Positions 1 to 64,000 of a stretch of 64,000 nt of DNA are shown here, piece by piece. The notes below the pieces were generated by a model, which did no database searches, was not told the DNA's origin, and was given only the letters and a program-made list of their open reading frames with translations. How positions within the stretch are numbered: position 1 is the stretch's first letter; the number at the start of each line of letters is the position of its first letter. The DNA lies in assembly GCA_020137815.1 (NCBI GenBank), contig CM035350.1, positions 744,001 to 808,000 of the forward strand. The letters are read 5' to 3'. The position numbers and the translations under genes are program-made. This stretch comes from Hormiphora californensis (Eukaryota; Animalia; Ctenophora).

Positions 1-84
1 ATCAATTTTACACCCATTTGTGGCAGGGAAACACCGCATTATGAATACATTTAAGCAATAATTCTTGTTTAGGTTACTAGTGTA

Positions 85-400
85 TTATGACTGGTCACGT
101 GATTCAGAACCAAGTAAGGTACCCGTTCTGGCCTCTGATTGGCTGTTGACTGCAGTCATGTGATGATCATTAACCTATGATATGACCATATATGGTTAAT
201 ATGTGGTTCACATGATACGTTTGTTCCGCCGTTATTGGTTCTGGACCAAGTGAGGCACCCGTTCTGGCCTCTGATCGGCTTCTGATTGCAGAGTGCAGGC
301 ACGGGATAACTCTGATTGGTTGTTCAGTGTTCACTGCAATCACGTGATGATCATGTGACCCATTCTATGACCATATATGGTCAACATATTGTTCACGTGA
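85..400. repeat. Degenerate intronic tandem duplication (about 140-190 bp units)
   Basis: ACCAAGT.AGG.ACCCGTTCTGGCCTCTGAT and TATGACCATATATGGT each occur twice. Confidence 0.6.
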
Positions 401-652
401 CCTAAAATACTGTACACAATATTGTATTTACACACTAACATTTGGAATTTGGATCAAAATTTGATTGAATTTGGGGTACCTACAGCATCTTAACAGTTAG
501 ATGTAACGCCTAAGTGTTAATTGAATCAGACAAGGGTAGTACCTAGAGAAATTTGGGAATTTTATACAGTTAGAGTCATGAGTGTCATACAGTTAGGTGT
601 TGAGCCCCCCCCGGTCTAACTGATGTTATTTGACCCCCACCCCCACTCCCAG

Positions 653-3600
653 ATATTGGATAACAACATGTACCAGGCCCCTGTGTACCAGCACTCCCTG
701 CCCCGTACTGACTTCATCCTGGCCCGTACCGCGGAGAGTTTCTACATCAGGATGACTGATGATATCTTCACTGTGGGGCAGCAGTTCCCTAAGATGGTGG
801 TGCCAAGTCCAAACTCAAAACGGGCCAATCAGCACACACGAAACTTTCTACAGGTACAACAACTGCAGTGATACCCATTACCCAACTGAAACAACTGAAT
901 TACGTAGCAGCAAATTACATGTTTTTTGTAACAAGTTTGTAACAAGTTGAACAACTGTTGTGTGGATCAGGGAGTAACCCGTAACCGGCCCTGTCATGGT
1001 GATCAGCTCATCCAGAGAAGTAAATAATTGGTTTTTATACTATCAATTACCCTCCCTCCCCCAGGTGTTCATATACCGGTTGTTTCTAGAGAGCACGGAT
1101 AGTCCTAAGCGTATCAAAATGGACAGCATCAAAGCAGCGTTCCCCGCATACTCAGAAAGTAGTATTCGGAAGAGGCTGAAGAATTGTGCGGACTTCAATA
1201 GGACGGGAAAGAAAGGTAATCTGAACTACATAATGGTATAAGCTACCTGTGGTTCAAATGAGTTGACAATTGTTCGAACATATAATCAACAATGGTGGGG
1301 TAATGAAAATAGTACTATAAATAGTGTTGAAAAGCATTGTATTATATTAGTTAAACTGTTTTCGCAACGACTTTGTTCGCATTAGATTTGCCACACCTTG
1401 GCGTCTTCTCTTCGAATAATGAATATTATTAAACTACTATGGTTATTTTTGGGGAGATCACCCCCATAACTGATATATGAGAACTCTCAGCTGGGATTAT
1501 TAAAACCTTGTTCAGGTAGTGATTGTGGGTGGTGGGTGTTGAAAAAGGAGTTCCGCCTGCCGAGTGAGGATGAGATTAGGAAGCTTGTTATTCCTGAGGA
1601 GTGTTGCGCCTTCTACAGTATGCAGTATGCAGAACAAAGACTAAAGGTATGGCCAGACGTGTTACTAATACCAGTAATTTATCAATGTATTTTTCAGAAG
1701 TTTTAAAGGCGAACCCAATCTTTAGACTTTAAAATCTCCTTCTCTCACCTAAACCCTAAAAACAACTATCTATGTAGCATGTTACTTGCCCCGTTGATGA
1801 GAGGTTTAACCATTATATTAACATTATATTAACAATCCTAGGATGCAGGGTACGGTAAGATGATCCGCAACCTGAGTGATGATGATGATGAAGATGACTC
1901 TGAAAAGATATTAGATGATGAAGTGAGGATAGCACCTTGGACCCTGACCCGGGCATTTACTAACGCTTTACATGGTATATCTTGGGATGTTTATAGTAAT
2001 CATTGGTCTAGGATTGGTGCACCGTGCAGCTAAGTGGGTCGCTGGGTTCGTGTTCTGCTTAAGGGTACGCTAACCAAAATGTTTTTTCGAGTGCAGGGAA
2101 ATCTCTCACCGTAGGGTTGTAGGCCATGCCAAGGAGACCTCAAATATGCAATTTGAGCTCTCAAGTCGAATTCATATTTTTGCTACAGCTGCTTGAAAAA
2201 TGAACTGAAAATAAGTTTTTGGCATCTTAAAAATACATTTGTAAAGATAGGATCATAAAAATTTGTGGATTTGAAGAGGACAAAGAGGTGAGTAGCCACA
2301 AAAATTTTTTTGAAATCCGAGCTGATTTCCGGTCCTGAGGTGGATTTCTTTTTTTCCACTTTAACGCCCTATTTGGCAAAGTTCCGAAAACATGTGAAAG
2401 CTGTAAATTGGTGAAAAGTTGCGTCTAACGATTATCTAAGTGGCCATAAATTTTGGGCGTGTCCTTATTTGAGATAAGCTGTACAGAGTTTTTTTTGTGA
2501 AAGCCGTCATTTCAGAAATAAATAAATTCCCTGTATCTCAAAAACGGTTGATCGTAGAGACCTGAGACTATGCTTAAACGATTCAGAAGGTCCGATTTTG
2601 GGGGGGTCTTCTGAGATACATTTTGCTCCTACTTCAACCGTTTTTGCTGTAATTGCGAAAAACAAATTCTATGAAAAGGGCAAAAGCTAAACTCCAATAT
2701 CCTGTAATTAGGGAATTTTAGCTAAGAAAGGACCGAAACTATGGAAAAATGTTTAACAAGCTAATTCCTTCACTATTTGGTCCATATGGGTCCCTATAAT
2801 CATCAAAAACAAAATCACAAAAAATCCACGATGGCGAAGATGGGTTTTTGTTTTTCGCAATTACTAGCAAAAACGGTTGAAGTAGGAGCAAAATGTATCT
2901 CAGAAGACCCCCCCAAAATCGGACCTTCTGAATCGTTTAAGCATAGTCTCAGGTCTCTACGATCAACCGTTTTTGAGATACAGGGAATTTATTTATTTCT
3001 GAAATGACGGCTTTCACAAAAAAAACTCTGTACAGCTTATCTCAAATAAGGACACGCCCAAAATTTATGGCCACTTAGATAATCGTTAGACGCAACTTTT
3101 CACCAATTTACAGCTTTCACATGTTTTCGGAACTTTGCCAAATAGGGCGTTAAAGTGGAAAAAAAGAAATCCACCTCAGGACCGGAAATCAGCTCGGATT
3201 GCAAAAAGATTTTTTTGTGGTTATTCACCTTCATGTCCTCTTCAAATACCCAAATTTTCATGCTCTTATCTTTAAAAATTTTTTTTTGGGATGCCAAAAA
3301 CGTATTTTCAGTTCATTTTTCAAGCAGCTGTAGCAAAAATATGAATTCGACTTGAGAGCTCAAATTGCATATTTGAGGTCTCCTTGGCATGGCCTACAAC
3401 CCTACGGTGAGAGATTTCCCTGCACTCGAAAAAAAATTTTGGTTAGCGTACCCTTAAAGTTGGAGGGTTTATTAATTAAACATGCAACATATATTTATAA
3501 ACAGCTGGTATCCATGATGCAATTTTCTTTATTACTTCCCAACATGTACATGCATGTGATGGGTGGACCAAGATACTGGATTGCCCTAGATTATAACTGA

Positions 3601-6600
3601 TGGTTCTGCAGCTAGTGAATTCTAAGGAATCTCCCCTGACAACCACGCTTATTTCAGGGAAGTGTCAGCTAGAGATAAATGGTATAGCGGATCCCACAGG
3701 TGTGGGGGAGGGCTACTCCTACCTGAGAGTACCCAACAAACCAAGTGTCAAGAAGGACGCTAAGGAGAGTGCCAAGGAGCAAGCTGCCGTGGCTGCTTCA
3801 ACTGCAGCAGCTGCAGCCGCCGGTAAACCTAACGAACCTAAATCAAGTCGCCCTGTTATGGGTACTGACTCTGATTTGAGAAGGTTAACTCTAAAGAATG
3901 CCCGGGAGGTGCTGCGGAAGTTTAAGATCCCGGAAGAGAAGATCAATAGTCTGAGTAGATGGCATGTGATTGATCTGGTTAGGAAGCTGAGTACAGATGC
4001 TGCGAGGACTGGAGAGGCGGCGGGGATGGGGAAGTTTGCAAGGGGAGCCAAGTACTCTCTTATAGAACATCAGGAGAAATACAAAGAGGAGTGTCAGCGC
4101 ATATTTGACCTACAGATTCAGTGAGTTCAAATAGAAATGGAGTGATAAAATGATTTCAGGATATATATCTCACGTTTAAAAGCCTCTCATGATACATATT
4201 ATAATGTGATATAACATAATATTCACATCTAATATGTGCTATAACCCCGCCCTCCTTTCTACTCAGGGTACTGTCCTCAAAGGAGCAACTCAGTACAGAT
4301 GATGAGGAGTCGAGCGATGAAGAGGTATATATAGTGTGAATTATGTTGAATTTATACGTGACTAGCGCACCCATTGGGTGCGCCTCAAGTAAGGGATTTT
4401 TGATAACCCGCCCGGCTTCGCCGAGCGGTTCTTTTCGCCCCTTTCAACGGCAATAACACGGTTGCCATGGCAACTGAATTGGTAACTATGGGGACTGGCA
4501 TGTTAAAAGTCATTCGAAAATATTAACAAACTTCCACTGGAAGTTCCAAAAGTGTGAGCAACAGCTTTACAGCTTTGGGCATATAAAGTGTTTTATGAAG
4601 GAGCAGTCTGTCGCTTAGATACCGCCTAACGAACGACCATCACGACGTCGTTCATCTCCAAATTATAATAGAGACTAGAAAACCCGTTGAAGTAGAGCAC
4701 CCGTTGACCCGAATCCCCACCCCCTCACCCAGAATCACCCCTCTCACCCGCTGTACCAACCCGCACGTGCAGCCTTCAATCACTCGCTGCTTAGGGGCTA
4801 TGACACCTCCTTGGCAACCCCCCTCTATTTGCACGTGATGATACTACATCACTACCACGCCACTCATTTGTACTTTATAATAAGGATAGCGCACCCATTG
4901 GGTGCGCCTCAAGTAAGGGCTTTTTGATAACCCACCCGGCTTCGCCGGGTGGTTCTTTTCGCCCCCTTCAACGTCAATAAAACGGTTGCCATGGCAACTG
5001 AATTGGTAACTATGGGGACTGGCATGTTAAAAGTTATTTGAAAATAATGACAAACTTTCACTGGAAGTTCCAAAAGTGTGAGTAACAGCTTTACAGCTTT
5101 GGTCACATAAAGTGTTTTATGAAGGAGCAGTCTGTCGCTTAGATACCGCCTAACGAACGACTTCGACTTCGACGTTCATCTCCAAATTATAATAGAGATG
5201 GTACATGTAATATGCATATGTGTGCTTTTACGTGCATTAAACAATCTAACCCAGCTCACACCTAAATTAATTCAATATTTAATATTTAATATTTAACATT
5301 GAATTATTCAACTGACGTCAAACAAAGACACGTAAAAGGCTCATTAGAGATTGAAAATATCGTTTTTCAACAAGGTCCGGTGACCATTTAAACTAAACGA
5401 AGCATAATGCAAGCAGATAGTTTTCTGTTGGTTGTCAATACACTTTTTTCATTTTTGACGTGCACCTCCTATAATATGTCAATATATAATATCCCTGTTT
5501 ATCATGTGACGTGGTTGTCATGGTTATCTCTCCTCACACTAGGTCAACATGGTTATCACTCTCTAGGTCAATAATATATGTTAATCATGTGACTCCCCAC
5601 TCTAGGTCAATATAGACGAGCTAGGTAAGGACCTTGAGAGTATGCTCAGTAAAAAGAAGACGATTGAACAGATCACACAAGAGAAGGAGGAAGCAGAGAG
5701 GAGGGATCTTCAGAAACTGTTAGCCCAGGAATCCTCAACATCTTCCCCGACACCCTCCTCCTCTGCCTCCCAACAGAAGGAGCAACAGGAGAAGGAGGCG
5801 GTACCGACTACAGGGAGAAGGCTGGTGATCAGGAGGAAGTTCAGTACTGAAACAGGGTACTATTATCGGGAGGAGGTGATATCGAGACAAGAAGTTATTG
5901 ATGCATATCTAAAGATAAACGAGACTGCTGACAAAACCAACAAGAGGTAAGTCAGCAGTTCCTATACTATTCGATGTTGATTGATTTTAGATCACGCGTT
6001 AGTACAGCGGTTACTATTTATGACGTCACGTCGTATCTGGATTCTAGACCAGGGGACAGTTTCTAAATGTATTACAGGTACTTGATTGATAATTTGGATG
6101 AGGAGCAGAAGGATGAAGTTAGAAAGGAGAGGAGGAGAATCCAGGAACAGCTTAGGAGACTCAACAGAGCACAGGGTATAATTCCAGTTATTATACTTTT
6201 ATCCGACATAGTATCAGTTGTAGAGCTGTTAGCTGCCCCCACCCTATACTAACTCCCGACCTGTCTTTTAAGTTATACAGTACCCATGTGTAGCTCAAAT
6301 CCCATTTCCCCCTGTAATTAGAGAGAGATAGAATGAATGAGAAGAAGCTAAAGAAAGCAGTGAAAGAGAAGGCACCAATTAACATGAAGTGTGGGGCTTG
6401 TGGTGAAACTGGACACATGAAGACTAACAAACACTGCCGGTTAGTTAACTAGTTACTACAGATCACTCTGTGACGCGTTAGTAAGGCTGGAACGTATCTA
6501 TAACTTAGTCTTATCTCCAAATTGGTATTGTGGAGGATTATGAGTCATATAAGATGGTTCTTAGTCACAATTTCTGACTAAGAACCATCTTATAATTGCT

Positions 6601-9171
6601 ATCAATTACCCAATACTTCATTTCAGGTTGTATGGTAAAACAGGGCCTGTCACAGAGGACCAGATTATCGAAGACGAGCTATCGAATGCGTTCAATGAGC
6701 AGACATCAGGTAAGTCGATTGATTCTATGGATGAAGCACGACGCATGGCGTTTTAGCTTTTTTAGCCAGCTTAAATTTAAAGCTGTCCAGTCCTGTTTAG
6801 TTAAAGTGACAGATGACATCATTTTAAGTGCCTTTTAGAAGAAAAAATGTTTTCTGACACCTCTTGAACTTGGATATACCGGCAATATCTCTGTTCTAGT
6901 CGACTACCACTAATGGTAGTAGAACAGCATGTCTAGAGGCATCAAGTAGCTCTTTATCTAGCTGGCAGTCTCCCCAGCTGTGACAGATCATAAGACCCCC
7001 TCCCCTGCCGGCTCCCTATCTTCATGACTACCCCCCCCCCCTCCCGGCTCCCTATTACCAGACCTTCATGACTAACCAGTAACCACTCCGGCGTCCCTTT
7101 ACCAGGTATGGTTAAAGTTGAGGACACCAAGATTAGGATAGGACGAGCCTTCCTGGCGAAGGTGGATGAGGTACAGAAAGCAGCACAACAGAAGCAAGTC
7201 CAACAGAAGAGACAACTAGAGATAGAGGAGGAGAAGATAGCATGAAGAGAGGTTGCTGAGAAAGAAGAAGAGAATAATGGAGAAGGCAGATAGGAAGTTA
7301 GCTCTAAAAACAGCCAAAACTTTGAAGGTACCATGAATGCACACCTGTATAATTATTCGGAGTAACACCTCCATACAATTATAGTAGAGAGAGAAAGAGG
7401 CACTAATGACTACTAACACACCTGTCCCAGGTACAGGAGGACCTGGACTATCTAGAACCTAAAGTAAGGGGGAAGTAACCGGGCACGTGTACACCCTGAA
7501 GTGGAGCTGAGAAGCTTCTTTGAGGAAGCTGATAGTTCAAACTTAAGGATATACCCAGGGTATGTTGTTAGATCAGAGTGGTGAGTGTTAATGCAATATG
7601 TTATAGGCATTATAATTGATAGTGCTAATGGTGGTGTTGGTAGATAGTTTTGGGGTTCTCAGAATGTGATGATCACGTCGTCTAGCTACAGCTATACTGG
7701 TAACTGGTAGCTGAAAGGGAGCTGAAATATATTCTATTGTTAGATTGCACAATGGTGCTTGATGTGGTAACTGAGCTTTTATCATGTCTAGTTAAAAAAT
7801 AGACAACATTATATGTGCTACCATTTAGCAGAGACATACCAAGAAGCCATTTAGCTAACTGATATTATATCAATCGTATAATATTTGACCATTTCTTTTC
7901 AAAATCAAGGCTTTCTTTTCACTTTCTGTCCATCTTTTTCTTTCTGGTAAATTCCTTATCACAGTTTTTGTGCTTAACATCCACCCCTCAAAACCCGTCC
8001 TCAAATTATATTCCTAAAATATTCCTCAAATACTCTGGAAAGTTGTAATCAACTAAAACCACATTCCCTATAGACGGGAGCCTTCCACAAGCCTGTGAGT
8101 GCCCGGGAGATACCTGACTACTACACACACATCAGTACCCCCATGGATCTACAAACTATGAAAAATCATTGCTCCAATAACTTCTACCAATCGAGGTAGT
8201 GATTGACAAATTATAGCTGTTCTATAAAGTACCTCTCTCGAGCTACGGTATCTCCTAATACATCTCTCTCATAGAATGTTTTTTATAAATACCACATAAA
8301 AGCTACCCCAACTAATATCGTAGGGTTGACTTTCTGGATTACTTCCCCGCTACCCCCAACTAATATCTTAGGGTTGACTTTCTGGAGCACCTTGAGCAGA
8401 TTGTGACAAATAGCACAATATATAACGGGAAACAGAGCGAGTATACCAGAGCAGCTGAGAGCATGTTGGATTTGGCGATGGGAGACTTCGAACAACAACA
8501 AGATAGACTCCAGTCTCTGGAGGAGAAAATCAATCCTGCTGCTAACAAAAGCACCCAGGTAAATATCATATTGTGCAACTGTTCGAATAAAATATACTAC
8601 TTAAGTAGTTGCCTAGATTAATTAAAATAAACAATAGTTTAAAAAGTAGGGACATGTAAAAAGTAGAGACATGTGTAATAAGATGATGTGAGCCAAGATT
8701 GAGAGCTAGCTGTGTTAACAATCACATGATTGGGGGGGGGGGGTTGGAGCCGTGTGCAACAACATGATACCTGTCTCTCATAACAATCAAATCGAATATT
8801 ATGGGAGTAGGGTGGGAGTTCAATAATAGCGACATATAGTTGCAATATTATAGGTGCATTTAATCTAATATTCGGAATATGGTATGTGGAATAATAGAGA
8901 TCATGAGTGCATGATGAGATATCTTATTGAGTGGGCGGGCTAATGCACACTCCAAACTACTGACAACAGTTGCCTAATTACAGCAGGTCACCTTGGCAAC
9001 TAACTCGTAAATTTCATATCAAGCTCAATTAACAGATCATAGAGTTTCCTCTCATTTCGTTCAATAAAAGCAAAGTTATAATCAAAGATAGAGAGAATAA
9101 TACAGAGATGATCTAGGTTTAATCACGCGACTCACTGCATCAACTACTCTCTCTATCTATCTCTCTCTCTA

Positions 9172-9260
<89 letters not shown>

Positions 9261-10232
9261 CAACGTGAAAAAAAGGGAAAAGAAAACAGGGTGTATTAAA
9301 AGGAAAACAACACTGAGAAAATAAAATGAGGTGTTCATGGGAAAGGAAGCAGTCCCCAGTCCACGGACTGCTTCCTTTCCCATGAACACCTCATTTTATT
9401 TTCTCAGTGTTGTTTTCCTTTTAATACACCCTGTTTTCTTTTCCCTTTTTTCACGTTGTTTTTCAGCTAGATTGAGCTGCTTTGTGTGTTCCTATTTTTC
9501 AAGTGTGTTTTTTACATGTGTAATTTTGATCTGATTTTTGTTTCATTATGTTTTCGTACACCGCACTTTTCGTACCCCACCCTACTGTGTTTTTCCTTCC
9601 CTTTTTTTACAGTCCCTCCACCCTTAGTATTTTGTATCCCTTGTTACTGTATTGTTCTCATTATGCGATCTAACCCAGACACCCCCTTTCGCTTGGGGAG
9701 GGCCTGGAGTGAGTGGGTCGCCCGGTCTGATCGAACTACCTAGTCAATTGACCATTTCGTTCATACCGGGCGTACTCGTTTGCCCTGGGTGCTCCCCTTG
9801 AGAAGGATGGGACCTCTTTTCCCCTCTAGCTCTAACCGTAACACCCACGCCCCTTTCTCTTGGGGAGGGCCTGGGGTGAGCGGGTCGCCCGGTCGGATCG
9901 ACTCGTCTTTCTTGCCGGGCGTTACTCATTTGCCCCGGGTGCTCCCCTCGGGATGAGGTGGCACCTACTTCCCTTCTAGCGTATCCCACTTTAGATCCTT
10001 TCAACGTTCCTGTCCTGTTTTCCTCCACACATATCCATCCTCCAGCTCCATACTCCTGCGGAACTATATTCCCCACAAGCCTGTGGATTTTCGAGAAACT
10101 GTTTTTAGTGCCTTTTGTTTTTAGTGTGTTTAGCGATTTTCCTCGCACGGGGACGGACTAAATTACGGACTGTTTTATAGTGTGTTTTCCATTATTTTGT
10201 TCAATTTTAAATTTTTTCAATCAATCAATCAA

Positions 10233-10271
<39 letters not shown>

Positions 10272-11923
10272 TCTTTTTTTACTGCAATGGGTTATTATTA
10301 TTATTAATGGTCAACTCACCAAGCTAAGAACTATTTGTGCTAGTAACATAGTTACATAGTTCAAAGTTTTATACGTCAAATGATACTTCTCCACCCAACT
10401 TTACTAGTATAATTTCTATTTTCTACTGAACTCTAATTCAAGGAAATCACTTTATCTGTACTTCAAACTCTGCAGAACACTACAGCTAGTAGCACTCCCC
10501 CCCCCCCCCCCCCCCCCCCCCGACTACTAATCTCCCCTCTCAGACTATAACTAATCTCCCCCTTCAGAATCAATTTAATCTGATACTGATAGCAAGCATG
10601 GAAGCGATGGTAAAGGTCAGCCACTCCCAGGCATTTCATATCCCTGTCAATGCCAAGGTTGCACCAGACTACTATCAGGTAACTACTATAAAAGGGGATG
10701 GTACATTCCCAGGCATTTCATATCCCTGTCAATGCCAAGGTTGCCCCAGACTACTATCAGGTAACTACTATAAAAGGGGATGATAAAGAGAAGGGAGCCG
10801 GTCTCTTTAAAGCGGGGGGATCTGTCTTATCAAGAGAAGGGAGGGTCCCCTTTAAAGCGGGGGGATCTGTATTATCAAGAGAAGGGTCTGTTTAACTAGA
10901 TATCAAGGGGGCACTTTAGCCATATCAGGGGCAGGGGTTAGGTTGTTATATACTGTGTCGGGGAGCCCTGTCATACAGTCAGTCGACTGGGGGACCGGGA
11001 GTAATTTATTTCATCTACCATCAAACCACTATTCAGTTGAGATTTTAATTATATTGAGATTGAAGAGATTTAAAACTAAATTATTTCAGGTTATCTCCAC
11101 GCCCATGGATATCAGCACACTGAAGAAGAATATAGAGAAGAACAAGTACAAATGTAGTTCTGAGTTCCTCAAGGATGTCATACTGATCTATGAGAACAGT
11201 CAGCAGTATAACGGTACGAATTTAATCTACAAACTAACATTTCTTTGCCTACGTCATTCCGGTATAAAGCTGTCATAATTTTAGTTTAACATCTTACTGT
11301 CAACGAGGGGGCACTGAGATAGTGGTCTGTCAAAAAATAAATCCCGTGACGTGGTATGGCTCGGTGCGATAAAAACCTTCATGGTGGCGTGTACTATGGG
11401 TGACAGAACCCCACATCTAGTAGACGTGGGTGGTTATGTGACGGTAGTTTTCCTTGACCACTGGGGCTTGAGTAATAGCAAATAATATTTAACTAAAAAA
11501 ATCGTAGTAACTAATCCTATTTCAGGAGCGGAGTCTCCCTACACAAAGAAGGCAGAAGAGTTGTTACAGAGGGCCAGGGAGGTGTTGGTTGAGAACAGGG
11601 ATGTACTAGCAGAGTACGAGACCCTGCTGAGGTCAGAGGATGAGCCAGGGTCACCCTCCCAGCCCAGCCCGGAGAGTTTGTACAGTAGGGGTGTAGAGGA
11701 GGATGATTTGTATGGCAGGGGAGGGGGTGGAGCTGATGAGGATGAGGATGAGATGAGTGATGGGCTGAGTGAGACTGACTTTGTGGTGGGTAGTAGTGGA
11801 GGGGTGGCTGGGGAGGAGGGGAAGACAAGGCTGGATAGTTTGGATGCTAGCAACGCATTGTTTGAGGAGGCTGGGCACACACTATATGAGGACTTGTTAG
11901 ATAGTGAGGATGAAAGCGATTGA
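653..11923 (+). CDS. TAF1: Transcription initiation factor TFIID subunit 1, 3' portion (5' end lies upstream of the window)
   Basis: Exons about 653-853, 1065-1215, 1516-1646, 1842-1974, 3658-4120, 4267-4324, 5606-5946, 6078-6175, 6322-6439, 6627-6709, 7106-7327, 7431-7559, 8074-8195, 8372-8558, 10568-10678, 11090-11213, 11526-11923, all GT-AG. Contains central-domain motifs ([32 protein letters not shown]), zinc knuckle [17 protein letters not shown], tandem bromodomains (FHKPV..PDYY..PMDL; FHIPV..PDYY..PMDI) and an acidic tail. Apparent frameshifts at about 7240-7550 are probably sequence errors. Confidence 0.96.
2063..3453. mobile_element. Non-autonomous Kolobok-like DNA transposon with ~600-bp terminal inverted repeats
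   Basis: TTAA|GGGTACGCTAACCAAAAT...ATTTTGGTTAGCGTACCC|TTAA. Arms are about 2063-2667 and 2846-3453. A TTAA TSD with RR..YY termini fits Kolobok rather than piggyBac (CCC..GGG). No transposase ORF. Confidence 0.8.
4362..5198 (-). mobile_element. Head-to-tail composite of non-autonomous Helitrons (A 5198-4887, B 4886-4675, A 4674-4362)
   Basis: On the - strand each unit starts with TC (TCTCTATTATAA or TCCTTATTATAA) and ends CTAG (one A copy ends CTA). A has 3' hairpins GCGCACCCAATGGGTGCGC and CCCGGCGAAGCCGGG. The composite sits at an A^T site with no TSD. Confidence 0.8.
9253..10232 (+). mobile_element. Unclassified retroelement-like insertion in a (CT)n microsatellite, with a terminal 103-bp foldback
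   Basis: Flanked on both sides by (CT)n. Near-perfect inverted repeat 9253-9355/9365-9466, two ~170-bp internal GC-rich direct repeats, and an (AATC)n tail at about 10218-10232. Confidence 0.6.
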
Positions 11924-12418
11924 ATTATAACATGGTCTGCACATTAGAGCCCGGCTGCATTAACTTAGTGAGGCTGTAGTGGAGCTCCTGAATATTAATG
12001 AACAGGATTCATTTAGAACTGACTACCCTACGTCAAGGAAGGACAATGCTTGTTTTGGTCAAACAGAGGAGAGGTGAGATAGGGCCGAGCGAGACAAGGA
12101 CTATGTGTGGCTTCTCGCTCCCTCTCTTTAAGAAAACAAAGGGGTGTGTTATCGTTGTTTTTTATCTAAAAAGGTTTGATTAACTAACTACGGTTATACC
12201 ATTTTGGGAACATTTTTGCAGAAGACCAGACAATGGCATGAACTTCAATTGTTGTCAATGTATGAACTGAAATAATGGAAATTTTAACTTATTTTTTTGG
12301 GTAGCCTTGTTTCTTTCCCTTATTCATACCCCTTCTATCCACCCAATTATCCGCTAGATAATATGTTCCTATTACCCTTACCGCCCATCTCCCCCTAGAA
12401 GGCGAATGTCACCTGTGA

Positions 12419-15377
12419 ATGGATAATCTGGGTTCCCCGCCTCCCCTCGACTCTGAGGAGGATGAGGAGGAGGATTTTGGAAGGTTCGAGTCAGTCTTTG
12501 CATCCCATTCCATCGCTACAAAAGATGATAGTACAACAGGGGGTTTCGTTACCTCTTTCTCCCCGCCCCCATTAGGGGATAATAGCTGGTTTACTGAGCC
12601 CCCCGTGGTAGCACGGTCTACAGATGATGACGATATATTTGGTGTGAGAGGACCCCCTCCCCCTCTTGAATATAACTAGCTGACTCACCAGAGTTTGGAG
12701 AATTTCCCAATTTGCCGCCCGGGTTCGGGGCCCTCCCGGAAGAGGACAGACGGGATAAGCCTGTTGATCTATTTGGAGGTTTTGAACACAGCAACGATGA
12801 GTTTGGGGGTTTTCCGGTTCCAAAAATAGAGCCAGATGCTGAAGACTCGGTTATTTCTAGTACTGAAGAAGAGGGTTCACCTGGCATTCAGCCAGAATCA
12901 AATTCATGTGCCTCTGAAATGTTCGAATCTACAAAAGATGAATTTGCCGATTTTGGAAAAGCTACACCTGAAAAAGACGAGTTTGCTGAATTTGGAATAG
13001 GTGGATCTGAAAAAGACGAGTTTGCCGATTTTGGAAAAGCTGAATCTGAAAAAGACGATAGTTTTGTTACGTTCGAGTCCCCGGAGTCTGAAACTAATTT
13101 CAGGATTAAATCGATATCACCCAAAGAAGCGGAGGTTACTGACTTATGGGAAGCAGCAACAACTGCAGGGACCGATGATAAACCATTTGACACCCAGACC
13201 GCTAGCAAGGGTGTGTTCAGCTTTGATTCAGAGGATGAAAGAGATGTACCAACTCCACTGAAAACTGGTGAACAGGTGCCTGTATTTGGGAGTTTTGACT
13301 CTCCTGCTCCAGAAGAAGAGCCTGAGTTTGCAGCATTTTCCGAGGAAATAAAAGAAGAGCCTGAGTTTGCAGCATTTTCCGAGGAAAGAAAAGAAGAACC
13401 TGAGTTTGCAGCATTTTCCGAGGAAAGAAACGAAGAACCTGAGTTTGTAGCATTTTCCGAGGAAAGAAATGAAGAACCTGAGTTTGTAGCATTTTCCGAG
13501 GAAAGAAAAGAAGAACCCGAGTATGCAGCATTTTCCGAGGAAAGAAATGAAGAACCTGAGTTTGCAGCATTTTCCGATGAAAGAAAAGAAGAACCTGAGT
13601 TTGCAGCATTTTCCGAGGAAAGAAATGAAGAACCTGATTTTGCAGCATTTTCTGAGGAAATAAAAGAAGAACCTGAGTTTGCAGTATTTTCCGAGGAAAG
13701 AAAAGAAGAACCTGAGTTTGCAGCATTTTCCGAGGAAAGAAAAGAAGAGCCTGAGTTTGTAGCATTTTCCGATGAAAGAAAAGAAGAACCCGAGTATGCA
13801 GCATTTTCCGAGGAAAGAAAAGAAGAGCCTGAGTTTGCAGCATTTTCCGAGGAAACAAAAGAAGCGGGCGAAGAGAATTTTGGTGATTTCTCCGACTTTC
13901 CTCAGCCTACTACAACAGATAGTTTCGCAAGCTCTTTTCAATTCTCGGAAAGAGAAAGTTGTGAAGTTCACGAAAAGAACTCTAGAGTTGAAGGTGGTAA
14001 TGGAGATTTATCTGAGTTCCGGGAAGTTTCTGATGAGTTCGCTGAAATGGACAGCATTAATAGTGTGAATGGTGTTAATGAGACCACAGACCGTGATCTA
14101 TCAGCACCCCAAGAAGGAGAGTTTGCTGATTTTTCTCAACCAGCAGCACAGAATGATGAGTCAGATGATGATTTCGCTGATTTCGCTCAGCCAACAGAAA
14201 CTCCATTCATGAAGCAAGATGACGATGATGATTTTGCAGACTTTGCTCAGCCTCTGCAGCAAGCAGATGATGATGATGATGACTTTGATGACTTTGCCGA
14301 TTTCGCCCAACCGTCTGTAGAAGCAACTGAACACATAACATCATCTGAGCGGTCAACAGACCCTGATAGTAACATCTCGACAGTGTCGCGAATTGAGGTA
14401 AAGACTTGCTGAAATTCTTCCTGAGTTCTTCATAGTCTGATCGTCTTAACAAAAACCATACAAGCTTATTATTATCACTCTCCCTTTCCCAGATATTCCC
14501 GGAGTGCTTCAAAGCTCTAAAAGAAGAAGAGGAACATGATACAGATGTAGCTCCACCCCTGGACGGGGGGTTGGTGTTAATGCGAACAGTTAGTGATGTG
14601 GACGCCCAGTTTGCAGTTGGTAGGGGCAAGTGGTTTCACACTGAGGCGTATGACAAGATGGTTAATGCACTGTGTTTGGGTAGTCTGCCCCAAAAGTCTT
14701 CTTCAGAAGACCGAGTAAAGGTAAACAAAGAAATGAAATGAGATTTCTTAGGTTTCACACGTTGGTTTCGTATATTGGTGCCATACCCAATATCATAATA
14801 TGCATATTAGATTTGACTTCTGAGAAACCAAAAATGTAATGTGAAAATTGAGAAATAGAGTGATAGAGGGCGAGAAAAAAGAGAGAGAGAGAGAGCGAGA
14901 CAGGAAAGAAGATAGACATGAGAGAGGTTTCTCTAATATTAATACTCAAAACAACCTCACCCTCCATAACCCCCCTTCAGAATCTAGAGGATGAGTTTGC
15001 AGTGTTTGGAAGCACCAGCCCAGTACCCGGTGATGGTGGCGGGGCAACACTTCTTCCTGAGGATCTGGCTACTGTGGAGGAAACTAGCACGGGGAAACCA
15101 AAACCGTTAGTGTATATTTCTACCGTTGTTAAGTTGGTTATTGTATCAGCCCATCCACTCCATCTCCCCCTCCCCTATCTCCCCAATAACAACCCTCCGA
15201 CCCCTGGTTCTAATCACTAATAACAGCCCCTATTTTAGAGAGCATCACGCGAGTATAATGTCTGGATACTGCCGCGATAGGAAACATCAGCTCAGTGCAG
15301 AAGCTCAACTAATCGTGGATTCCCTGCCTGATTTATCATTCATGCTCTCTCCTGTCTTGATGTTTAGGGTGAAGTGA
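12419..15377 (+). CDS. AFTPH: Aftiphilin-like AP-1/clathrin accessory protein
   Basis: N-terminal SPPPLDSEEDEEEDFGRF, many [DE]FxxF motifs and C-terminal SLPDLSFMLSPVLMF match the conserved aftiphilin termini. Exons about 12419-14397 (one probable error frameshift near 12675), 14493-14720, 14981-15105, 15239-15377. Confidence 0.88.
13315..13860 (+). repeat. Coding minisatellite, 14 x 39 bp (EEPEFAAFSEERK)
   Basis: Directly visible in the DNA and in ORF 12712..14412. Confidence 0.95.
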
Positions 15378-15701
15378 TGCGTTCCTCGCTCAGAAATGAT
15401 ATTAGGTTGAGAAAATGGGCTGTGTGAGTTTAACTTTATATATAGGGGTTTGAAAGTTTTAGTATTCAACAGACTCTTGATTTACTGGCCCAAACTCTTT
15501 CCTTCTAGTCTGCGAGTGCTACAACAGATTGTATATACGGAACTGAGTGGAAGTTAAATTGTTTGTTATTGTTTTCTTTCAGTTATGTGGTGAATTGTTA
15601 TATTTTGAATGTTGACACAATTTTACTAACTCCCCTGTCCAGTGCCGTCTGTCTCTCAGTTTATCTAATTATTAATTAACGCGTCAGTCATATAGCACAG
15701 A

Positions 15702-18498
15702 ATGGGCAAGACAAAAGACAACAGTCCCTCTCCGGAGACGATACGAAAGAGATTGAAGAAAAAGCGACGAGACCAGCTCAAGGTAAAGTAGTAGTGCTAT
15801 ACCATTGTTCTTTGAGCTGAAATTGCCCCCAGTAATATATTACAGTGGTATTACTGCTATCCCCCTCTACTCCCACATGACCAGCACTCCATATATTTCC
15901 AGGAAAAAGAAGAGGAGCAGTTGGAGGAACTGAGGGGTATCAAGGAGAAGAAGAAGGAGAGGCAGTACAGAAAACGGGAAGAGTCAGACGATTCAGATTC
16001 AAGGGCCAAGGATAAGAAAAGGGACAAAAAGAAGTCTAAACGTGTCCTGTCTCCTTCGCCAGAAAAGAGGCGCCGTTCTCGAACACCACCCAGAAAGCAG
16101 AGATCAAGAAGTCGATCAGTAGGGAGAAGAAGGTCCCCTGCTAGAAGATCTATAACACCACCCCGCCGCAGAACACCCCCACGAAGACAATCAAGAAGTC
16201 CAGCCCGCCGGAGAACACCTCCAAGGAGATCTAGTAGGAGCCCGCCTAGGAGATCTAGTAGGAGCCCACCTAGGAGATCTAGTAGGAGCCCACCTAGAAG
16301 ATCTAGTAGGAGCCCACCTAGGAGATCTAGTAGGAGCCCGCCAAGAAGACGTTCTAGGTCTCCTGCAAAGAGGAAGAGACGTTCCTCCTCCCCTCAGAGA
16401 CGTGTTTCACCTAAACGTAGAGATACCTCCCGGAAACACTCCAGAGAACGGCCCAAAAAGAAGAGATCCCGGTCCAGAAAACGAAGTAAAGAGCGACAGA
16501 GATCAAAAGAAAGAAAAGAGAAGTCTCCGCCAAAGAGGGCCAAATCACCAAAAAAGTAAGTACGTGGTGCACTTAAAATTCAGCACTTTTAGCACTTTAG
16601 CGTGACTTCAGGATGATGAGGCACTAAAGAGATCCCAGGTCAAAATTGTTGAAAAAGTGCTGGCAATGGGAATTTTGGGATTCAAAAAGTGCTGGAATTT
16701 TGCTATTGCACGTTGACGTCAATAATGCCTCTCTTCCGCCGGTCGCGGAGCCAATTTCTCTAATAAACGTCCTAGGGTGTTCCGATTGGTCTATATTTAC
16801 TCCCTATAACCGTGGATGGTCCATAAATTGAGTTTTAGGGGGTGAAAGATGGGTGCTGGCATCCAGCAATGGGGCAGCAATGGATCAATTTTACAGAAAA
16901 AGTTACTGTGTCAATATGGCCTCTCTGTCACCGGTCGCGAGGCAAATTTCTCCAATAAACGTCCTAGGGTGTTCCAATTGGTCTATATTTACTCCCTATA
17001 ACCGTGGATAATCGATAAATAGAGTTTTAGGGGGTGCTGGCTGGGTGCTGGGATCCAGCAATGGGGCAGCAATGGATCAATTTTACAGAAAAAGTTACTG
17101 TGTCAATATGGCCTCTCTGTCACCGGTCGCGAGGCAAATTTCTTCAATAAACGTCCTAGGGTGTTCCAATTGGTCTATATTTACTCCCTATAACCGTGGA
17201 TAGTCGATAAATTGAGTCTTAGGGGGTGAAGAATGGGTACTGGCATCCAGCAATATGCAGCAATGAGACACGTTTACATTGCTGCCCCATTGCTGGATCC
17301 CAGCACCCAGCCAGCACCCCCTAAAACTCTATTTATCGACTATCCACGGTTATAGGGAGTAAATATAGACCAATTGGAACACCCTAGGACGTTTATTGGA
17401 GAAATTTGCCTCGCGACCGGTGGCAGAGAGGCTATATTGACATAGTAACTTTTTCTGTAAAATCGATCCATTGCTGCCCCATTGCTGGATGCCAGCACCC
17501 AGCCAGCACCCCCTAAGACTCAATATATCGACTACCCACGGTTATAAGGAGTAAATATAGACCAATTGGAACACCCTAGGACGTTTATTAGAGAAATTTG
17601 CTTCGCGACCGGTGGTAGAGAGGCCAATATATTGGCATAGTAAGTTTTTCTGTAAAATCGATCAAAAATAGCACCTAATGTCGACAATATATGGACCAAT
17701 AGGAGCACGCCAGACTCAATTTAATTGTTCCCTCTTAAATTTCAAAATGTGCTGGGAGTTTACCAAAATGTGCTGGCAAGCGCATTGCTACATTGTCAAC
17801 AATTTTGACCTGGGAAAGAGATGCAGATAAGGTTGCAGAACAAAGCTGTAATGCTTGCTGATATATATCATCCTACCTTTATTCGCTCTAACGTATAAAC
17901 CACTAATTTCTGTGACCCCCTGTATTCACACTAACTTGATAATTGATAAAGTACTATGTACCCCTCAGGAAAAAGAATTCAGATGACTCAAGTGATAGTA
18001 GAGATAGTGATACTGCTGACATCCTAGTGAAGGAGAGGAAGGCTGAGGTTAACAAATTCCAGTCGGAGATGGAGAAAGAGATGGAGAAGAGAAGAGAGAG
18101 GATAGAGGCGTGGAGAGCAGAGAGAAAGAAAGATGGCCCTTCAAATGGGCCTGAAACAAAGGAAGATAAGAAACAAGAGCCTGCAATGCCAGTAAGTTGT
18201 GAAATGTCTCCTAATACTGACAAGAACTAATAGACAGGGGGACCGACCACACCCACCGAGGAAGCTGCTGAACGCTTCTGAATCTCATGCCACCCACGTG
18301 GCGATATGTCAGAAACCACTCAAAATATACTAGGTATAGGGACATGATACTGACAATAAAATACTGAACCAAAATATTCAGTGCTTCGCGAATTTATGAC
18401 ACTTGACAGTAAACTGACTTGAAATACTGAGCACGTGCTTCAGCAAATTCGACGCCTTCGATGAGCTGTTTGAACCTTAGCCAACATCATAATCTCTA

Positions 18499-18579
<81 letters not shown>

Positions 18580-21500
18580 CCTCTCTCTTTCTCTCTCTCT
18601 CTCTATCTCCCCCATCACATGGTCCTTCCTCTAGCAAAAGATCTGGTCTCTAGAGGACGATGAAGAGGATGAGGATGAGGTACCTGTACCAGTAGTAGGG
18701 GAGGATGATGCTGACGCTGATGATGAGGGTGGCCCTTCAGCCCAGGTACAGTACCTCACCTCACACTTCACCACTCTGATTGTTACAACACTAGTTTTGA
18801 GGTCCTGAGACCACCCAAATACGTGTATTCCTCCTCTCTCTCTCCACTCTCACCCTTACTTACTTCCTCCAGCCAACATCCAGAGAGATACCATGCCGTG
18901 GCGGCTCTGTGTCCTGGTATAGTGTTCACTACAATACATCCCTCATCCCCCCATGATTATAAGATCTCGGTTATTCCATTCCTTCTCAGGCACACACTTT
19001 ATTAGATGGACGAGAGAAGGGTGGAGCGAGATATACTGATCAGCAACTACTGGCGTGTATCCTGGTGGTGGTGGTGGCTCCTCTTCTTCAACACTGCTAC
19101 ATCCCCCCTCCCCTGATACCTCTCTCTAACACACACCCCTCTCCCTCAGGTAGAGGAGGATGGAGATGAGAGCGAGGTAGACCCACTAGACGCGTTCATG
19201 GAGGGTGTATCTGCCAAGATAAAACAAGAGAGCAAGCAGACTAATGTTGTAAAGAAGATGAAGAAGATAGTCAAGGTAAGAACACTGTTCATATCTAACC
19301 AGTTCAGATAATGACCCAACAGAGATGAACCTCCTATACACTGTGATATAGTTTTGTGTTTTTCTTTTCCATACTTATACCAACCTTTTATCCAGGGTAA
19401 GGAAGTTGAGGTGTCTGTTGCGACAAAGGTCCAAAAAGAGGAGAAACAGAAGGGAGATCTAATGGAGAACAATGCTGAGGCTATGGAATACTCCTCTGAG
19501 GATTTCTCTGATGATAATCTGGAGGATCTTAACTACGCTGGATACAAAAACAAAAAACGAAGGGTAAGGCCAAGAGAGGGGGGGGGGAGGGTGTGGGACA
19601 GTGCTCGGCACACTTTTGAGCAGTTTATGTTGTAGGGCGCGCGTACCTAAAACATAAAAAGTTGAAGTTTTCAGCTTTTGAAATTTGGCCCCGCGCGACC
19701 GTGGGAAAATATTGACACACAGGGTGCCATTCATTACACTGTCTCATAACAATTCATTTTTACAGGAATTGGAAGCCCCTGCCCATGGTACAATGAACTA
19801 TGAAGAATTCAGGAAGGATTTCTATGTCGAGGTCCCTGAGCTTGCAAAGATATCGGAATCTGAACTAGCAGACATTCACGAGAATTTAGAGAACATGCAA
19901 ATTAGAGGAAAGAATCCTCCAAAACCAATAAAATCGTGGATTCAGGCGGGTATCAGTATGAAGATACTGGGTATACTGAAGAAACATGGGATGGTAGCTC
20001 CTACACCCATCCAAGCTATAGCCCTCCCATCAGCCATGTCTGGGAGGGATATAATAGGAATTGCAAAGACTGGGAGCGGTAAAACACTGGCCTTCCTACT
20101 GCCTATGTTCAGACATATAATGGACCAGAGACCCCTGGAATCGGACGAGGGACCCATCGCTCTTCTGATGTCCCCCACTAGAGAGCTGGCCCTGCAAACT
20201 TATAACGAGGCTAGGAAGTTTACCAAGGCATTGAAACTAAGGGTTGTGTGCGTGTATGGGGGTACTGGTATCAGTGAGCAGATTGCAGAACTGAAGAGGG
20301 GCTGTGAGATTATAGTGTGTACACCAGGCAGGATGATTGACATGTTAACTGCTAACAATGGAAGGGTAACCAACTGTAAAAGGATAACTTATGTCGTGAT
20401 AGATGAAGCTGATAGGATGTTTGACATGGGATTCGAGCCGCAGGTAATACACATTCCATTATCTCTCCTCTAATTGCATCTCTGTACCGATATATAGCAA
20501 TGACCACATTTACCTTATTAACAAGTTTATAATGTCCCTACAGGTAAACAAGATTGTCAGCTGTATCAGGCCAGACCGACAGATGGTCATGTTCTCTGCT
20601 ACCTTCCCCAGACAAATGGAAGCTCTTGCTAGAAAACTGCTGGCTAAACCTATCGAGGTGGGTAGTTGTAGGTTATACTGATAGTAGTCGTAGTCACTTT
20701 GTAAGTGTCATCATATCTGTCATCTAAAGTTTCAGTATAGGATCCGATACTATAGGATGTGACTCGGCCTTCGAAAGGGCCCACTCACTGTCACGATTCA
20801 CAGAGTGTGGTGTGAGCCACATAGGCATAGAGATTGAGATACCGATCTTTAGCTTTACTGTGTTATGTGAGCCGAGAGAGAAATGTGAGAGAGACTACAG
20901 TCTATGACATGTGATCACATAACTATCTTGGATAATCCCCACTCTAACCCTATCAGATCACGACGGGAGGAAGGAGTGTTGTTAGTGCGGCTGTTGATCA
21001 GAATGTTATTGTTATTGAGGAAGATGACAAGTTCCACAAACTCATGGAGTTACTAGGACACTTTGGGGAGGGCCAGAGCCTCATATTCGTACATACCCAG
21101 CAGAAATGTGACCAGATCTTAAAGGATCTGATGCTCGCCTCCTACAGTGTCATGTCACTTCACGGTGGTATGTTATCCTTCTTCTGTTTTACACGTCTTC
21201 TTCTTTATCCTATCCTGGTTCACCTTGCAACCCCCACTACCTTCCCATTCTAAACCCCTCAATCACCATTTCTAAACCACCTCCCCTGCAGGCATGGATC
21301 AGCATGATCGTGACAGTGTAATCTCTGATTTCAAGAAAGGAAATATCAGGGTTATGGTTGCTACAAGTGTGGCAGCTAGGGGTCTGGATGTTAAAGCCCT
21401 CAGACTGGTAGTTAACTACGACTGTCCCAATCACTACGAAGACTATGTCCATCGTGTGGGTAGGACTGGAAGGGCAGGGCTCAAGGGTACTGCCTATACA

Positions 21501-24500
21501 TTTATCCAGCCTGACCAGCCAAGATATGCAGGGGATCTAGTGAATGCGATGGAGGCAAGTGGTGCCAGGGTACCTACAGAACTGGAGCTACTGTGGAAGG
21601 ATTATGTAGATGAGCAGAAGGAGATGGGTCTATCAGTGGAGAAGAACAAGGGATTCAGTGGTCGAGGGTTTAAATTTACTGAGGAGGAGACTATGATGTT
21701 TAGCGAGAAGAAGCAGTTACAAAAGTTCCAACTTGGTATGATATAACCACACTACCCGGATCATTTCTCTACTCATTACTATTAGACTTAAACTCTTCCA
21801 TCACACTAAACACTTCAACTCTCCCATCTCCACTACACCTCTCTTCCTCTGCCAGGTCTACAGGACAGTGACGAGGAGGACCTAATGTCACAGAAACAGG
21901 ATGAGTTGGAGTGTGCTATTGAGGCTATCATGGGAGGGAAGGGGAAGCACAAACTAGCTCTAACTGAGAAAGCATCCACACCTCCCCCTCCCAAATTCGA
22001 ATTGAGGAGAGGCAAAACAATTGAGGTAAGAGGTTAAAAGATAAAAGATAATAATACAGTTGAAAATCAGTTTCAGTCCTCATCTGCTCATCTAGAGCAA
22101 GACGAGGTGATTGTCTATCTGCTCATCTAGAGCTATATATTGTTTTCTATACATGTTGTCCGTTCCTTTCCCCTTTCTCACACAGTACCTTATTACACCC
22201 CTCACTGCTGCTACTGGTCAGACTCATCTTCCTTTTGAAGGATAACTTCAGCCACTTCCTGAACTTCTGGTTGACAATGTAGTATACCCAGGGATTGGTG
22301 AGCATGTTGAGACATGCCACGTAGTTGTATATGTAGATCTCATTCCCGCCGTATCTAATGGAACTCCTGATCCCAAGAGGTAGGTAGGAGACTAGGAAGA
22401 TGGAAGACACGAGGACCACAATAGCAACACTTCTACTGGGTCGTTTAGCACTGGCCCTTCTAGCGCTGGCTAGCAGTATAGACAGTAGGAAGGTGTTGCA
22501 TCCTATTAGACCGATTATTGGGAGACCCATAGTTAGACCAAGAGATACCCTCCAGGCGATGGTAACAGACTGGTAGAAATATGATGTGCATATAAAACTC
22601 TCAGGTCTAAAGTAGTTAGCTAGCCCTGTAACATGAGGCAGGAAGCAGAGGTATAACGCTACTATAACAATCACTGCCACACCTCCCCACCGGGTCTTTG
22701 GCCCAAAGTTCCTTCTCGCGTCCTTGGGTTGTTTGAGTATCATAGCCCGGTAGACGGTTAGAGTAGTAGTTAGTAGGATCTCAACGTAGAGGGGGAGGTT
22801 GGAGAATGACCCGACTAGCCAGCAGATAATAGAGCCCAGGGGCCAGTGCCCCACTATTAGGACAGCCAACATGGGGATATACTTGGTTATCACTAACAGG
22901 ATATCCACCACTGCTATCAGCTCTAGTAGGAAGGTGGTTGTGGCATCTAGCTTGAGGGCCTTGTACCGGAGAGAGCTGTACAGAACCACACTGTTACCTG
23001 GGGAGGAGGGGGTGTTAGCATGTTAACCCTGTGGTTTTACTGTGGTTATAGGAGCAGTGATCACACATGTCTACTTCATGGTATATAACAGGTAAGGGCG
23101 CGATCACACCAAGATCTTCGAAAGAATTCTTTCGAAGCACCAAACCCAATCACACCAAAAAGCTTCGTTTGGTTCTTGCACGCGGATGGCTGTTGTATAC
23201 TTTTCACTGTCGTCAGAGTCAAAAACTAGCAATAGACATACGTGCGCAAGAACCAAACGAAGCTTTTTGGTGTGATTGGGTTTGGTGCTTCGAAAGAATT
23301 CTTTCGAAGATCTTGGTGTGATCGCGCCCTAACACATGTCATGGTAGTACAGTACCCGCATCGTATCTCGCATCGTTTAGCCGTTATTTGCATATTTATG
23401 ATACCTGTTTACAAAAATTACAAAAATCCTGAGAAACTAGACTAAAAAACAAAGGAAATTTGTTTGGAACACCCGTGGCCTTTTGTCGATACTTGACGCT
23501 GCGTGAAATGCACCCTTCGTCAGAGCAAGACGAGGAAGAGTGAGAGAGAGAGTGTGCGTGACGTGTGTTAGAACTTGGAGAGATGGCACAACGATACCTA
23601 GTAGCTCAGATTATGGGTGCATTTCACGCAGCGTCAAGTATCGACAAAAGGCCACGGGTGTTCCAAACAAATTTCCTTTGTTTTTTAGTCTAGTCACACA
23701 TGTCTATTTCATGGTATATAATAGGTAACACATGTCATGGTAGTACTCACCTGCTACCCCAAGGAAGACTATTAGGAAGTTGAGGGTGATGAGGATACCC
23801 ATAGTTGCATCAGATAGACCATGGTAGTCTGCTATACTGACATTAAACGTGCTTTCATTAACAGAGAATAGAGCCATGATGGAACTAGGGAGTGTTAGGT
23901 GTTAGTATAGTTTGTTAAAATCTAGTAACTAGGAATAATTTAGGGCACTACGACTAGTCAGCAGCAATAGTAGGCATGTGTTGTTGAAGGAATTCACAAC
24001 TAACGCAATATTAAAATATTTGGTATATATGGGTGCCGTGGAACATGTCAACATGTTGTACAGTGGTAGGGGAAGCTACATAGTTTCATGTAGCCTGATG
24101 TTGGCATGAGGCGGCCTGTATACCTCAACTGTATACTGCAGTAGTTGGCAGCCCTCGGAAGTGTACTAATTACAGCCTGTAATACTTCAAACAAAACATG
24201 CTATGAAAAGAGGTTGGGACAACAAGCAGACTAGACGTCACCATGAGCTGCGATCAATCTGATCAGATCTCTTCCAGATTTAGTTACCAAAATGCTAATT
24301 TTATTCACCCTTCTAGAAACGCTTTATAAATAGAAGTACCTATCTCTAGCGCAAAGAACTAAAGACTCATTTGCTGGATGTAAAAAGCTAGTCCATACCA
24401 TCAGCATATTGAAAAGAGGTGAAGACAGCTGACGCTTTTTTCAAACACTTGCACTATGCAAGTATGCAATTATACATGTGGCTACGTTTTAGTTAGCCGT

Positions 24501-27500
24501 GCAATGAGAGCCCCGTAATTGTACTGTATAGAAAAGCTAGAGATTGAGCTATAGCTATAGAGAAGTAAAGAGGCAATAAGAGTAGAAGTGTGTGTGGGAT
24601 TATGGAAGAAGGACGCGGATGAGAAGGACCACCTGGTATTGATTTCACACACAAACCAATTCCCTCTTCATCATTACAATCTCTCCTCTATCTCACTTGA
24701 AATGATACCATATGATCCACCTCATCACAATATGATCCCTTCCTCATTACCCTCTCCCTCCCTCATCATCCCCCCCCTCTCCTCAGGAGAAAGTGGCTCA
24801 TCTACAAGGGGCAGACAGGGCGGCTGCAGTGGCATCTCTTCTTGGTAAAGTCACCAAGCCACTCAACCCACCTCCTAAACCGCCCCAACCGGATCCTATT
24901 AATATTGGCATCCCTGTACCCAAACTGGACACCGCTGCCCAGGCAACCTCAGCTCTACTAAAGGGAGGCCCAGTAACGGCTGTATCAGGTAATAACAGTG
25001 TGGTGTTGTCGCTCAATGCGGCTGGAGTAATTACTATAACCTAGTGAGATTACTATAACCTTGTGACTAGTGAGATTGAACTACCATTACAGACGTTAAA
25101 TATTCCAATCTGCTCGTTCCATACCCTCATATAATGGACACATTGTAACATCTAATGAGATTTTAATAGATATGTAATTTAGTAAACATCGCAACCGTTA
25201 ATCTCTCTCTGTAATTCAGGAAAGGGTCTAGCTGCACAGATAGCTGCTACTATTAATGCCAAGAAGAACTTCGGTAGGGCTAAGGAGGAGGATTTGTTAC
25301 AGAACCCAGTAACAGCACCTCCCGCTAAGGTCGAGGATGAGGTAGAAATCAACGATCTACCACAACAAGCCAGGTAAGATAACGAGAAGGAGAGGGCTAG
25401 GTAAGATAACGAGACTAGAGAGGGCTAGGTAAGATAACGAGAAGGAGAGGGCTAGGTAAGATAACGAGAAAGAGAGGGCCAGGTAAGGGTTGTTTAGCTC
25501 GGTGAGGATTCGGCAGAGCTAGGATATAAGGACTGGTAAACAGTGTAGCTGTGTGAGGATAGAGAGGGGGAGGCTAATAATAAGCGTTGGTGTGTGCAGC
25601 TTGCACGTGCAGTCTATTAGCGAACCCTGTCTATAGTAGTAGACCCTGTTCTATGGTATAACTAACCCCTATGTAATAGTCTACCATAGCTAAATACTGT
25701 TCCAGCAAACACGCGTCATGATCAGGAGCTATGTTATCTGTTTAATTGGAGCCAGTAAATAGTACTGAAGGTTTAACAAAGGACAGTGAGTTTTATAGAA
25801 GAACTAAATGACCGATAAACGGATATTGGCTAAAAAGAGACAGCATGTATCATTACACATGCTGGGGAGACCGCTTAGGTAAAGTGCCAGCTAGGCGATG
25901 GGAGGGAAGGAGAAAAACAGAGAAAGTGAAAGTTGTGTTTTCATCACTTTAATGATACCCCTATATATGAGAGCTGCTGCTGTCAACATGTGCTTTATAA
26001 AACCCCATAAAACATACGTCCTACTACTGCTGCACTGGCACCGGGCAGTATGAGGATTGAGGAATATTGTATATACGATCCTGCTATAGAATGTATGCCG
26101 TTAAGTCGGGGAAGGCATTATTATTGTAGTATTCAAGGATTAAGAGCTCTATCGCGACCTATTTGAGTTCGGCGTTGAATTGAAAGCATGGTGAATGAAT
26201 AACATAAACCTCATGAAATGATGCACACATGGTATACCATCGTGTTCGCTGCCATATTCAGTGTGGGGGTTGAAACTGGAACCGAAATATATTGCTACAT
26301 CTCTTTAGATGAACAAAATGACGCCTGTTTAGCAACTCTTATCCTAGTTACACCAAATCAGACTACTAAAAGAAAGAAATGAGGGGGACATCCTTCTCTG
26401 CATAATTCCTCCAAAATAGTCATTATATAATGACACCACACATTAGGGTGGACGAGTGACAAGCGTGCACTTTGAAGAGTGAGGAGTACTGGAGTGAGAA
26501 GAATATAATGTTTGAGATGTTTAGAGAAATGATATGGCGTGCTGAGAAAACAAGAAAGTGGTAGAAAAGAATAGAAAGGTAATGACAGAAGATAAAATTA
26601 TAAGGAAACGTGTCGGGGTGAAAGACACACATATAAGAGCAGGAACAGAGAGGGAGAACCCGGCAGAGCTAAGAAAGTTGAACCCAGTAAATGTAGATGA
26701 AAATATGAATGAATAAGGTGTGTTGTGGTAGAACAATTAGAACTATAAATGGCTCCTGAAAAGAGATAATATTCTTGATCTGATAATTACAATGATATTA
26801 TTATAGAACTCTGAACTACGGCTATAATAACCCTCACAGTGCGCTGTGTAAATATGAAGAAATAATTCTGTCTTAGAAATATAATGTAGAATGATAGAGA
26901 GGCCTGTAAACGCACAGGTAAAGCTGCAAAAGGCCATGTAGGGAGGGAGGGAGATAATATGTTAGCGGGGTATGCTTCGCACGTGTATCTGTCGCATATT
27001 GCAAGTTAGTATAAAGTAAGGGGGTACAGTTGGGTAGCTATAACTAAACTTCAAGAACAACGCAGATACAAAATACATTTTCACTCCCCTTTAATTATAA
27101 AGCTAATAATACACATAACACATAAGTTATTTTACCACAGTGTATGTGGTATAAACTGAGATTATGTCATGAAAATATACACAGGTCGATATATTACTGC
27201 TGGTATATCTGGTATGACTATCATGGTGTATGAACGATGTTTATAGGGCACGAGGCTCTAATTGTACTGCCCTGATGTCATAGTGTGACTTAGCACCGTC
27301 TGGACTGATTTGAATATCACTTATTAGAAGAAACGTGGCCGGAAAAGCGATGTCGTGATTTTATTCAGAAAGTTCTGCTCTATCTCGTGTAATTGTATCT
27401 GCATACTGTCGTTGAGTACTAATTTCTCTGTTTTGCATTCCTTTCACTATATGTTATTATAAAAGGGTAGCTACAAAAAGGAACTGCATAACTAGGCTGT

Positions 27501-28097
27501 CTATGCAGTGTAGCCTTATGAACACTGACCCCAAACCACAACCTTCCAATCTAACCCTGATCCTCTTTCCCCCAAACTATCACACATGGCAACACCCAAC
27601 TATTAACTAAACCCTACTCCCCACACAGATACAGGATCACTAGTAAGGATGCCATTGCTGCAGTCCAGGATTATAGTGAGTGTGCCCTGACCGTCAGGGG
27701 GACCTACTACCCTCCCAATAGGAACCCACCCGAGGGAGAAAGAAAGGTAAGGGCTGTGGAATAATTAGGGGGCAGCTGGGACAGTCTTAGAATGACTAAG
27801 ATGATAGTACAATGAAAATCAATCAAGCGGCTCTTGCTACACACACTAATTAATACACATGAACATTGCGGTATTATCTTAATTCTTAGGCAGCTGGTGC
27901 GTGGGTGTTGTATAGCTGTATTTTTTATAACCTCCCCTCCTCCTCAGCTGTATATCTGTATAGAGGGCCCCAGGGACCGGGCTATAACCCTGGCCAAGAT
28001 GGAATTGAAGAGGATGATCAAGGAGGAGTTGAACAAGGCCCAGATGTTCTCATTCGGAAGTGGGGGCAAGGCAGGGGGACGGTATAGTGTCTTGTAG
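15702..28097 (+). CDS. DDX46: DEAD-box RNA helicase DDX46/Prp5
   Basis: RS domain, DPLDAFM motif, [32 protein letters not shown]-terminal KH-like region ending GRYSVL. Exons 15702-15782, 15903-16555, 17969-18191, 18635-18745, 19150-19275, 19396-19563, 19766-20443, 20544-20657, 20957-21167, 21292-21735, 21856-22025, 24787-24988, 25220-25373, 27629-27746, 27948-28097. Confidence 0.97.
16224..16343 (+). repeat. Coding repeat, 5 x 24 bp (RRSSRSPP), in the DDX46 RS domain
   Basis: AGGAGATCTAGTAGGAGCCC(A/G)CCT repeated. Confidence 0.9.
16634..17814. mobile_element. Foldback-type non-autonomous DNA transposon with internal ~192-bp tandem units in inverted arrays
   Basis: TIR CCCAGGTCAAAATTGTTGA; 8-bp TSD AAAGAGAT (16626-16633 and 17815-17822). 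Units start at about 16727, 16919 and 17111, with inverted copies at about 17278-17650. Confidence 0.85.
22147..23877 (-). CDS. Class A (rhodopsin-like) GPCR, orphan, nested antisense in a DDX46 intron
   Basis: Exons 23877-23751 and 22997-22147 join in frame (325 aa). N-glycosylation sites, TM1 GN, WPLG..C, YR at the DRY position, P in TM6, NPWVYY and F(R)KW helix 8. Confidence 0.9.
23096..23329. mobile_element. PIF/Harbinger (Tourist-like) MITE
   Basis: TAA|GGGCGCGATCACACCAAG...CTTGGTGTGATCGCGCCC|TAA with ~90-bp TIRs. An empty-site paralog lies at about 23695-23746. Confidence 0.9.
23436..23694. repeat. 80-bp perfect inverted repeat (probable MITE remnant)
   Basis: 23436-23515 is the reverse complement of 23615-23694. 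Confidence 0.75.
25371..25487 (+). repeat. 27-28-bp tandem repeat reiterating a 5' splice site
   Basis: AG|GTAAG at 25374, 25401, 25429, 25456 and 25483. Confidence 0.9.
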
Positions 28098-28331
28098 TAG
28101 GGACACTGTGTTACAGGTACATGGTGTGTGTTGCCCTTTTTATAGACTGTGTGTCAGTCTGTGCGTTGTTCTGACGAGTGAGAGATGTTGTCTGTTGTCT
28201 GTTTATACCCACCCCCCTCAAATTAGTTTTATCCAAACCAGTAGCTCGGCTGTCGTTACGTTTTCAAATTCTTCACGCCTCTCCTAGAAACAACCAACTC
28301 TATCCAAACACCAAACCCCACATGTAAACCC

Positions 28332-28359
28332 AATAAAGCACACGTCAATTAATTTTATT
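28332..28359. terminator. Back-to-back polyadenylation signals of two convergent genes
   Basis: AATAAA on + at 28332-28337 and AATAAA on - at 28359-28354, between the DDX46 stop (28097) and the Ig-receptor stop (28588). Confidence 0.55.
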
Positions 28360-28587
28360 GGAAAACGTTGGTAAAAAGGTTAAAAATCTGTATACGTATA
28401 CTGATAAAAAGCACACACTCAAGGTCATCGCATTAAAATTACAATCTAGAATCCAAGTGCACCTCCTAACACATGATATAGTTTTAGTCTGCGTGAAGGA
28501 ATTTAGGTGGTGGGGGCATGTTTTTATCGGCACCTGGCCTGAGTCCAGCAGCAATAGGCTGCAACTTTCACTTTCTTTTTTCCATTT

Positions 28588-31500
28588 TTAGGTTTCTCCT
28601 CCTTCTTCTCCTTCTGCTTCTTCTTCTTGCCTGTAGCGGGTGGGGTCCCTGAAGACACCATACCACCCTCGGGGAGTGGCGGGGGACGGGCTGCCCCAAA
28701 CTAGACCACTGGATTTGTGTTTCTCAGTCAGTACTTCTGGTAGGGCTAGTCTCTCGTCTGCAATGCACTCTGCCCAGTTGTAGAACACCCCTAGGGCCTG
28801 GGTCGTATCAAACACTAGCTCCTCGTCGTACTTCACCAGTATCAACTCAACCTTGGTAGAGACACATGGGCATTAGATCAGGGACATGGTCATGGATCAT
28901 GAGAGCATTAGAGGGACATGGTTTGTGGGGTCATTGCATGTAATGTTTACCATGCTGCATATATATCAAATGTGTTTGTACCTTTTTGGCGTGCGTGTAT
29001 TCTATTTCCTCGGGTGTGCAGGTCTGGATTCTCCTCTTGGTGTTATCCTTTCCGATCTTGTTGAGCTGTATAACAATGTCTGGCCAAGTAGCCAGCTGTG
29101 AGGGCTTGTTACCTAGCAACAGGAACACAGATCTCATCACCTGGTGGGGGTAGAGAGAGTTAGTTATTGGGCTGGGGGTGGAGAGTTAGTTATTGTGGGA
29201 GAGTTAGTTATGGTCTGGGGGTGGAGAGAGATATCCGATATCAGATAAATAGAGCTGGATTCATGACATGTTGAAAGATAGAGAGAGACAGATAGACTGG
29301 GGGGAGAAGCACAGTGTGTGGTTTTTGACATGATGCTGTATCATGTACACATAGCTTGGCAAGTGTCAGAATGCTTGTTAGCACACACAGAGTTCTTGTT
29401 AAAAACAGTAAACAGAGTGTCACAAGCTTTTAAAAAACATGAGATCTTCTCTCTCAACTAACCTGAGTAACAACATCGGGAGGGCGATTGTAACTTTTCA
29501 GAATGGCAATGGTCTGTTGAGAGAGTTTCTGAACTTCAAGTGCCGCTCTCTGGATCCTTTGGAGCTTCTTCAGTAGAACCTATAACACACAGGGGGAGGT
29601 GTTAGAGATGCTGTTGGGGCTCATACACATGCATGTGATATGACTGTATGTAACTGTATGTGATATTGAATGAGTGTTATTGAGTGAGAAGGACAAGGAG
29701 GGAGGGCTGTTACATAGAACCGGCTGCCCTGCCGAGACACACCGAGGGGGGAGCTGGGGATAGCGTTTTGCCCACACATCTTTCAGCATGGTTGGTAACA
29801 TAGTGCTACCTTTCCCTCTCTTATTTGGGGGCTAAATTGCGCCTTTTTCTTTACATCATCCTCCAGCATATCAAGAGTGCACTCTAGTGCTCCAATCCTC
29901 CTTCCTAGGGGACCCCCCGGTGTCTCTCGGCGTATTGGACGGCCCGCTCTAACATAGTACTTTAGTACACTGCTAGCAGCCCGCGGATCCCTCCTCCTTC
30001 TCCCTCCTCTTCTTCTAGTGTGTGATCTCTGAAGGGTGGGGTGTTAGTGAGATGGGGGGTTATTATTATACCTGAGCCTCCAGTAACTCCACAGCCAGCA
30101 GTGTTTCAAATCCTCCCTTCTTGATGGCATGGATGGCTGCCTCTATATCTGCTATTCTCCTATCGAATGTAGCTCCCTTTAGTTGGGTAGCTGCCTGCAG
30201 CTGCTCATACAGCTTCTTGGCTTGGAGCAGGTAGTTCTCCGTACCACTGACTCTCTTCTTCTCAGCCTTGCTGATCATCGGTTTTAACTTCTTCACATCT
30301 CTGTGCATGGTAGCATCGGCCAGGTCCTTGTTTATTGTGGCCCTCTGTGCTCTCTGTAGGGCTCCATCCCTCATCCTGTTGGCAATCTCCAGCTCTCTGT
30401 CACTCTGGAGGGGAGACAACTAGATATGAGCAAAGGGTGTTCCCACTGAGATATGTTATACCTAGGAGGGGGTGTTTGAATTCAATGTTACCTTTGAGTT
30501 CTGAACGGAACTTTCAGCCTCAGTCTCTGCTGCCTTGGCTGCCTCGAACTCTCTGTCGGCTAGCTCCTGGTTCCGTCGGTGAGTGTCTATTTGGATTCGG
30601 GTGGCTGCCTCCTCCTTAGCCCTTGCCAGACAGGTCTCCTCTTCGAGAGCCTTGGCAGCTGAAAATAGTACAGGGTGTTATCTTTGAGCACAAAACACAC
30701 AATCTTACTGCTGGAGTTTTATTGAAAGTATTCCCTACCTGCTACTCGAGCTGCCTCTTTCTCAGCTGCCCTCCTTTCAGCCTCCATATTCTCTTCATAC
30801 TGCTCCCTGGCAATTCTCTCTGGAAAGTGGGGGTTGTTTGTTAGAAAGAGTTATTAGGAACTCAAGGTTCAGAAACAATTAAATCTTGTGGTCTGTCTAA
30901 TAGAAAACAGTTGAATAGTTTCCTTACCTTGTTCTTCCCTCCGTAACCTCTCCTCCAGCTCTCTCCTTTGTAACTCCACTATCCTGTCCTCCTCTTCCTG
31001 TATTCTCCTCTCTTCTTCCAACCTTCTCAACTCTGCCTCCTCTGCTTCACGTCTTATTCGCTCCTCTTCCTCGAGTCTAGCCCTCTCCTCAGCTTCTTTT
31101 CGAAGTCTCTCTTCCTCTTCTAATCTGGCATTTTCTTCAGCCTCTAACCTCAATCTTTCTTCCTCTTCCATCCTTGCCCTTTCTTCAGCTTCTTTCCTTA
31201 ACCGTTCTTCTTCTTCAAGGCGGGCTTTCTCTTCAGCTTCTAGTCGAGCCTTCTCTTCTGCTTCGAGTCTCAATCTCTCCTCTTCTGCTAGTCTGGCCTT
31301 TTCCTCAGCTTCTAGACGCAGTCTTTCTTCCTCTTCCAATCGTGCCTTTTCCTCAGCCTCCTTTCGTAACCTCTCTTCTTCTTCTAGTCTTGCCTTATCT
31401 TCCGCTTCCAACCTAAGCCGTTCCTCTTCGCTCAGCCTTGCCCGTTCAGCTTCCACTCTCAGTCTTTCTTCTTCATCAAGTCTAGCCTTTTCCTCTGCCT

Positions 31501-34500
31501 CTTTTTTCAATCTTTCCTCCTCTTCTAATCTGGCCTTTTCTTCAGCCTCTAGCCTCAACCTCTCTTCCTCTTCTAACCTCGCCTTTTCCTCCGCTTCCTT
31601 CTTCAGCCGTTCCTCCTCCTCTAACCGGGCTTTCTCTTCAGCTTCAAGACGCAGTCTCTCCTCTTCTTCCAATCTTGCTTTCTCTTCGGCCTCTTTCTGT
31701 AACCTCTCTTCTTCTTCAAGTTTTGCTTTTTCTTCAGCTTCCAGACGTAGCCGTTCTTCTTCTTCGAGTCTAGCCTTCTCCTCGGCTTCTAGTTTTAGTC
31801 TCTCTTCTTCTTCCAGTCTAGCCGTCTCTTCTGCTTCTAATCGCTGTCTTTCCTCTTCCTCCAATCGTGCCTTTTCCTCCGCTTCCAACCGAAGTCTCTC
31901 TTCTTCTTCTAACCTGGCCTTTTCTTCAGCCTCTAACCTCAGCCGTTCCTCCTCTTCGAGCCTAGCTTTCTCCTCCGCCTCTAAACGCAATCTCTCTGCC
32001 AGTTCTTTCTCAAGACGTTCCTTTTCCTCAGCTTCCTTTCTGAGTCTCTCCTCTTCTTCAAGTCGGGCCAGCTCTGCAGCCTCTTTCTTCAATCTCTCTT
32101 CCTCAAGGATCTTCCTGGCATCCTCTTCTTGTTTCAGAATCTCTGCCTCCTGCCGTCTTTGTTCCTCCAGTTTTTCCTGTAGTTCCTTCTCCGCCCTTTC
32201 CTTCTCCTCTTTCTCTCTCGCCAGACGGGCCGCTTTTTCTGCCGCTCTCTTTCGCTCTTCCTCCTCTTTTTTCAACTTCTCCAGTGCTTTCTCATTGGCG
32301 TAAACTGAAAGGAAAATGGCACCGTTACAATTAGAACAAACAAAACTTTAAAAACCTAGTTCATATTGCAGAGTCTTATCATCAAGAGGGTCTCATCATT
32401 ACCTGGATCAGTACCATTAACAGATACAGCTATATCAACCTTCTTCCTCCGTTTAGATCTCCTATACAGTAGAATCATGATGATGATTATCAGACAGAGC
32501 AGGAAGATAAGGCCAATACTGAGGGTTGAGTAGAGGACTGCATCCACTACGGCACCCGCCACTAACACTTGTATCTCCATGGAAACGGAGTTGAATCCAT
32601 TAGTTCCAGTACAGGTGAACATTGTGTCGTCCCCACTCTCCACTGGACTAATGAGTAGTGCACCATCCGATTGTACCTGGAGAGAGTTTAGAGACAGTTA
32701 GTTATCAATTCAGCCATTACTATTCAGATTGTGAAACATTGTTGTCCCCCTCTTCTTACCACATGGTTGAAGGTTCCATCAGTTTTAACTATTGGTAGGG
32801 ACACTCCATTCCTCTTCCAGGTCACTGCGGGGGTAGGGGTGCCACTAAACTCACACAGCAACACCGCTGATTCTTTCTCCTTAGTTTCAACGACTGGCCA
32901 GGTTCCATTCCTCCACTCTACAGGGTACCCCACCACAACAGTCACATCCTGGGCCTTACTGTACTCCTTGCCAGCATAGCTATTACTAGTTAGACAGGTG
33001 AAAACATGCTCTCTACTCTCGTTCAGATAGAGAGGGCCAATAGGGAAGCGGGATATTAGGGTGGAGGATTGACCGTTAGTACCCTCCTCTGTAGTCATAT
33101 CCCCAGTATATGATGCAGGTATGTTGACCCAGGTGACACTAGGCATTGGGGCACCCTGGGCCCCACATTCCACTGTTCCCACCTGGCCATCCACAACATA
33201 CATAAAATTATCAGATATGAAGTGAGCCTCTTCAAACACTAACACAGCTGTGGGGAGAGAGAATGAGTTGGGACCTCCCAATCACTAATATGTGATACTA
33301 CATACTGTCTACTGTTCGATTCTAAGTTCCTTCAACTTACAGCTGATAAAGACAGACCCACTGGCCATGGCAGTCTCGTGTTCATTGTACGCAAAGCACT
33401 GGTATAGTCCTGTATCATCAACTACTGAGTTGGTGATGGTCAGAACACTCTTTGTAGCGTACTCCCCTCCGTTAATCTTGTAAATTGTAGTACTCCAGTC
33501 CACATGATCTGGAGAGAGAGAGAGAGAGAGAGGGAGGTTAGCACGTTATGGACACCTCGACAGAAACGGAGTGTGTTCTAAATCCCATGATACAGCTGAA
33601 AGCTAGTGTGTTATAGGTCCCCATACATTTATCTGATACAGCTAGAAAGATACAGCTCTGTTCCCCAGCCCCTACTTACTATTCTGTTTGACAAGTTTCT
33701 GTCCGTCAGCATACCACTCCATAGTGACCGGTGGGTTGCTGGTAACCTCACACGTTAGGGAGAAGTGGTCCTGTTTCACCAAACTCTTGTCAGTTGGGGA
33801 GGTGGTGAATTGGAGGGAGGATACCACCCAGATAGGAGTTGACACAGGCACCTCGTCAGATCCAACAGAGTTCTCTGCAATACATACATAGGTAGCTGTA
33901 TCGGACATTGTGACTCTCTCTATCGTTAGGGTGTACTGAAAGAGAAGGTTAGGTTAAATTGTTTTAGGGACGGATTATGCACAAGAGTAGGGGTCGAAAC
34001 AATAAGTGTTAACTCAACTTTATGACACTCTAACCCCCATCACTTCTCTCCCATTATCTCTTTTCTCTCTGTTCTCATTACCTCGTCCTCACTGATGGTA
34101 AACCGTGGAAATGATGCAGGGCTATCTGTTATCTTCTGGTTGAGCCCCTTGTACCATGTTATAGTTGGCTGCTCCTCTCCATACACGCCACATGTAATGG
34201 TAACAGTGTCCCCCTCTGTCAGATACACATTCTTATCATTCCACAGAGTAGTAGGGAGGTTCCTGGGTGTTTCTATTGCTGGTTCAGTGACCACCAGGAC
34301 TGCCACCCTACTCAGTGCCTTGACACCCAACAACTCGTTACGGGCCTGGCAGGTGTACTTGCCCGCGTTAGAGGTGACAAGATGGTGGAGGATCAGAGAT
34401 CCAGTTGGTGTTATCAATGTGTTATCATCTGTCAGTGGGTCTCCATCCCTGTAGAAGAGAGAGAGGGTTAGAGCCATCTGTCGATTGGTAGGGAACTGGT

Positions 34501-35663
34501 ACTGGTACTGGTAGGGGGCCATTTTGTTTGGAAATGGAAAGGAGGTCTATAGTACTCACTTGAGCCATGACACCTCAGCAGGGGGATATGATGTGGGAGG
34601 GGTGCATGTTAGGGTTATCACCAGACTCCCTCCTGCCACCGTCCTGTTGTTAGGCTCCTCCAGGAACTCTGTCGTGAAATCTGGGAGGGGATATTCCACA
34701 TGTTAGATGCGCTGTCAGTATCGCAGAACAACTTATAAAAAGTACGGGTACTTTGAATCTTCGGTTGTGTACATATCTAGATTTAGTTCCCTCCCCCACT
34801 TACAGATTGCGTTGACCATGGTTTTCCTGCTAAGTGCTCGGTTATTCCCATCACTAGCACTGCACTGCAGCCACCCAGAGTTACCCTGAGTCATGTTCCT
34901 GATAACCAGAACATTATCACTGATCTCTACGTTACTAGGCATGTTCTGAAAGGTTGTCATGGTTACTTCTTCACGATGGCAGCTGTTGATCAGATTATAG
35001 AACAAGTTGTACTTGTACATTATGGGTACATGTACTGAATGTATAACTATACCTCAACTGCTCGATTGTCATTGGTGAATTCCCAACTGTATCCTATATT
35101 CTGAGTTTTCTGGCTCTCCGCCAGACAGCTGATGGTAGCATCACTCCCTGACATGACATCCAGGGTAGTGGGTGGTTCAGCTGTTATCTTTAGTTGGGGC
35201 ACCTCCTTGTCCTCTTCACTTCTTCTTTTTCTTCGGAGATCTTGTAACTGGGATCTCAGTGTTGATGTAGTGTGGTGAGGTGTCACATCACCACACGGGT
35301 CAGGTGGGTCACCTGGTGATGTGAACTTGTAGTGGCACATCTCGTGCTCACATAGTGATATCTGATCTGGCGATGTTCCATTGTCTCTCAAGGCGGCTCT
35401 GAGGGAATATAGAGAGTTTTAGAACCACACTAGAATTCTAGAAAGTCTTGTATTGCTAGGCAACAACACTATACTTACAGGCAGTGTGTTGTGTGGTCTG
35501 AAAACTGGTATGAGATGTCTCGGGCGGTAGAAAAGTGTAGAAAAAATATCAAGTAGAACATATCACATAAAAGTATCTGAAGATTTGGTGAGGAAGGGAG
35601 CAGGAAGGCAAAAACATACTCTCAATCCACTAGATATATGTCAACAAGCGTATAGTGCACAAG

Positions 35664-35753
<90 letters not shown>

Positions 35754-36403
35754 CCTCACTTTCTCTCAGTTGTTAGCATGCACTGTCTCCCGAGTGAGAG
35801 AGCTCTCCTTTGACCAATCACGATCACTCATCCCGGTCACGTGCCTCTCTCTAGAAAGCTTTAGTGGACACCTTGCATCGGCTCACATCATCTTGACCCG
35901 GACAATCCTAGCTTTTTGGCACAATGATGTTCACACTACCATGTGTACTTGCAGGGGCAAGGTGTACTAAATTTAGTAGGACAGTAGATAGAGTTTAAAT
36001 AACGTTGCTTTAGTATGAGAAGTTCACACCGATCGATTTATTGCAGTACCACTAGTGTGGTTTGGAAAGCACGTGATTCGCACACTCATAGACACATGAC
36101 GATGGAGAGAGAGGGAGATTGAGAGATAGAACCGGTAGGGAAAATGTATCAATGTAGGGGGAGATCGCAGCAGGAGCCTAGTAACGACTAGTATTCAGTG
36201 TATTCTAGATATATGTAGGAGCAGCTTAGGCAAATTAAGTTTCGTCAAACGCGTAGCGATCTATTTGTCAATTCAGAATCGGCTGGTTTAACAGCAAAGT
36301 CATTGTCAATTTCAGAAGTAAACTGATCAATTATCAAACTCTTATATAGTGGTTGCGTAGTGCGTACTACGGACAAAAGTAGAATCAAAACTCTGTAATC
36401 CAT
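28588..36403 (-). CDS. Six-Ig single-pass membrane protein with cytoplasmic E/R-rich single-alpha-helix rod and C-terminal dynein-stalk microtubule-binding-domain-like module
   Basis: Probable signal peptide MDYRVLILLLSVV (5' exons uncertain), furin-like RRKRR, six Ig C..W..DxGxYxC-type units (35398-32580), TM LSIGLIFLLCLIIIIMILLY followed by RRSKRRKK. Then in-phase exons 32304-30928, 30819-30739, 30658-30492, 30404-30072, 29579-29463, 29140-28982, 28851-28588. Confidence 0.85.
30930..32275 (-). repeat. 16-aa (48-bp) coding repeat LEAEEKARLEEEERLR, ER/K single-alpha-helix type
   Basis: About 20 units in ORF 30869..32275. Codons differ among units while the peptide is conserved. Confidence 0.9.
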
Positions 36404-37268
36404 GACAAGAAATAATGGCTTATACCTCGAACTCAGCTTTTTAACTCGAAATCTTAACAAGCCAAAACTAAAATGAAATATGGGCACGAGAGTGATTTAT
36501 AGAGTGCATTAAGCCGCACGTCAGTAGTTTATTCACGCAGATCATCTCACATCTCACTACTACGCACTATCCCCCTCCACCGGGCTGTTAAAACACAGAT
36601 GGAGTGAGAGATGCGAAAACAAGCAGCTGAAGCATGCTGAGTGACGTCTTTGTCTTTGTCACAGCTGTGGTCACGTGATCTCTCTCCTCCTATCCTATTG
36701 GTCACTATTTGCAGCTGCCGGGGGCACTCCCCTAATACAATACTTGGAACTCATGGTTTATGAGCATATCATGAGGGGGGCTAACTACGCAATTCTCTAC
36801 TGACGTGGGACAGCTCAAACAAGATGTGTTTGTTTGGGATGGGGCTATCAAATAGAGCTGGTTACTTGTTTAACACACTGGACTGCTGATTGACAATCAT
36901 GGTCTACAATCAGCTCAGGTCGATCTATAAGAGATCGTGAGAAAGCATGGCAGATGAACCGCATATAGTGCAACAATAGAGCATAAAGAGGACTACACTT
37001 GGTGTAGTGGCCGTGCACGAAGAGATTGCTATGGATCTCCCTCTAAATCATAGCAAAACGCTGTCCTTTGACACGCACCCCTGCACGCAAGGGGCTGCAA
37101 GCTAGTGTAGTCTGTATATACTGCTTGTGACAGATCCATGCAGAGAGTTCAATCTGTTTTCTGGAATACACAAACTGTTTCATGATAAATCAGCAGTAAT
37201 TAATTCTACTAACAACACAAGTTAAACATTTTACCGAGTCCCTCTAGTCTTCAAGACTTTATCGAGGT

Positions 37269-40034
37269 TTACTGGCATGCACCCCCAAAATGAGGATTAG
37301 GGCGTAAAGACATGATATTTGTAATTATTTCTGAGCTAAGATATGGGCAGTAGCCTCGAAATCTCTCTGGATCTGTTTCGCCAAATTTTTCTTTATTTTC
37401 AGTGTAGTTTCACCATCGTAACTGCTTCGTACCAACACCGAGCTTCCATCTGGCTGTAAACAGGGTATAATACATGTGTCAAACAGCTGTGTTTTAATGA
37501 ATCTTCTAAGAGATCGAGTTCTAGCTGCCAGGGGTCGGTCCCGCCAAACAGAGTCCTACTTCTAGTTTCTAGTGGAACCTACCGATCGGTAGTAGACGTC
37601 GCTTAGGATCCGTAAACAGCTCACACAGACGGCGTTCTCTTCTTTTCGAATCATGGGGCCTGTAAACTCACACGAGGGACCGTATCGGAAGCACTGGAAG
37701 CACCTGTAGTAGAGAGAGGTGCACATTATAACACCACGACATTCCATTATGCTCAACAAGTACTGATCTGATGAGTAGTAGTACAGTACCCCAATTTACT
37801 GACCTGATTATACCGATAGGGTAGTCTGTAGAGATGCGGCAAATGATTCTATTTGGTATTATCTCAGATGTCTCGATGACAGAGTTGGTCCTTACAGGTC
37901 TGGAGGATAGAAGGGCGCAGTACGTCTCAGATGATAACCACCAGTTGATGTATTTCTTGGTCTTGTAGGCATCCAGCCAGTCAAATTTATCAAACATCAG
38001 CAGTAGTACACGCTGGTAATCAAGAGCCCAGTCTATACACCTGTATATATGATGTAGTGGTGATGTACATTGTACACACAGTGTACATTATACACACAGT
38101 GTACATTATACACACAGTGTACATTATACACACAGTGTACATTATACAATATACACACAGTGTACATTATACACACAGTGTACATTTTACATACAGTGTA
38201 CATTTTACACACAGTGTACATTATACACACAGTGTACATTATACAATATACACACAGTGTACATTATACACACAGTGTACATTTTACATACAGTGTACAT
38301 TTTACACACAGTGTACATTTTACACATAGTGTACATTTGTTCATTTCACACACAGTGTACATTTTACACGCAGTACATTATGTACTTTTTAAGAGGGGCT
38401 CTGGTATCCCCTTCTCTCTTCTTCCAGTTACTAAAGTTGATTTTAGTAGTACAAATGAAGGGAGGTGCGAGGTAGAACCTCAACATCTCTTCCAGAGTCA
38501 TGAACATGGTCATGTCCGTCTTCTTCTCCCACTTCTGAAGGGTAGGTTGAACTGTTCATACTGTTATTATAGCTCCAGGACGTAAAACAATGGGGGCCGG
38601 GGTAGGGAGTGTATGCTATTTGCTAACAATTGGGGCGAACATAGTTCACGGCTCAGTTTGACTCTAGAGAACTTCATAATGTACTGCTTACTAATTCCTC
38701 CTCTATATAAGTTTTCCTGAAGGGTAGTTCCTCCAGGCCGAGATGTTTTATTCGCCCTCTCTCAAACGCTTCCATCACTTTCAAATCGTACATCCCTGAA
38801 TAGAAACATGTATTTGCCTGGCGCCGCGACCCCATCAGAGCGCACTTGAGAATCAAATGGGGTCTGGACGTCTGGTGCCATGACAGCCATGTATCGAGAC
38901 TGTACTGGTACAGTGTACCAGTACAGTTTCGATGCTCGATGACAAGTACCAAGTATAATAGGTGCAAGTAATGTATCAGATAACGAGATATCATACCCCT
39001 GAGTTCCCTCTTTTGAACATGTTTCATGTAGTCAGCAAAGTGCCGGCCATCAAACAAGAACTTCTCCACCATTGGGTCCTCTAGTATGGGCAGGAGAGTG
39101 TTCCAGTAGACTGGACTTATCATGTCAACAATGTAGGTGTGCCCATTGAGGGTACTGATCACCACAAACTCTACCCTGCATTTATCATCTGGGGTCGAGG
39201 AGGGGGTTAGAGGGGGTTGTATTGGTGACATGGACAGTGGACACCTTATGGTACCAAGAGGTTTTATAGGGTGGAATCATTCTAGTAATGTAATAATCTC
39301 TGCTGAGACAGTGTTCATCCTGTGTGATCCCTGCTACTCTCCTGTCAGTGTCTGTCCTGTAATGCGGTATTCCCTCTCGCTCATCTGCCCTGTCTGTCTC
39401 AGTATCTTGTGCACGTGCAGTAAGATTGGTAGTTAGCTCGTTGTGGAAATAAAGCTAGCTGTTCATGTGAAATCAGCTAACACTCATTGAGTGAAGCACG
39501 TGATGTAGAGAGTGACGTGATGTAGAGAGTGTCACGTGACATGTAGAGAGTGTCACGTGTCTTACCAAATCGAGATATCTCCTTCCCGATAAAGTTCACT
39601 ACGATATGGTAGTGGTCCTGGCGGACCTTGTAGCTCCAATAGCTCTCTAGGAAGGTCATGGCCTCCTTTAAATCCTTCTCTTCTCGTATCACTCTGGGAA
39701 TGGGAAGTATTGGGCATGTTGTGCCCCTCTGTGTTCGCGGACAATGGAAAGTTATAAATGAATTATAGAATCAGAGATGCCTTACGAGTAAGTTACTAAT
39801 AAGTTACTAATAGTAACACAGTACAAAACTAAAGTTCCTCATACCATCCTGTGGTCTGTAAGTAAACGAGGGTTTCAAGCTTCTATACCTAGTTGAGTAA
39901 CTTGAGACAATACCTGTACTTGATTCCATCGGGACCTTCCTGCCAACCCAGGTTTACCCGGACCTGAATAATTATCATCTTGATACCCCACCGCCATCTC
40001 TGTCTTGCTCTTGCCCTCTGTTCCTCTGTTAACT
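37269..40034 (-). CDS. EXD1/egalitarian-like 3'-5' exonuclease-fold protein (probably inactive) with a C-terminal C4 zinc finger; 5' end not resolved
   Basis: Exons about 40034-39914, 39693-39566, 39188-38997, 38795-38692, 38534-38386, 38040-37924, 37703-37583, 37453-37269. Motifs IGKEISRFG, YIVD, LLPILEDPMVEKFLFDGR and MYDLKV resemble the EXD1-type domain; CFQC...EF...CVSC follows. Confidence 0.7.
38045..38385. repeat. ~18-bp minisatellite (TGTACATTATACACACAG) filling an intron
   Basis: Directly visible tandem array. The overlapping ORFs 38033-38585 are repeat artefacts. Confidence 0.95.
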
Positions 40035-41741
40035 CTGAGGAAAAAGAATTTTAGACAGTGCACTGTTTTAGCCTGACATTGATTGCCAAGTTAGACTGCA
40101 ATTCGCAAGCAAGGGTGTATGTAAGGTGTATCGTGGCCGTTTCAATTTCATCGGTACCGCCAGACCTCTAAAGGTCACAGAACCCCGATTTACTGGGTGG
40201 ATAAACTTCCCCCGATATAGAAAACTAGCGGTATTTGACCCCGATATGCCGGACAAATCCCTTTTGCCGAGCATCCCGGTAATTTGGGATTCGACAGCTC
40301 TAGTGTACTGCCATTTGCTGCCTAGCAGTCACCGGTACCCATTCTTGGATAGAGCATGCAAAGAGGCCAGGCCGGTCTGGTGTTGTCTCTGACCACTTGT
40401 TGACCCCTAACAACTGACCACAGTTCTCTGAGAATAGGGTCACCACAGTTCTCGCTATGAAAATAGGTTCAGGACAATGCTCTGACAGGTCTGGTCGCGA
40501 AGAAGTCACAGTATTTGACAACCCAGGCGTCTCGGTCCATAATAACAAGGGCACGCCATGACTCACTTTTTTTACGAGGGGGCCAGAATGTATCAACATT
40601 AGCTTTGAAAGTCGATGGTGGCAATACCATGACCCCTCTCAGTCCCTGCTGGGAACTAGGACAACGTTCAAGACAATCTTCTCACTGCGTCAGATACAAC
40701 TATGCTGTCTCAGAGTGCACCTCCAAAGAAGAGAGGGTTGTCCTAGCACACAGATTAGATCAAAATAAAAAGCGGCTCGTTTTTTGTTGGTAAGAAATCT
40801 TGACTCTGATAAAAAACAACAAACTGTCACTGAAAATCTTCACTTATATTCCTCTATCTCTACTTCCAGCTCTCTCACGCTCACGGAAATTAGATATTAG
40901 AAGCACGTGTCATTTCTCACGTTTAGGAGAAAATTAGCTCGCATCTAGTTCACATGTGATCACACGTGCAAACCCATCTTCACTGCACACCATTTTAATA
41001 GTTTAGTACCACGAAATAACCCTTCGCTCCGGCAAGGGAGGGGTTACTTCGTTACCACAACAGTGTACCGACCTGCTTTAAGATCTGGTTCCGACTCTAC
41101 AGTAGTGGGGGTGGGTGGCAGAACCATAATTCTAACTTATGAGAGGGGGGAGTGTTGGGGGATCAATAACTCGGCAGCACTCTCGCTAGAACCCCTTACA
41201 GTTACACGGCAAGTTCGACACACACAAATGTAGCAAATACTACGTATAATACGCTAACACATTGACATATGCACGTGTCTATACCCGCATATATAACACT
41301 ATCCACTGGGATCTAAATGAGTAAGCCATGGGTTCCAGGATTGGATGTTTCAAGGAGTCACTATGTTACTCACACAGATCGGATTAAAGGACTAACAAAA
41401 TGGGCTCACTTAAATACTTCATGTCAAAAAGAAATAGGCTCATACGATCAGTAAACATGTGATGTCTGGCGCCGCCGACCCGATCTGATTTCTGAGCGGA
41501 ATGTCAATCAAAACAGGGTCTGGCGGCGCCGGACAGTGAGCTTGTATCACATCAGTAAACAGTTTAAAATGAAGGTGGCTAAAATTTAATATCATATCAT
41601 CTTCCCAATCTCTCTCACAAACACAGTCCCATAAAGGATTTCTTATTGTCTTATCCCTTTTCGAGTCTATCTGTATCACATCTCTTTTCACTGAATTTCA
41701 GCTGGGTTCATCATTATTAATAGATCTAACTGCCCCACAGA

Positions 41742-44700
41742 TCAGAACAAGTTGACAGCCTTCTTGGCTCTGATTTGTTTCCACTTTGGCAACTTGTCGT
41801 ACTCTTCTAATGACATCCCAAACACCTCCAAAAAGTCCCGGTCCTCTAGGTACCTCTGAAAGGGGGAGAGCTGGTTAGTTGTACATAATTAGATCACATA
41901 TCAACATATCTCTTAGGCAGCCGGCAGGGATGTATCTATAGACGTTTGTTTAAATACATAATATCTAATAGTCAGAGTTTTTGTTATTCTCTCTGTGGCT
42001 GAACAAATGAACCAGACGGGTATAATGTCGCAACAAGTTTCGAGGATCTACCTCTTCATCGGGCTCAAATTTATTTGTTTAAAGTAGTGTTGAAAAGTTT
42101 GAAACACTACTTTAAACAAATAAATTTGAGCCCGATGAAGAGGTAGATCCTCGAAACTTGTTGCGACATTATACCCGTCTGGTTCATTTGTTCAGCCACA
42201 GAGAGAATAACAAAAACTCTGACTATCAAACATGAGGCTAATAAACAGTTATCCGATCACCCAACTGTCATAATATCTAACAGACAAAAGAAGTGATACC
42301 CTCCATAAAAGGACTGAAGAGACACCTCACATTTCCACGACTCACCTCTTTATTGACAACATCCACTCCATCAGGAACAATGTTCTTCACTAGTACATCA
42401 TACGGGTACTTCCTGCTGTATTTCTCTAGCTCCTCGTCCACAGAACTAACCAACACGTCCCCAAACTGGGCCACCAACTCCTCGTACGATTTACCACCCT
42501 GTAAAATAGGGGGGGGGGGGGTGATCAGCTTACTATAAGTATACAAAACCAGGTTACATGCATGGCTAGAGATAGGTATGTCAGGCCAATGCTCTAACCG
42601 CGGTTCTCACGTGAGAACAGGGTCACTGGTTAGTCCAATGATGATACTCTGACAGATGGGACTTACCGACCACTTCCTAGGATCCCACGCCTGGAAATGT
42701 CCAGTGAACTTGGGAGGTTCCATGCCTTGTTTGACAGTTAACATTTCCACCTCTGTCTCGTCCCTCCCCGAGGGATCATTGCTAATGTACTCCTTCGCAG
42801 CAATCAGGCTCTCCTTCTTCTCTATATCATTGGCACCCTTACCAATCCACACAAACAACTGGAATGGGTGGATTTAGATTTAAATTTTTTTTGGATGGTT
42901 AGTACTGATAGTGATTTCGGTTATGATCACGTGTTCATATTGCACGTGCATGCTCCTTCATAAAACTAACCGCTATTCCGATATCCAGTAACATTATATC
43001 ATCCTCTATCAAGTCATCCTGGTTAAAGTTATACACCTCCTCTGCATTGAACACTCCACACGCATTGCTAAGCTGGAAGAGTCGAGGTGGTCGCTGGTTG
43101 ACAAGACTCTCTAGCTCCAGCCCATTAGCGTACTCAGTTTTACCTCCCAGTGCTGCCCAGAACTCTCCACTCTCGTTCTCCTCCTCCAGCTCTACGGTAC
43201 CCACTGGGAGAGAGAAGAGAGATAGTTACTGGGAGTAGTTATTGGGGGATGGTTGGATGGAGAGCAGGGTAAAGTTATCGTAATACCTGGCTCGTTGATT
43301 CCTATAAGGGCGGGTCTGTCCAACTTTTCTGAAAGAATCTTTCCAGTGTGTTTCTCCTCTGCATCACAACCCTATAATAATAGGTTTAGAGGATGTTGGG
43401 GATGCACATCTCATATTCCCTCCCTCCCCCTCGGCCTAACCCGGGCCCACTTTTGGCTTTTGCAATTTTCTCTTATCATGCCCTCCCAAATAACTTACCT
43501 TACCGTACCAGATGAAGGTCTTGTTCTTGGTGAGGAATACAAATGAATCATTACTGTTTAGACTGCACGCCTTGGGCAGAACCTCTATCGTCCTAACGTA
43601 CTCATTCAAACACTTGATGTGGAAGAGTCTGGATGTAGTTGGCCCAGTCCCCACACTACCCTCCAGATCTCCCTTCCGGGTGTGATTGAACCCGCTCTCT
43701 ACCCCGCCCTGTAGAATGGTGATCCTCCTACCGAACATCCTCATGAAATGGAAGGGTTCCTTCCCCTGTACCACCCTGACTGTCTGTGAGCTCCACCCCA
43801 CCTCACTATCAATCCTAGTGGCATGGAGGGCTGCTGACCCCTTCTCATCACTAGTAGAATGAGATCCCAACCAGAAATATGTGATATAACTCTCGTGGTT
43901 GCGGCCTGGCTGTATGTAGGTGTATAGGATCACGTAACTGTCACCGTCCCAGAAGAACCCGTACATCTCAGGAGGGACATCCACCAACTCAAAACTCTCT
44001 ACCCTCCAAATCTGGGGAAGGGGATTGGGGGATTAGTAACACTTTTAAAAAGAGGGTCTCTAAAACACTGGTCGGGAAGAGACAAGAGGGAGGGGTAGCT
44101 ACCAATCTAAAGATCACGGGAGGGTGGTGTATACTACCTTGATAGTTCCACTTCCATCGTCTCTAACATCATCCTGCATCAGCTCCTCCTTCCTCTGCCT
44201 CTTGTAGAACCCACTCAGATCCACACTCTGCTTCTTGATCTGCCCTGGTTCAGGGTCCACCTTGGTCGGCAGGTTGACAGTAGGAGAGGGCCAGGCAGAG
44301 AAACAACTTCTAAACAGGTTGTCTTCAGCCCCCTCTACCACCCTACAGAGGGGTGTCCACGTTGGGTACCCCTTGTCGTTGATGAATTTCTAGGGAAAGG
44401 GAGATGATGTTGGGAACTGCGGAGAGGAAGGGGAGGATGTTAGGAACTGGGGAAATGGGGTATATAGTAGGGGTTGTAGGAAACATTTCAGGGGTTTGTA
44501 TTAGGGGTGGAGATGGTAACTAATTAATGAATTGGTAATTACCTGAGCATGCATGAAAGCTTGGTTTCTCTCCTGTTGTGTAGCACCTTTCCCAATCCAC
44601 GCGTACACCCCACTGTTCCCCATATCCAGTATAAAGGCGTCCTGACTATCCAGCAGATTGTGATCTAGTGGTGCCTGTCCTACAGGTGTGATCTCTACAA

Positions 44701-47700
44701 ACCCTGCCTCGTCACACACTCTGTACAGTGTGATCTCTCTAGCAGTCTGGTCGGCTAGTTCATCATCCCCTCCCTCCCCTGCTGATCTGATCAACACCTC
44801 CTCACCAGCAACCCTCCCCAACTGATCATAGAACTTCTGCCTCATCCTCTCATCCTCAGGGGATGCCAGCATCATGGTCCCCCTCCCTCCCTTCTCCTCA
44901 TCCCTTATCTTCCTCGCAAACTCCATCCCCTTTATCTTCTCCAACCTGCTGCAGTCTGCCCCAACCCACACCCACACTGCATCTTTAGTGTCCAACACGA
45001 ACACATCCCCCTCGTTCATGGAGTCCCAGTGAACCTTGGTCTGGGTGATCCTGATCTTCCTCCTGCCCTTGATGTGGTACAGTTTCTTGCGGTACTCTAA
45101 CTTCTCTACCTGCTGGAAGCCTCCATCAATACCACCCTCGAGGTACCTGATGTGGAGGGGTGTGAGTTGTAACAAGCTTCTACCTGACAGTGACCCCTTC
45201 CTTTTCAATTGGTTTCCCTTTCTTCTCTTATCCATGTATCTAGGACTAGTACAGCTACTTACTGTATGCCCTGTTTGAAGAGTGACTGGAAGCGGTCTGA
45301 TTCGTACTCCTGTACCTCCCTGTGTTGTATGGGTCCCCCTCCCAGACTGTCATCCAGCTCACAGGACTTGATAGCTGCACAACCCGCCTCATCCTGATAC
45401 ATAATGGGGTTAGAGGTTATAGTGGAGGGTATGACAATGTGTTGCAAACTTGGTTTGGGATATTGGATATCAGGCAATTGGGGTTTTTAATGTATGTGTG
45501 TCGATCTGTCGTGATCTAAACTTTAAAGTCTGTCCATTTAGCGTTGTATTCATACTAATGACCGTGGGATATTCATTTTTACGAGCTCTCAGTTCTGTAT
45601 ATTAGTGGCTGATATAGCGAACTATAGGGAGGGTAATTATAGTTCTAAAATGGTCCGATAAATGAGTGTTCAATTCGTGACGTACAGTGACGTGCATGAC
45701 AACAGAATACAGATAAAGAAAAGTTCTTATTTTCAATAGTTGGAATAATTATTATACCGATATTAAATAAATCATTGCACAATGAAGGGAGTCTTTGATG
45801 GTTCATTTTCCTATAGATTCACACATTCAGTGACCCAGGTGTCCCTCCTCTCGCAGTGCGAGAAGGGACTATTATATTCTTCGTAAATATTATACACTCT
45901 TCTAACTAAACTCCTCCTTATATTATGCACACATATTTAATCAATCCACTCTCTAGATAAAATATACAAGGCTCTAGACTAAACATTTGAACATCAAAAT
46001 TAATAGAACTACACCAGCACATTATTACAACACTCCTGAGTCCTCACACAATATACAACACGTCCATAAAGTACATCCGTTAGAGCAATTTACAAGACTA
46101 ATAGTAATATGTACAACTTTACAGGGCCCACTTTACACGCCGTGTTTAGTACAGTTTACTAACAGTTTCTATATCATCAGGAACATGCACCTGTCCAATG
46201 TCCATACACCAAGTATTACCACTAGGCAGCTGATATAACCCGGATTGTTACTTTATATTAGGACGGGGTATCTCCACCACTGTGTCTCCACTCTCCATCC
46301 CCCTTCAACTGCAGCTCAGGTCAATAAGATTGCTCTCCATGGCCTTCCTGATGTTAGCATACCTCCTAATGGCAGGGAACCTATATGCAGCCCCACTCCC
46401 CTTACCTCCTCCTCCACTGTTAGCGGTACACCGTGTTGATTCTGGGGATACCGACCGGGCCCTCCCTGACCCCACCCCTCTCCTCTGCACGTTGGGCTGG
46501 TAGCTGCCCCGGGGTTCAGGAGTGTACCGTTTAATTGGTTTCGAGTAGAGCCGTGATCTGGCAGGGTATGCGAACTGATCAAACCCATGATCAGAGAAAC
46601 ACCGAGACCTGGGTTCAACATATGTCTTGGTAAACTCGGTGTTGAGTTTATTGATGTTTTCAGCATTCTCCCTCGCCTCTCTGGCCCTCATTATGGCCAC
46701 CTTTTTCTCAGATATTATCCTGGCCGCCATGTGTAGAACTAGTGCCTTGAGCATACAGTTTTTATTGCCCACCACTGCAGGAGAGCCACACGTCCGGGCT
46801 ATAGCAGCAGCCCTGGTTAACACATCACCTTTTTCGGTGGCGATCTTCCTAGCAAAACCCTCTGCGAACTTGCTCATAAAATTACTCTTCCTCACGTTCT
46901 TCTCGAAGACCTTCTTTCCAAACTTCTGTGCAAAGATACTCTTGGTTTTGCTGGTGCTGGGTTTAATGTTAGGACTCTCATCTACAGTCGGATCTGGTTG
47001 ATCTGGACCCCCTGGGTTGGTACCCTGAACTGCAATGTTCTGACAGGAGGAGGTGATGGTCTTGCTCATCTCAGTCTGGGCATACTCCCTGAGCAACAAC
47101 CTCTCCAACTCGTCCAACTCTTCCTGGGACAGGGCAGGTGGAAAGTAGAGGTGTTGTAGAGGTGCTTCACGTAGCTGCAGTCCAACATGTGGGTTAGGGT
47201 AGAAAGGGGTAAAATGGCACACTTTCTAACGTTTTAGGTTCTAAAATACTCAATTTATACAGCAAGAAGAAAAAAAATTATATAGGCTATCCAATGAAAC
47301 GTTTTCCTTTCAGACGAGCTAAATTTTAAAATCTGAAAGTTTTATTTAATAGCTTAATTAATCAATTCAAAAAGTTTGGTAGGGCTTTTTTTGGAAATTT
47401 TGCACTGGGGTAAAATGGTCCAGCCAATAGCATTGCTCGATTTTTATCACGTGCCTGGTGTTGTTAGAGCACTGGGGTAAAATGGTCCATGTTATCTTCA
47501 GTAATTTCTGTTCTGCTGGACCATTTTACCCCAGTGTGCTGGACCATTTTACCCCAGTTGGTATCACGTGGTATTGGAGGCTCGATTTCATTGGTCCCAG
47601 GGTGAACCATTTTACCCCAGCGAGGGTGAACCATTTTACCCCAGTTTGACTAATTTGACAATTTAATCAACTTAATAGTGGGTTTTTTGAAAAATTTTTA

Positions 47701-50700
47701 TACCAAGTTTTAGAAGGATAAAAACCCTAACTGGCAGTTTTTGCAAAATTAAAATCGGCCAACTCAAACAGAAATTACAGCAGTTTTAAAGCAAAAATTC
47801 GGAACAGAACGAGCAGGTCTCCGCTGGAGAAAAAGTCACGTGACTACATGTAATAACTAGGACCATTTTACCCCATACATGTGCCATTTTACCCCGTGTG
47901 CCATTTTACCCCTTTCTACCCTATAACTAGCAGCGGTAGGTTATCATAGCGGGGTACTGACAAAGATAGCAACTGATAATATACATGTATAGAGAAACTA
48001 GCTAGGAGCAACAACAATTAGCTTTCTCACTCGGCATTTGAGAATTGAGATAGCTCTCTGTCTCCTTCCCATGATCTCTTAGTTCCTCTTTAACCCCCCC
48101 CCCCCCTCTCTCTCTCTCCTGCTGCCCCTCTGTACTCACCTGAATCATCTCGTTCTGGAACCTCATGCTGTTACTACTTCTCTCCAGTGCATCCACTCTG
48201 GCCGTAATGGTGGCCATTGTCTGTTCCTCATACCTCTGCAGGTTCTCTATTCTCATCAGCACTCTGTGTTCCAGATCCTCTAGTTTCCTAACCAGGGTAG
48301 CGTTGATATCCCCCACTATCTTTGTGACCATCTCACTGCGACCAGATGTGAACATGGTGCTGCAGCTGGCAAGTAACAGAGTTTGCAGTAAAGTAGAAAA
48401 GTGGTGCGGACAGAGGGAGAGAGAGGGAGAGTCTCTCTGTACATATGGGAACCAATAGAGTCGCGGCGTGAGTGGGTAACCAGGCAACCCCGCATCATTA
48501 GCTGTACTGTTGCCATGGTAACAACACGTGATCTACTACGCATTTCCGGTACACACAGCGTAGTACTTTGCTCCTTATGTTCTCTCTATTTCTCTCTTTT
48601 TCTTACCCCCTCTCTCTCTCTTTCTTTCTCTGACAGGGTCATGAAATGGTCTGTAACAAAACTTGAAGTAATTGCTCCTCTTTTCGTATTGGACACACAC
48701 ACGCATACTCTGTGGTAGGACTGAGAAGATAGAGAGAAAGAAAGATAGAGGGGAGAGAGAGAGAAAGAAAGATAGAGGAGAGAGAGACTTCTGGAGAGTG
48801 GCCTAGGGGCTATTAGCTTCTCCCATCCTCCTTCTCCAGCTGGTCTACAGACAAAAGTGGTTGCTTGTTTCATAAACGGATTTTCCAGTGAAATTTTCCC
48901 AAGATTTCACAAAGGATAAAGACTCTTTTCCCAAGAGAGTTAGATGATGTGAAAAATAATCCCAGGTCATTAATTTCTAATCACTCTGTGAACTTCTGTG
49001 ATGTGGTTACTTCATGGCAATTGGTATGGAAGTCACCACAAGCAGAATGGGACCGTGAGAGAGTATCTTACACACACATTTAGTTCAGGTCATTAGCTTC
49101 GTCGAAAATTTCCACAAATTTTCGTTCGAGGTTGTTTCGAAGTTTCGGATCGAATTTGGGGGAATTACAGTTTGGGATATTGTGTGAAGAAGTCGGACAT
49201 TCTCTACCGCTAAAGATAGCCGATAAATTAACCAATATGGGTATCAAAAACTGCTCGAGACGGGCTTCCCTAGAACTATTTGAAACATTGTTTAGAGATG
49301 GGTGACTATTCTTTGTGTGACGTGTGTGGAGACGAATGACCAATCAAAATGTCAGATTTGATGGAAATTGGAAATTGTTCCTGGATCCATCTCTCTTCAA
49401 GTTTGTCAGTACTTTACAATATGTCTGTCTGGCGCCGCGACCTATCTGAGCGCACAGAATCAAATGGGGTATGGCGCCGCCATACAGCAATATGTCAAAT
49501 ATTCAATTTCACATACCATTGAGGTGCTGGCTCCCAACCAGAAATGAATATGCCACTCATACCGCGTACTGACTTGCTGCGTCTGAGGGAGAGAGAGAAC
49601 AGGAGTTAAAAAGTTTCAGTTTCAACAAAGAAGAAGAATCACTGTCAGAGCATTGGCTTGACCTTATTCTCAGTTCTCGCACGAGAACTGTGGTCAGACC
49701 ATTGGCCTGACAGGAGAATCAGAATCACTAACTGCTTACTCACATGTAGAACGATGTAGCTGTCCCCTGTATAGAACTTGCCATACAGATCAGGAGGTAC
49801 AGGAATCACTTTGAACTTCTGTACAGGGAAGGAGAACATGATTAGATATTGGGATATGTGGGTCGTGGGATATGCTTTCAGGGACCGGGCAATTAGGACC
49901 GGGGAGGTTTATGGCCTACTGAATATTTAACTCAGCTCCCTACCTCTATCCTCCATATTTCTAATCCTGGGCTCTGTCCTACACCAATGAAGGCCTGGTC
50001 TACAGAGGTAGTTGAGAAGGTCTGAACGCCGTTTAGCTGCTTAGACACACCTGAAACAATAGCTGTTAATTGAAACTGCTAAATTTAAAACAATTAAAAG
50101 TAAAACGAGTAGAAGTTTAAATTAAATTTAATCGGTCATTTGGTGACGCGGCCACCCCTACACTAGCCGCGCGCAGCGCGGCTAAACGAAGCCCGCGAAG
50201 CGGGCTGAGGATGAGGGGATGGCATCACCAAATCGGTCATGTTCGTGGCTGTTCAGTAATGGGTGTTAGTATAATTAGACCTTCAAGAGCGGTGACCAAA
50301 TCCCACTCAACCATGATGATGGTTCTCAAGATATAGAACAAGTGGTGAACTAAACAATATGTATGGTGAACTGCAGTTCTACTTCAGTGCTACGCTTGCT
50401 CATTCCATATAAACAATTTAACAGGCGGCAGATAGACAGAAGGGGCAGACAGAGAAGCAGTTATGTGGAGGGCGGCACCGTGGGATTGCACTGCCTGGCG
50501 ACCCAATAAGGGACTGCACGGGATCTGGAGGGGGGATTTGACATGATCCTTATTACCTCCACTATCGAAGAGTCCGAGAGAGAATTCACTGGTAGACTGT
50601 TGCAACAGGACCCCCATGATAGCGCGACTAATAACGGAACGAAGATTCTTCCAACTAAATATATTTCCACAACCCTCAATATTACTAGAACGTGTTCTAA

Positions 50701-51622
50701 CTAAAGTTCTAGCGATACAATAATGGGATTGTGGGCAAAGCAAACACACTAAAGCGGGAGTTAGAATATGTCCGAGGGTTTGGGGAGAAATATCAATTTC
50801 AGGGGTATCAGGGGATCGATATATGCACAAAACCTACTATAGTTCTTCTTATGGATCCGTCTAAATCTAATATGTCATCTCTTTATAGTTGCCTCCTTGG
50901 ATGGATGGGGGGGGGGGGGGGTGATATCGCAACATGATTAAAGATCTAGCAACTCCGCAGAACTGAGGTATATCTGATCCAGTCGACAGCTCTAGCTGAA
51001 AGTGCGTGATATGAACCTGTAGGCATGCCACCTAGTCCTACTACTACTCTCTAGGACAGGAATATATATTTTGTGGGGAGCCACCTCTTCCAATGAGGCT
51101 GTTGTGCTAGACGAAGGACTACCTCCCCTGGGTATCAATTACAGGAGGGAGGGGGACAATGGTTAACGTGGATGGGAGAACAGCTGCAGTTCTGGCAGTA
51201 GAGTGGAACGTATAGCTGTAGGTTACAAGCTTTTTGTTCCTTTTTGTCAATAACAACAGTAATTGATCGGGGCCGATTTAGGACAAATTGCTAGGAGAGC
51301 ATGTACGACTGAAGGCTGCAGCTGTTATAATGGACATGTAAAGACTACAGAAGACCGACTGTCTCAATCATCAGTTGATATGAAAAAGAGAGGTCAACTA
51401 AACAGTAAACACAATGGATAATTGAGATACCACACACAGCATGTTGCACTGTACTGTGCTGTGTTAGGGTGTTGCAATTGCAAACCTAAAAAACCCCCCT
51501 TCCTCCCCTCCCCTACATTGAACAACCTACCTTCACAAAGATCCTGTAGGTGATTCTTATCGGAACTACAGAACCCAGACATAACAACACTACTAGAAAT
51601 GTAGAGGAGAAATAGATAGACA

Positions 51623-51653
<31 letters not shown>

Positions 51654-54600
51654 TCGAGAGAGAGAGAGAGAGAGAGAGAAGAGAGAGAGAGAAAGGATAT
51701 ATTTCGCTGGCAAAGTTGTGAGGTGTGAGCAGATGGCGGCAGGATCCAGTTATTGAAGCAGGCAGAATAAAAGATTTATTTCTCTTTCAACTACAAACTC
51801 CTTCTGTTAGTCCTCAGCACCCCCTCTCTGTTCTTCTTCTCTGTCCTCTCACAACCCCCTCTCTCTTGTGCGGGTGGAGTAATGAAACTCTTGTGGCCCC
51901 TCAAACCCTCACTACACAGTGGTTTTTAGGTGGACATAGGAAAAAAATTTTTCTTCTAAAAATGGTTCTATCCGATAGATATTAGTCCATAGAGTTGTAT
52001 GCCATGCGACCCACCGATTGATTGCTTCAGAATCGATGCGTTATTTGAGTTTTTCGTCATTTTTGACTGTCATTTTTGACTGTCTTTTTTGACTGCCATT
52101 TAACTTGCAGGGTTTTAGGACGAGACGAAAAATAGACATATTCTTCAATGTATGTTGTCTTGGAAGGGCAATTAGGTGAAATTTCAAAATTTTTGGAAAT
52201 TTTTGAAATTTTTTTTTCGGAAAGTCATTTTTCAGCCAAAAACGAAACATAAAGCTATGTCATACACAGAGTCGTCATGAGTCGTCACGGGAGACCAGTT
52301 TTATTTGAAAGGCCTGACAAATATCTATCTTTTAGTGTATGGGGCACTTCTCCGAAACGATCCGAAAATTGGGTAAAAAATCATTGATTGAAGCGTGTTT
52401 TTCACTTTTAAAAAATGATTTTTTATAAATGAGTAGCTGAGGCCTGACTTGACATGTTTTCCGACCTATTTTTGCACGTTAAATCGATTGCCATCAATAT
52501 CGGAGCTCTAGAACCATTGCATCACACGGCTATTTGCTATTTTGTGAAAAAATCCATATTTAACCAAAATATGAAAAAAATAACAAAAAAGCGTTTTTCG
52601 CCTTTTCACTTCTTATTCAGGCTCATAATTTTATCAGCAATCGATTTCTCGTCCAAAACAAGTGTGGGATATCATGCAAAACATCTTAGTAACTGCATTT
52701 TGAAAGAAATCTTAAAATCTGGCAGTTCTTAGTCTTCATAAATAGAACAAAAATTAATCAAAATAGATGAAATTTTCAAATCTAGCCAAAAAATGTCCAA
52801 AATTTCATTTTAAAATGTTTTCTGCTTTCTATCTCATCATCTTGACCACTTTTTTGCAAAATAACAACGAAAAAAGACGAAAAATCGCGTTTTGACCCCT
52901 TTTCTTTAAGTAAATCGTCTTAATTTTATCAGCAATCGATTCCTCGTCAAAAAATAGTCCGGGGTGACTACGTAAATTTATGCTTTGAAAAAAAATATTT
53001 TCCAGCACCATAATGATTCGCCGATATCTCCGTAACCTTTCAACCTAGAGCTTTGAAACTATGTGGAAACGTATTTTTTGCATCGGTTTACCCTAGGAAC
53101 TACCCCATGTGATCCAAACATGTGTTGATCTACCCTATGTCACCCTACCCCCCTCAAAATTACCACTGTGCACTACCCACATTGATTCCCTGAGAGACAC
53201 TCTGTGGTATACAGTGTGTGTCATTGTGTCAAACTAGGGGACATGATGTGTGTAGAGAGATTGGAGGGGGTGGGTCATGAATTATATTCCTGGTGGTAAC
53301 AACAGTTACAATAGTTACTGTAAATTACAATCGGTATAGAGGCAGTCCCTTGTTGAAAGAAATCCAGAAAATTCAATAAGAACACAAGTCATGGATATCA
53401 CATGGTCTTGGCTTGTATATTAATTTAGGCAAACCCCAAGTATTTAAGTGCACCTAGTGCTCTTAAAATCAATAAAGGGTGCTAAGATACACACAATCGA
53501 CTCTACAAAAGGGGAATTATTATCATGCTGTGTTAGGGCCGCCTCATTGAAGTCTGTGGCTGCTGGGAGGTTTTAAGCATAATATATCTGTACTACCACT
53601 GCAGCCACCTCTCACACTTGGCACACACACCTGTTATACATCATATCCACTATTATATTGCAACATATGAAGTGAAGGGGCCTAATATAAACCCTAATTT
53701 GGGGACACTACTACTACCAGTACTACTATAAAGTAGGTTCATGACACTATTGACTATAGTAATACTAAAGTGTCATGAACCTACTTTTAGTATTATTAGA
53801 AGGAAGACTATGTGTGTTTAATAGAAGGTCTAGTGTGTGTCACACACATCTGATATGCCTACTATTGTCCAAACAACCACGTAACACTATATTGACACGC
53901 TGTCACTGTGTCATACTATAGTAATAGATAGCTGAGATCAAGAGAGGGAGAGAGGGAGACTGATAGACTGATAGAGAGGGAGAGATGAAACCGATAGACA
54001 ATTGAAGCAGAGTGTGTTACTAAAAGACACTGTCAGGACAGTGAAAAAAGTTTTATGTAGTCAAATTCAATACAAACAGTTGAACATGATATGAGTTTGA
54101 TAAACACAGGCCCACTTCCACGACCACATATCCATTAATATAGTCTACACCTCTCATAAAGCTTCAATTTGTCATAGTCAGCAAATTGTCACGGCCAACA
54201 ATCGATATGAAACTACAGGAATCTGTCAGAGTGCTAGATAGTACGTGATAGCGATGCTCTGCAGTAACATGGCCTCTAATGGGAGTGCGTTGCTGCGTTT
54301 TGCAAGTGTTGCAAAGGTTATCAACTACTGCAGAGACCTTATCTCTTTGTCGACTTTTTACCCCTAAAAGACCTAGAAACACCTAAACTTTGTAACTTAT
54401 CCACACTACTAGAGGGTCCTAGGTTTCAGTATAGTGTGGACTGTGGAATGACGCCTTATTCACTAAAATGAGAGCCCCGACAATTAGTTTAGCAGGAATA
54501 TCACCCTAACAATTAGAATCCCTATTCACACAATTGCTGCAGCTCGAATGCTTAGGATGCCCCCTCTCACACACAAGGGGAGGAATATAACCACCATGCA

Positions 54601-55309
54601 CCTAACCATCATTCTAGAAGTTTAATAATTTTACCATATAGAGCTGTGTTCAGGGTGGTAGCTAGAGATTACCATATTATGTCCTGAACACTAGTGAACT
54701 GATACTTCTCGTATGGAGGGCGAGTGGTGTATGTCTGAATACCAAGTGGAGGGGGGGAGGTATATTCATTACGTGGTTTACTACACTGAATGAATGAGGC
54801 GTGATGCATATCTCGAGCGGGACAATGGTACCTGGAGCTGGGCATGATAATTAGAATATGAGAGAGAGAACATTATGAGAGAACATTATACATTCCATCT
54901 CTGCTTTACAGTCATTATAGCGATCACCGACTTCAGACAATATCGCACATGCTTTTACCGGGAGGGGGGTCTGTCATTTATAATGTGTCGAATGTGTTAG
55001 AATATGAGAAAACGAACATGAGGACGCCGGGGGAGGACATTATTCCACCTGCTTTACAGCTTTAGTCATTATAGCGATCACTGATATGACTCTAGTGATT
55101 TCTAACATGACCTTACCGGGGTCTGTCAGTGTGCCGAGATGGATAACAACTGAGCCCCAGTAACATTTAGTCGGTTTTTGTGGTTGTCTGAACTGACGAC
55201 TCTGTGAGGGTCTAACAGCTGAGAGATGTGTGATCTAACCTGCGGTAGAGAGTCGTTCATCATCCAGACTGTACCTCTTCTTCATCTGGCACACTGTTAT
55301 CGGCCTCAT
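41742..55309 (-). CDS. Villin/advillin-like actin-binding protein (six gelsolin repeats plus headpiece)
   Basis: [94 protein letters not shown] and headpiece [27 protein letters not shown]. Candidate first coding exon 55309-55240 is in phase with exon 50051-49943. Confidence 0.93.
41968..42226. repeat. Perfect 124-bp foldback carrying a degenerate minimal hammerhead-like motif (Penelope pLTR-like)
   Basis: Arms 41968-42091 and 42103-42226. CCGATGA-AGAGG-TAGAT-CCTC-GAAAC lies at 42132-42157. Confidence 0.6.
46305..48355 (-). CDS. Uncharacterised two-exon gene (N-terminal coiled coil) nested on the same strand in a villin intron
   Basis: Exon about 48355-48140 ([22 protein letters not shown]...) joins in phase 0 to exon 47174-46305. 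Start codon uncertain. Confidence 0.65.
47197..47921. mobile_element. Tc1/mariner-pogo-like MITE
   Basis: TA|GGGTAGAAAGGGGTAAAATGGCAC...GTGCCATTTTACCCCTTTCTACCC|TA, with multiple internal CCATTTTACCCC motifs. Confidence 0.85.
50140..50231. mobile_element. 92-bp T-shaped hairpin insertion with a 9-10-bp direct flank repeat
   Basis: ATCGGTCAT at 50131-50139 and 50232-50240. Outer stem TTGGTGA..GCCACCCCT/AGGGGATGGC..TCACCAA and two inner GNA-triloop hairpins. Confidence 0.7.
51915..53170. mobile_element. Non-autonomous Transib/RAG-like transposon with RSS-like 12/23 asymmetric ends
   Basis: Direct TSD CACTA (51910-51914 and 53171-53175). CACAGTG at both ends. ACATAGG follows 12 bp (left) and 23 bp (right) of spacer. 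No transposase ORF. Confidence 0.88.
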
Positions 55310-55667
55310 TATCTCCAACAAGTCACCTTCCTATAGACAAAGGGAGGGGAGGAGGAGGTTAGTACTTGTATAGTCAGGAGTATAGTCAGGAGATCAGGGA
55401 GAAGGGTTGTTGGCGGGAGTTAGGCCCGGGGGGGGGGGGGGGGGGGATGTGATACACGCTACTTACACAACGAGACATAACACAAACTAGAGGATTTTGC
55501 AGCTTGTACCACAGTATTCAACAGAGACAAACAACAAAAGTTTCGATTTCACAGATGAAATAGAAATCCAGGAAGTGACTGTCAGATGCCTGACAGGAAA
55601 GAGAAACTGGTACTGATGGTGGAAACAAAGAGGGATACATCTAGTCATGAACAATGAACGGGAAACG

Positions 55668-55671
<4 letters not shown>

Positions 55672-55716
<45 letters not shown>

Positions 55717-55718
55717 TG

Positions 55719-55808
<90 letters not shown>
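55672..55808. repeat. (GA)n/(CT)n microsatellite; others at about 9148-9254, 18504-18604, 35669-35745, 51625-51690, 60290-60408
   Basis: Directly visible dinucleotide runs. Confidence 0.95.
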
Positions 55809-55812
<4 letters not shown>

Positions 55813-56214
55813 GTACTCCTCCAAATAGGAACAATGAACATTTCATTGTAGCAGTTTTCAAAGGCCTGCAGAGAAGCAAACATATACTAGCTGGAGTGTG
55901 AGAAGAAATAAAAGTAGAAACAAACAAACATCAACAGTTTGAAAATAGAGGTCAACGGGAGATGTAAAAGCAATTAGTGATTGAAAAGCACAGATCTTTA
56001 GAACTAGAAAGTAAGGCATATTTTACAATTAACTTTCAGATTAACATAATTACGATTACTATAAATCAGGATATTATATAAGACGTATAACTAAGTTGTT
56101 CAGAGAGAGGCATAAGTAGTGGTCCTATAACCACAAGATTACAAATGATACTCACAATTAAGGAACAACATTGAGAACTTTATTTACAGAACGGGGGAAG
56201 AAAGTAGTAGGCCT
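55808..56214. repeat. ~410-bp sequence duplicated at 63583-64000, each copy preceded by (GA)n
   Basis: Near-identical sequence; the second copy carries many small indels. Confidence 0.85.
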
Positions 56215-57970
56215 GGATCAGGGAGGTTCAGCGGGTTCAATTTGTCAACATTCACTTCACACTCTTTATATGCACTTTGCAGACACCTTCCTATTCATAT
56301 ATAAAGACTCCCCCAACGGCAACAGCTAATTCCACAATGAAAAGACCGGGACAATGATCTTTGAAAAGACTCACCCCTCCTTCTCTCTCTCTCTCTCTCA
56401 GCTCCTCTCTCTCTAGGAGAAGCCAACAACGAGAACAACAAAAAGATGACACCAAAATGATATCTGCTATAACGAGACTAACCAGAGTCCTTATCTTTAC
56501 CTCGGAATTAGGACAGAAAACTGGGGATCAAGTTGTGTGCCCTCTGTGTGGGATCGATAGAGGGGTGATTTTGCTGGTGTCTGTTCAAGGGAGGCTGTTC
56601 AGTAATGTGTGTCATTAGTAAACTTAGTTCGGAGCGGTACAATTACATAGAACACAGATCAGACAGCGATAGGAAATGCAGAGAGAGAGAGAGAGAGGGG
56701 AGAGAAACACACAGACACTGCTAGTGTGAAGTGTCTTAGATAGTGTCTTAGACAGAATAACTCGTCATTCGTCATTCGTGACCCACATAATGAACGGTGT
56801 CCGGATATGTTAGAGGAGATTAAAACTAAATACTAGATCCAGTAGGATTCTAAACTACATTATACATTTCCGATACATGATCGAAGAATGCATGATTAAG
56901 CTCAATTCTAAAAGTATACAAATCGCTTTCCTGTTCCAAAGAGTATTACTGTCGACATAGCTATTAATACTACCGGTAAACACCATGATTGCAGCCTAAC
57001 GACTGGAAGGTCGCTGTATTGGCCATCATCGTGATGCTTTTACTTAGCGAAGATTCGCCACATAATACCCTCTCAAATATCAAATATACTAATAACTATC
57101 TATTTCTTGGCTCTTTCATTTAACCATCATGCTAAATTTTGACTCTCCACTCCCATTATCTCTTTCTCCTAAATTCATAACAGCAGGCCATATGAACTCT
57201 GGATGAAATGAAGATGGAGAATCATTACTGGTAATTTGGAAGAGAGAAATATAATTGGAGAGAATGTTCATTAGTACTGCAAGCAATGAACAAACTGCTA
57301 CTACTGAGGAGTCAGTTACTGTAAAAGTAGGAGTCACGCAGGGACAGGGACAGCTTAGCCCGAAATTGGAATCAATGTCCGCACCAATTTGTAGAGTTTC
57401 AACCCACGTCGGACCGTACTTTGAGATCTCTCACGCGGAAATTGAGCCACACATTTCGGAATGTAAAGGTAAGTATAATCATTTATATATACACGTATAG
57501 TGTAAAATAATGAGCACGCACCAAAAGCCTACGCTGACTACTCATTCGCACTTTCAAAAAGTGCTACGTACAAAACACGAGCATACAAAACACCAACCAG
57601 ACAACCCCCACACAACACGAAATACGAAACACGACATCACAAAAACACGAATCATATACCGCGAAAATTCAAAACACCTAACCTATTAAAAGAAAAATCA
57701 CACGCCATAACCCCAGGGACGGCGCTGGTTGCGGGGTCCGGGTGTCCGCGGACACCCAGACCAAAAAAGGACGGGAAGAGAAAAGAAGAAAAATGAAAAC
57801 AAAAAACAAAAACAATTTGAAAAAAAATCGTTGAAACTGCCGAAAATTTTGGATTGCGCGCAGCCGGGTGTCAGGAGCGTGCCTGGGCACCCAGGGTTCA
57901 GCGCGCACCTGTCGCACGGCCGAGCTAAAGTCCGGATTTTTTGAAGTTGTAACCCCCCCTTCTAGTGCGC

Positions 57971-60304
57971 CAGGGACGGCGCTGGGCCTGGCCAGCAAGT
58001 CCTGGGATGTCCGGGGACAGGTGCGAGCCCTCGGTAAGGGCGGGTGGGGGGTGAATTGGAAACCCCACAGCCGGGGTCCAGGTGGCGAGCCCCGCCAGGG
58101 GGTGTAGGGGGCAGAGCCCCGCAGGCAGGGGGTTCCACGGGGATGCAAGCCCCCGGTGGAGGTGAGGGGGCAAAGCCCCCCGAAAATTTCGCACATTTGG
58201 AGGCGTTTTAAACGTTTTAAGCATTTCTGGAACTCTTTGTGTGAAAAATGGAAAAAAAAAAGATTTGAATTGCAAGGTTTCTGTTCACAAGAGAAAAAAA
58301 AAAACTCATCCGAGCGTGCACACAAACTTTCTGGGTGAACAGGACACCCTGGTCATTGTCTCAAAATGCACGGTGGCGGCGCGGAAGAACCCTCTTTATG
58401 CTCTGCACGTGAGTTTACGGTTGAGCCGCAGATGAACCTGGGGTCGGCAACACAGTGGACCACGCGGACAGTTTTTTTGAGCCCACCGAATTGCACGCGC
58501 AAATCAATGTCCGCGCGCACCATTTGTAAGAGTTTTCAATCTCTTTACATAGCGCGTTCTGGGAAATCTATGTGAAATACTTTGCGCGCTATTTTCTCTT
58601 CACAGAGTGTTCCAGTGTGTACAACGCGAATCTTTATGGGGGGTGTGAGCACCCGATACACTCTGATCTGTTTAGTGGTTCCTAAATTTGCCGGAATTTT
58701 TAGTATCAAGTTCACAAATTACACAGTTAACATCCCAAACATACGTGTGCAGAAGAATTCCCATTCGTGGGTCCTCCTTTTATAATTTATGAACGCTAGC
58801 CTTCTCCCGTTCTCTCAACTTTCACTACCTCACTTTGGCACAGAGTGATTACCGTGATTATTTAGCAATGATAAGTTACTCCTCGGGCTGTGTGAATGTG
58901 ATGATTACGATTTTCTGAAAGGGATCTCACAACTAAAATTGACGTTTCATCTCATGACTTCTTATTTATGCTTAATGAGAGGTAAGAGTTACTTGCAACA
59001 ATAAGCATGATTTGGATTTATAGTTGCGGATTTGACTGTGAAGTGCAAAACCCACGGTGTTCTAACTCACCTCTCCTCTCCCCAGATCTCCGCGATTTGC
59101 ATGGGGTTAGATGTGCCTGAGCTGAGATGTGATTCGGTTAGTGGTGCCTTGATGTCTGATGAGGAATCAAAACACACCCAGTTCGAAGAGTAAACTCTTT
59201 AACCACGATACAAGAGTTTCTGCTGACCGATAACTTAAAAAAAATGGTAGGAGGTTAAAGTAGTGATTCGGGAGTCTGTTGGGTTAGGTTATCTGTTTGA
59301 GTTTTTTTGAGTTAGTTATTTGTTTTGTGTTTACTACTATGAGAAAGTAAGATGTAGAGTTTATTGCAAAGAATTAGCCATTGGGTTTATGGTTTTTTTT
59401 GCTTATCTCCTGTGTTGGTAACCCACGGCCACACTGTTTCTAAACACCATCCCCCCCCCCCGGTGCTGCCACCCCCCCCAGGTGATGATCCCATATGTGT
59501 ATGTGATCCCAATATGTGTACAGTATACGTAACTCCCGCGAGTGGGTCATGTGTAATGGGTGGAGATAGAGAATTACCAAAGAATGGATGAGAAACAGTC
59601 ACAATTGGTCTGGGAAGAGTATACCCCAGAGTGAAGAAAGAGCTTTTTGTTTCGGCTCTGAGCTGAGAGCAGGAGATTAGAGAATGGATGAGAGGGTGAT
59701 TTGGTTTCTTCGTGATTGACGGGGAGCAGGAGGTCCAAACCACACCACCCAAGTTAATTATGGGAACTGGACCTTCTGAGGGGACATTAAAAAATGGTAG
59801 GTCAGGTAATAAGTAGTGGTGCCTTTGTATGAGGTTTTATTAATTCTTAAGAAAGAGAGTGTAGAAGAGGCTCACGTTGAGAGGAGCGTCGAGAGAGGAG
59901 GAGAGAGAGAGAGGAGATAGAGTAGAGAGTGATAGATAGCTGGATAGGGAGCGTGAGAAGAGCAGAGTAGAGATGAGAGAAGGATGCTTTGTAGAGAGCA
60001 GGGAGAGAGAGACGAGCGAGTGAGAGAGGGAAGTAGAGAGAGAGCGAGGCGTAAGCGAGCGAGATAGCGAGAGATCGAGAGAGGCGAGAAGAGAGGAGAT
60101 TAAGAGAGAGAGATAGAGAGACGCGAGTAAGAGAGGGGACGACGCGAGCGCGAGAGCTAAGAGAGATAGATAGAGCGAGAAGATGAGCGTCTAGAGCGGA
60201 TCAGAGAGATAGCGAAGTAGATAGAGATCTAGATATAGCGATCGAGAGAGTAGCGCGCAGATCGAGAGAGATACGTATTGAGAAGAGCTCTATCTATCTC
60301 TCTC

Positions 60305-60368
<64 letters not shown>

Positions 60369-61718
60369 GCTCTCTTACTCTCTCTCCTCCTCTCTCTCTC
60401 TCTCTCTCGACTTACCCTTCTTTTCAGGTAACAGTAGGATATAGGCTCCTTGAAGTGCAAACCGCAAGATAGTGGTTGCAGTGAGAACTTATCATATGTT
60501 CACAAGATCGTCGGACCAATTCAAGGGACACATTGCGTTTCATTACGGGGTGTGTTGTGATTTTCAAACTTTGGGTCTGTTGCACCGTAGTGAAGAAAAT
60601 GAAGTTCGTCCCGAGGTGCCATAAATGTTATGTACCCGGATAGATAGGATAATCGATTTGCTTTCGTGAAAGAGTTGTAAACATATATTCAGAGCGTGTG
60701 TAACTTATTAGTAATCCGAATTATTAACAATTAAACCCCATGTTTCTATTTGTTTCCGGCGTGAGGAAGGGTGTATTCTGGCCCGTTGAGAAATTAGGCC
60801 AGGGTGTGGGAAGAGGGGAGGAAAAGTCTCCTCTTTAATTTCCGTGAATTTTAAAATCTCAAACATGACAAATCCTTGTGTTTTACCACGGCTCGTTGCC
60901 AGATGCACTACAAGCTCGAATGGTTACTCATATTTTAATTTCAATTATTCTGTGCCCAATCACAATATCTTCGGTGGGAAAATACTGGGATTGTCTCATC
61001 TCCACACTGAGTCCTGAGAGCTCTTAAATGGGGAAAGTTCAACTCTCCGCACAAACACTAGCTGGATATGACCGCGCGAGCTGTACAAACGGAGTACAAA
61101 CGTGAGTATTGTAAGCACTCGTTTAGAACGTTCTTTCCTTCCACGCGCAGTGTTCCCGCGAAACTCAGTGGGTTCACACCCATCACCACAATCACCATTG
61201 TTCCAATTATGAGAAAACTAGCATAGGGCGGAGTAAGATTTTTTTTGGAGGTTAAAGGGGGACTTCCAACGCTTCTTTCAGTAGCTGCATGATACGCTAC
61301 TCGATAGGCGTGTTGCTTTATTTTCCACAATGGTCAAAATCACTATTGTTGATCTGCTGGGCTAAATAAGCACATTTACGCCTACCCAATCAAGCTGCAT
61401 ACACCTAGAACAATTCCCTAACAGTCAAAAAAAACTTGGGGTTTCAAAGGTTTCTGGTTTTCCTGAAAAAGGCAAAAAACGACAGGTCATCGACCGCGCA
61501 AATGTCAGTCGCGCAAACCGTTTGTCCCAAATCGCGCGTTTGGGTCCACTGTGCGGCAGAGCTCCGGACACCCGGCTGCGCGCAAATCCAAAATTTCGCA
61601 GTTTTCACCGATTTTTTTCAAATTCTTTTTGTTTTTTTCCATTTTTTCTTCTTTTCTCTCTCCGTCTTTTTGGTCTGGGTGTCCGCGGACACCCGGACAC
61701 CCACGAGCGCCGTCCCTG
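57971..61718 (-). mobile_element. Second copy of the same hAT family, inserted in inverted orientation
   Basis: CAGGGACGGCGCT termini; TSD TAGTGCGC/TCGTGCGC (7/8 match). Arm order is reversed relative to the outer copy. Confidence 0.85.
58451..61553. mobile_element. Second Transib/RAG-like element (innermost of the stack), ~3.1 kb
   Basis: TIR CACAGTGGACC; TSD CGGCA (one extra A on the left). GGACA motif with ACA after 10 bp (left) and 21 bp (right). No intact transposase seen. Confidence 0.75.
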
Positions 61719-64000
61719 TCGTGCGCGGAATGTTTTTGCGAGTCACATCACATGTTAACGTGTGGTGTGCGCGTCAAAATTGATAAATTTCACATGCGCG
61801 GTCATTTTGGGGTGACAACTTCAAAAAATCCGACTTTAAAGAGGGTTCTTCCGCGCGCCACAGTGCATTTTGACGTGACCAGGGTGTCCGGTTCACCCAG
61901 AAAATTGTGTGTGCGCGCAGATGATTTTTTTTCTCGTGATCAGGAAACTTTCATCTTTTTTTCCATTTTTCACAAAAGGAGTTCAGAAATGCTTAAAATC
62001 GTTTAAAAACGCCTCAAAATGTCCGAAATTTTCGGGGGGGGCTTCGCCCCCTCAACCCCCACCGGGGCTTGCAGCCCCTGGACCCTGCCTGCGGGGGCTC
62101 TGCCCCCTACGCCCCCGCCGGGGCTGCGCCCCTGGACCCTGCTTGTGGGGGGTTTCACCCCCCACACCCCCTGACCGAGGCTGCCGCCCCTGGCCCCGGA
62201 CACCCAGGGACTTGCTGGGCCGACGGCCCAGCGCCGTCCCTGCATAACCCCAACCCAGGGGTGGTGCATGGCTCTCAGCCAGGGCGTCCTCCCTGGATAC
62301 TAAGGGTGTGAGCCGTGAAGCAACATTTTTGAAAGAGTCTGGACTCTGGGGCATTGGCATACGTTGCAGGCCCCTTATAATATAATATAAGGGGCCTGGA
62401 GGGAATACCGCGCTAGGGGGGGAATACATAATCAATCATATCTCCGGTTCCAGTTAAGGTACAAAAATCGTTTTGGTAGCGTTGGAAAGAGGAAGATAAC
62501 AGCTTTCAAATGCAACCGGTTTCAGGTCTCTATCTTATCAGGAACAGGAGATATGAACCAAACTCCGCAAAATCGAGTGCGGTAAAATAAAAAAATTCGA
62601 GATTTTAATTCAAATTTGAAACAAAGTGTCCCTGCAGGGATCTGTGACGTCACTTTTTGAAAACAACCAATCTTTGAACGGCTATTGCTCAGCTTCCTGA
62701 AGTCCAATTTACTTCTCTCAAAAACAGCAAGGTAGATAATTGTCAGATCTAACAGCTAGTGAAAGAATCAAGTCAAACGGACTTCAGGGGCCAAAGTTAT
62801 AAGCACCGCCGTTTTTTCGCTCGCAAAGTTATCTTCGACCCAGCCGGGCCCGTCCTGAGCTCAGGCCAAACGCGCGCGCGGCATTCCCTTCAGTCCCCTC
62901 GTTGCGGGGGTGCGCGCATGAGGGGGCTGCAGCGCATTCCAATCTGGGGCATTTTTTCAAATCTGGCTGAAAAGAAATCTGTCGCTTAACTTGAATTAAC
63001 GGAAAATAGTTAAAAAGCGTCGCTATTAATGTAACACGCGAAATATGTCTGGATACAAATGGTTAAAACGCTGCCAAAACTTCAATTTCTTAAGCCGCGC
63101 GCTGATAAATTTGTTTTCGGTCAGGTGAAATCGCCCAAACTTTTTTTTCTTCTTTGAATCACCATTTTCTCCCTTTGTCGCAATGAAAAGTGTCCTGGAC
63201 ACACAGAACAGTGTTCAGTAGACAGCCTAGCTTCACCACAGCCGCAACCCGAACCCTAGCCGTAAACCTAACTTTACTTTAGGCTTTAGCCCTAACCCTA
63301 AAAGGCCGTGATGTTGACACTCAAAACACGTTTCCCGTTACAATCTGTGTGTTTCAAGGAAAATGTTAAAATATTAATATATATATATATTGGTAGTATT
63401 ATAATCTTTCCACGATTTGAACCAATTTCTTTTAGCGATGAAGGCCAAGGAAGAAGCAAAAACTTCAACAATCTTCATCAGAGGCCTCAACACTGGCACA
63501 GATTCTGACAAGCTCACCGAAACATTTACATCTTTTGGTGGTTTTTAGAAATTGTCAGCCCCCATTTGTGAGAGAGAGAGAGAAATAGTAATCCTTCAAA
63601 TAGGAACAATGAAACATTTCATTGTAGCACCGTTTTCAAGGACTGCAGAAGAAGCAAACATAACTAGCTGGGATGTGAGAAGAGAAAAGAAAAAGATAGA
63701 ACAAACAAAACATCAACAGTTTGAAAATAGAGGTCACGGGGAGAGTAAAAGCAATTAGTGAATTGAAAAAGCACAGATCTTTAGAACTAGAACGTAAGGC
63801 ATATTTTACAATGTAACTTTCAGTATTAACATAATTACGATACTTATAAATGGATAGTATATAAGGGACGGTATAACCTAAGTTGTTCAGAGAGAGGCAT
63901 AAGTAGTGTCCGATACCACAAGATTACAAATGATACTCCATTAAGGAACAAACATTGAGAACTTTATTACAGAACGGGGGAAGAAGAAAGTAGTAGGCCT

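What the first reader, a model, noticed from the sequence alone, without database searches (positions are those of the whole stretch)
28588..35398. Ig-superfamily receptor linked by a long single-alpha-helix rod to a stand-alone dynein-type microtubule-binding domain
Seen: splice phases join six Ig domains, a TM helix, ~450 aa of (LEAEEKARLEEEERLR)n, a helical region and a C-terminus reading LSQQTIAILKSYNRPPDVVTQVMRSVFLLLG..ATWPDIVIQL..IQTCTPEEI..KYDEELVFDTTQALGVFYNWAECI. Established: this pattern (LxxxxIxELKSxxxPPxxVxxVxxxVxxLLG..W..I..YxW) is the dynein heavy-chain stalk MTBD, and ER/K repeats form stable single alpha helices (~0.15 nm per residue, so roughly 65-70 nm here). Inference: a motor-less adhesion molecule that tethers microtubules at a set distance from the membrane and couples them to a neighbouring membrane. 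If the host is a ctenophore, it is a candidate for the membrane-spanning links that join adjacent cilia in comb plates. I recall similar MTBD-like tails in some invertebrate non-motor proteins, but I do not recognise this receptor architecture.
Basis: partly seen in the sequence, partly recalled or inferred. Interest (0 to 1): 0.9.

Follow-up and report, generated by a model that had tools for sequence, protein, structure and literature searches.

The report
Adhesion receptor with dynein microtubule-grip tail
An intron-rich animal gene, likely from a comb jelly, is predicted to encode a cell-surface adhesion protein whose inner part is a long charged helix capped by a motor-less copy of dynein's microtubule-gripping fold, so it would likely tie the cell membrane to a microtubule, though that binding is untested.

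Summary
The architecture is real. A 16-exon, all GT-AG minus-strand model gives signal peptide, six Robo/DSCAM-type Ig domains, one TM helix, about 480 aa of ER/K single-helix-type sequence, a helical bundle and a dynein-MTBD-fold domain (profile E 6e-12; AF2 of the orthologue's tail pLDDT 96, VIA Z 12-17 to dynein MTBDs). Seven of 15 introns have transcript support; the TM-to-rod join has none.

Corrections: the gene starts upstream of 35398 and probably ends at 28484. Two one-base shifts hide a lysine-rich tail found in three relatives.

The tail module is not unique: 358 clusters carry it, often on TM or Met-Gly-start proteins (KY-like, CLCA, EGF, a Pleurobrachia receptor). None of 53 scanned has I-set Ig domains, so the Ig plus long-rod version is unusual. 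This scan earlier noted motor-less MTBD proteins in other eukaryotes.

Against dynein-like binding: three of four H1 residues of yeast's weak-binding mutant are uncharged here, and the H6 arginine is aspartate. The rod is more likely a flexible leash than a fixed ruler. Host phylum and any comb-plate role are unproven.

Best reading: a static membrane-to-microtubule tether, about 50%.

The parts
36340..36403 (-). Alternative first coding exon with the stronger signal-peptide-like stretch (candidate only)
   Evidence: Best 9-residue hydropathy 3.5 among 15 upstream ATGs; its phase-1 donor at 36339 fits a 19-nt mini-exon 35497-35479; no reads
35479..35561 (-). Exon 1 of the working model (ATG 35561, weaker signal-like stretch); its last 19 nt are coding in either 5' model
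   Evidence: Strong donor and correct phase into exon 2; hydropathy 2.1
34804..35398 (-). Exons 2-3: Cys-containing N-terminal segment, furin-like RRKRR (aa 83-87) and Ig1
   Evidence: 47% identity to P0003 over 96 aa
32760..34680 (-). Exons 4-8: Ig2 to first half of Ig6, I-set domains of the Robo/DCC/DSCAM/contactin type
   Evidence: Pfam I-set/Ig_3; best PDB hits Robo2 1e-23, titin, Robo1, DCC, DSCAM; the exon 6-7 join is implied by one X1 contig
32403..32676 (-). Exon 9: end of Ig6, single TM helix (about 32541-32464) and basic stop-transfer cluster
   Evidence: Hydropathy 3.37; donor CAG|GTAATG; no transcript cover
30492..32304 (-). Exons 10-12: cytoplasmic ER/K rod (16-aa and 8-aa repeats), predicted single alpha-helix, about 71 nm contour for aa 753-1234
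   Evidence: i+4 ion-pair excess z=+15.7 against 300 shuffles, period 8, no 3.5 heptad signal, no Pro/Gly; synonymous divergence of repeats; introns 10-12 spanned by P0002 and L001, intron 12 also by X1
30072..30404 (-). Exon 13: helical-hairpin bundle that takes the place of dynein's long stalk; the most conserved exon
   Evidence: 93% identity to P0003; helices H2-34, 37-50, 56-81, 84-97 in the orthologue model; shared by the wider family
28740..29579 (-). Exons 14 (29579-29463), 15 (29140-28982) and 5' part of 16 (from 28851): short CC1/CC2 stubs and six-helix dynein-MTBD-fold domain
   Evidence: intron 15 joined in X1, introns 13 and 15 in X2 loose ends
28484..28739 (-). Probable true C-terminus: Pro/Lys-rich basic tail ending in a PPKFL motif, interrupted in this assembly by two one-base shifts (near 28701 and 28556)
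   Evidence: P0040 matches three successive frames; K+R/D+E counts after the KHKSSG motif: P0040 19/6, P0003 17/4, L001 17/4, window as assembled 6/8; poly(A) signal at 28359

Best explanation
The locus is predicted to be one gene for a single-pass Ig-superfamily adhesion receptor whose cytoplasmic part is a predicted single-alpha-helix leash ending in a helical bundle, a dynein-MTBD-fold domain and a probably basic tail, and which likely acts as a static, ATP-independent tether between a microtubule and a membrane contact. Shown by calls: exon structure, six Ig domains, TM segment, SAH-type sequence, homology and predicted fold match to the dynein MTBD, no motor. Inferred: (1) the ectodomain adheres to a facing membrane or ligand, perhaps after furin removal of the N-terminal segment; (2) the rod is a semi-flexible, extensible spring reaching up to about 70 nm, not a rigid ruler; (3) with the sliding stalk replaced by a fixed bundle, affinity cannot be switched; (4) binding would be non-canonical, using the family-conserved basic H3-H4 patch and the lysine-rich tail rather than dynein's H1/H6 salt bridges.
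For: Fold: the profile of 80 family sequences hits dynein stalk/MTBD chains first (best 21 of 48 rows, E 6e-12 to 1e-4). AF2 of the orthologue's 249-aa tail has pLDDT 96. 31 of 31 listed Foldseek rows are dyneins or dynein-length axoneme chains. VIA top 10 of 50 rows are dynein stalk/MTBD, Z 12.2-17.3, e.g. 6l4p 123 aligned at 2.4 A. Precedent: VIA rank 12 is a 162-residue chain of a Toxoplasma intraconoidal microtubule structure (9ya2_L, Z 10.2, 125 aligned, 3.1 A, matching exactly the MTBD part). It is likely ICMAP2, which the paper places as a dimer between protofilaments with 8-nm repeat (PMC12819142 passages). Family basic patch: K/R at alignment positions 178, 181, 185, 186, 187 in 60/72, 66/73, 55/74, 59/74, 57/73 relatives, all kept here. 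Basic tail in 3 of 3 relatives. Membrane link recurs: of 70 listed hits >=330 aa, 13 have a TM segment and 20 start Met-Gly, many MGCG. The tail is 80-93% identical to the orthologue against 39-59% for the Ig exon matches, suggesting a conserved partner.
Against: The yeast weak-binding set K3116/K3117/E3122/R3124 (PMC4046564) maps by the alignment to S1421, Q1422, I1427, K1429, so three of four are uncharged. The H1 glutamate is acidic in 75 of 76 relatives but Ile here. The H6 arginine four residues after yeast E3197 aligns with D1508, and that position is acidic in 45 of 70 relatives. The orthologue's MTBD part has net charge 0. VIA rank 11 is a radial-spoke chain (7jtk_C, Z 11.3), so the fold also occurs away from the lattice. 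The TM-to-rod splice has no transcript support, and the only Ig-to-tail protein found, P0003, lacks TM and signal peptide. 37 of 70 family hits show no anchor. No binding, localisation or tissue data.
Confidence: 0.5

Rival explanations
1. The receptor is real, but its MTBD-fold domain no longer binds tubulin and serves as a protein-protein or self-assembly module, as the similar fold in a radial-spoke subunit appears to; the rod projects a docking site into the cytoplasm.
For: Loss of H1 and H6 charges; acidic H6; radial-spoke match 7jtk_C Z 11.3 over 152 residues; the module sits on unrelated scaffolds, 28 of 53 scanned being KY-like proteins.
Against: Axonemal dyneins also vary at the first H1 lysines (alignments); conserved basic patch and basic tail; a motor-less fold match within a microtubule structure.
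Confidence: 0.3
2. It is specifically the membrane-spanning link of ctenophore comb plates or other compound cilia: the tail holds doublets 3 and 8, the rod runs in the compartmenting lamella and the Ig domains form the interciliary bridge. This is a special case of the best explanation.
For: The CTENO189 preprint describes lamellae running from doublets to membrane and continuing as an extracellular bridge, with cilia about 350 nm apart; the word 'transmembrane' occurs 0 times in it. Two rods plus Ig arrays span roughly 115-200 nm, against a gap of about 130-150 nm (axoneme and Ig sizes recalled). Ctenophore leads: a nested GPCR's second Atlas hit is a mostly Ctenophora cluster; nested intronic genes are common in Hormiphora.
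Against: No expression or localisation data. Host phylum not shown. The protein is not CTENO189. The module is common in animals without comb plates. The geometric fit is loose. The preprint's 21-candidate table was not seen.
Confidence: 0.13
3. The gene model is wrong at the middle join: either two genes (Ig-TM and rod-tail) or a main isoform without TM, which would put the tail outside the cell or leave it soluble.
For: No transcript spans intron 9. P0003 joins Ig6 directly to the rod. P0010 suggests a relative has an intron right after Ig6, so a separate TM exon could be skipped there.
Against: Intron 9 is 98 nt with canonical ends and matching phase; the first Met of exon 10 is codon 378 of 458. 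In this genome the TM shares an exon with Ig6 and is followed by a basic cluster. P0003 skips real coding sequence that P0005 contains. Ig-to-tail linkage recurs in P0003.
Confidence: 0.07

Closest known systems
Dynein heavy-chain stalk tip (MTBD; Pfam PF12777; PDB 3err, 6rzb, 6kio, 6rza)
   Same: Six-helix fold with CC1/CC2 stubs; SxxxPP, LLG, W and Y/FxW motifs; profile and structure match
   Different: No AAA ring or long stalk; a helical-hairpin bundle precedes it; H1 and H6 charges are lost; the orthologue's tail alone has no Pfam MT hit
Unnamed C-terminal bundle+MTBD-like module of KY/transglutaminase-like, EF-hand, CLCA/vWA, EGF and MS4A-like proteins (Branchiostoma, Pinctada, Oscarella, Styela, Saccoglossus, Adineta, Apostichopus, Pleurobrachia)
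   Same: Same 220-aa module at the C-terminus (within 40 aa of the end in 59 of 69); often behind a TM helix or Met-Gly start and an ER/K stretch
   Different: 0 of 53 scanned have I-set Ig domains; their longest ER/K run is 134 aa against 493 here; this protein has Ile for the near-invariant Glu and sits on a long, unresolved branch
Toxoplasma intraconoidal-microtubule protein in PDB 9ya2 chain L (likely ICMAP2) and Chlamydomonas radial spoke chain 7jtk_C (RSP2 by recall)
   Same: Motor-less proteins whose solved domain matches the MTBD part of the model (Z 10.2 and 11.3)
   Different: No sequence match to the family profile among the 60 of 64 rows shown at E<=10; Z is in the range the tool warns about for helical proteins; chain identities are inferred
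Neural IgCAMs (Robo, DCC, DSCAM, contactin/L1)
   Same: Tandem I-set Ig domains and type I topology
   Different: No FN3 repeats; the cytoplasmic part is a long helix with its own predicted cytoskeleton-binding fold rather than short adaptor motifs
INCENP SAH 'dog leash' and myosin-10 SAH
   Same: ER/K-rich helix linking two functional ends (PMC4571873 abstract; PMC4183817 passages)
   Different: Longer, regular 8/16-residue repeat, net charge -65, membrane-anchored; SAH behaviour here is predicted only
CTENO64 and CTENO189 (comb-plate compartmenting lamella proteins)
   Same: CTENO189 has nearly the same length (1582 aa)
   Different: CTENO189 is a metalloprotease plus death-domain protein; CTENO64's sequence was not compared

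Membership tests
Dynein heavy chain | AAA+ ring and long antiparallel stalk in the same chain | tested here: not met
   The 1580-aa model has only Ig, TM, rod and tail; spliced relatives P0002 and L001 run rod to tail directly
Dynein MTBD fold (PF12777 tip) | Six-helix domain between CC1 and CC2 | tested here: met
   Tested on the orthologue's tail, 80-93% identical per exon:
Dynein MTBD fold (PF12777 tip) | Sequence homology to dynein MTBDs | tested here: met
   Family profile E 6e-12 to 2e-11; 21 of 80 alignment members hit Pfam MT at E<=0.01, the query itself does not; single-sequence search gave 7 of 8 weak hits to dynein
Dynein MTBD fold (PF12777 tip) | Charged H1 and H6 residues needed for strong binding | tested here: not met
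   3 of 4 H1 positions uncharged; H6 Arg is Asp; based on a profile alignment, not on a docked model
Dynein MTBD fold (PF12777 tip) | Binds microtubules | not testable with these tools
   Needs a binding assay
Single alpha-helix (ER/K) domain | E/R/K-rich, i+4 ion pairs, no heptad, no Pro/Gly | tested here: met
   66% E+R+K, i+4 z=15.7, no 3.5 periodicity; helical at pLDDT about 60-73 in a low-confidence single-sequence fold of P0003
Single alpha-helix (ER/K) domain | Monomeric stable helix in solution | not testable with these tools
   Leu+Ala is 27% of the rod, so self-association is not excluded
Type I Ig-superfamily adhesion molecule | Signal peptide, tandem Ig domains, single TM | tested here: met
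   signal peptide judged by hydropathy only, and two candidate starts remain
Type I Ig-superfamily adhesion molecule | One transcript across ectodomain, TM and cytoplasmic part | tested here: inconclusive
   7 of 15 introns have transcript support (6, 10-15); intron 9 has none
Type I Ig-superfamily adhesion molecule | Homophilic or heterophilic adhesion | not testable with these tools
   Needs aggregation assays
KY/hillarin-type proteins with this tail | Transglutaminase-like core and KY Ig-like domains | tested here: not met
   Absent from window exons and P0003; KY Ig-like domains present in 28 of 53 relatives
Comb-plate compartmenting lamella proteins | Ctenophore host | tested here: inconclusive
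   Leads only; no orthologue with a named organism was found
Comb-plate compartmenting lamella proteins | Comb-cell expression and lamella localisation | not testable with these tools
   Only assembled contigs were available

The most novel reading that the evidence does not exclude
This is the missing membrane-spanning link of ctenophore compound cilia: Ig domains form the interciliary bridge, the SAH rod is the elastic element of the lamella and a domesticated dynein MTBD grips the doublet. It would be the extreme member of an undescribed, widespread class of membrane-anchored dynein-MTBD proteins that couple receptors directly to microtubules.
Probability: 0.15. Interest if true: 0.9.

Novelty: new variant of a known kind. 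Interest (0 to 1): 0.66.

Why it matters
Adhesion receptors normally reach the cytoskeleton through adaptors. A receptor carrying its own microtubule-binding fold on a 70-nm spring would be a one-molecule membrane-to-microtubule link. The same tail occurs on at least 358 sequence clusters, with named members from a sponge to lancelets, and my literature searches found no description of it, so one binding assay would assign or deny a function for a whole family. It is also a natural test of what the dynein MTBD does when the sliding stalk is replaced by a fixed bundle and its canonical charges are lost. If the host is a ctenophore, it gives a concrete, testable candidate for the unidentified interciliary bridge.

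Tried and rejected
CTENO189 identity: rejected on domain content. Pfam on single exons 13-16 or on P0003 gave no MT hit; exon 15 alone gave 0 PDB hits. Word-indexed searches found 1, 1 and 6 relatives, none spanning TM to rod. The read search held only two runs, both contigs; neither covers exon 9, exon 14 or the shifted tail, and absence of cover proves nothing. L002 and L003 are short chance-like matches and were dropped. The single-sequence fold of whole P0003 had mean pLDDT 44.6 and was not searched. The family tree (100 domains, FastTree, midpoint root; 17 of 117 matches left out as cluster-mates of kept rows) did not place the protein; deep supports were low. The wide VIA search never ran. 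No complex prediction was sent: no tubulin partner was available. No whole genome is held. Literature: ten searches found no paper on this architecture or module. 'MTBD-like' hits concern TTLL11. PMC3495828 has no hillarin or KY mention. PMC5549309 was irrelevant. PMC2111786 gave only a reference-list match. Three paper look-ups, for the 2012 MTBD-microtubule structure paper and a radial-spoke structure paper, were not held. Scan look-ups by place, sequence and relatives were empty.
Full report
Observation. The region lies on the minus strand. Joining exons at canonical sites gives a 16-exon model, 35561 to 28588, with GT-AG at 15 of 15 introns (80-171 nt, except 492 and 322) and an open frame of 1580 aa, 181 kDa. 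It holds six Ig domains, marked by six Cys pairs and by Pfam Ig matches in exons 2-9. Their best solved relatives are Robo, titin, DCC, DSCAM and contactin. A hydrophobic helix (peak 3.37 at aa 709-727) is followed by RRSKRRKK.

Two corrections to the ends. ATG 35561 gives a modest signal-like stretch; ATG 36403 gives a stronger one and can join through a 19-nt mini-exon. No read decides between them. At the 3' end, the orthologue P0003 continues in two other frames. P0040, an unbroken near-identical ORF, matches the window in three successive frames, with one-base shifts near 28701 and 28556 and a stop at 28486-28484. The spliced contig L001 ends the same way. The real tail is therefore probably lysine/proline-rich (K+R 17-19 against D+E 4-6 in 3 of 3 relatives), not acidic. 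No read covers this stretch in the window's own species, so a true species-specific double shift is not excluded.

One gene or two. Seven of 15 introns have transcript support. Contigs of the poly(A) run X1, at or near 99% identity, join introns 12 and 15 and imply intron 6. Loose ends of the related run X2 show introns 11, 13 and 15. The protein fragment P0002, which reads as a spliced product, spans introns 10-14, and L001 spans 10-15. Intron 9, from TM to rod, is not covered. Against a split: it is 98 nt, canonical and in phase, and exon 10 has no Met until codon 378 of 458. P0003 links Ig domains, rod and tail in one chain but lacks the TM. It also skips coding sequence that P0005 contains, so it is an incomplete model. 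P0010 suggests a relative has an intron just after Ig6. I put a wrong middle join at about 7%.

The rod. Residues 753-1234 are 40% Glu, 27% Arg+Lys, 27% Leu+Ala, with no Pro or Gly. Opposite charges are in excess at i+4 (z=15.7 against 300 shuffles) and i+3 (z=4.5), the period is 8, and there is no heptad signal. That is the sequence signature of a single alpha-helix. The 18 full 16-aa units are 87% alike as protein but 43% at third codon positions, so they are old and selected. The contour is about 71 nm, but a worm-like chain with a recalled persistence length of 15-22 nm gives 41-47 nm rms. SAH domains unfold below 30 pN and allow variable separation (PMC4183817, passages). The ER/K run is 493 aa here and 369 aa in P0003. 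A leash fits better than a ruler; INCENP is the precedent (PMC4571873, abstract and outline).

The tail is a dynein-MTBD homologue. All tail tests used the orthologue P0003, 80-93% identical per exon, because the window's exons are separate. A single-sequence search gave 7 dynein hits among 8, all weak, and the Atlas gave 24 of 30 feature hits in PF12777 clusters at score 0.90, a lead only. A profile of 80 relatives, none known to be a dynein, put dynein stalk/MTBD chains in the best 21 of 48 rows, from E 6e-12. 21 of the 80 hit Pfam MT; the query did not. AlphaFold2 gave pLDDT 96: four helices, then CC1, H1-H6 and CC2. Foldseek listed 31 rows, all dynein or dynein-length axoneme chains, only one at E<=0.001. 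VIA-align ranked ten dynein stalk/MTBD structures first (Z 12.2-17.3), then two non-motor chains (11.3, 10.2), then fell to 7.7.

The module is widespread. The 249-aa tail found 358 clusters at E<=0.001, of which 150 were listed. Of 53 longer hits scanned, 28 are KY-like, 3 CLCA/vWA, one each EF-hand, CD20-like, EGF-laminin, ephrin-receptor-like and MT-only, and 17 have no family; none has I-set Ig. Named members come from Oscarella, Pleurobrachia, Adineta, Pinctada, Apostichopus, Saccoglossus, Styela and Branchiostoma. Of 70 listed hits of 330 aa or more, 13 have a TM segment, 20 begin Met-Gly and 37 show neither; these rows are related and not independent. So 'membrane anchor, charged spacer, MTBD-like end' recurs, including in a Pleurobrachia receptor. 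What stands out here is the IgCAM ectodomain and a rod more than three times longer than any other hit (at most 134 aa). The 208 unlisted hits were not seen. Earlier notes of this scan report motor-less MTBD proteins in Naegleria, foraminifera and other eukaryotes (unchecked).

Does it bind microtubules? Evidence is mixed. Dynein binds through H1, H3 and H6, and stalk registry sets affinity (PMC6629372, passages). The yeast weak-binding mutant changes K3116, K3117, E3122 and R3124 (PMC4046564, passages). In the alignment these fall on S1421, Q1422, I1427 and K1429. The glutamate is acidic in 75 of 76 relatives, so its loss is specific to this orthologue group. The H6 arginine (mouse R3382 is named as a key residue in PMC6125590, one passage; its equivalence to the yeast residue is recalled) aligns with D1508 and is acidic in 45 of 70 relatives. 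Canonical high-affinity binding is therefore unlikely. On the other side, an H3-H4 basic patch is kept in 74-90% of relatives and here, and the tail is basic. A non-motor chain in a Toxoplasma microtubule structure matches the same part of the model; it is likely ICMAP2, described as a dimer between protofilaments whose loss separates the two microtubules (PMC12819142, passages). The chain's identity is my inference, and the paper's accession order conflicts with the PDB title. A radial-spoke chain shows the fold can also serve off the lattice. Both Z values lie in the range the tool flags as uncertain for helical proteins.

Host and comb plates. The host is an animal with a compact genome. 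A ctenophore is likely but not shown: a nested GPCR's second Atlas hit is a mostly Ctenophora cluster, among hits from many phyla at the same score; nested genes are frequent in Hormiphora (PMC8527503, passages); the GPCR's look is recalled as ctenophore-like. The tree did not place the protein. The CTENO189 preprint (parts 1-2 of 6, passages and Discussion) describes lamellae from doublets 3 and 8 continuing as an extracellular bridge, with cilia 350 nm apart, and names no transmembrane component. CTENO189 itself is a different protein. Its supplementary list of 21 candidates was not seen and may bear on this. The geometry is compatible but loose, and nothing ties this gene to comb cells.

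Verdict. The architecture is real and I found no description of it in ten literature searches of an open-access library. It is a member of the MTBD fold family and of an undescribed widespread tail family; it is not a dynein. It most likely works as a static, elastic membrane-to-microtubule tether with non-canonical binding (0.5, a figure that includes the comb-plate special case at about 0.13-0.15). A non-tubulin scaffold role is the main rival (0.3). Novelty: new variant of a known kind. Interest 0.66.

Noticed in passing
PDB 9ya2 chain L: A Toxoplasma intraconoidal-microtubule chain, likely ICMAP2 (162 resolved residues, about 10% of 1678), matches the MTBD part of the model at Z 10.2; the paper's main text has 0 occurrences of 'MTBD'. 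The PDB title says ICMT1 while the paper's accession order implies ICMT-2, so ICMAP4 is not excluded.
   Followed up: partly
PDB 7jtk chain C: A Chlamydomonas radial spoke chain (residues 437-593; RSP2 by recall) matches bundle plus MTBD at Z 11.3.
   Followed up: no
P0067, P0048/P0171, P0059, P0035: A second clade of single-pass receptors with Cys-rich ectodomains, repeated helical bundles and the same tail; P0067 is from Pleurobrachia bachei.
   Followed up: partly
P0113, P0070, P0020, P0107, P0106, P0026/P0033/P0039: CLCA/vWA, EGF-laminin, ephrin-receptor-like and MS4A-like membrane proteins that end in the same module.
   Followed up: partly
window 28702-28701 and 28557-28556: Both one-base shifts fall at third positions of four-fold codons, as if two alleles of a silent SNP were written side by side (inference).
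   Followed up: partly
window 22150-23022 (-): Single-exon rhodopsin-family GPCR on the opposite strand between exons of a DEAD-box (DDX46-like, name recalled) gene.
   Followed up: partly
window 27626-28101 (+): Last exons of a gene converging on this one (probably the DEAD-box gene); its 201-nt intron is spliced in both runs.
   Followed up: partly
window 35220-35234 (-): Furin-like RRKRR between a Cys-containing N-terminal segment and Ig1, suggesting a cleaved prodomain; only loosely basic in P0003.
   Followed up: no
window 12676-14409 (+): 578-aa acidic ORF with tandem EEPEFAAFSEE repeats and DDFADF motifs, aftiphilin-like by recall; no Pfam hit.
   Followed up: no
window 978-11920 (+) and 42280-49908 (-): TAF1-like gene (DUF3591) and a gelsolin/villin-like gene.
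   Followed up: no
window 57681-58432 and 61366-62435: Two related GC-rich repeat blocks in opposite orientation, probably mobile-element remnants.
   Followed up: no

Follow-up and report, generated by a model that had tools for sequence, protein, structure and literature searches.

A non-coding element of 1,256 bp in the 64-kb window, the window being the whole stretch of DNA analysed, probably (about 0.8) derives, as a well-preserved non-autonomous form, from the Subgroup I Transib transposons of ctenophores and would be mobilised by a transposase encoded elsewhere. The element is likely a new copy of a kind of ctenophore Transib that has already been published; asymmetric ends in ctenophores are not new, and the combination of a heptamer like that of the recombination signal sequence (RSS) with an asymmetry of one helical turn is expected for Subgroup I Transibs. 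An earlier note on this DNA had proposed that the ends reproduce the V(D)J 12/23 rule, potentially in an early-branching animal. The portion of that proposal concerning a Transib/RAG-type element with unequal bipartite ends is supported, as the end anatomy matches that of published ctenophore Transibs, whereas 12/23 as worded is not. The features of the element and its host intron are the following.

50051..55239, minus strand: intron holding the element, next to coding exon 1 (55309-55240) in a villin/advillin-like gene, with GT-AG borders and an in-frame splice
51910..51914, plus strand: left copy of the target-site duplication (TSD), CACTA, by direct reading and a boundary-shift test
51915..53170, minus strand: whole element, 1,256 bp, 34% GC, non-coding, one copy in the window
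51915..51947, plus strand: short end, with CACAGTGGT, a T5-containing spacer, GACATAGG at end positions 19-26 (51933-51940) and an A7 run
52056..52101, plus strand: internal 13-bp tandem repeat, 3.5 copies
52461..52491, plus strand: degenerate copy of a subterminal motif, inverted relative to the other two copies, 77% complementary over 31 nt
52623..52668, minus strand: subterminal motif, second copy, 85% against the third across 46 nt
52918..52963, minus strand: third copy of the subterminal motif
53132..53170, minus strand: long end, with CACAGTGGT, a G6 run at end positions 18-23 and GACATAGGGT at 30-39
53171..53175, plus strand: right copy of the TSD, CACTA, by direct reading and a boundary-shift test

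The two copies of the 5-bp TSD are identical when letters and coordinates are re-read, and the ends of the element form a perfect inverted repeat of 9 bp. Shifting the boundary outward by 1-3 bp abolishes both the inverted repeat and the 5-bp direct repeat; the perfect duplication in the earlier note is upheld. By direct reading, the left end consists of CACAGTG (51915-51921), 12 nt and ACATAGG (51934-51940), and the right end, on the minus strand, of CACAGTG (53170-53164), 23 nt and ACATAGG (53140-53134); all letters reported earlier for the coordinates, heptamers, spacers and second motif are confirmed. Immediately after the heptamer the left end reads GTTTTT and the right end GTAATTTT. When the first 45 or 70 bases of the ends are compared, the longest common block is the 8-mer GACATAGG, which starts at base 19 on the left and base 30 on the right and hence has an offset of 11. 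TAGG falls at 23-26 of the left end, followed by the A7 run, and at 34-37 of the right end. Two features of the Transib superfamily, inverted ends that start with CAC in an RSS-like heptamer and a 5-bp TSD, are both present. The GC content drops from 46% and 39% in the 1-kb flanks to 34% inside the element. Non-autonomous Transibs move in trans via Transib transposase, generate 5-bp duplications and prefer GC-rich targets, according to PMC1131882. The 35-bp target site here is GC at 20 of 35 positions, by a hand count of this single site, compared with 37-48% GC in 2-kb bins of the window, and the TSD itself at only two of five.

A coding or RNA function of the element was rejected: it contains no ORF of 100 aa, all six of its reading frames, with stops written as X, gave no Pfam matches, and an Rfam search of it gave none. 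In the interior, 20 nt at 52936-52955 are identical, as read by eye, to a subterminal stretch of the published MleTransib_6236. The identity lends weak support to the family assignment and is not family-specific, because 19 nt of the subterminal motif also occur in seven metagenome contigs, one bacterial-looking and two AT-rich, none of which is a copy of the element. The AT-rich metagenome contigs have a 140-bp repeat in common (L091:260-399 and L095:185-308; 77%) that bears the subterminal motif.

The element resides in a 5.2-kb villin intron, because the exons on both sides splice in frame. The first coding exon of the villin-like gene begins MRPITV, as the Mnemiopsis protein does, and joins the exon at 50050 in frame. 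Among 13 matches to the villin exon, the best two are to ctenophores, at 76% and 73% identity, and the DDX46 exon is 87% identical to Mnemiopsis leidyi compared with 53-76% for the other 119 matches listed; these identities place the host among the ctenophores. Host proteins 73-87% identical to Mnemiopsis and Bolinopsis indicate a species different from those two. With the element excised in silico, a 45-codon open frame on the minus strand spans the insertion site, with an AG upstream and AATAAA downstream. The idea that the element splits a terminal exon was rejected because this frame matches none of four villins, nor DDX46 (best E 0.05), and the villin exons splice in frame around the element. 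Host genes at 3597-45400 of the window encode a TAF1-like protein (DUF3591, bromodomain), DDX46, a rhodopsin-family GPCR, an Ig-domain protein and villin/advillin. A villin intron also harbors an element of ∼730 bp (47196-47922), which we take to be PIF/Harbinger-like, with 28-bp perfect inverted ends, repeated subterminal motifs and TTA/TAA flanks. It is adjoined by a 306-codon ORF (46305-47225) with no clear Pfam match.

Assignment of the element to a family relies on the published ctenophore Transibs. Tao et al. 2022 (PMC9435367) reported six Transib-like proteins in ctenophores and asymmetric TIRs in all Subgroup I Transibs, the ctenophore members included. The ends were compared by eye with the supplement text of that paper, with positions counted by hand from the first C. 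All eight labelled ctenophore ends (hand count) start with CACAGTGG, as the element does. In the same supplement text, MleTransib_2823 has GACAT at 20 (3') and 30 (5'), and the 3' end of MleTransib_6236 has GACATAGGGT at 20-29, which occupies 30-39 of the long end here. In MleTransib_3931 and PbaTransib_0868, TAGG lies at 24-27 (3') and 34-37 (5'), and a G-run starts at position 18 of the 5' spacer; in the 3' end of PbaTransib_8175, TAGG at 24-27 is followed by an A-run. The short end of the element likewise resembles the Pba short ends in its TAGG and in the A-run after the block. In an ungapped comparison over 38 positions, the right end is identical to PbaTransib_0868 at 25 and to MleTransib_3931 at 22. 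Because the layout of G-run and TAGG matches the published ctenophore ends, the 5' TIR is likely on the right and the 3' TIR on the left. The element is likely a Subgroup I derivative because its second block recurs in a Mnemiopsis 3' end, and because the G-run and TAGG of its long end hold the same positions as in Mnemiopsis and Pleurobrachia 5' ends. It comes from the same phylum and, like those Transibs, combines a CACAGTGG start, unequal bipartite ends with GACATAGG or TAGG as the second block, and a 5-bp TSD. This likely assignment draws on ∼40 bases per end, compared by eye with the supplement of PMC9435367. Unlike the ctenophore Subgroup I Transibs, the element has no transposase gene; its offset is 11 rather than the 10 of all three published ctenophore pairs, and its short end is one base shorter than all five published ctenophore short ends. 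The Subgroup I traits carried by the transposase, an alpha11-alpha12 region and CTT1, have no counterpart in an element that encodes no protein.

Copies and partners were sought in several sets of sequences. The 64-kb window holds no second copy of the element, and the left-end pattern has no match in the metagenome contigs. A relaxed end pattern matched 88 loci in viral contigs, among which there was no paired end, no blastn match and no copy; their spacers range over 9-26, and neither 11 nor 22 stands out (two and four matches). No Transib/RAG1 Pfam match was obtained in 54 of the 78 window ORFs or in 12 frames, in a search run without a positive control. The 24 ORFs left out of the scan are overlapping frames or lie in tandem, low-complexity or MITE sequence.

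It is very unlikely that these ends arose by chance or belong to a different CAC-ended superfamily such as EnSpm/CACTA or Chapaev. CACTA is also the terminus of EnSpm elements, a single copy is seen, and an 8-bp CAC inverted end with a 5-bp duplication is common alone: 59 of 200 simulated 64-kb windows contain one, and the real window contains two such pairs, the second at 30698-32733. The frequency falls to 1 in 200 simulated windows for pairs that also have a second common block of at least 8 nt. When the bases of both ends were themselves shuffled in 20,000 trials, a block of at least 8 nt arose in 1.8% and one at offset 10 or 11 in 0.17%. The pattern heptamer-N8-25-ACATAGG, which was picked post hoc, matches twice in the window against 0.02 expected, and none of 100 shuffles gave two matches. 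Chance would not be expected to produce the second block, the GC step, the internal motif in three copies or the likeness to published Transib ends. EnSpm/CACTA elements have inverted CACTA termini and a duplication of 2-3 bp, and Chapaev elements a duplication of 4 bp; here, CACTA is direct rather than inverted, and the inverted ends are lost once the boundary is moved to yield a duplication of 4 or 3 bp.

It is highly improbable that the element descends from a RAGL (RAG1L-RAG2L) transposon instead of a single-gene Transib. RAGL transposons such as PflRAGL-A, AanRAGL and ProtoRAG also have heptamer-type ends, a 5-bp TSD and unequal spacers, with an asymmetry that is sometimes 9-10 bp (PMC7204232, PMC10629977, PMC9435367); spacer differences of 10, 9 and 4 bp have been reported (PMC10629977, PMC9435367, PMC8289069). 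However, they carry RAG1L and RAG2L genes and other second blocks, neither of which the element has, and no RAG1L-RAG2L gene pair lies between its non-coding ends. The A-rich TR2 described right after the heptamer for RAGL, PflRAGL-A included (PMC7204232, PMC10629977), is missing from both ends. The scan of 54 of the 78 window ORFs yielded none that is RAG2-like, the ends match ctenophore Transib ends, and the ctenophore elements are named Transib by Tao et al. (PMC9435367). The preferred reading remains a derivative of the ctenophore Subgroup I Transibs.

Similar ends are known outside ctenophores. Kapitonov and Jurka 2005 (PMC1131882) described five insect Transib families with ends resembling RSS12 and RSS23. 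As in Transib5, Transib2_AG and TransibN1-N3_AG, where non-autonomous families are included, the element has unequal ends and a 5-bp TSD. In that paper, the second block of the insect elements is A-rich and nonamer-like, in contrast with GACATAGG here, and their 5' end is described as RSS12-like, whereas ctenophore members have the long end on the 5' side. The element shares with V(D)J RSS12/RSS23 an identical heptamer, CACAGTG, and a second element displaced by one helical turn. Unlike RSSs, its ends have no nonamer and flank a transposon rather than gene segments, and RAG2 is not seen. A nonamer reading of the second motif fails at this point, with four of nine matches at the long end and a G in position 6 at both ends, a position that is listed as essential in the RSS nonamer (Kapitonov and Jurka 2005, PMC1131882); no nonamer with A at positions 5 and 6 follows after 12 or 23 bp. 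The A-run of the left end was also considered as a nonamer and rejected, as it matches best in six of nine positions at spacer 19 and has no counterpart at the right end. The spacers are 12 and 23 if the block is taken to begin with its A; counted from its G they are 11 and 22, the alternative that the note itself had allowed. The V(D)J "12/23" is an over-reading, and the offset is better described as about one turn, 10 in relatives and 11 here. Because its published ctenophore relatives have an offset of 10, not 11, the element may owe its exact 12/23 to a one-base peculiarity of its own.

The region beyond the element contains further insertions. At 57714-62242 there are two CAGGG-ended MITE copies, presumably hAT-like, one nested inverted within the other, and both the inner (about 57972-61718) and the outer copy have near-matching 8-bp flanking repeats. 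The inner copy hosts a second likely Transib-type insertion (58451-61553; 3.1 kb, non-coding) with 11-bp identical CACAGTGG ends and a duplication, CGGCA, that has one extra A on the left and is off by one base. Its long end has GCGCGATT in common with the 5' end of MleTransib_2823 as given in the supplement text, and in silico excision leaves a sequence colinear with the neighbouring MITE copy. A short stretch at 57340-57405 bears a loose likeness to the left subterminal region of this insertion. Over 443 columns, the duplicate stretches at 55795-56214 and 63570-64000 are separated by 28 indel events and 11 substitutions; the differences are mostly of single bases, which suggests unpolished long-read sequence near the end of the window. 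Across the window, repeat pairs show 0-4 indel events below 48 kb, compared with 10 in 169 and 28-30 in 443 columns beyond 55.8 kb, and because of this jump the sequence beyond 55.8 kb is either noisy assembly or old repeats. Long palindromes or fold-back repeats are present at 2059-3457, 9253-9466, 16718-17663, 23092-23694 and 41968-42226.

These observations bear on whether an 11-bp offset is genuine for the family in this species, together with a transposase that requires one short and one long end, that is, a 12/23-type rule without RAG2, which we consider unlikely. The element itself shows offset 11, and the second CACAGTGG-ended insertion has GGACA at 16 and 27, again 11 apart. This second block is only 5 nt long, ties with another 5-mer at offset 3 and sits where repeat copies show 28-30 indel events per 443 columns. 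The activity of ProtoRAG depends on asymmetric TIRs and on spacer length, as stated in PMC8289069, while the published ctenophore pairs all have offset 10 (3/3) and the published short ends all have the block one base further in (5/5). The base missing from the short end falls in the spacer with the T5 run. A sequencing error at the element is possible and not forced, because clean, in-frame villin exons flank it and its internal repeat pair has no indels in 46 nt. The second block of the element is, in addition, not a nonamer. It is doubtful that both Transib families here, the element and 58451-61553, have ends differing by exactly 11 bp with short/long pairing enforced by a RAG2-less transposase. 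If this were true, a 12/23-type rule would predate RAG2 and could be assayed with a natural mini-element; mouse RAG1 alone fails to follow the 12/23 rule (PMC4840297).

For a ctenophore Subgroup I derivative, the mode of action may be pictured as follows. A dimer of a single-protein, RAG2-less transposase would cut at CAC and leave hairpins on the donor flanks. The GACATAGG block would be bound by an NBD-like or C-terminal (CTT1) domain, both of which have been reported for Subgroup I Transibs (PMC9435367). One more helical turn in the long (5') end would keep the block on the same face of the DNA and render the two ends distinguishable, and the one-turn offset could be absorbed by a pivoting domain, as in RAG (PMC10629977).

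In the literature covered, which lies outside Repbase/Dfam and subscription journals, neither a functional assay of any Subgroup I Transib nor an account of ctenophore Transib copies that are non-autonomous was found. It is debated whether end asymmetry came with Transib or needed RAG2 (PMC8355894 versus PMC10629977). For the GACATAGG type, where the supplement text of PMC9435367 labels only a 3' end (Mle_6236), the element supplies the long end that pairs with it. Being short and natural, with both ends and a clean TSD, it provides a ready substrate for a ctenophore Subgroup I transposase.
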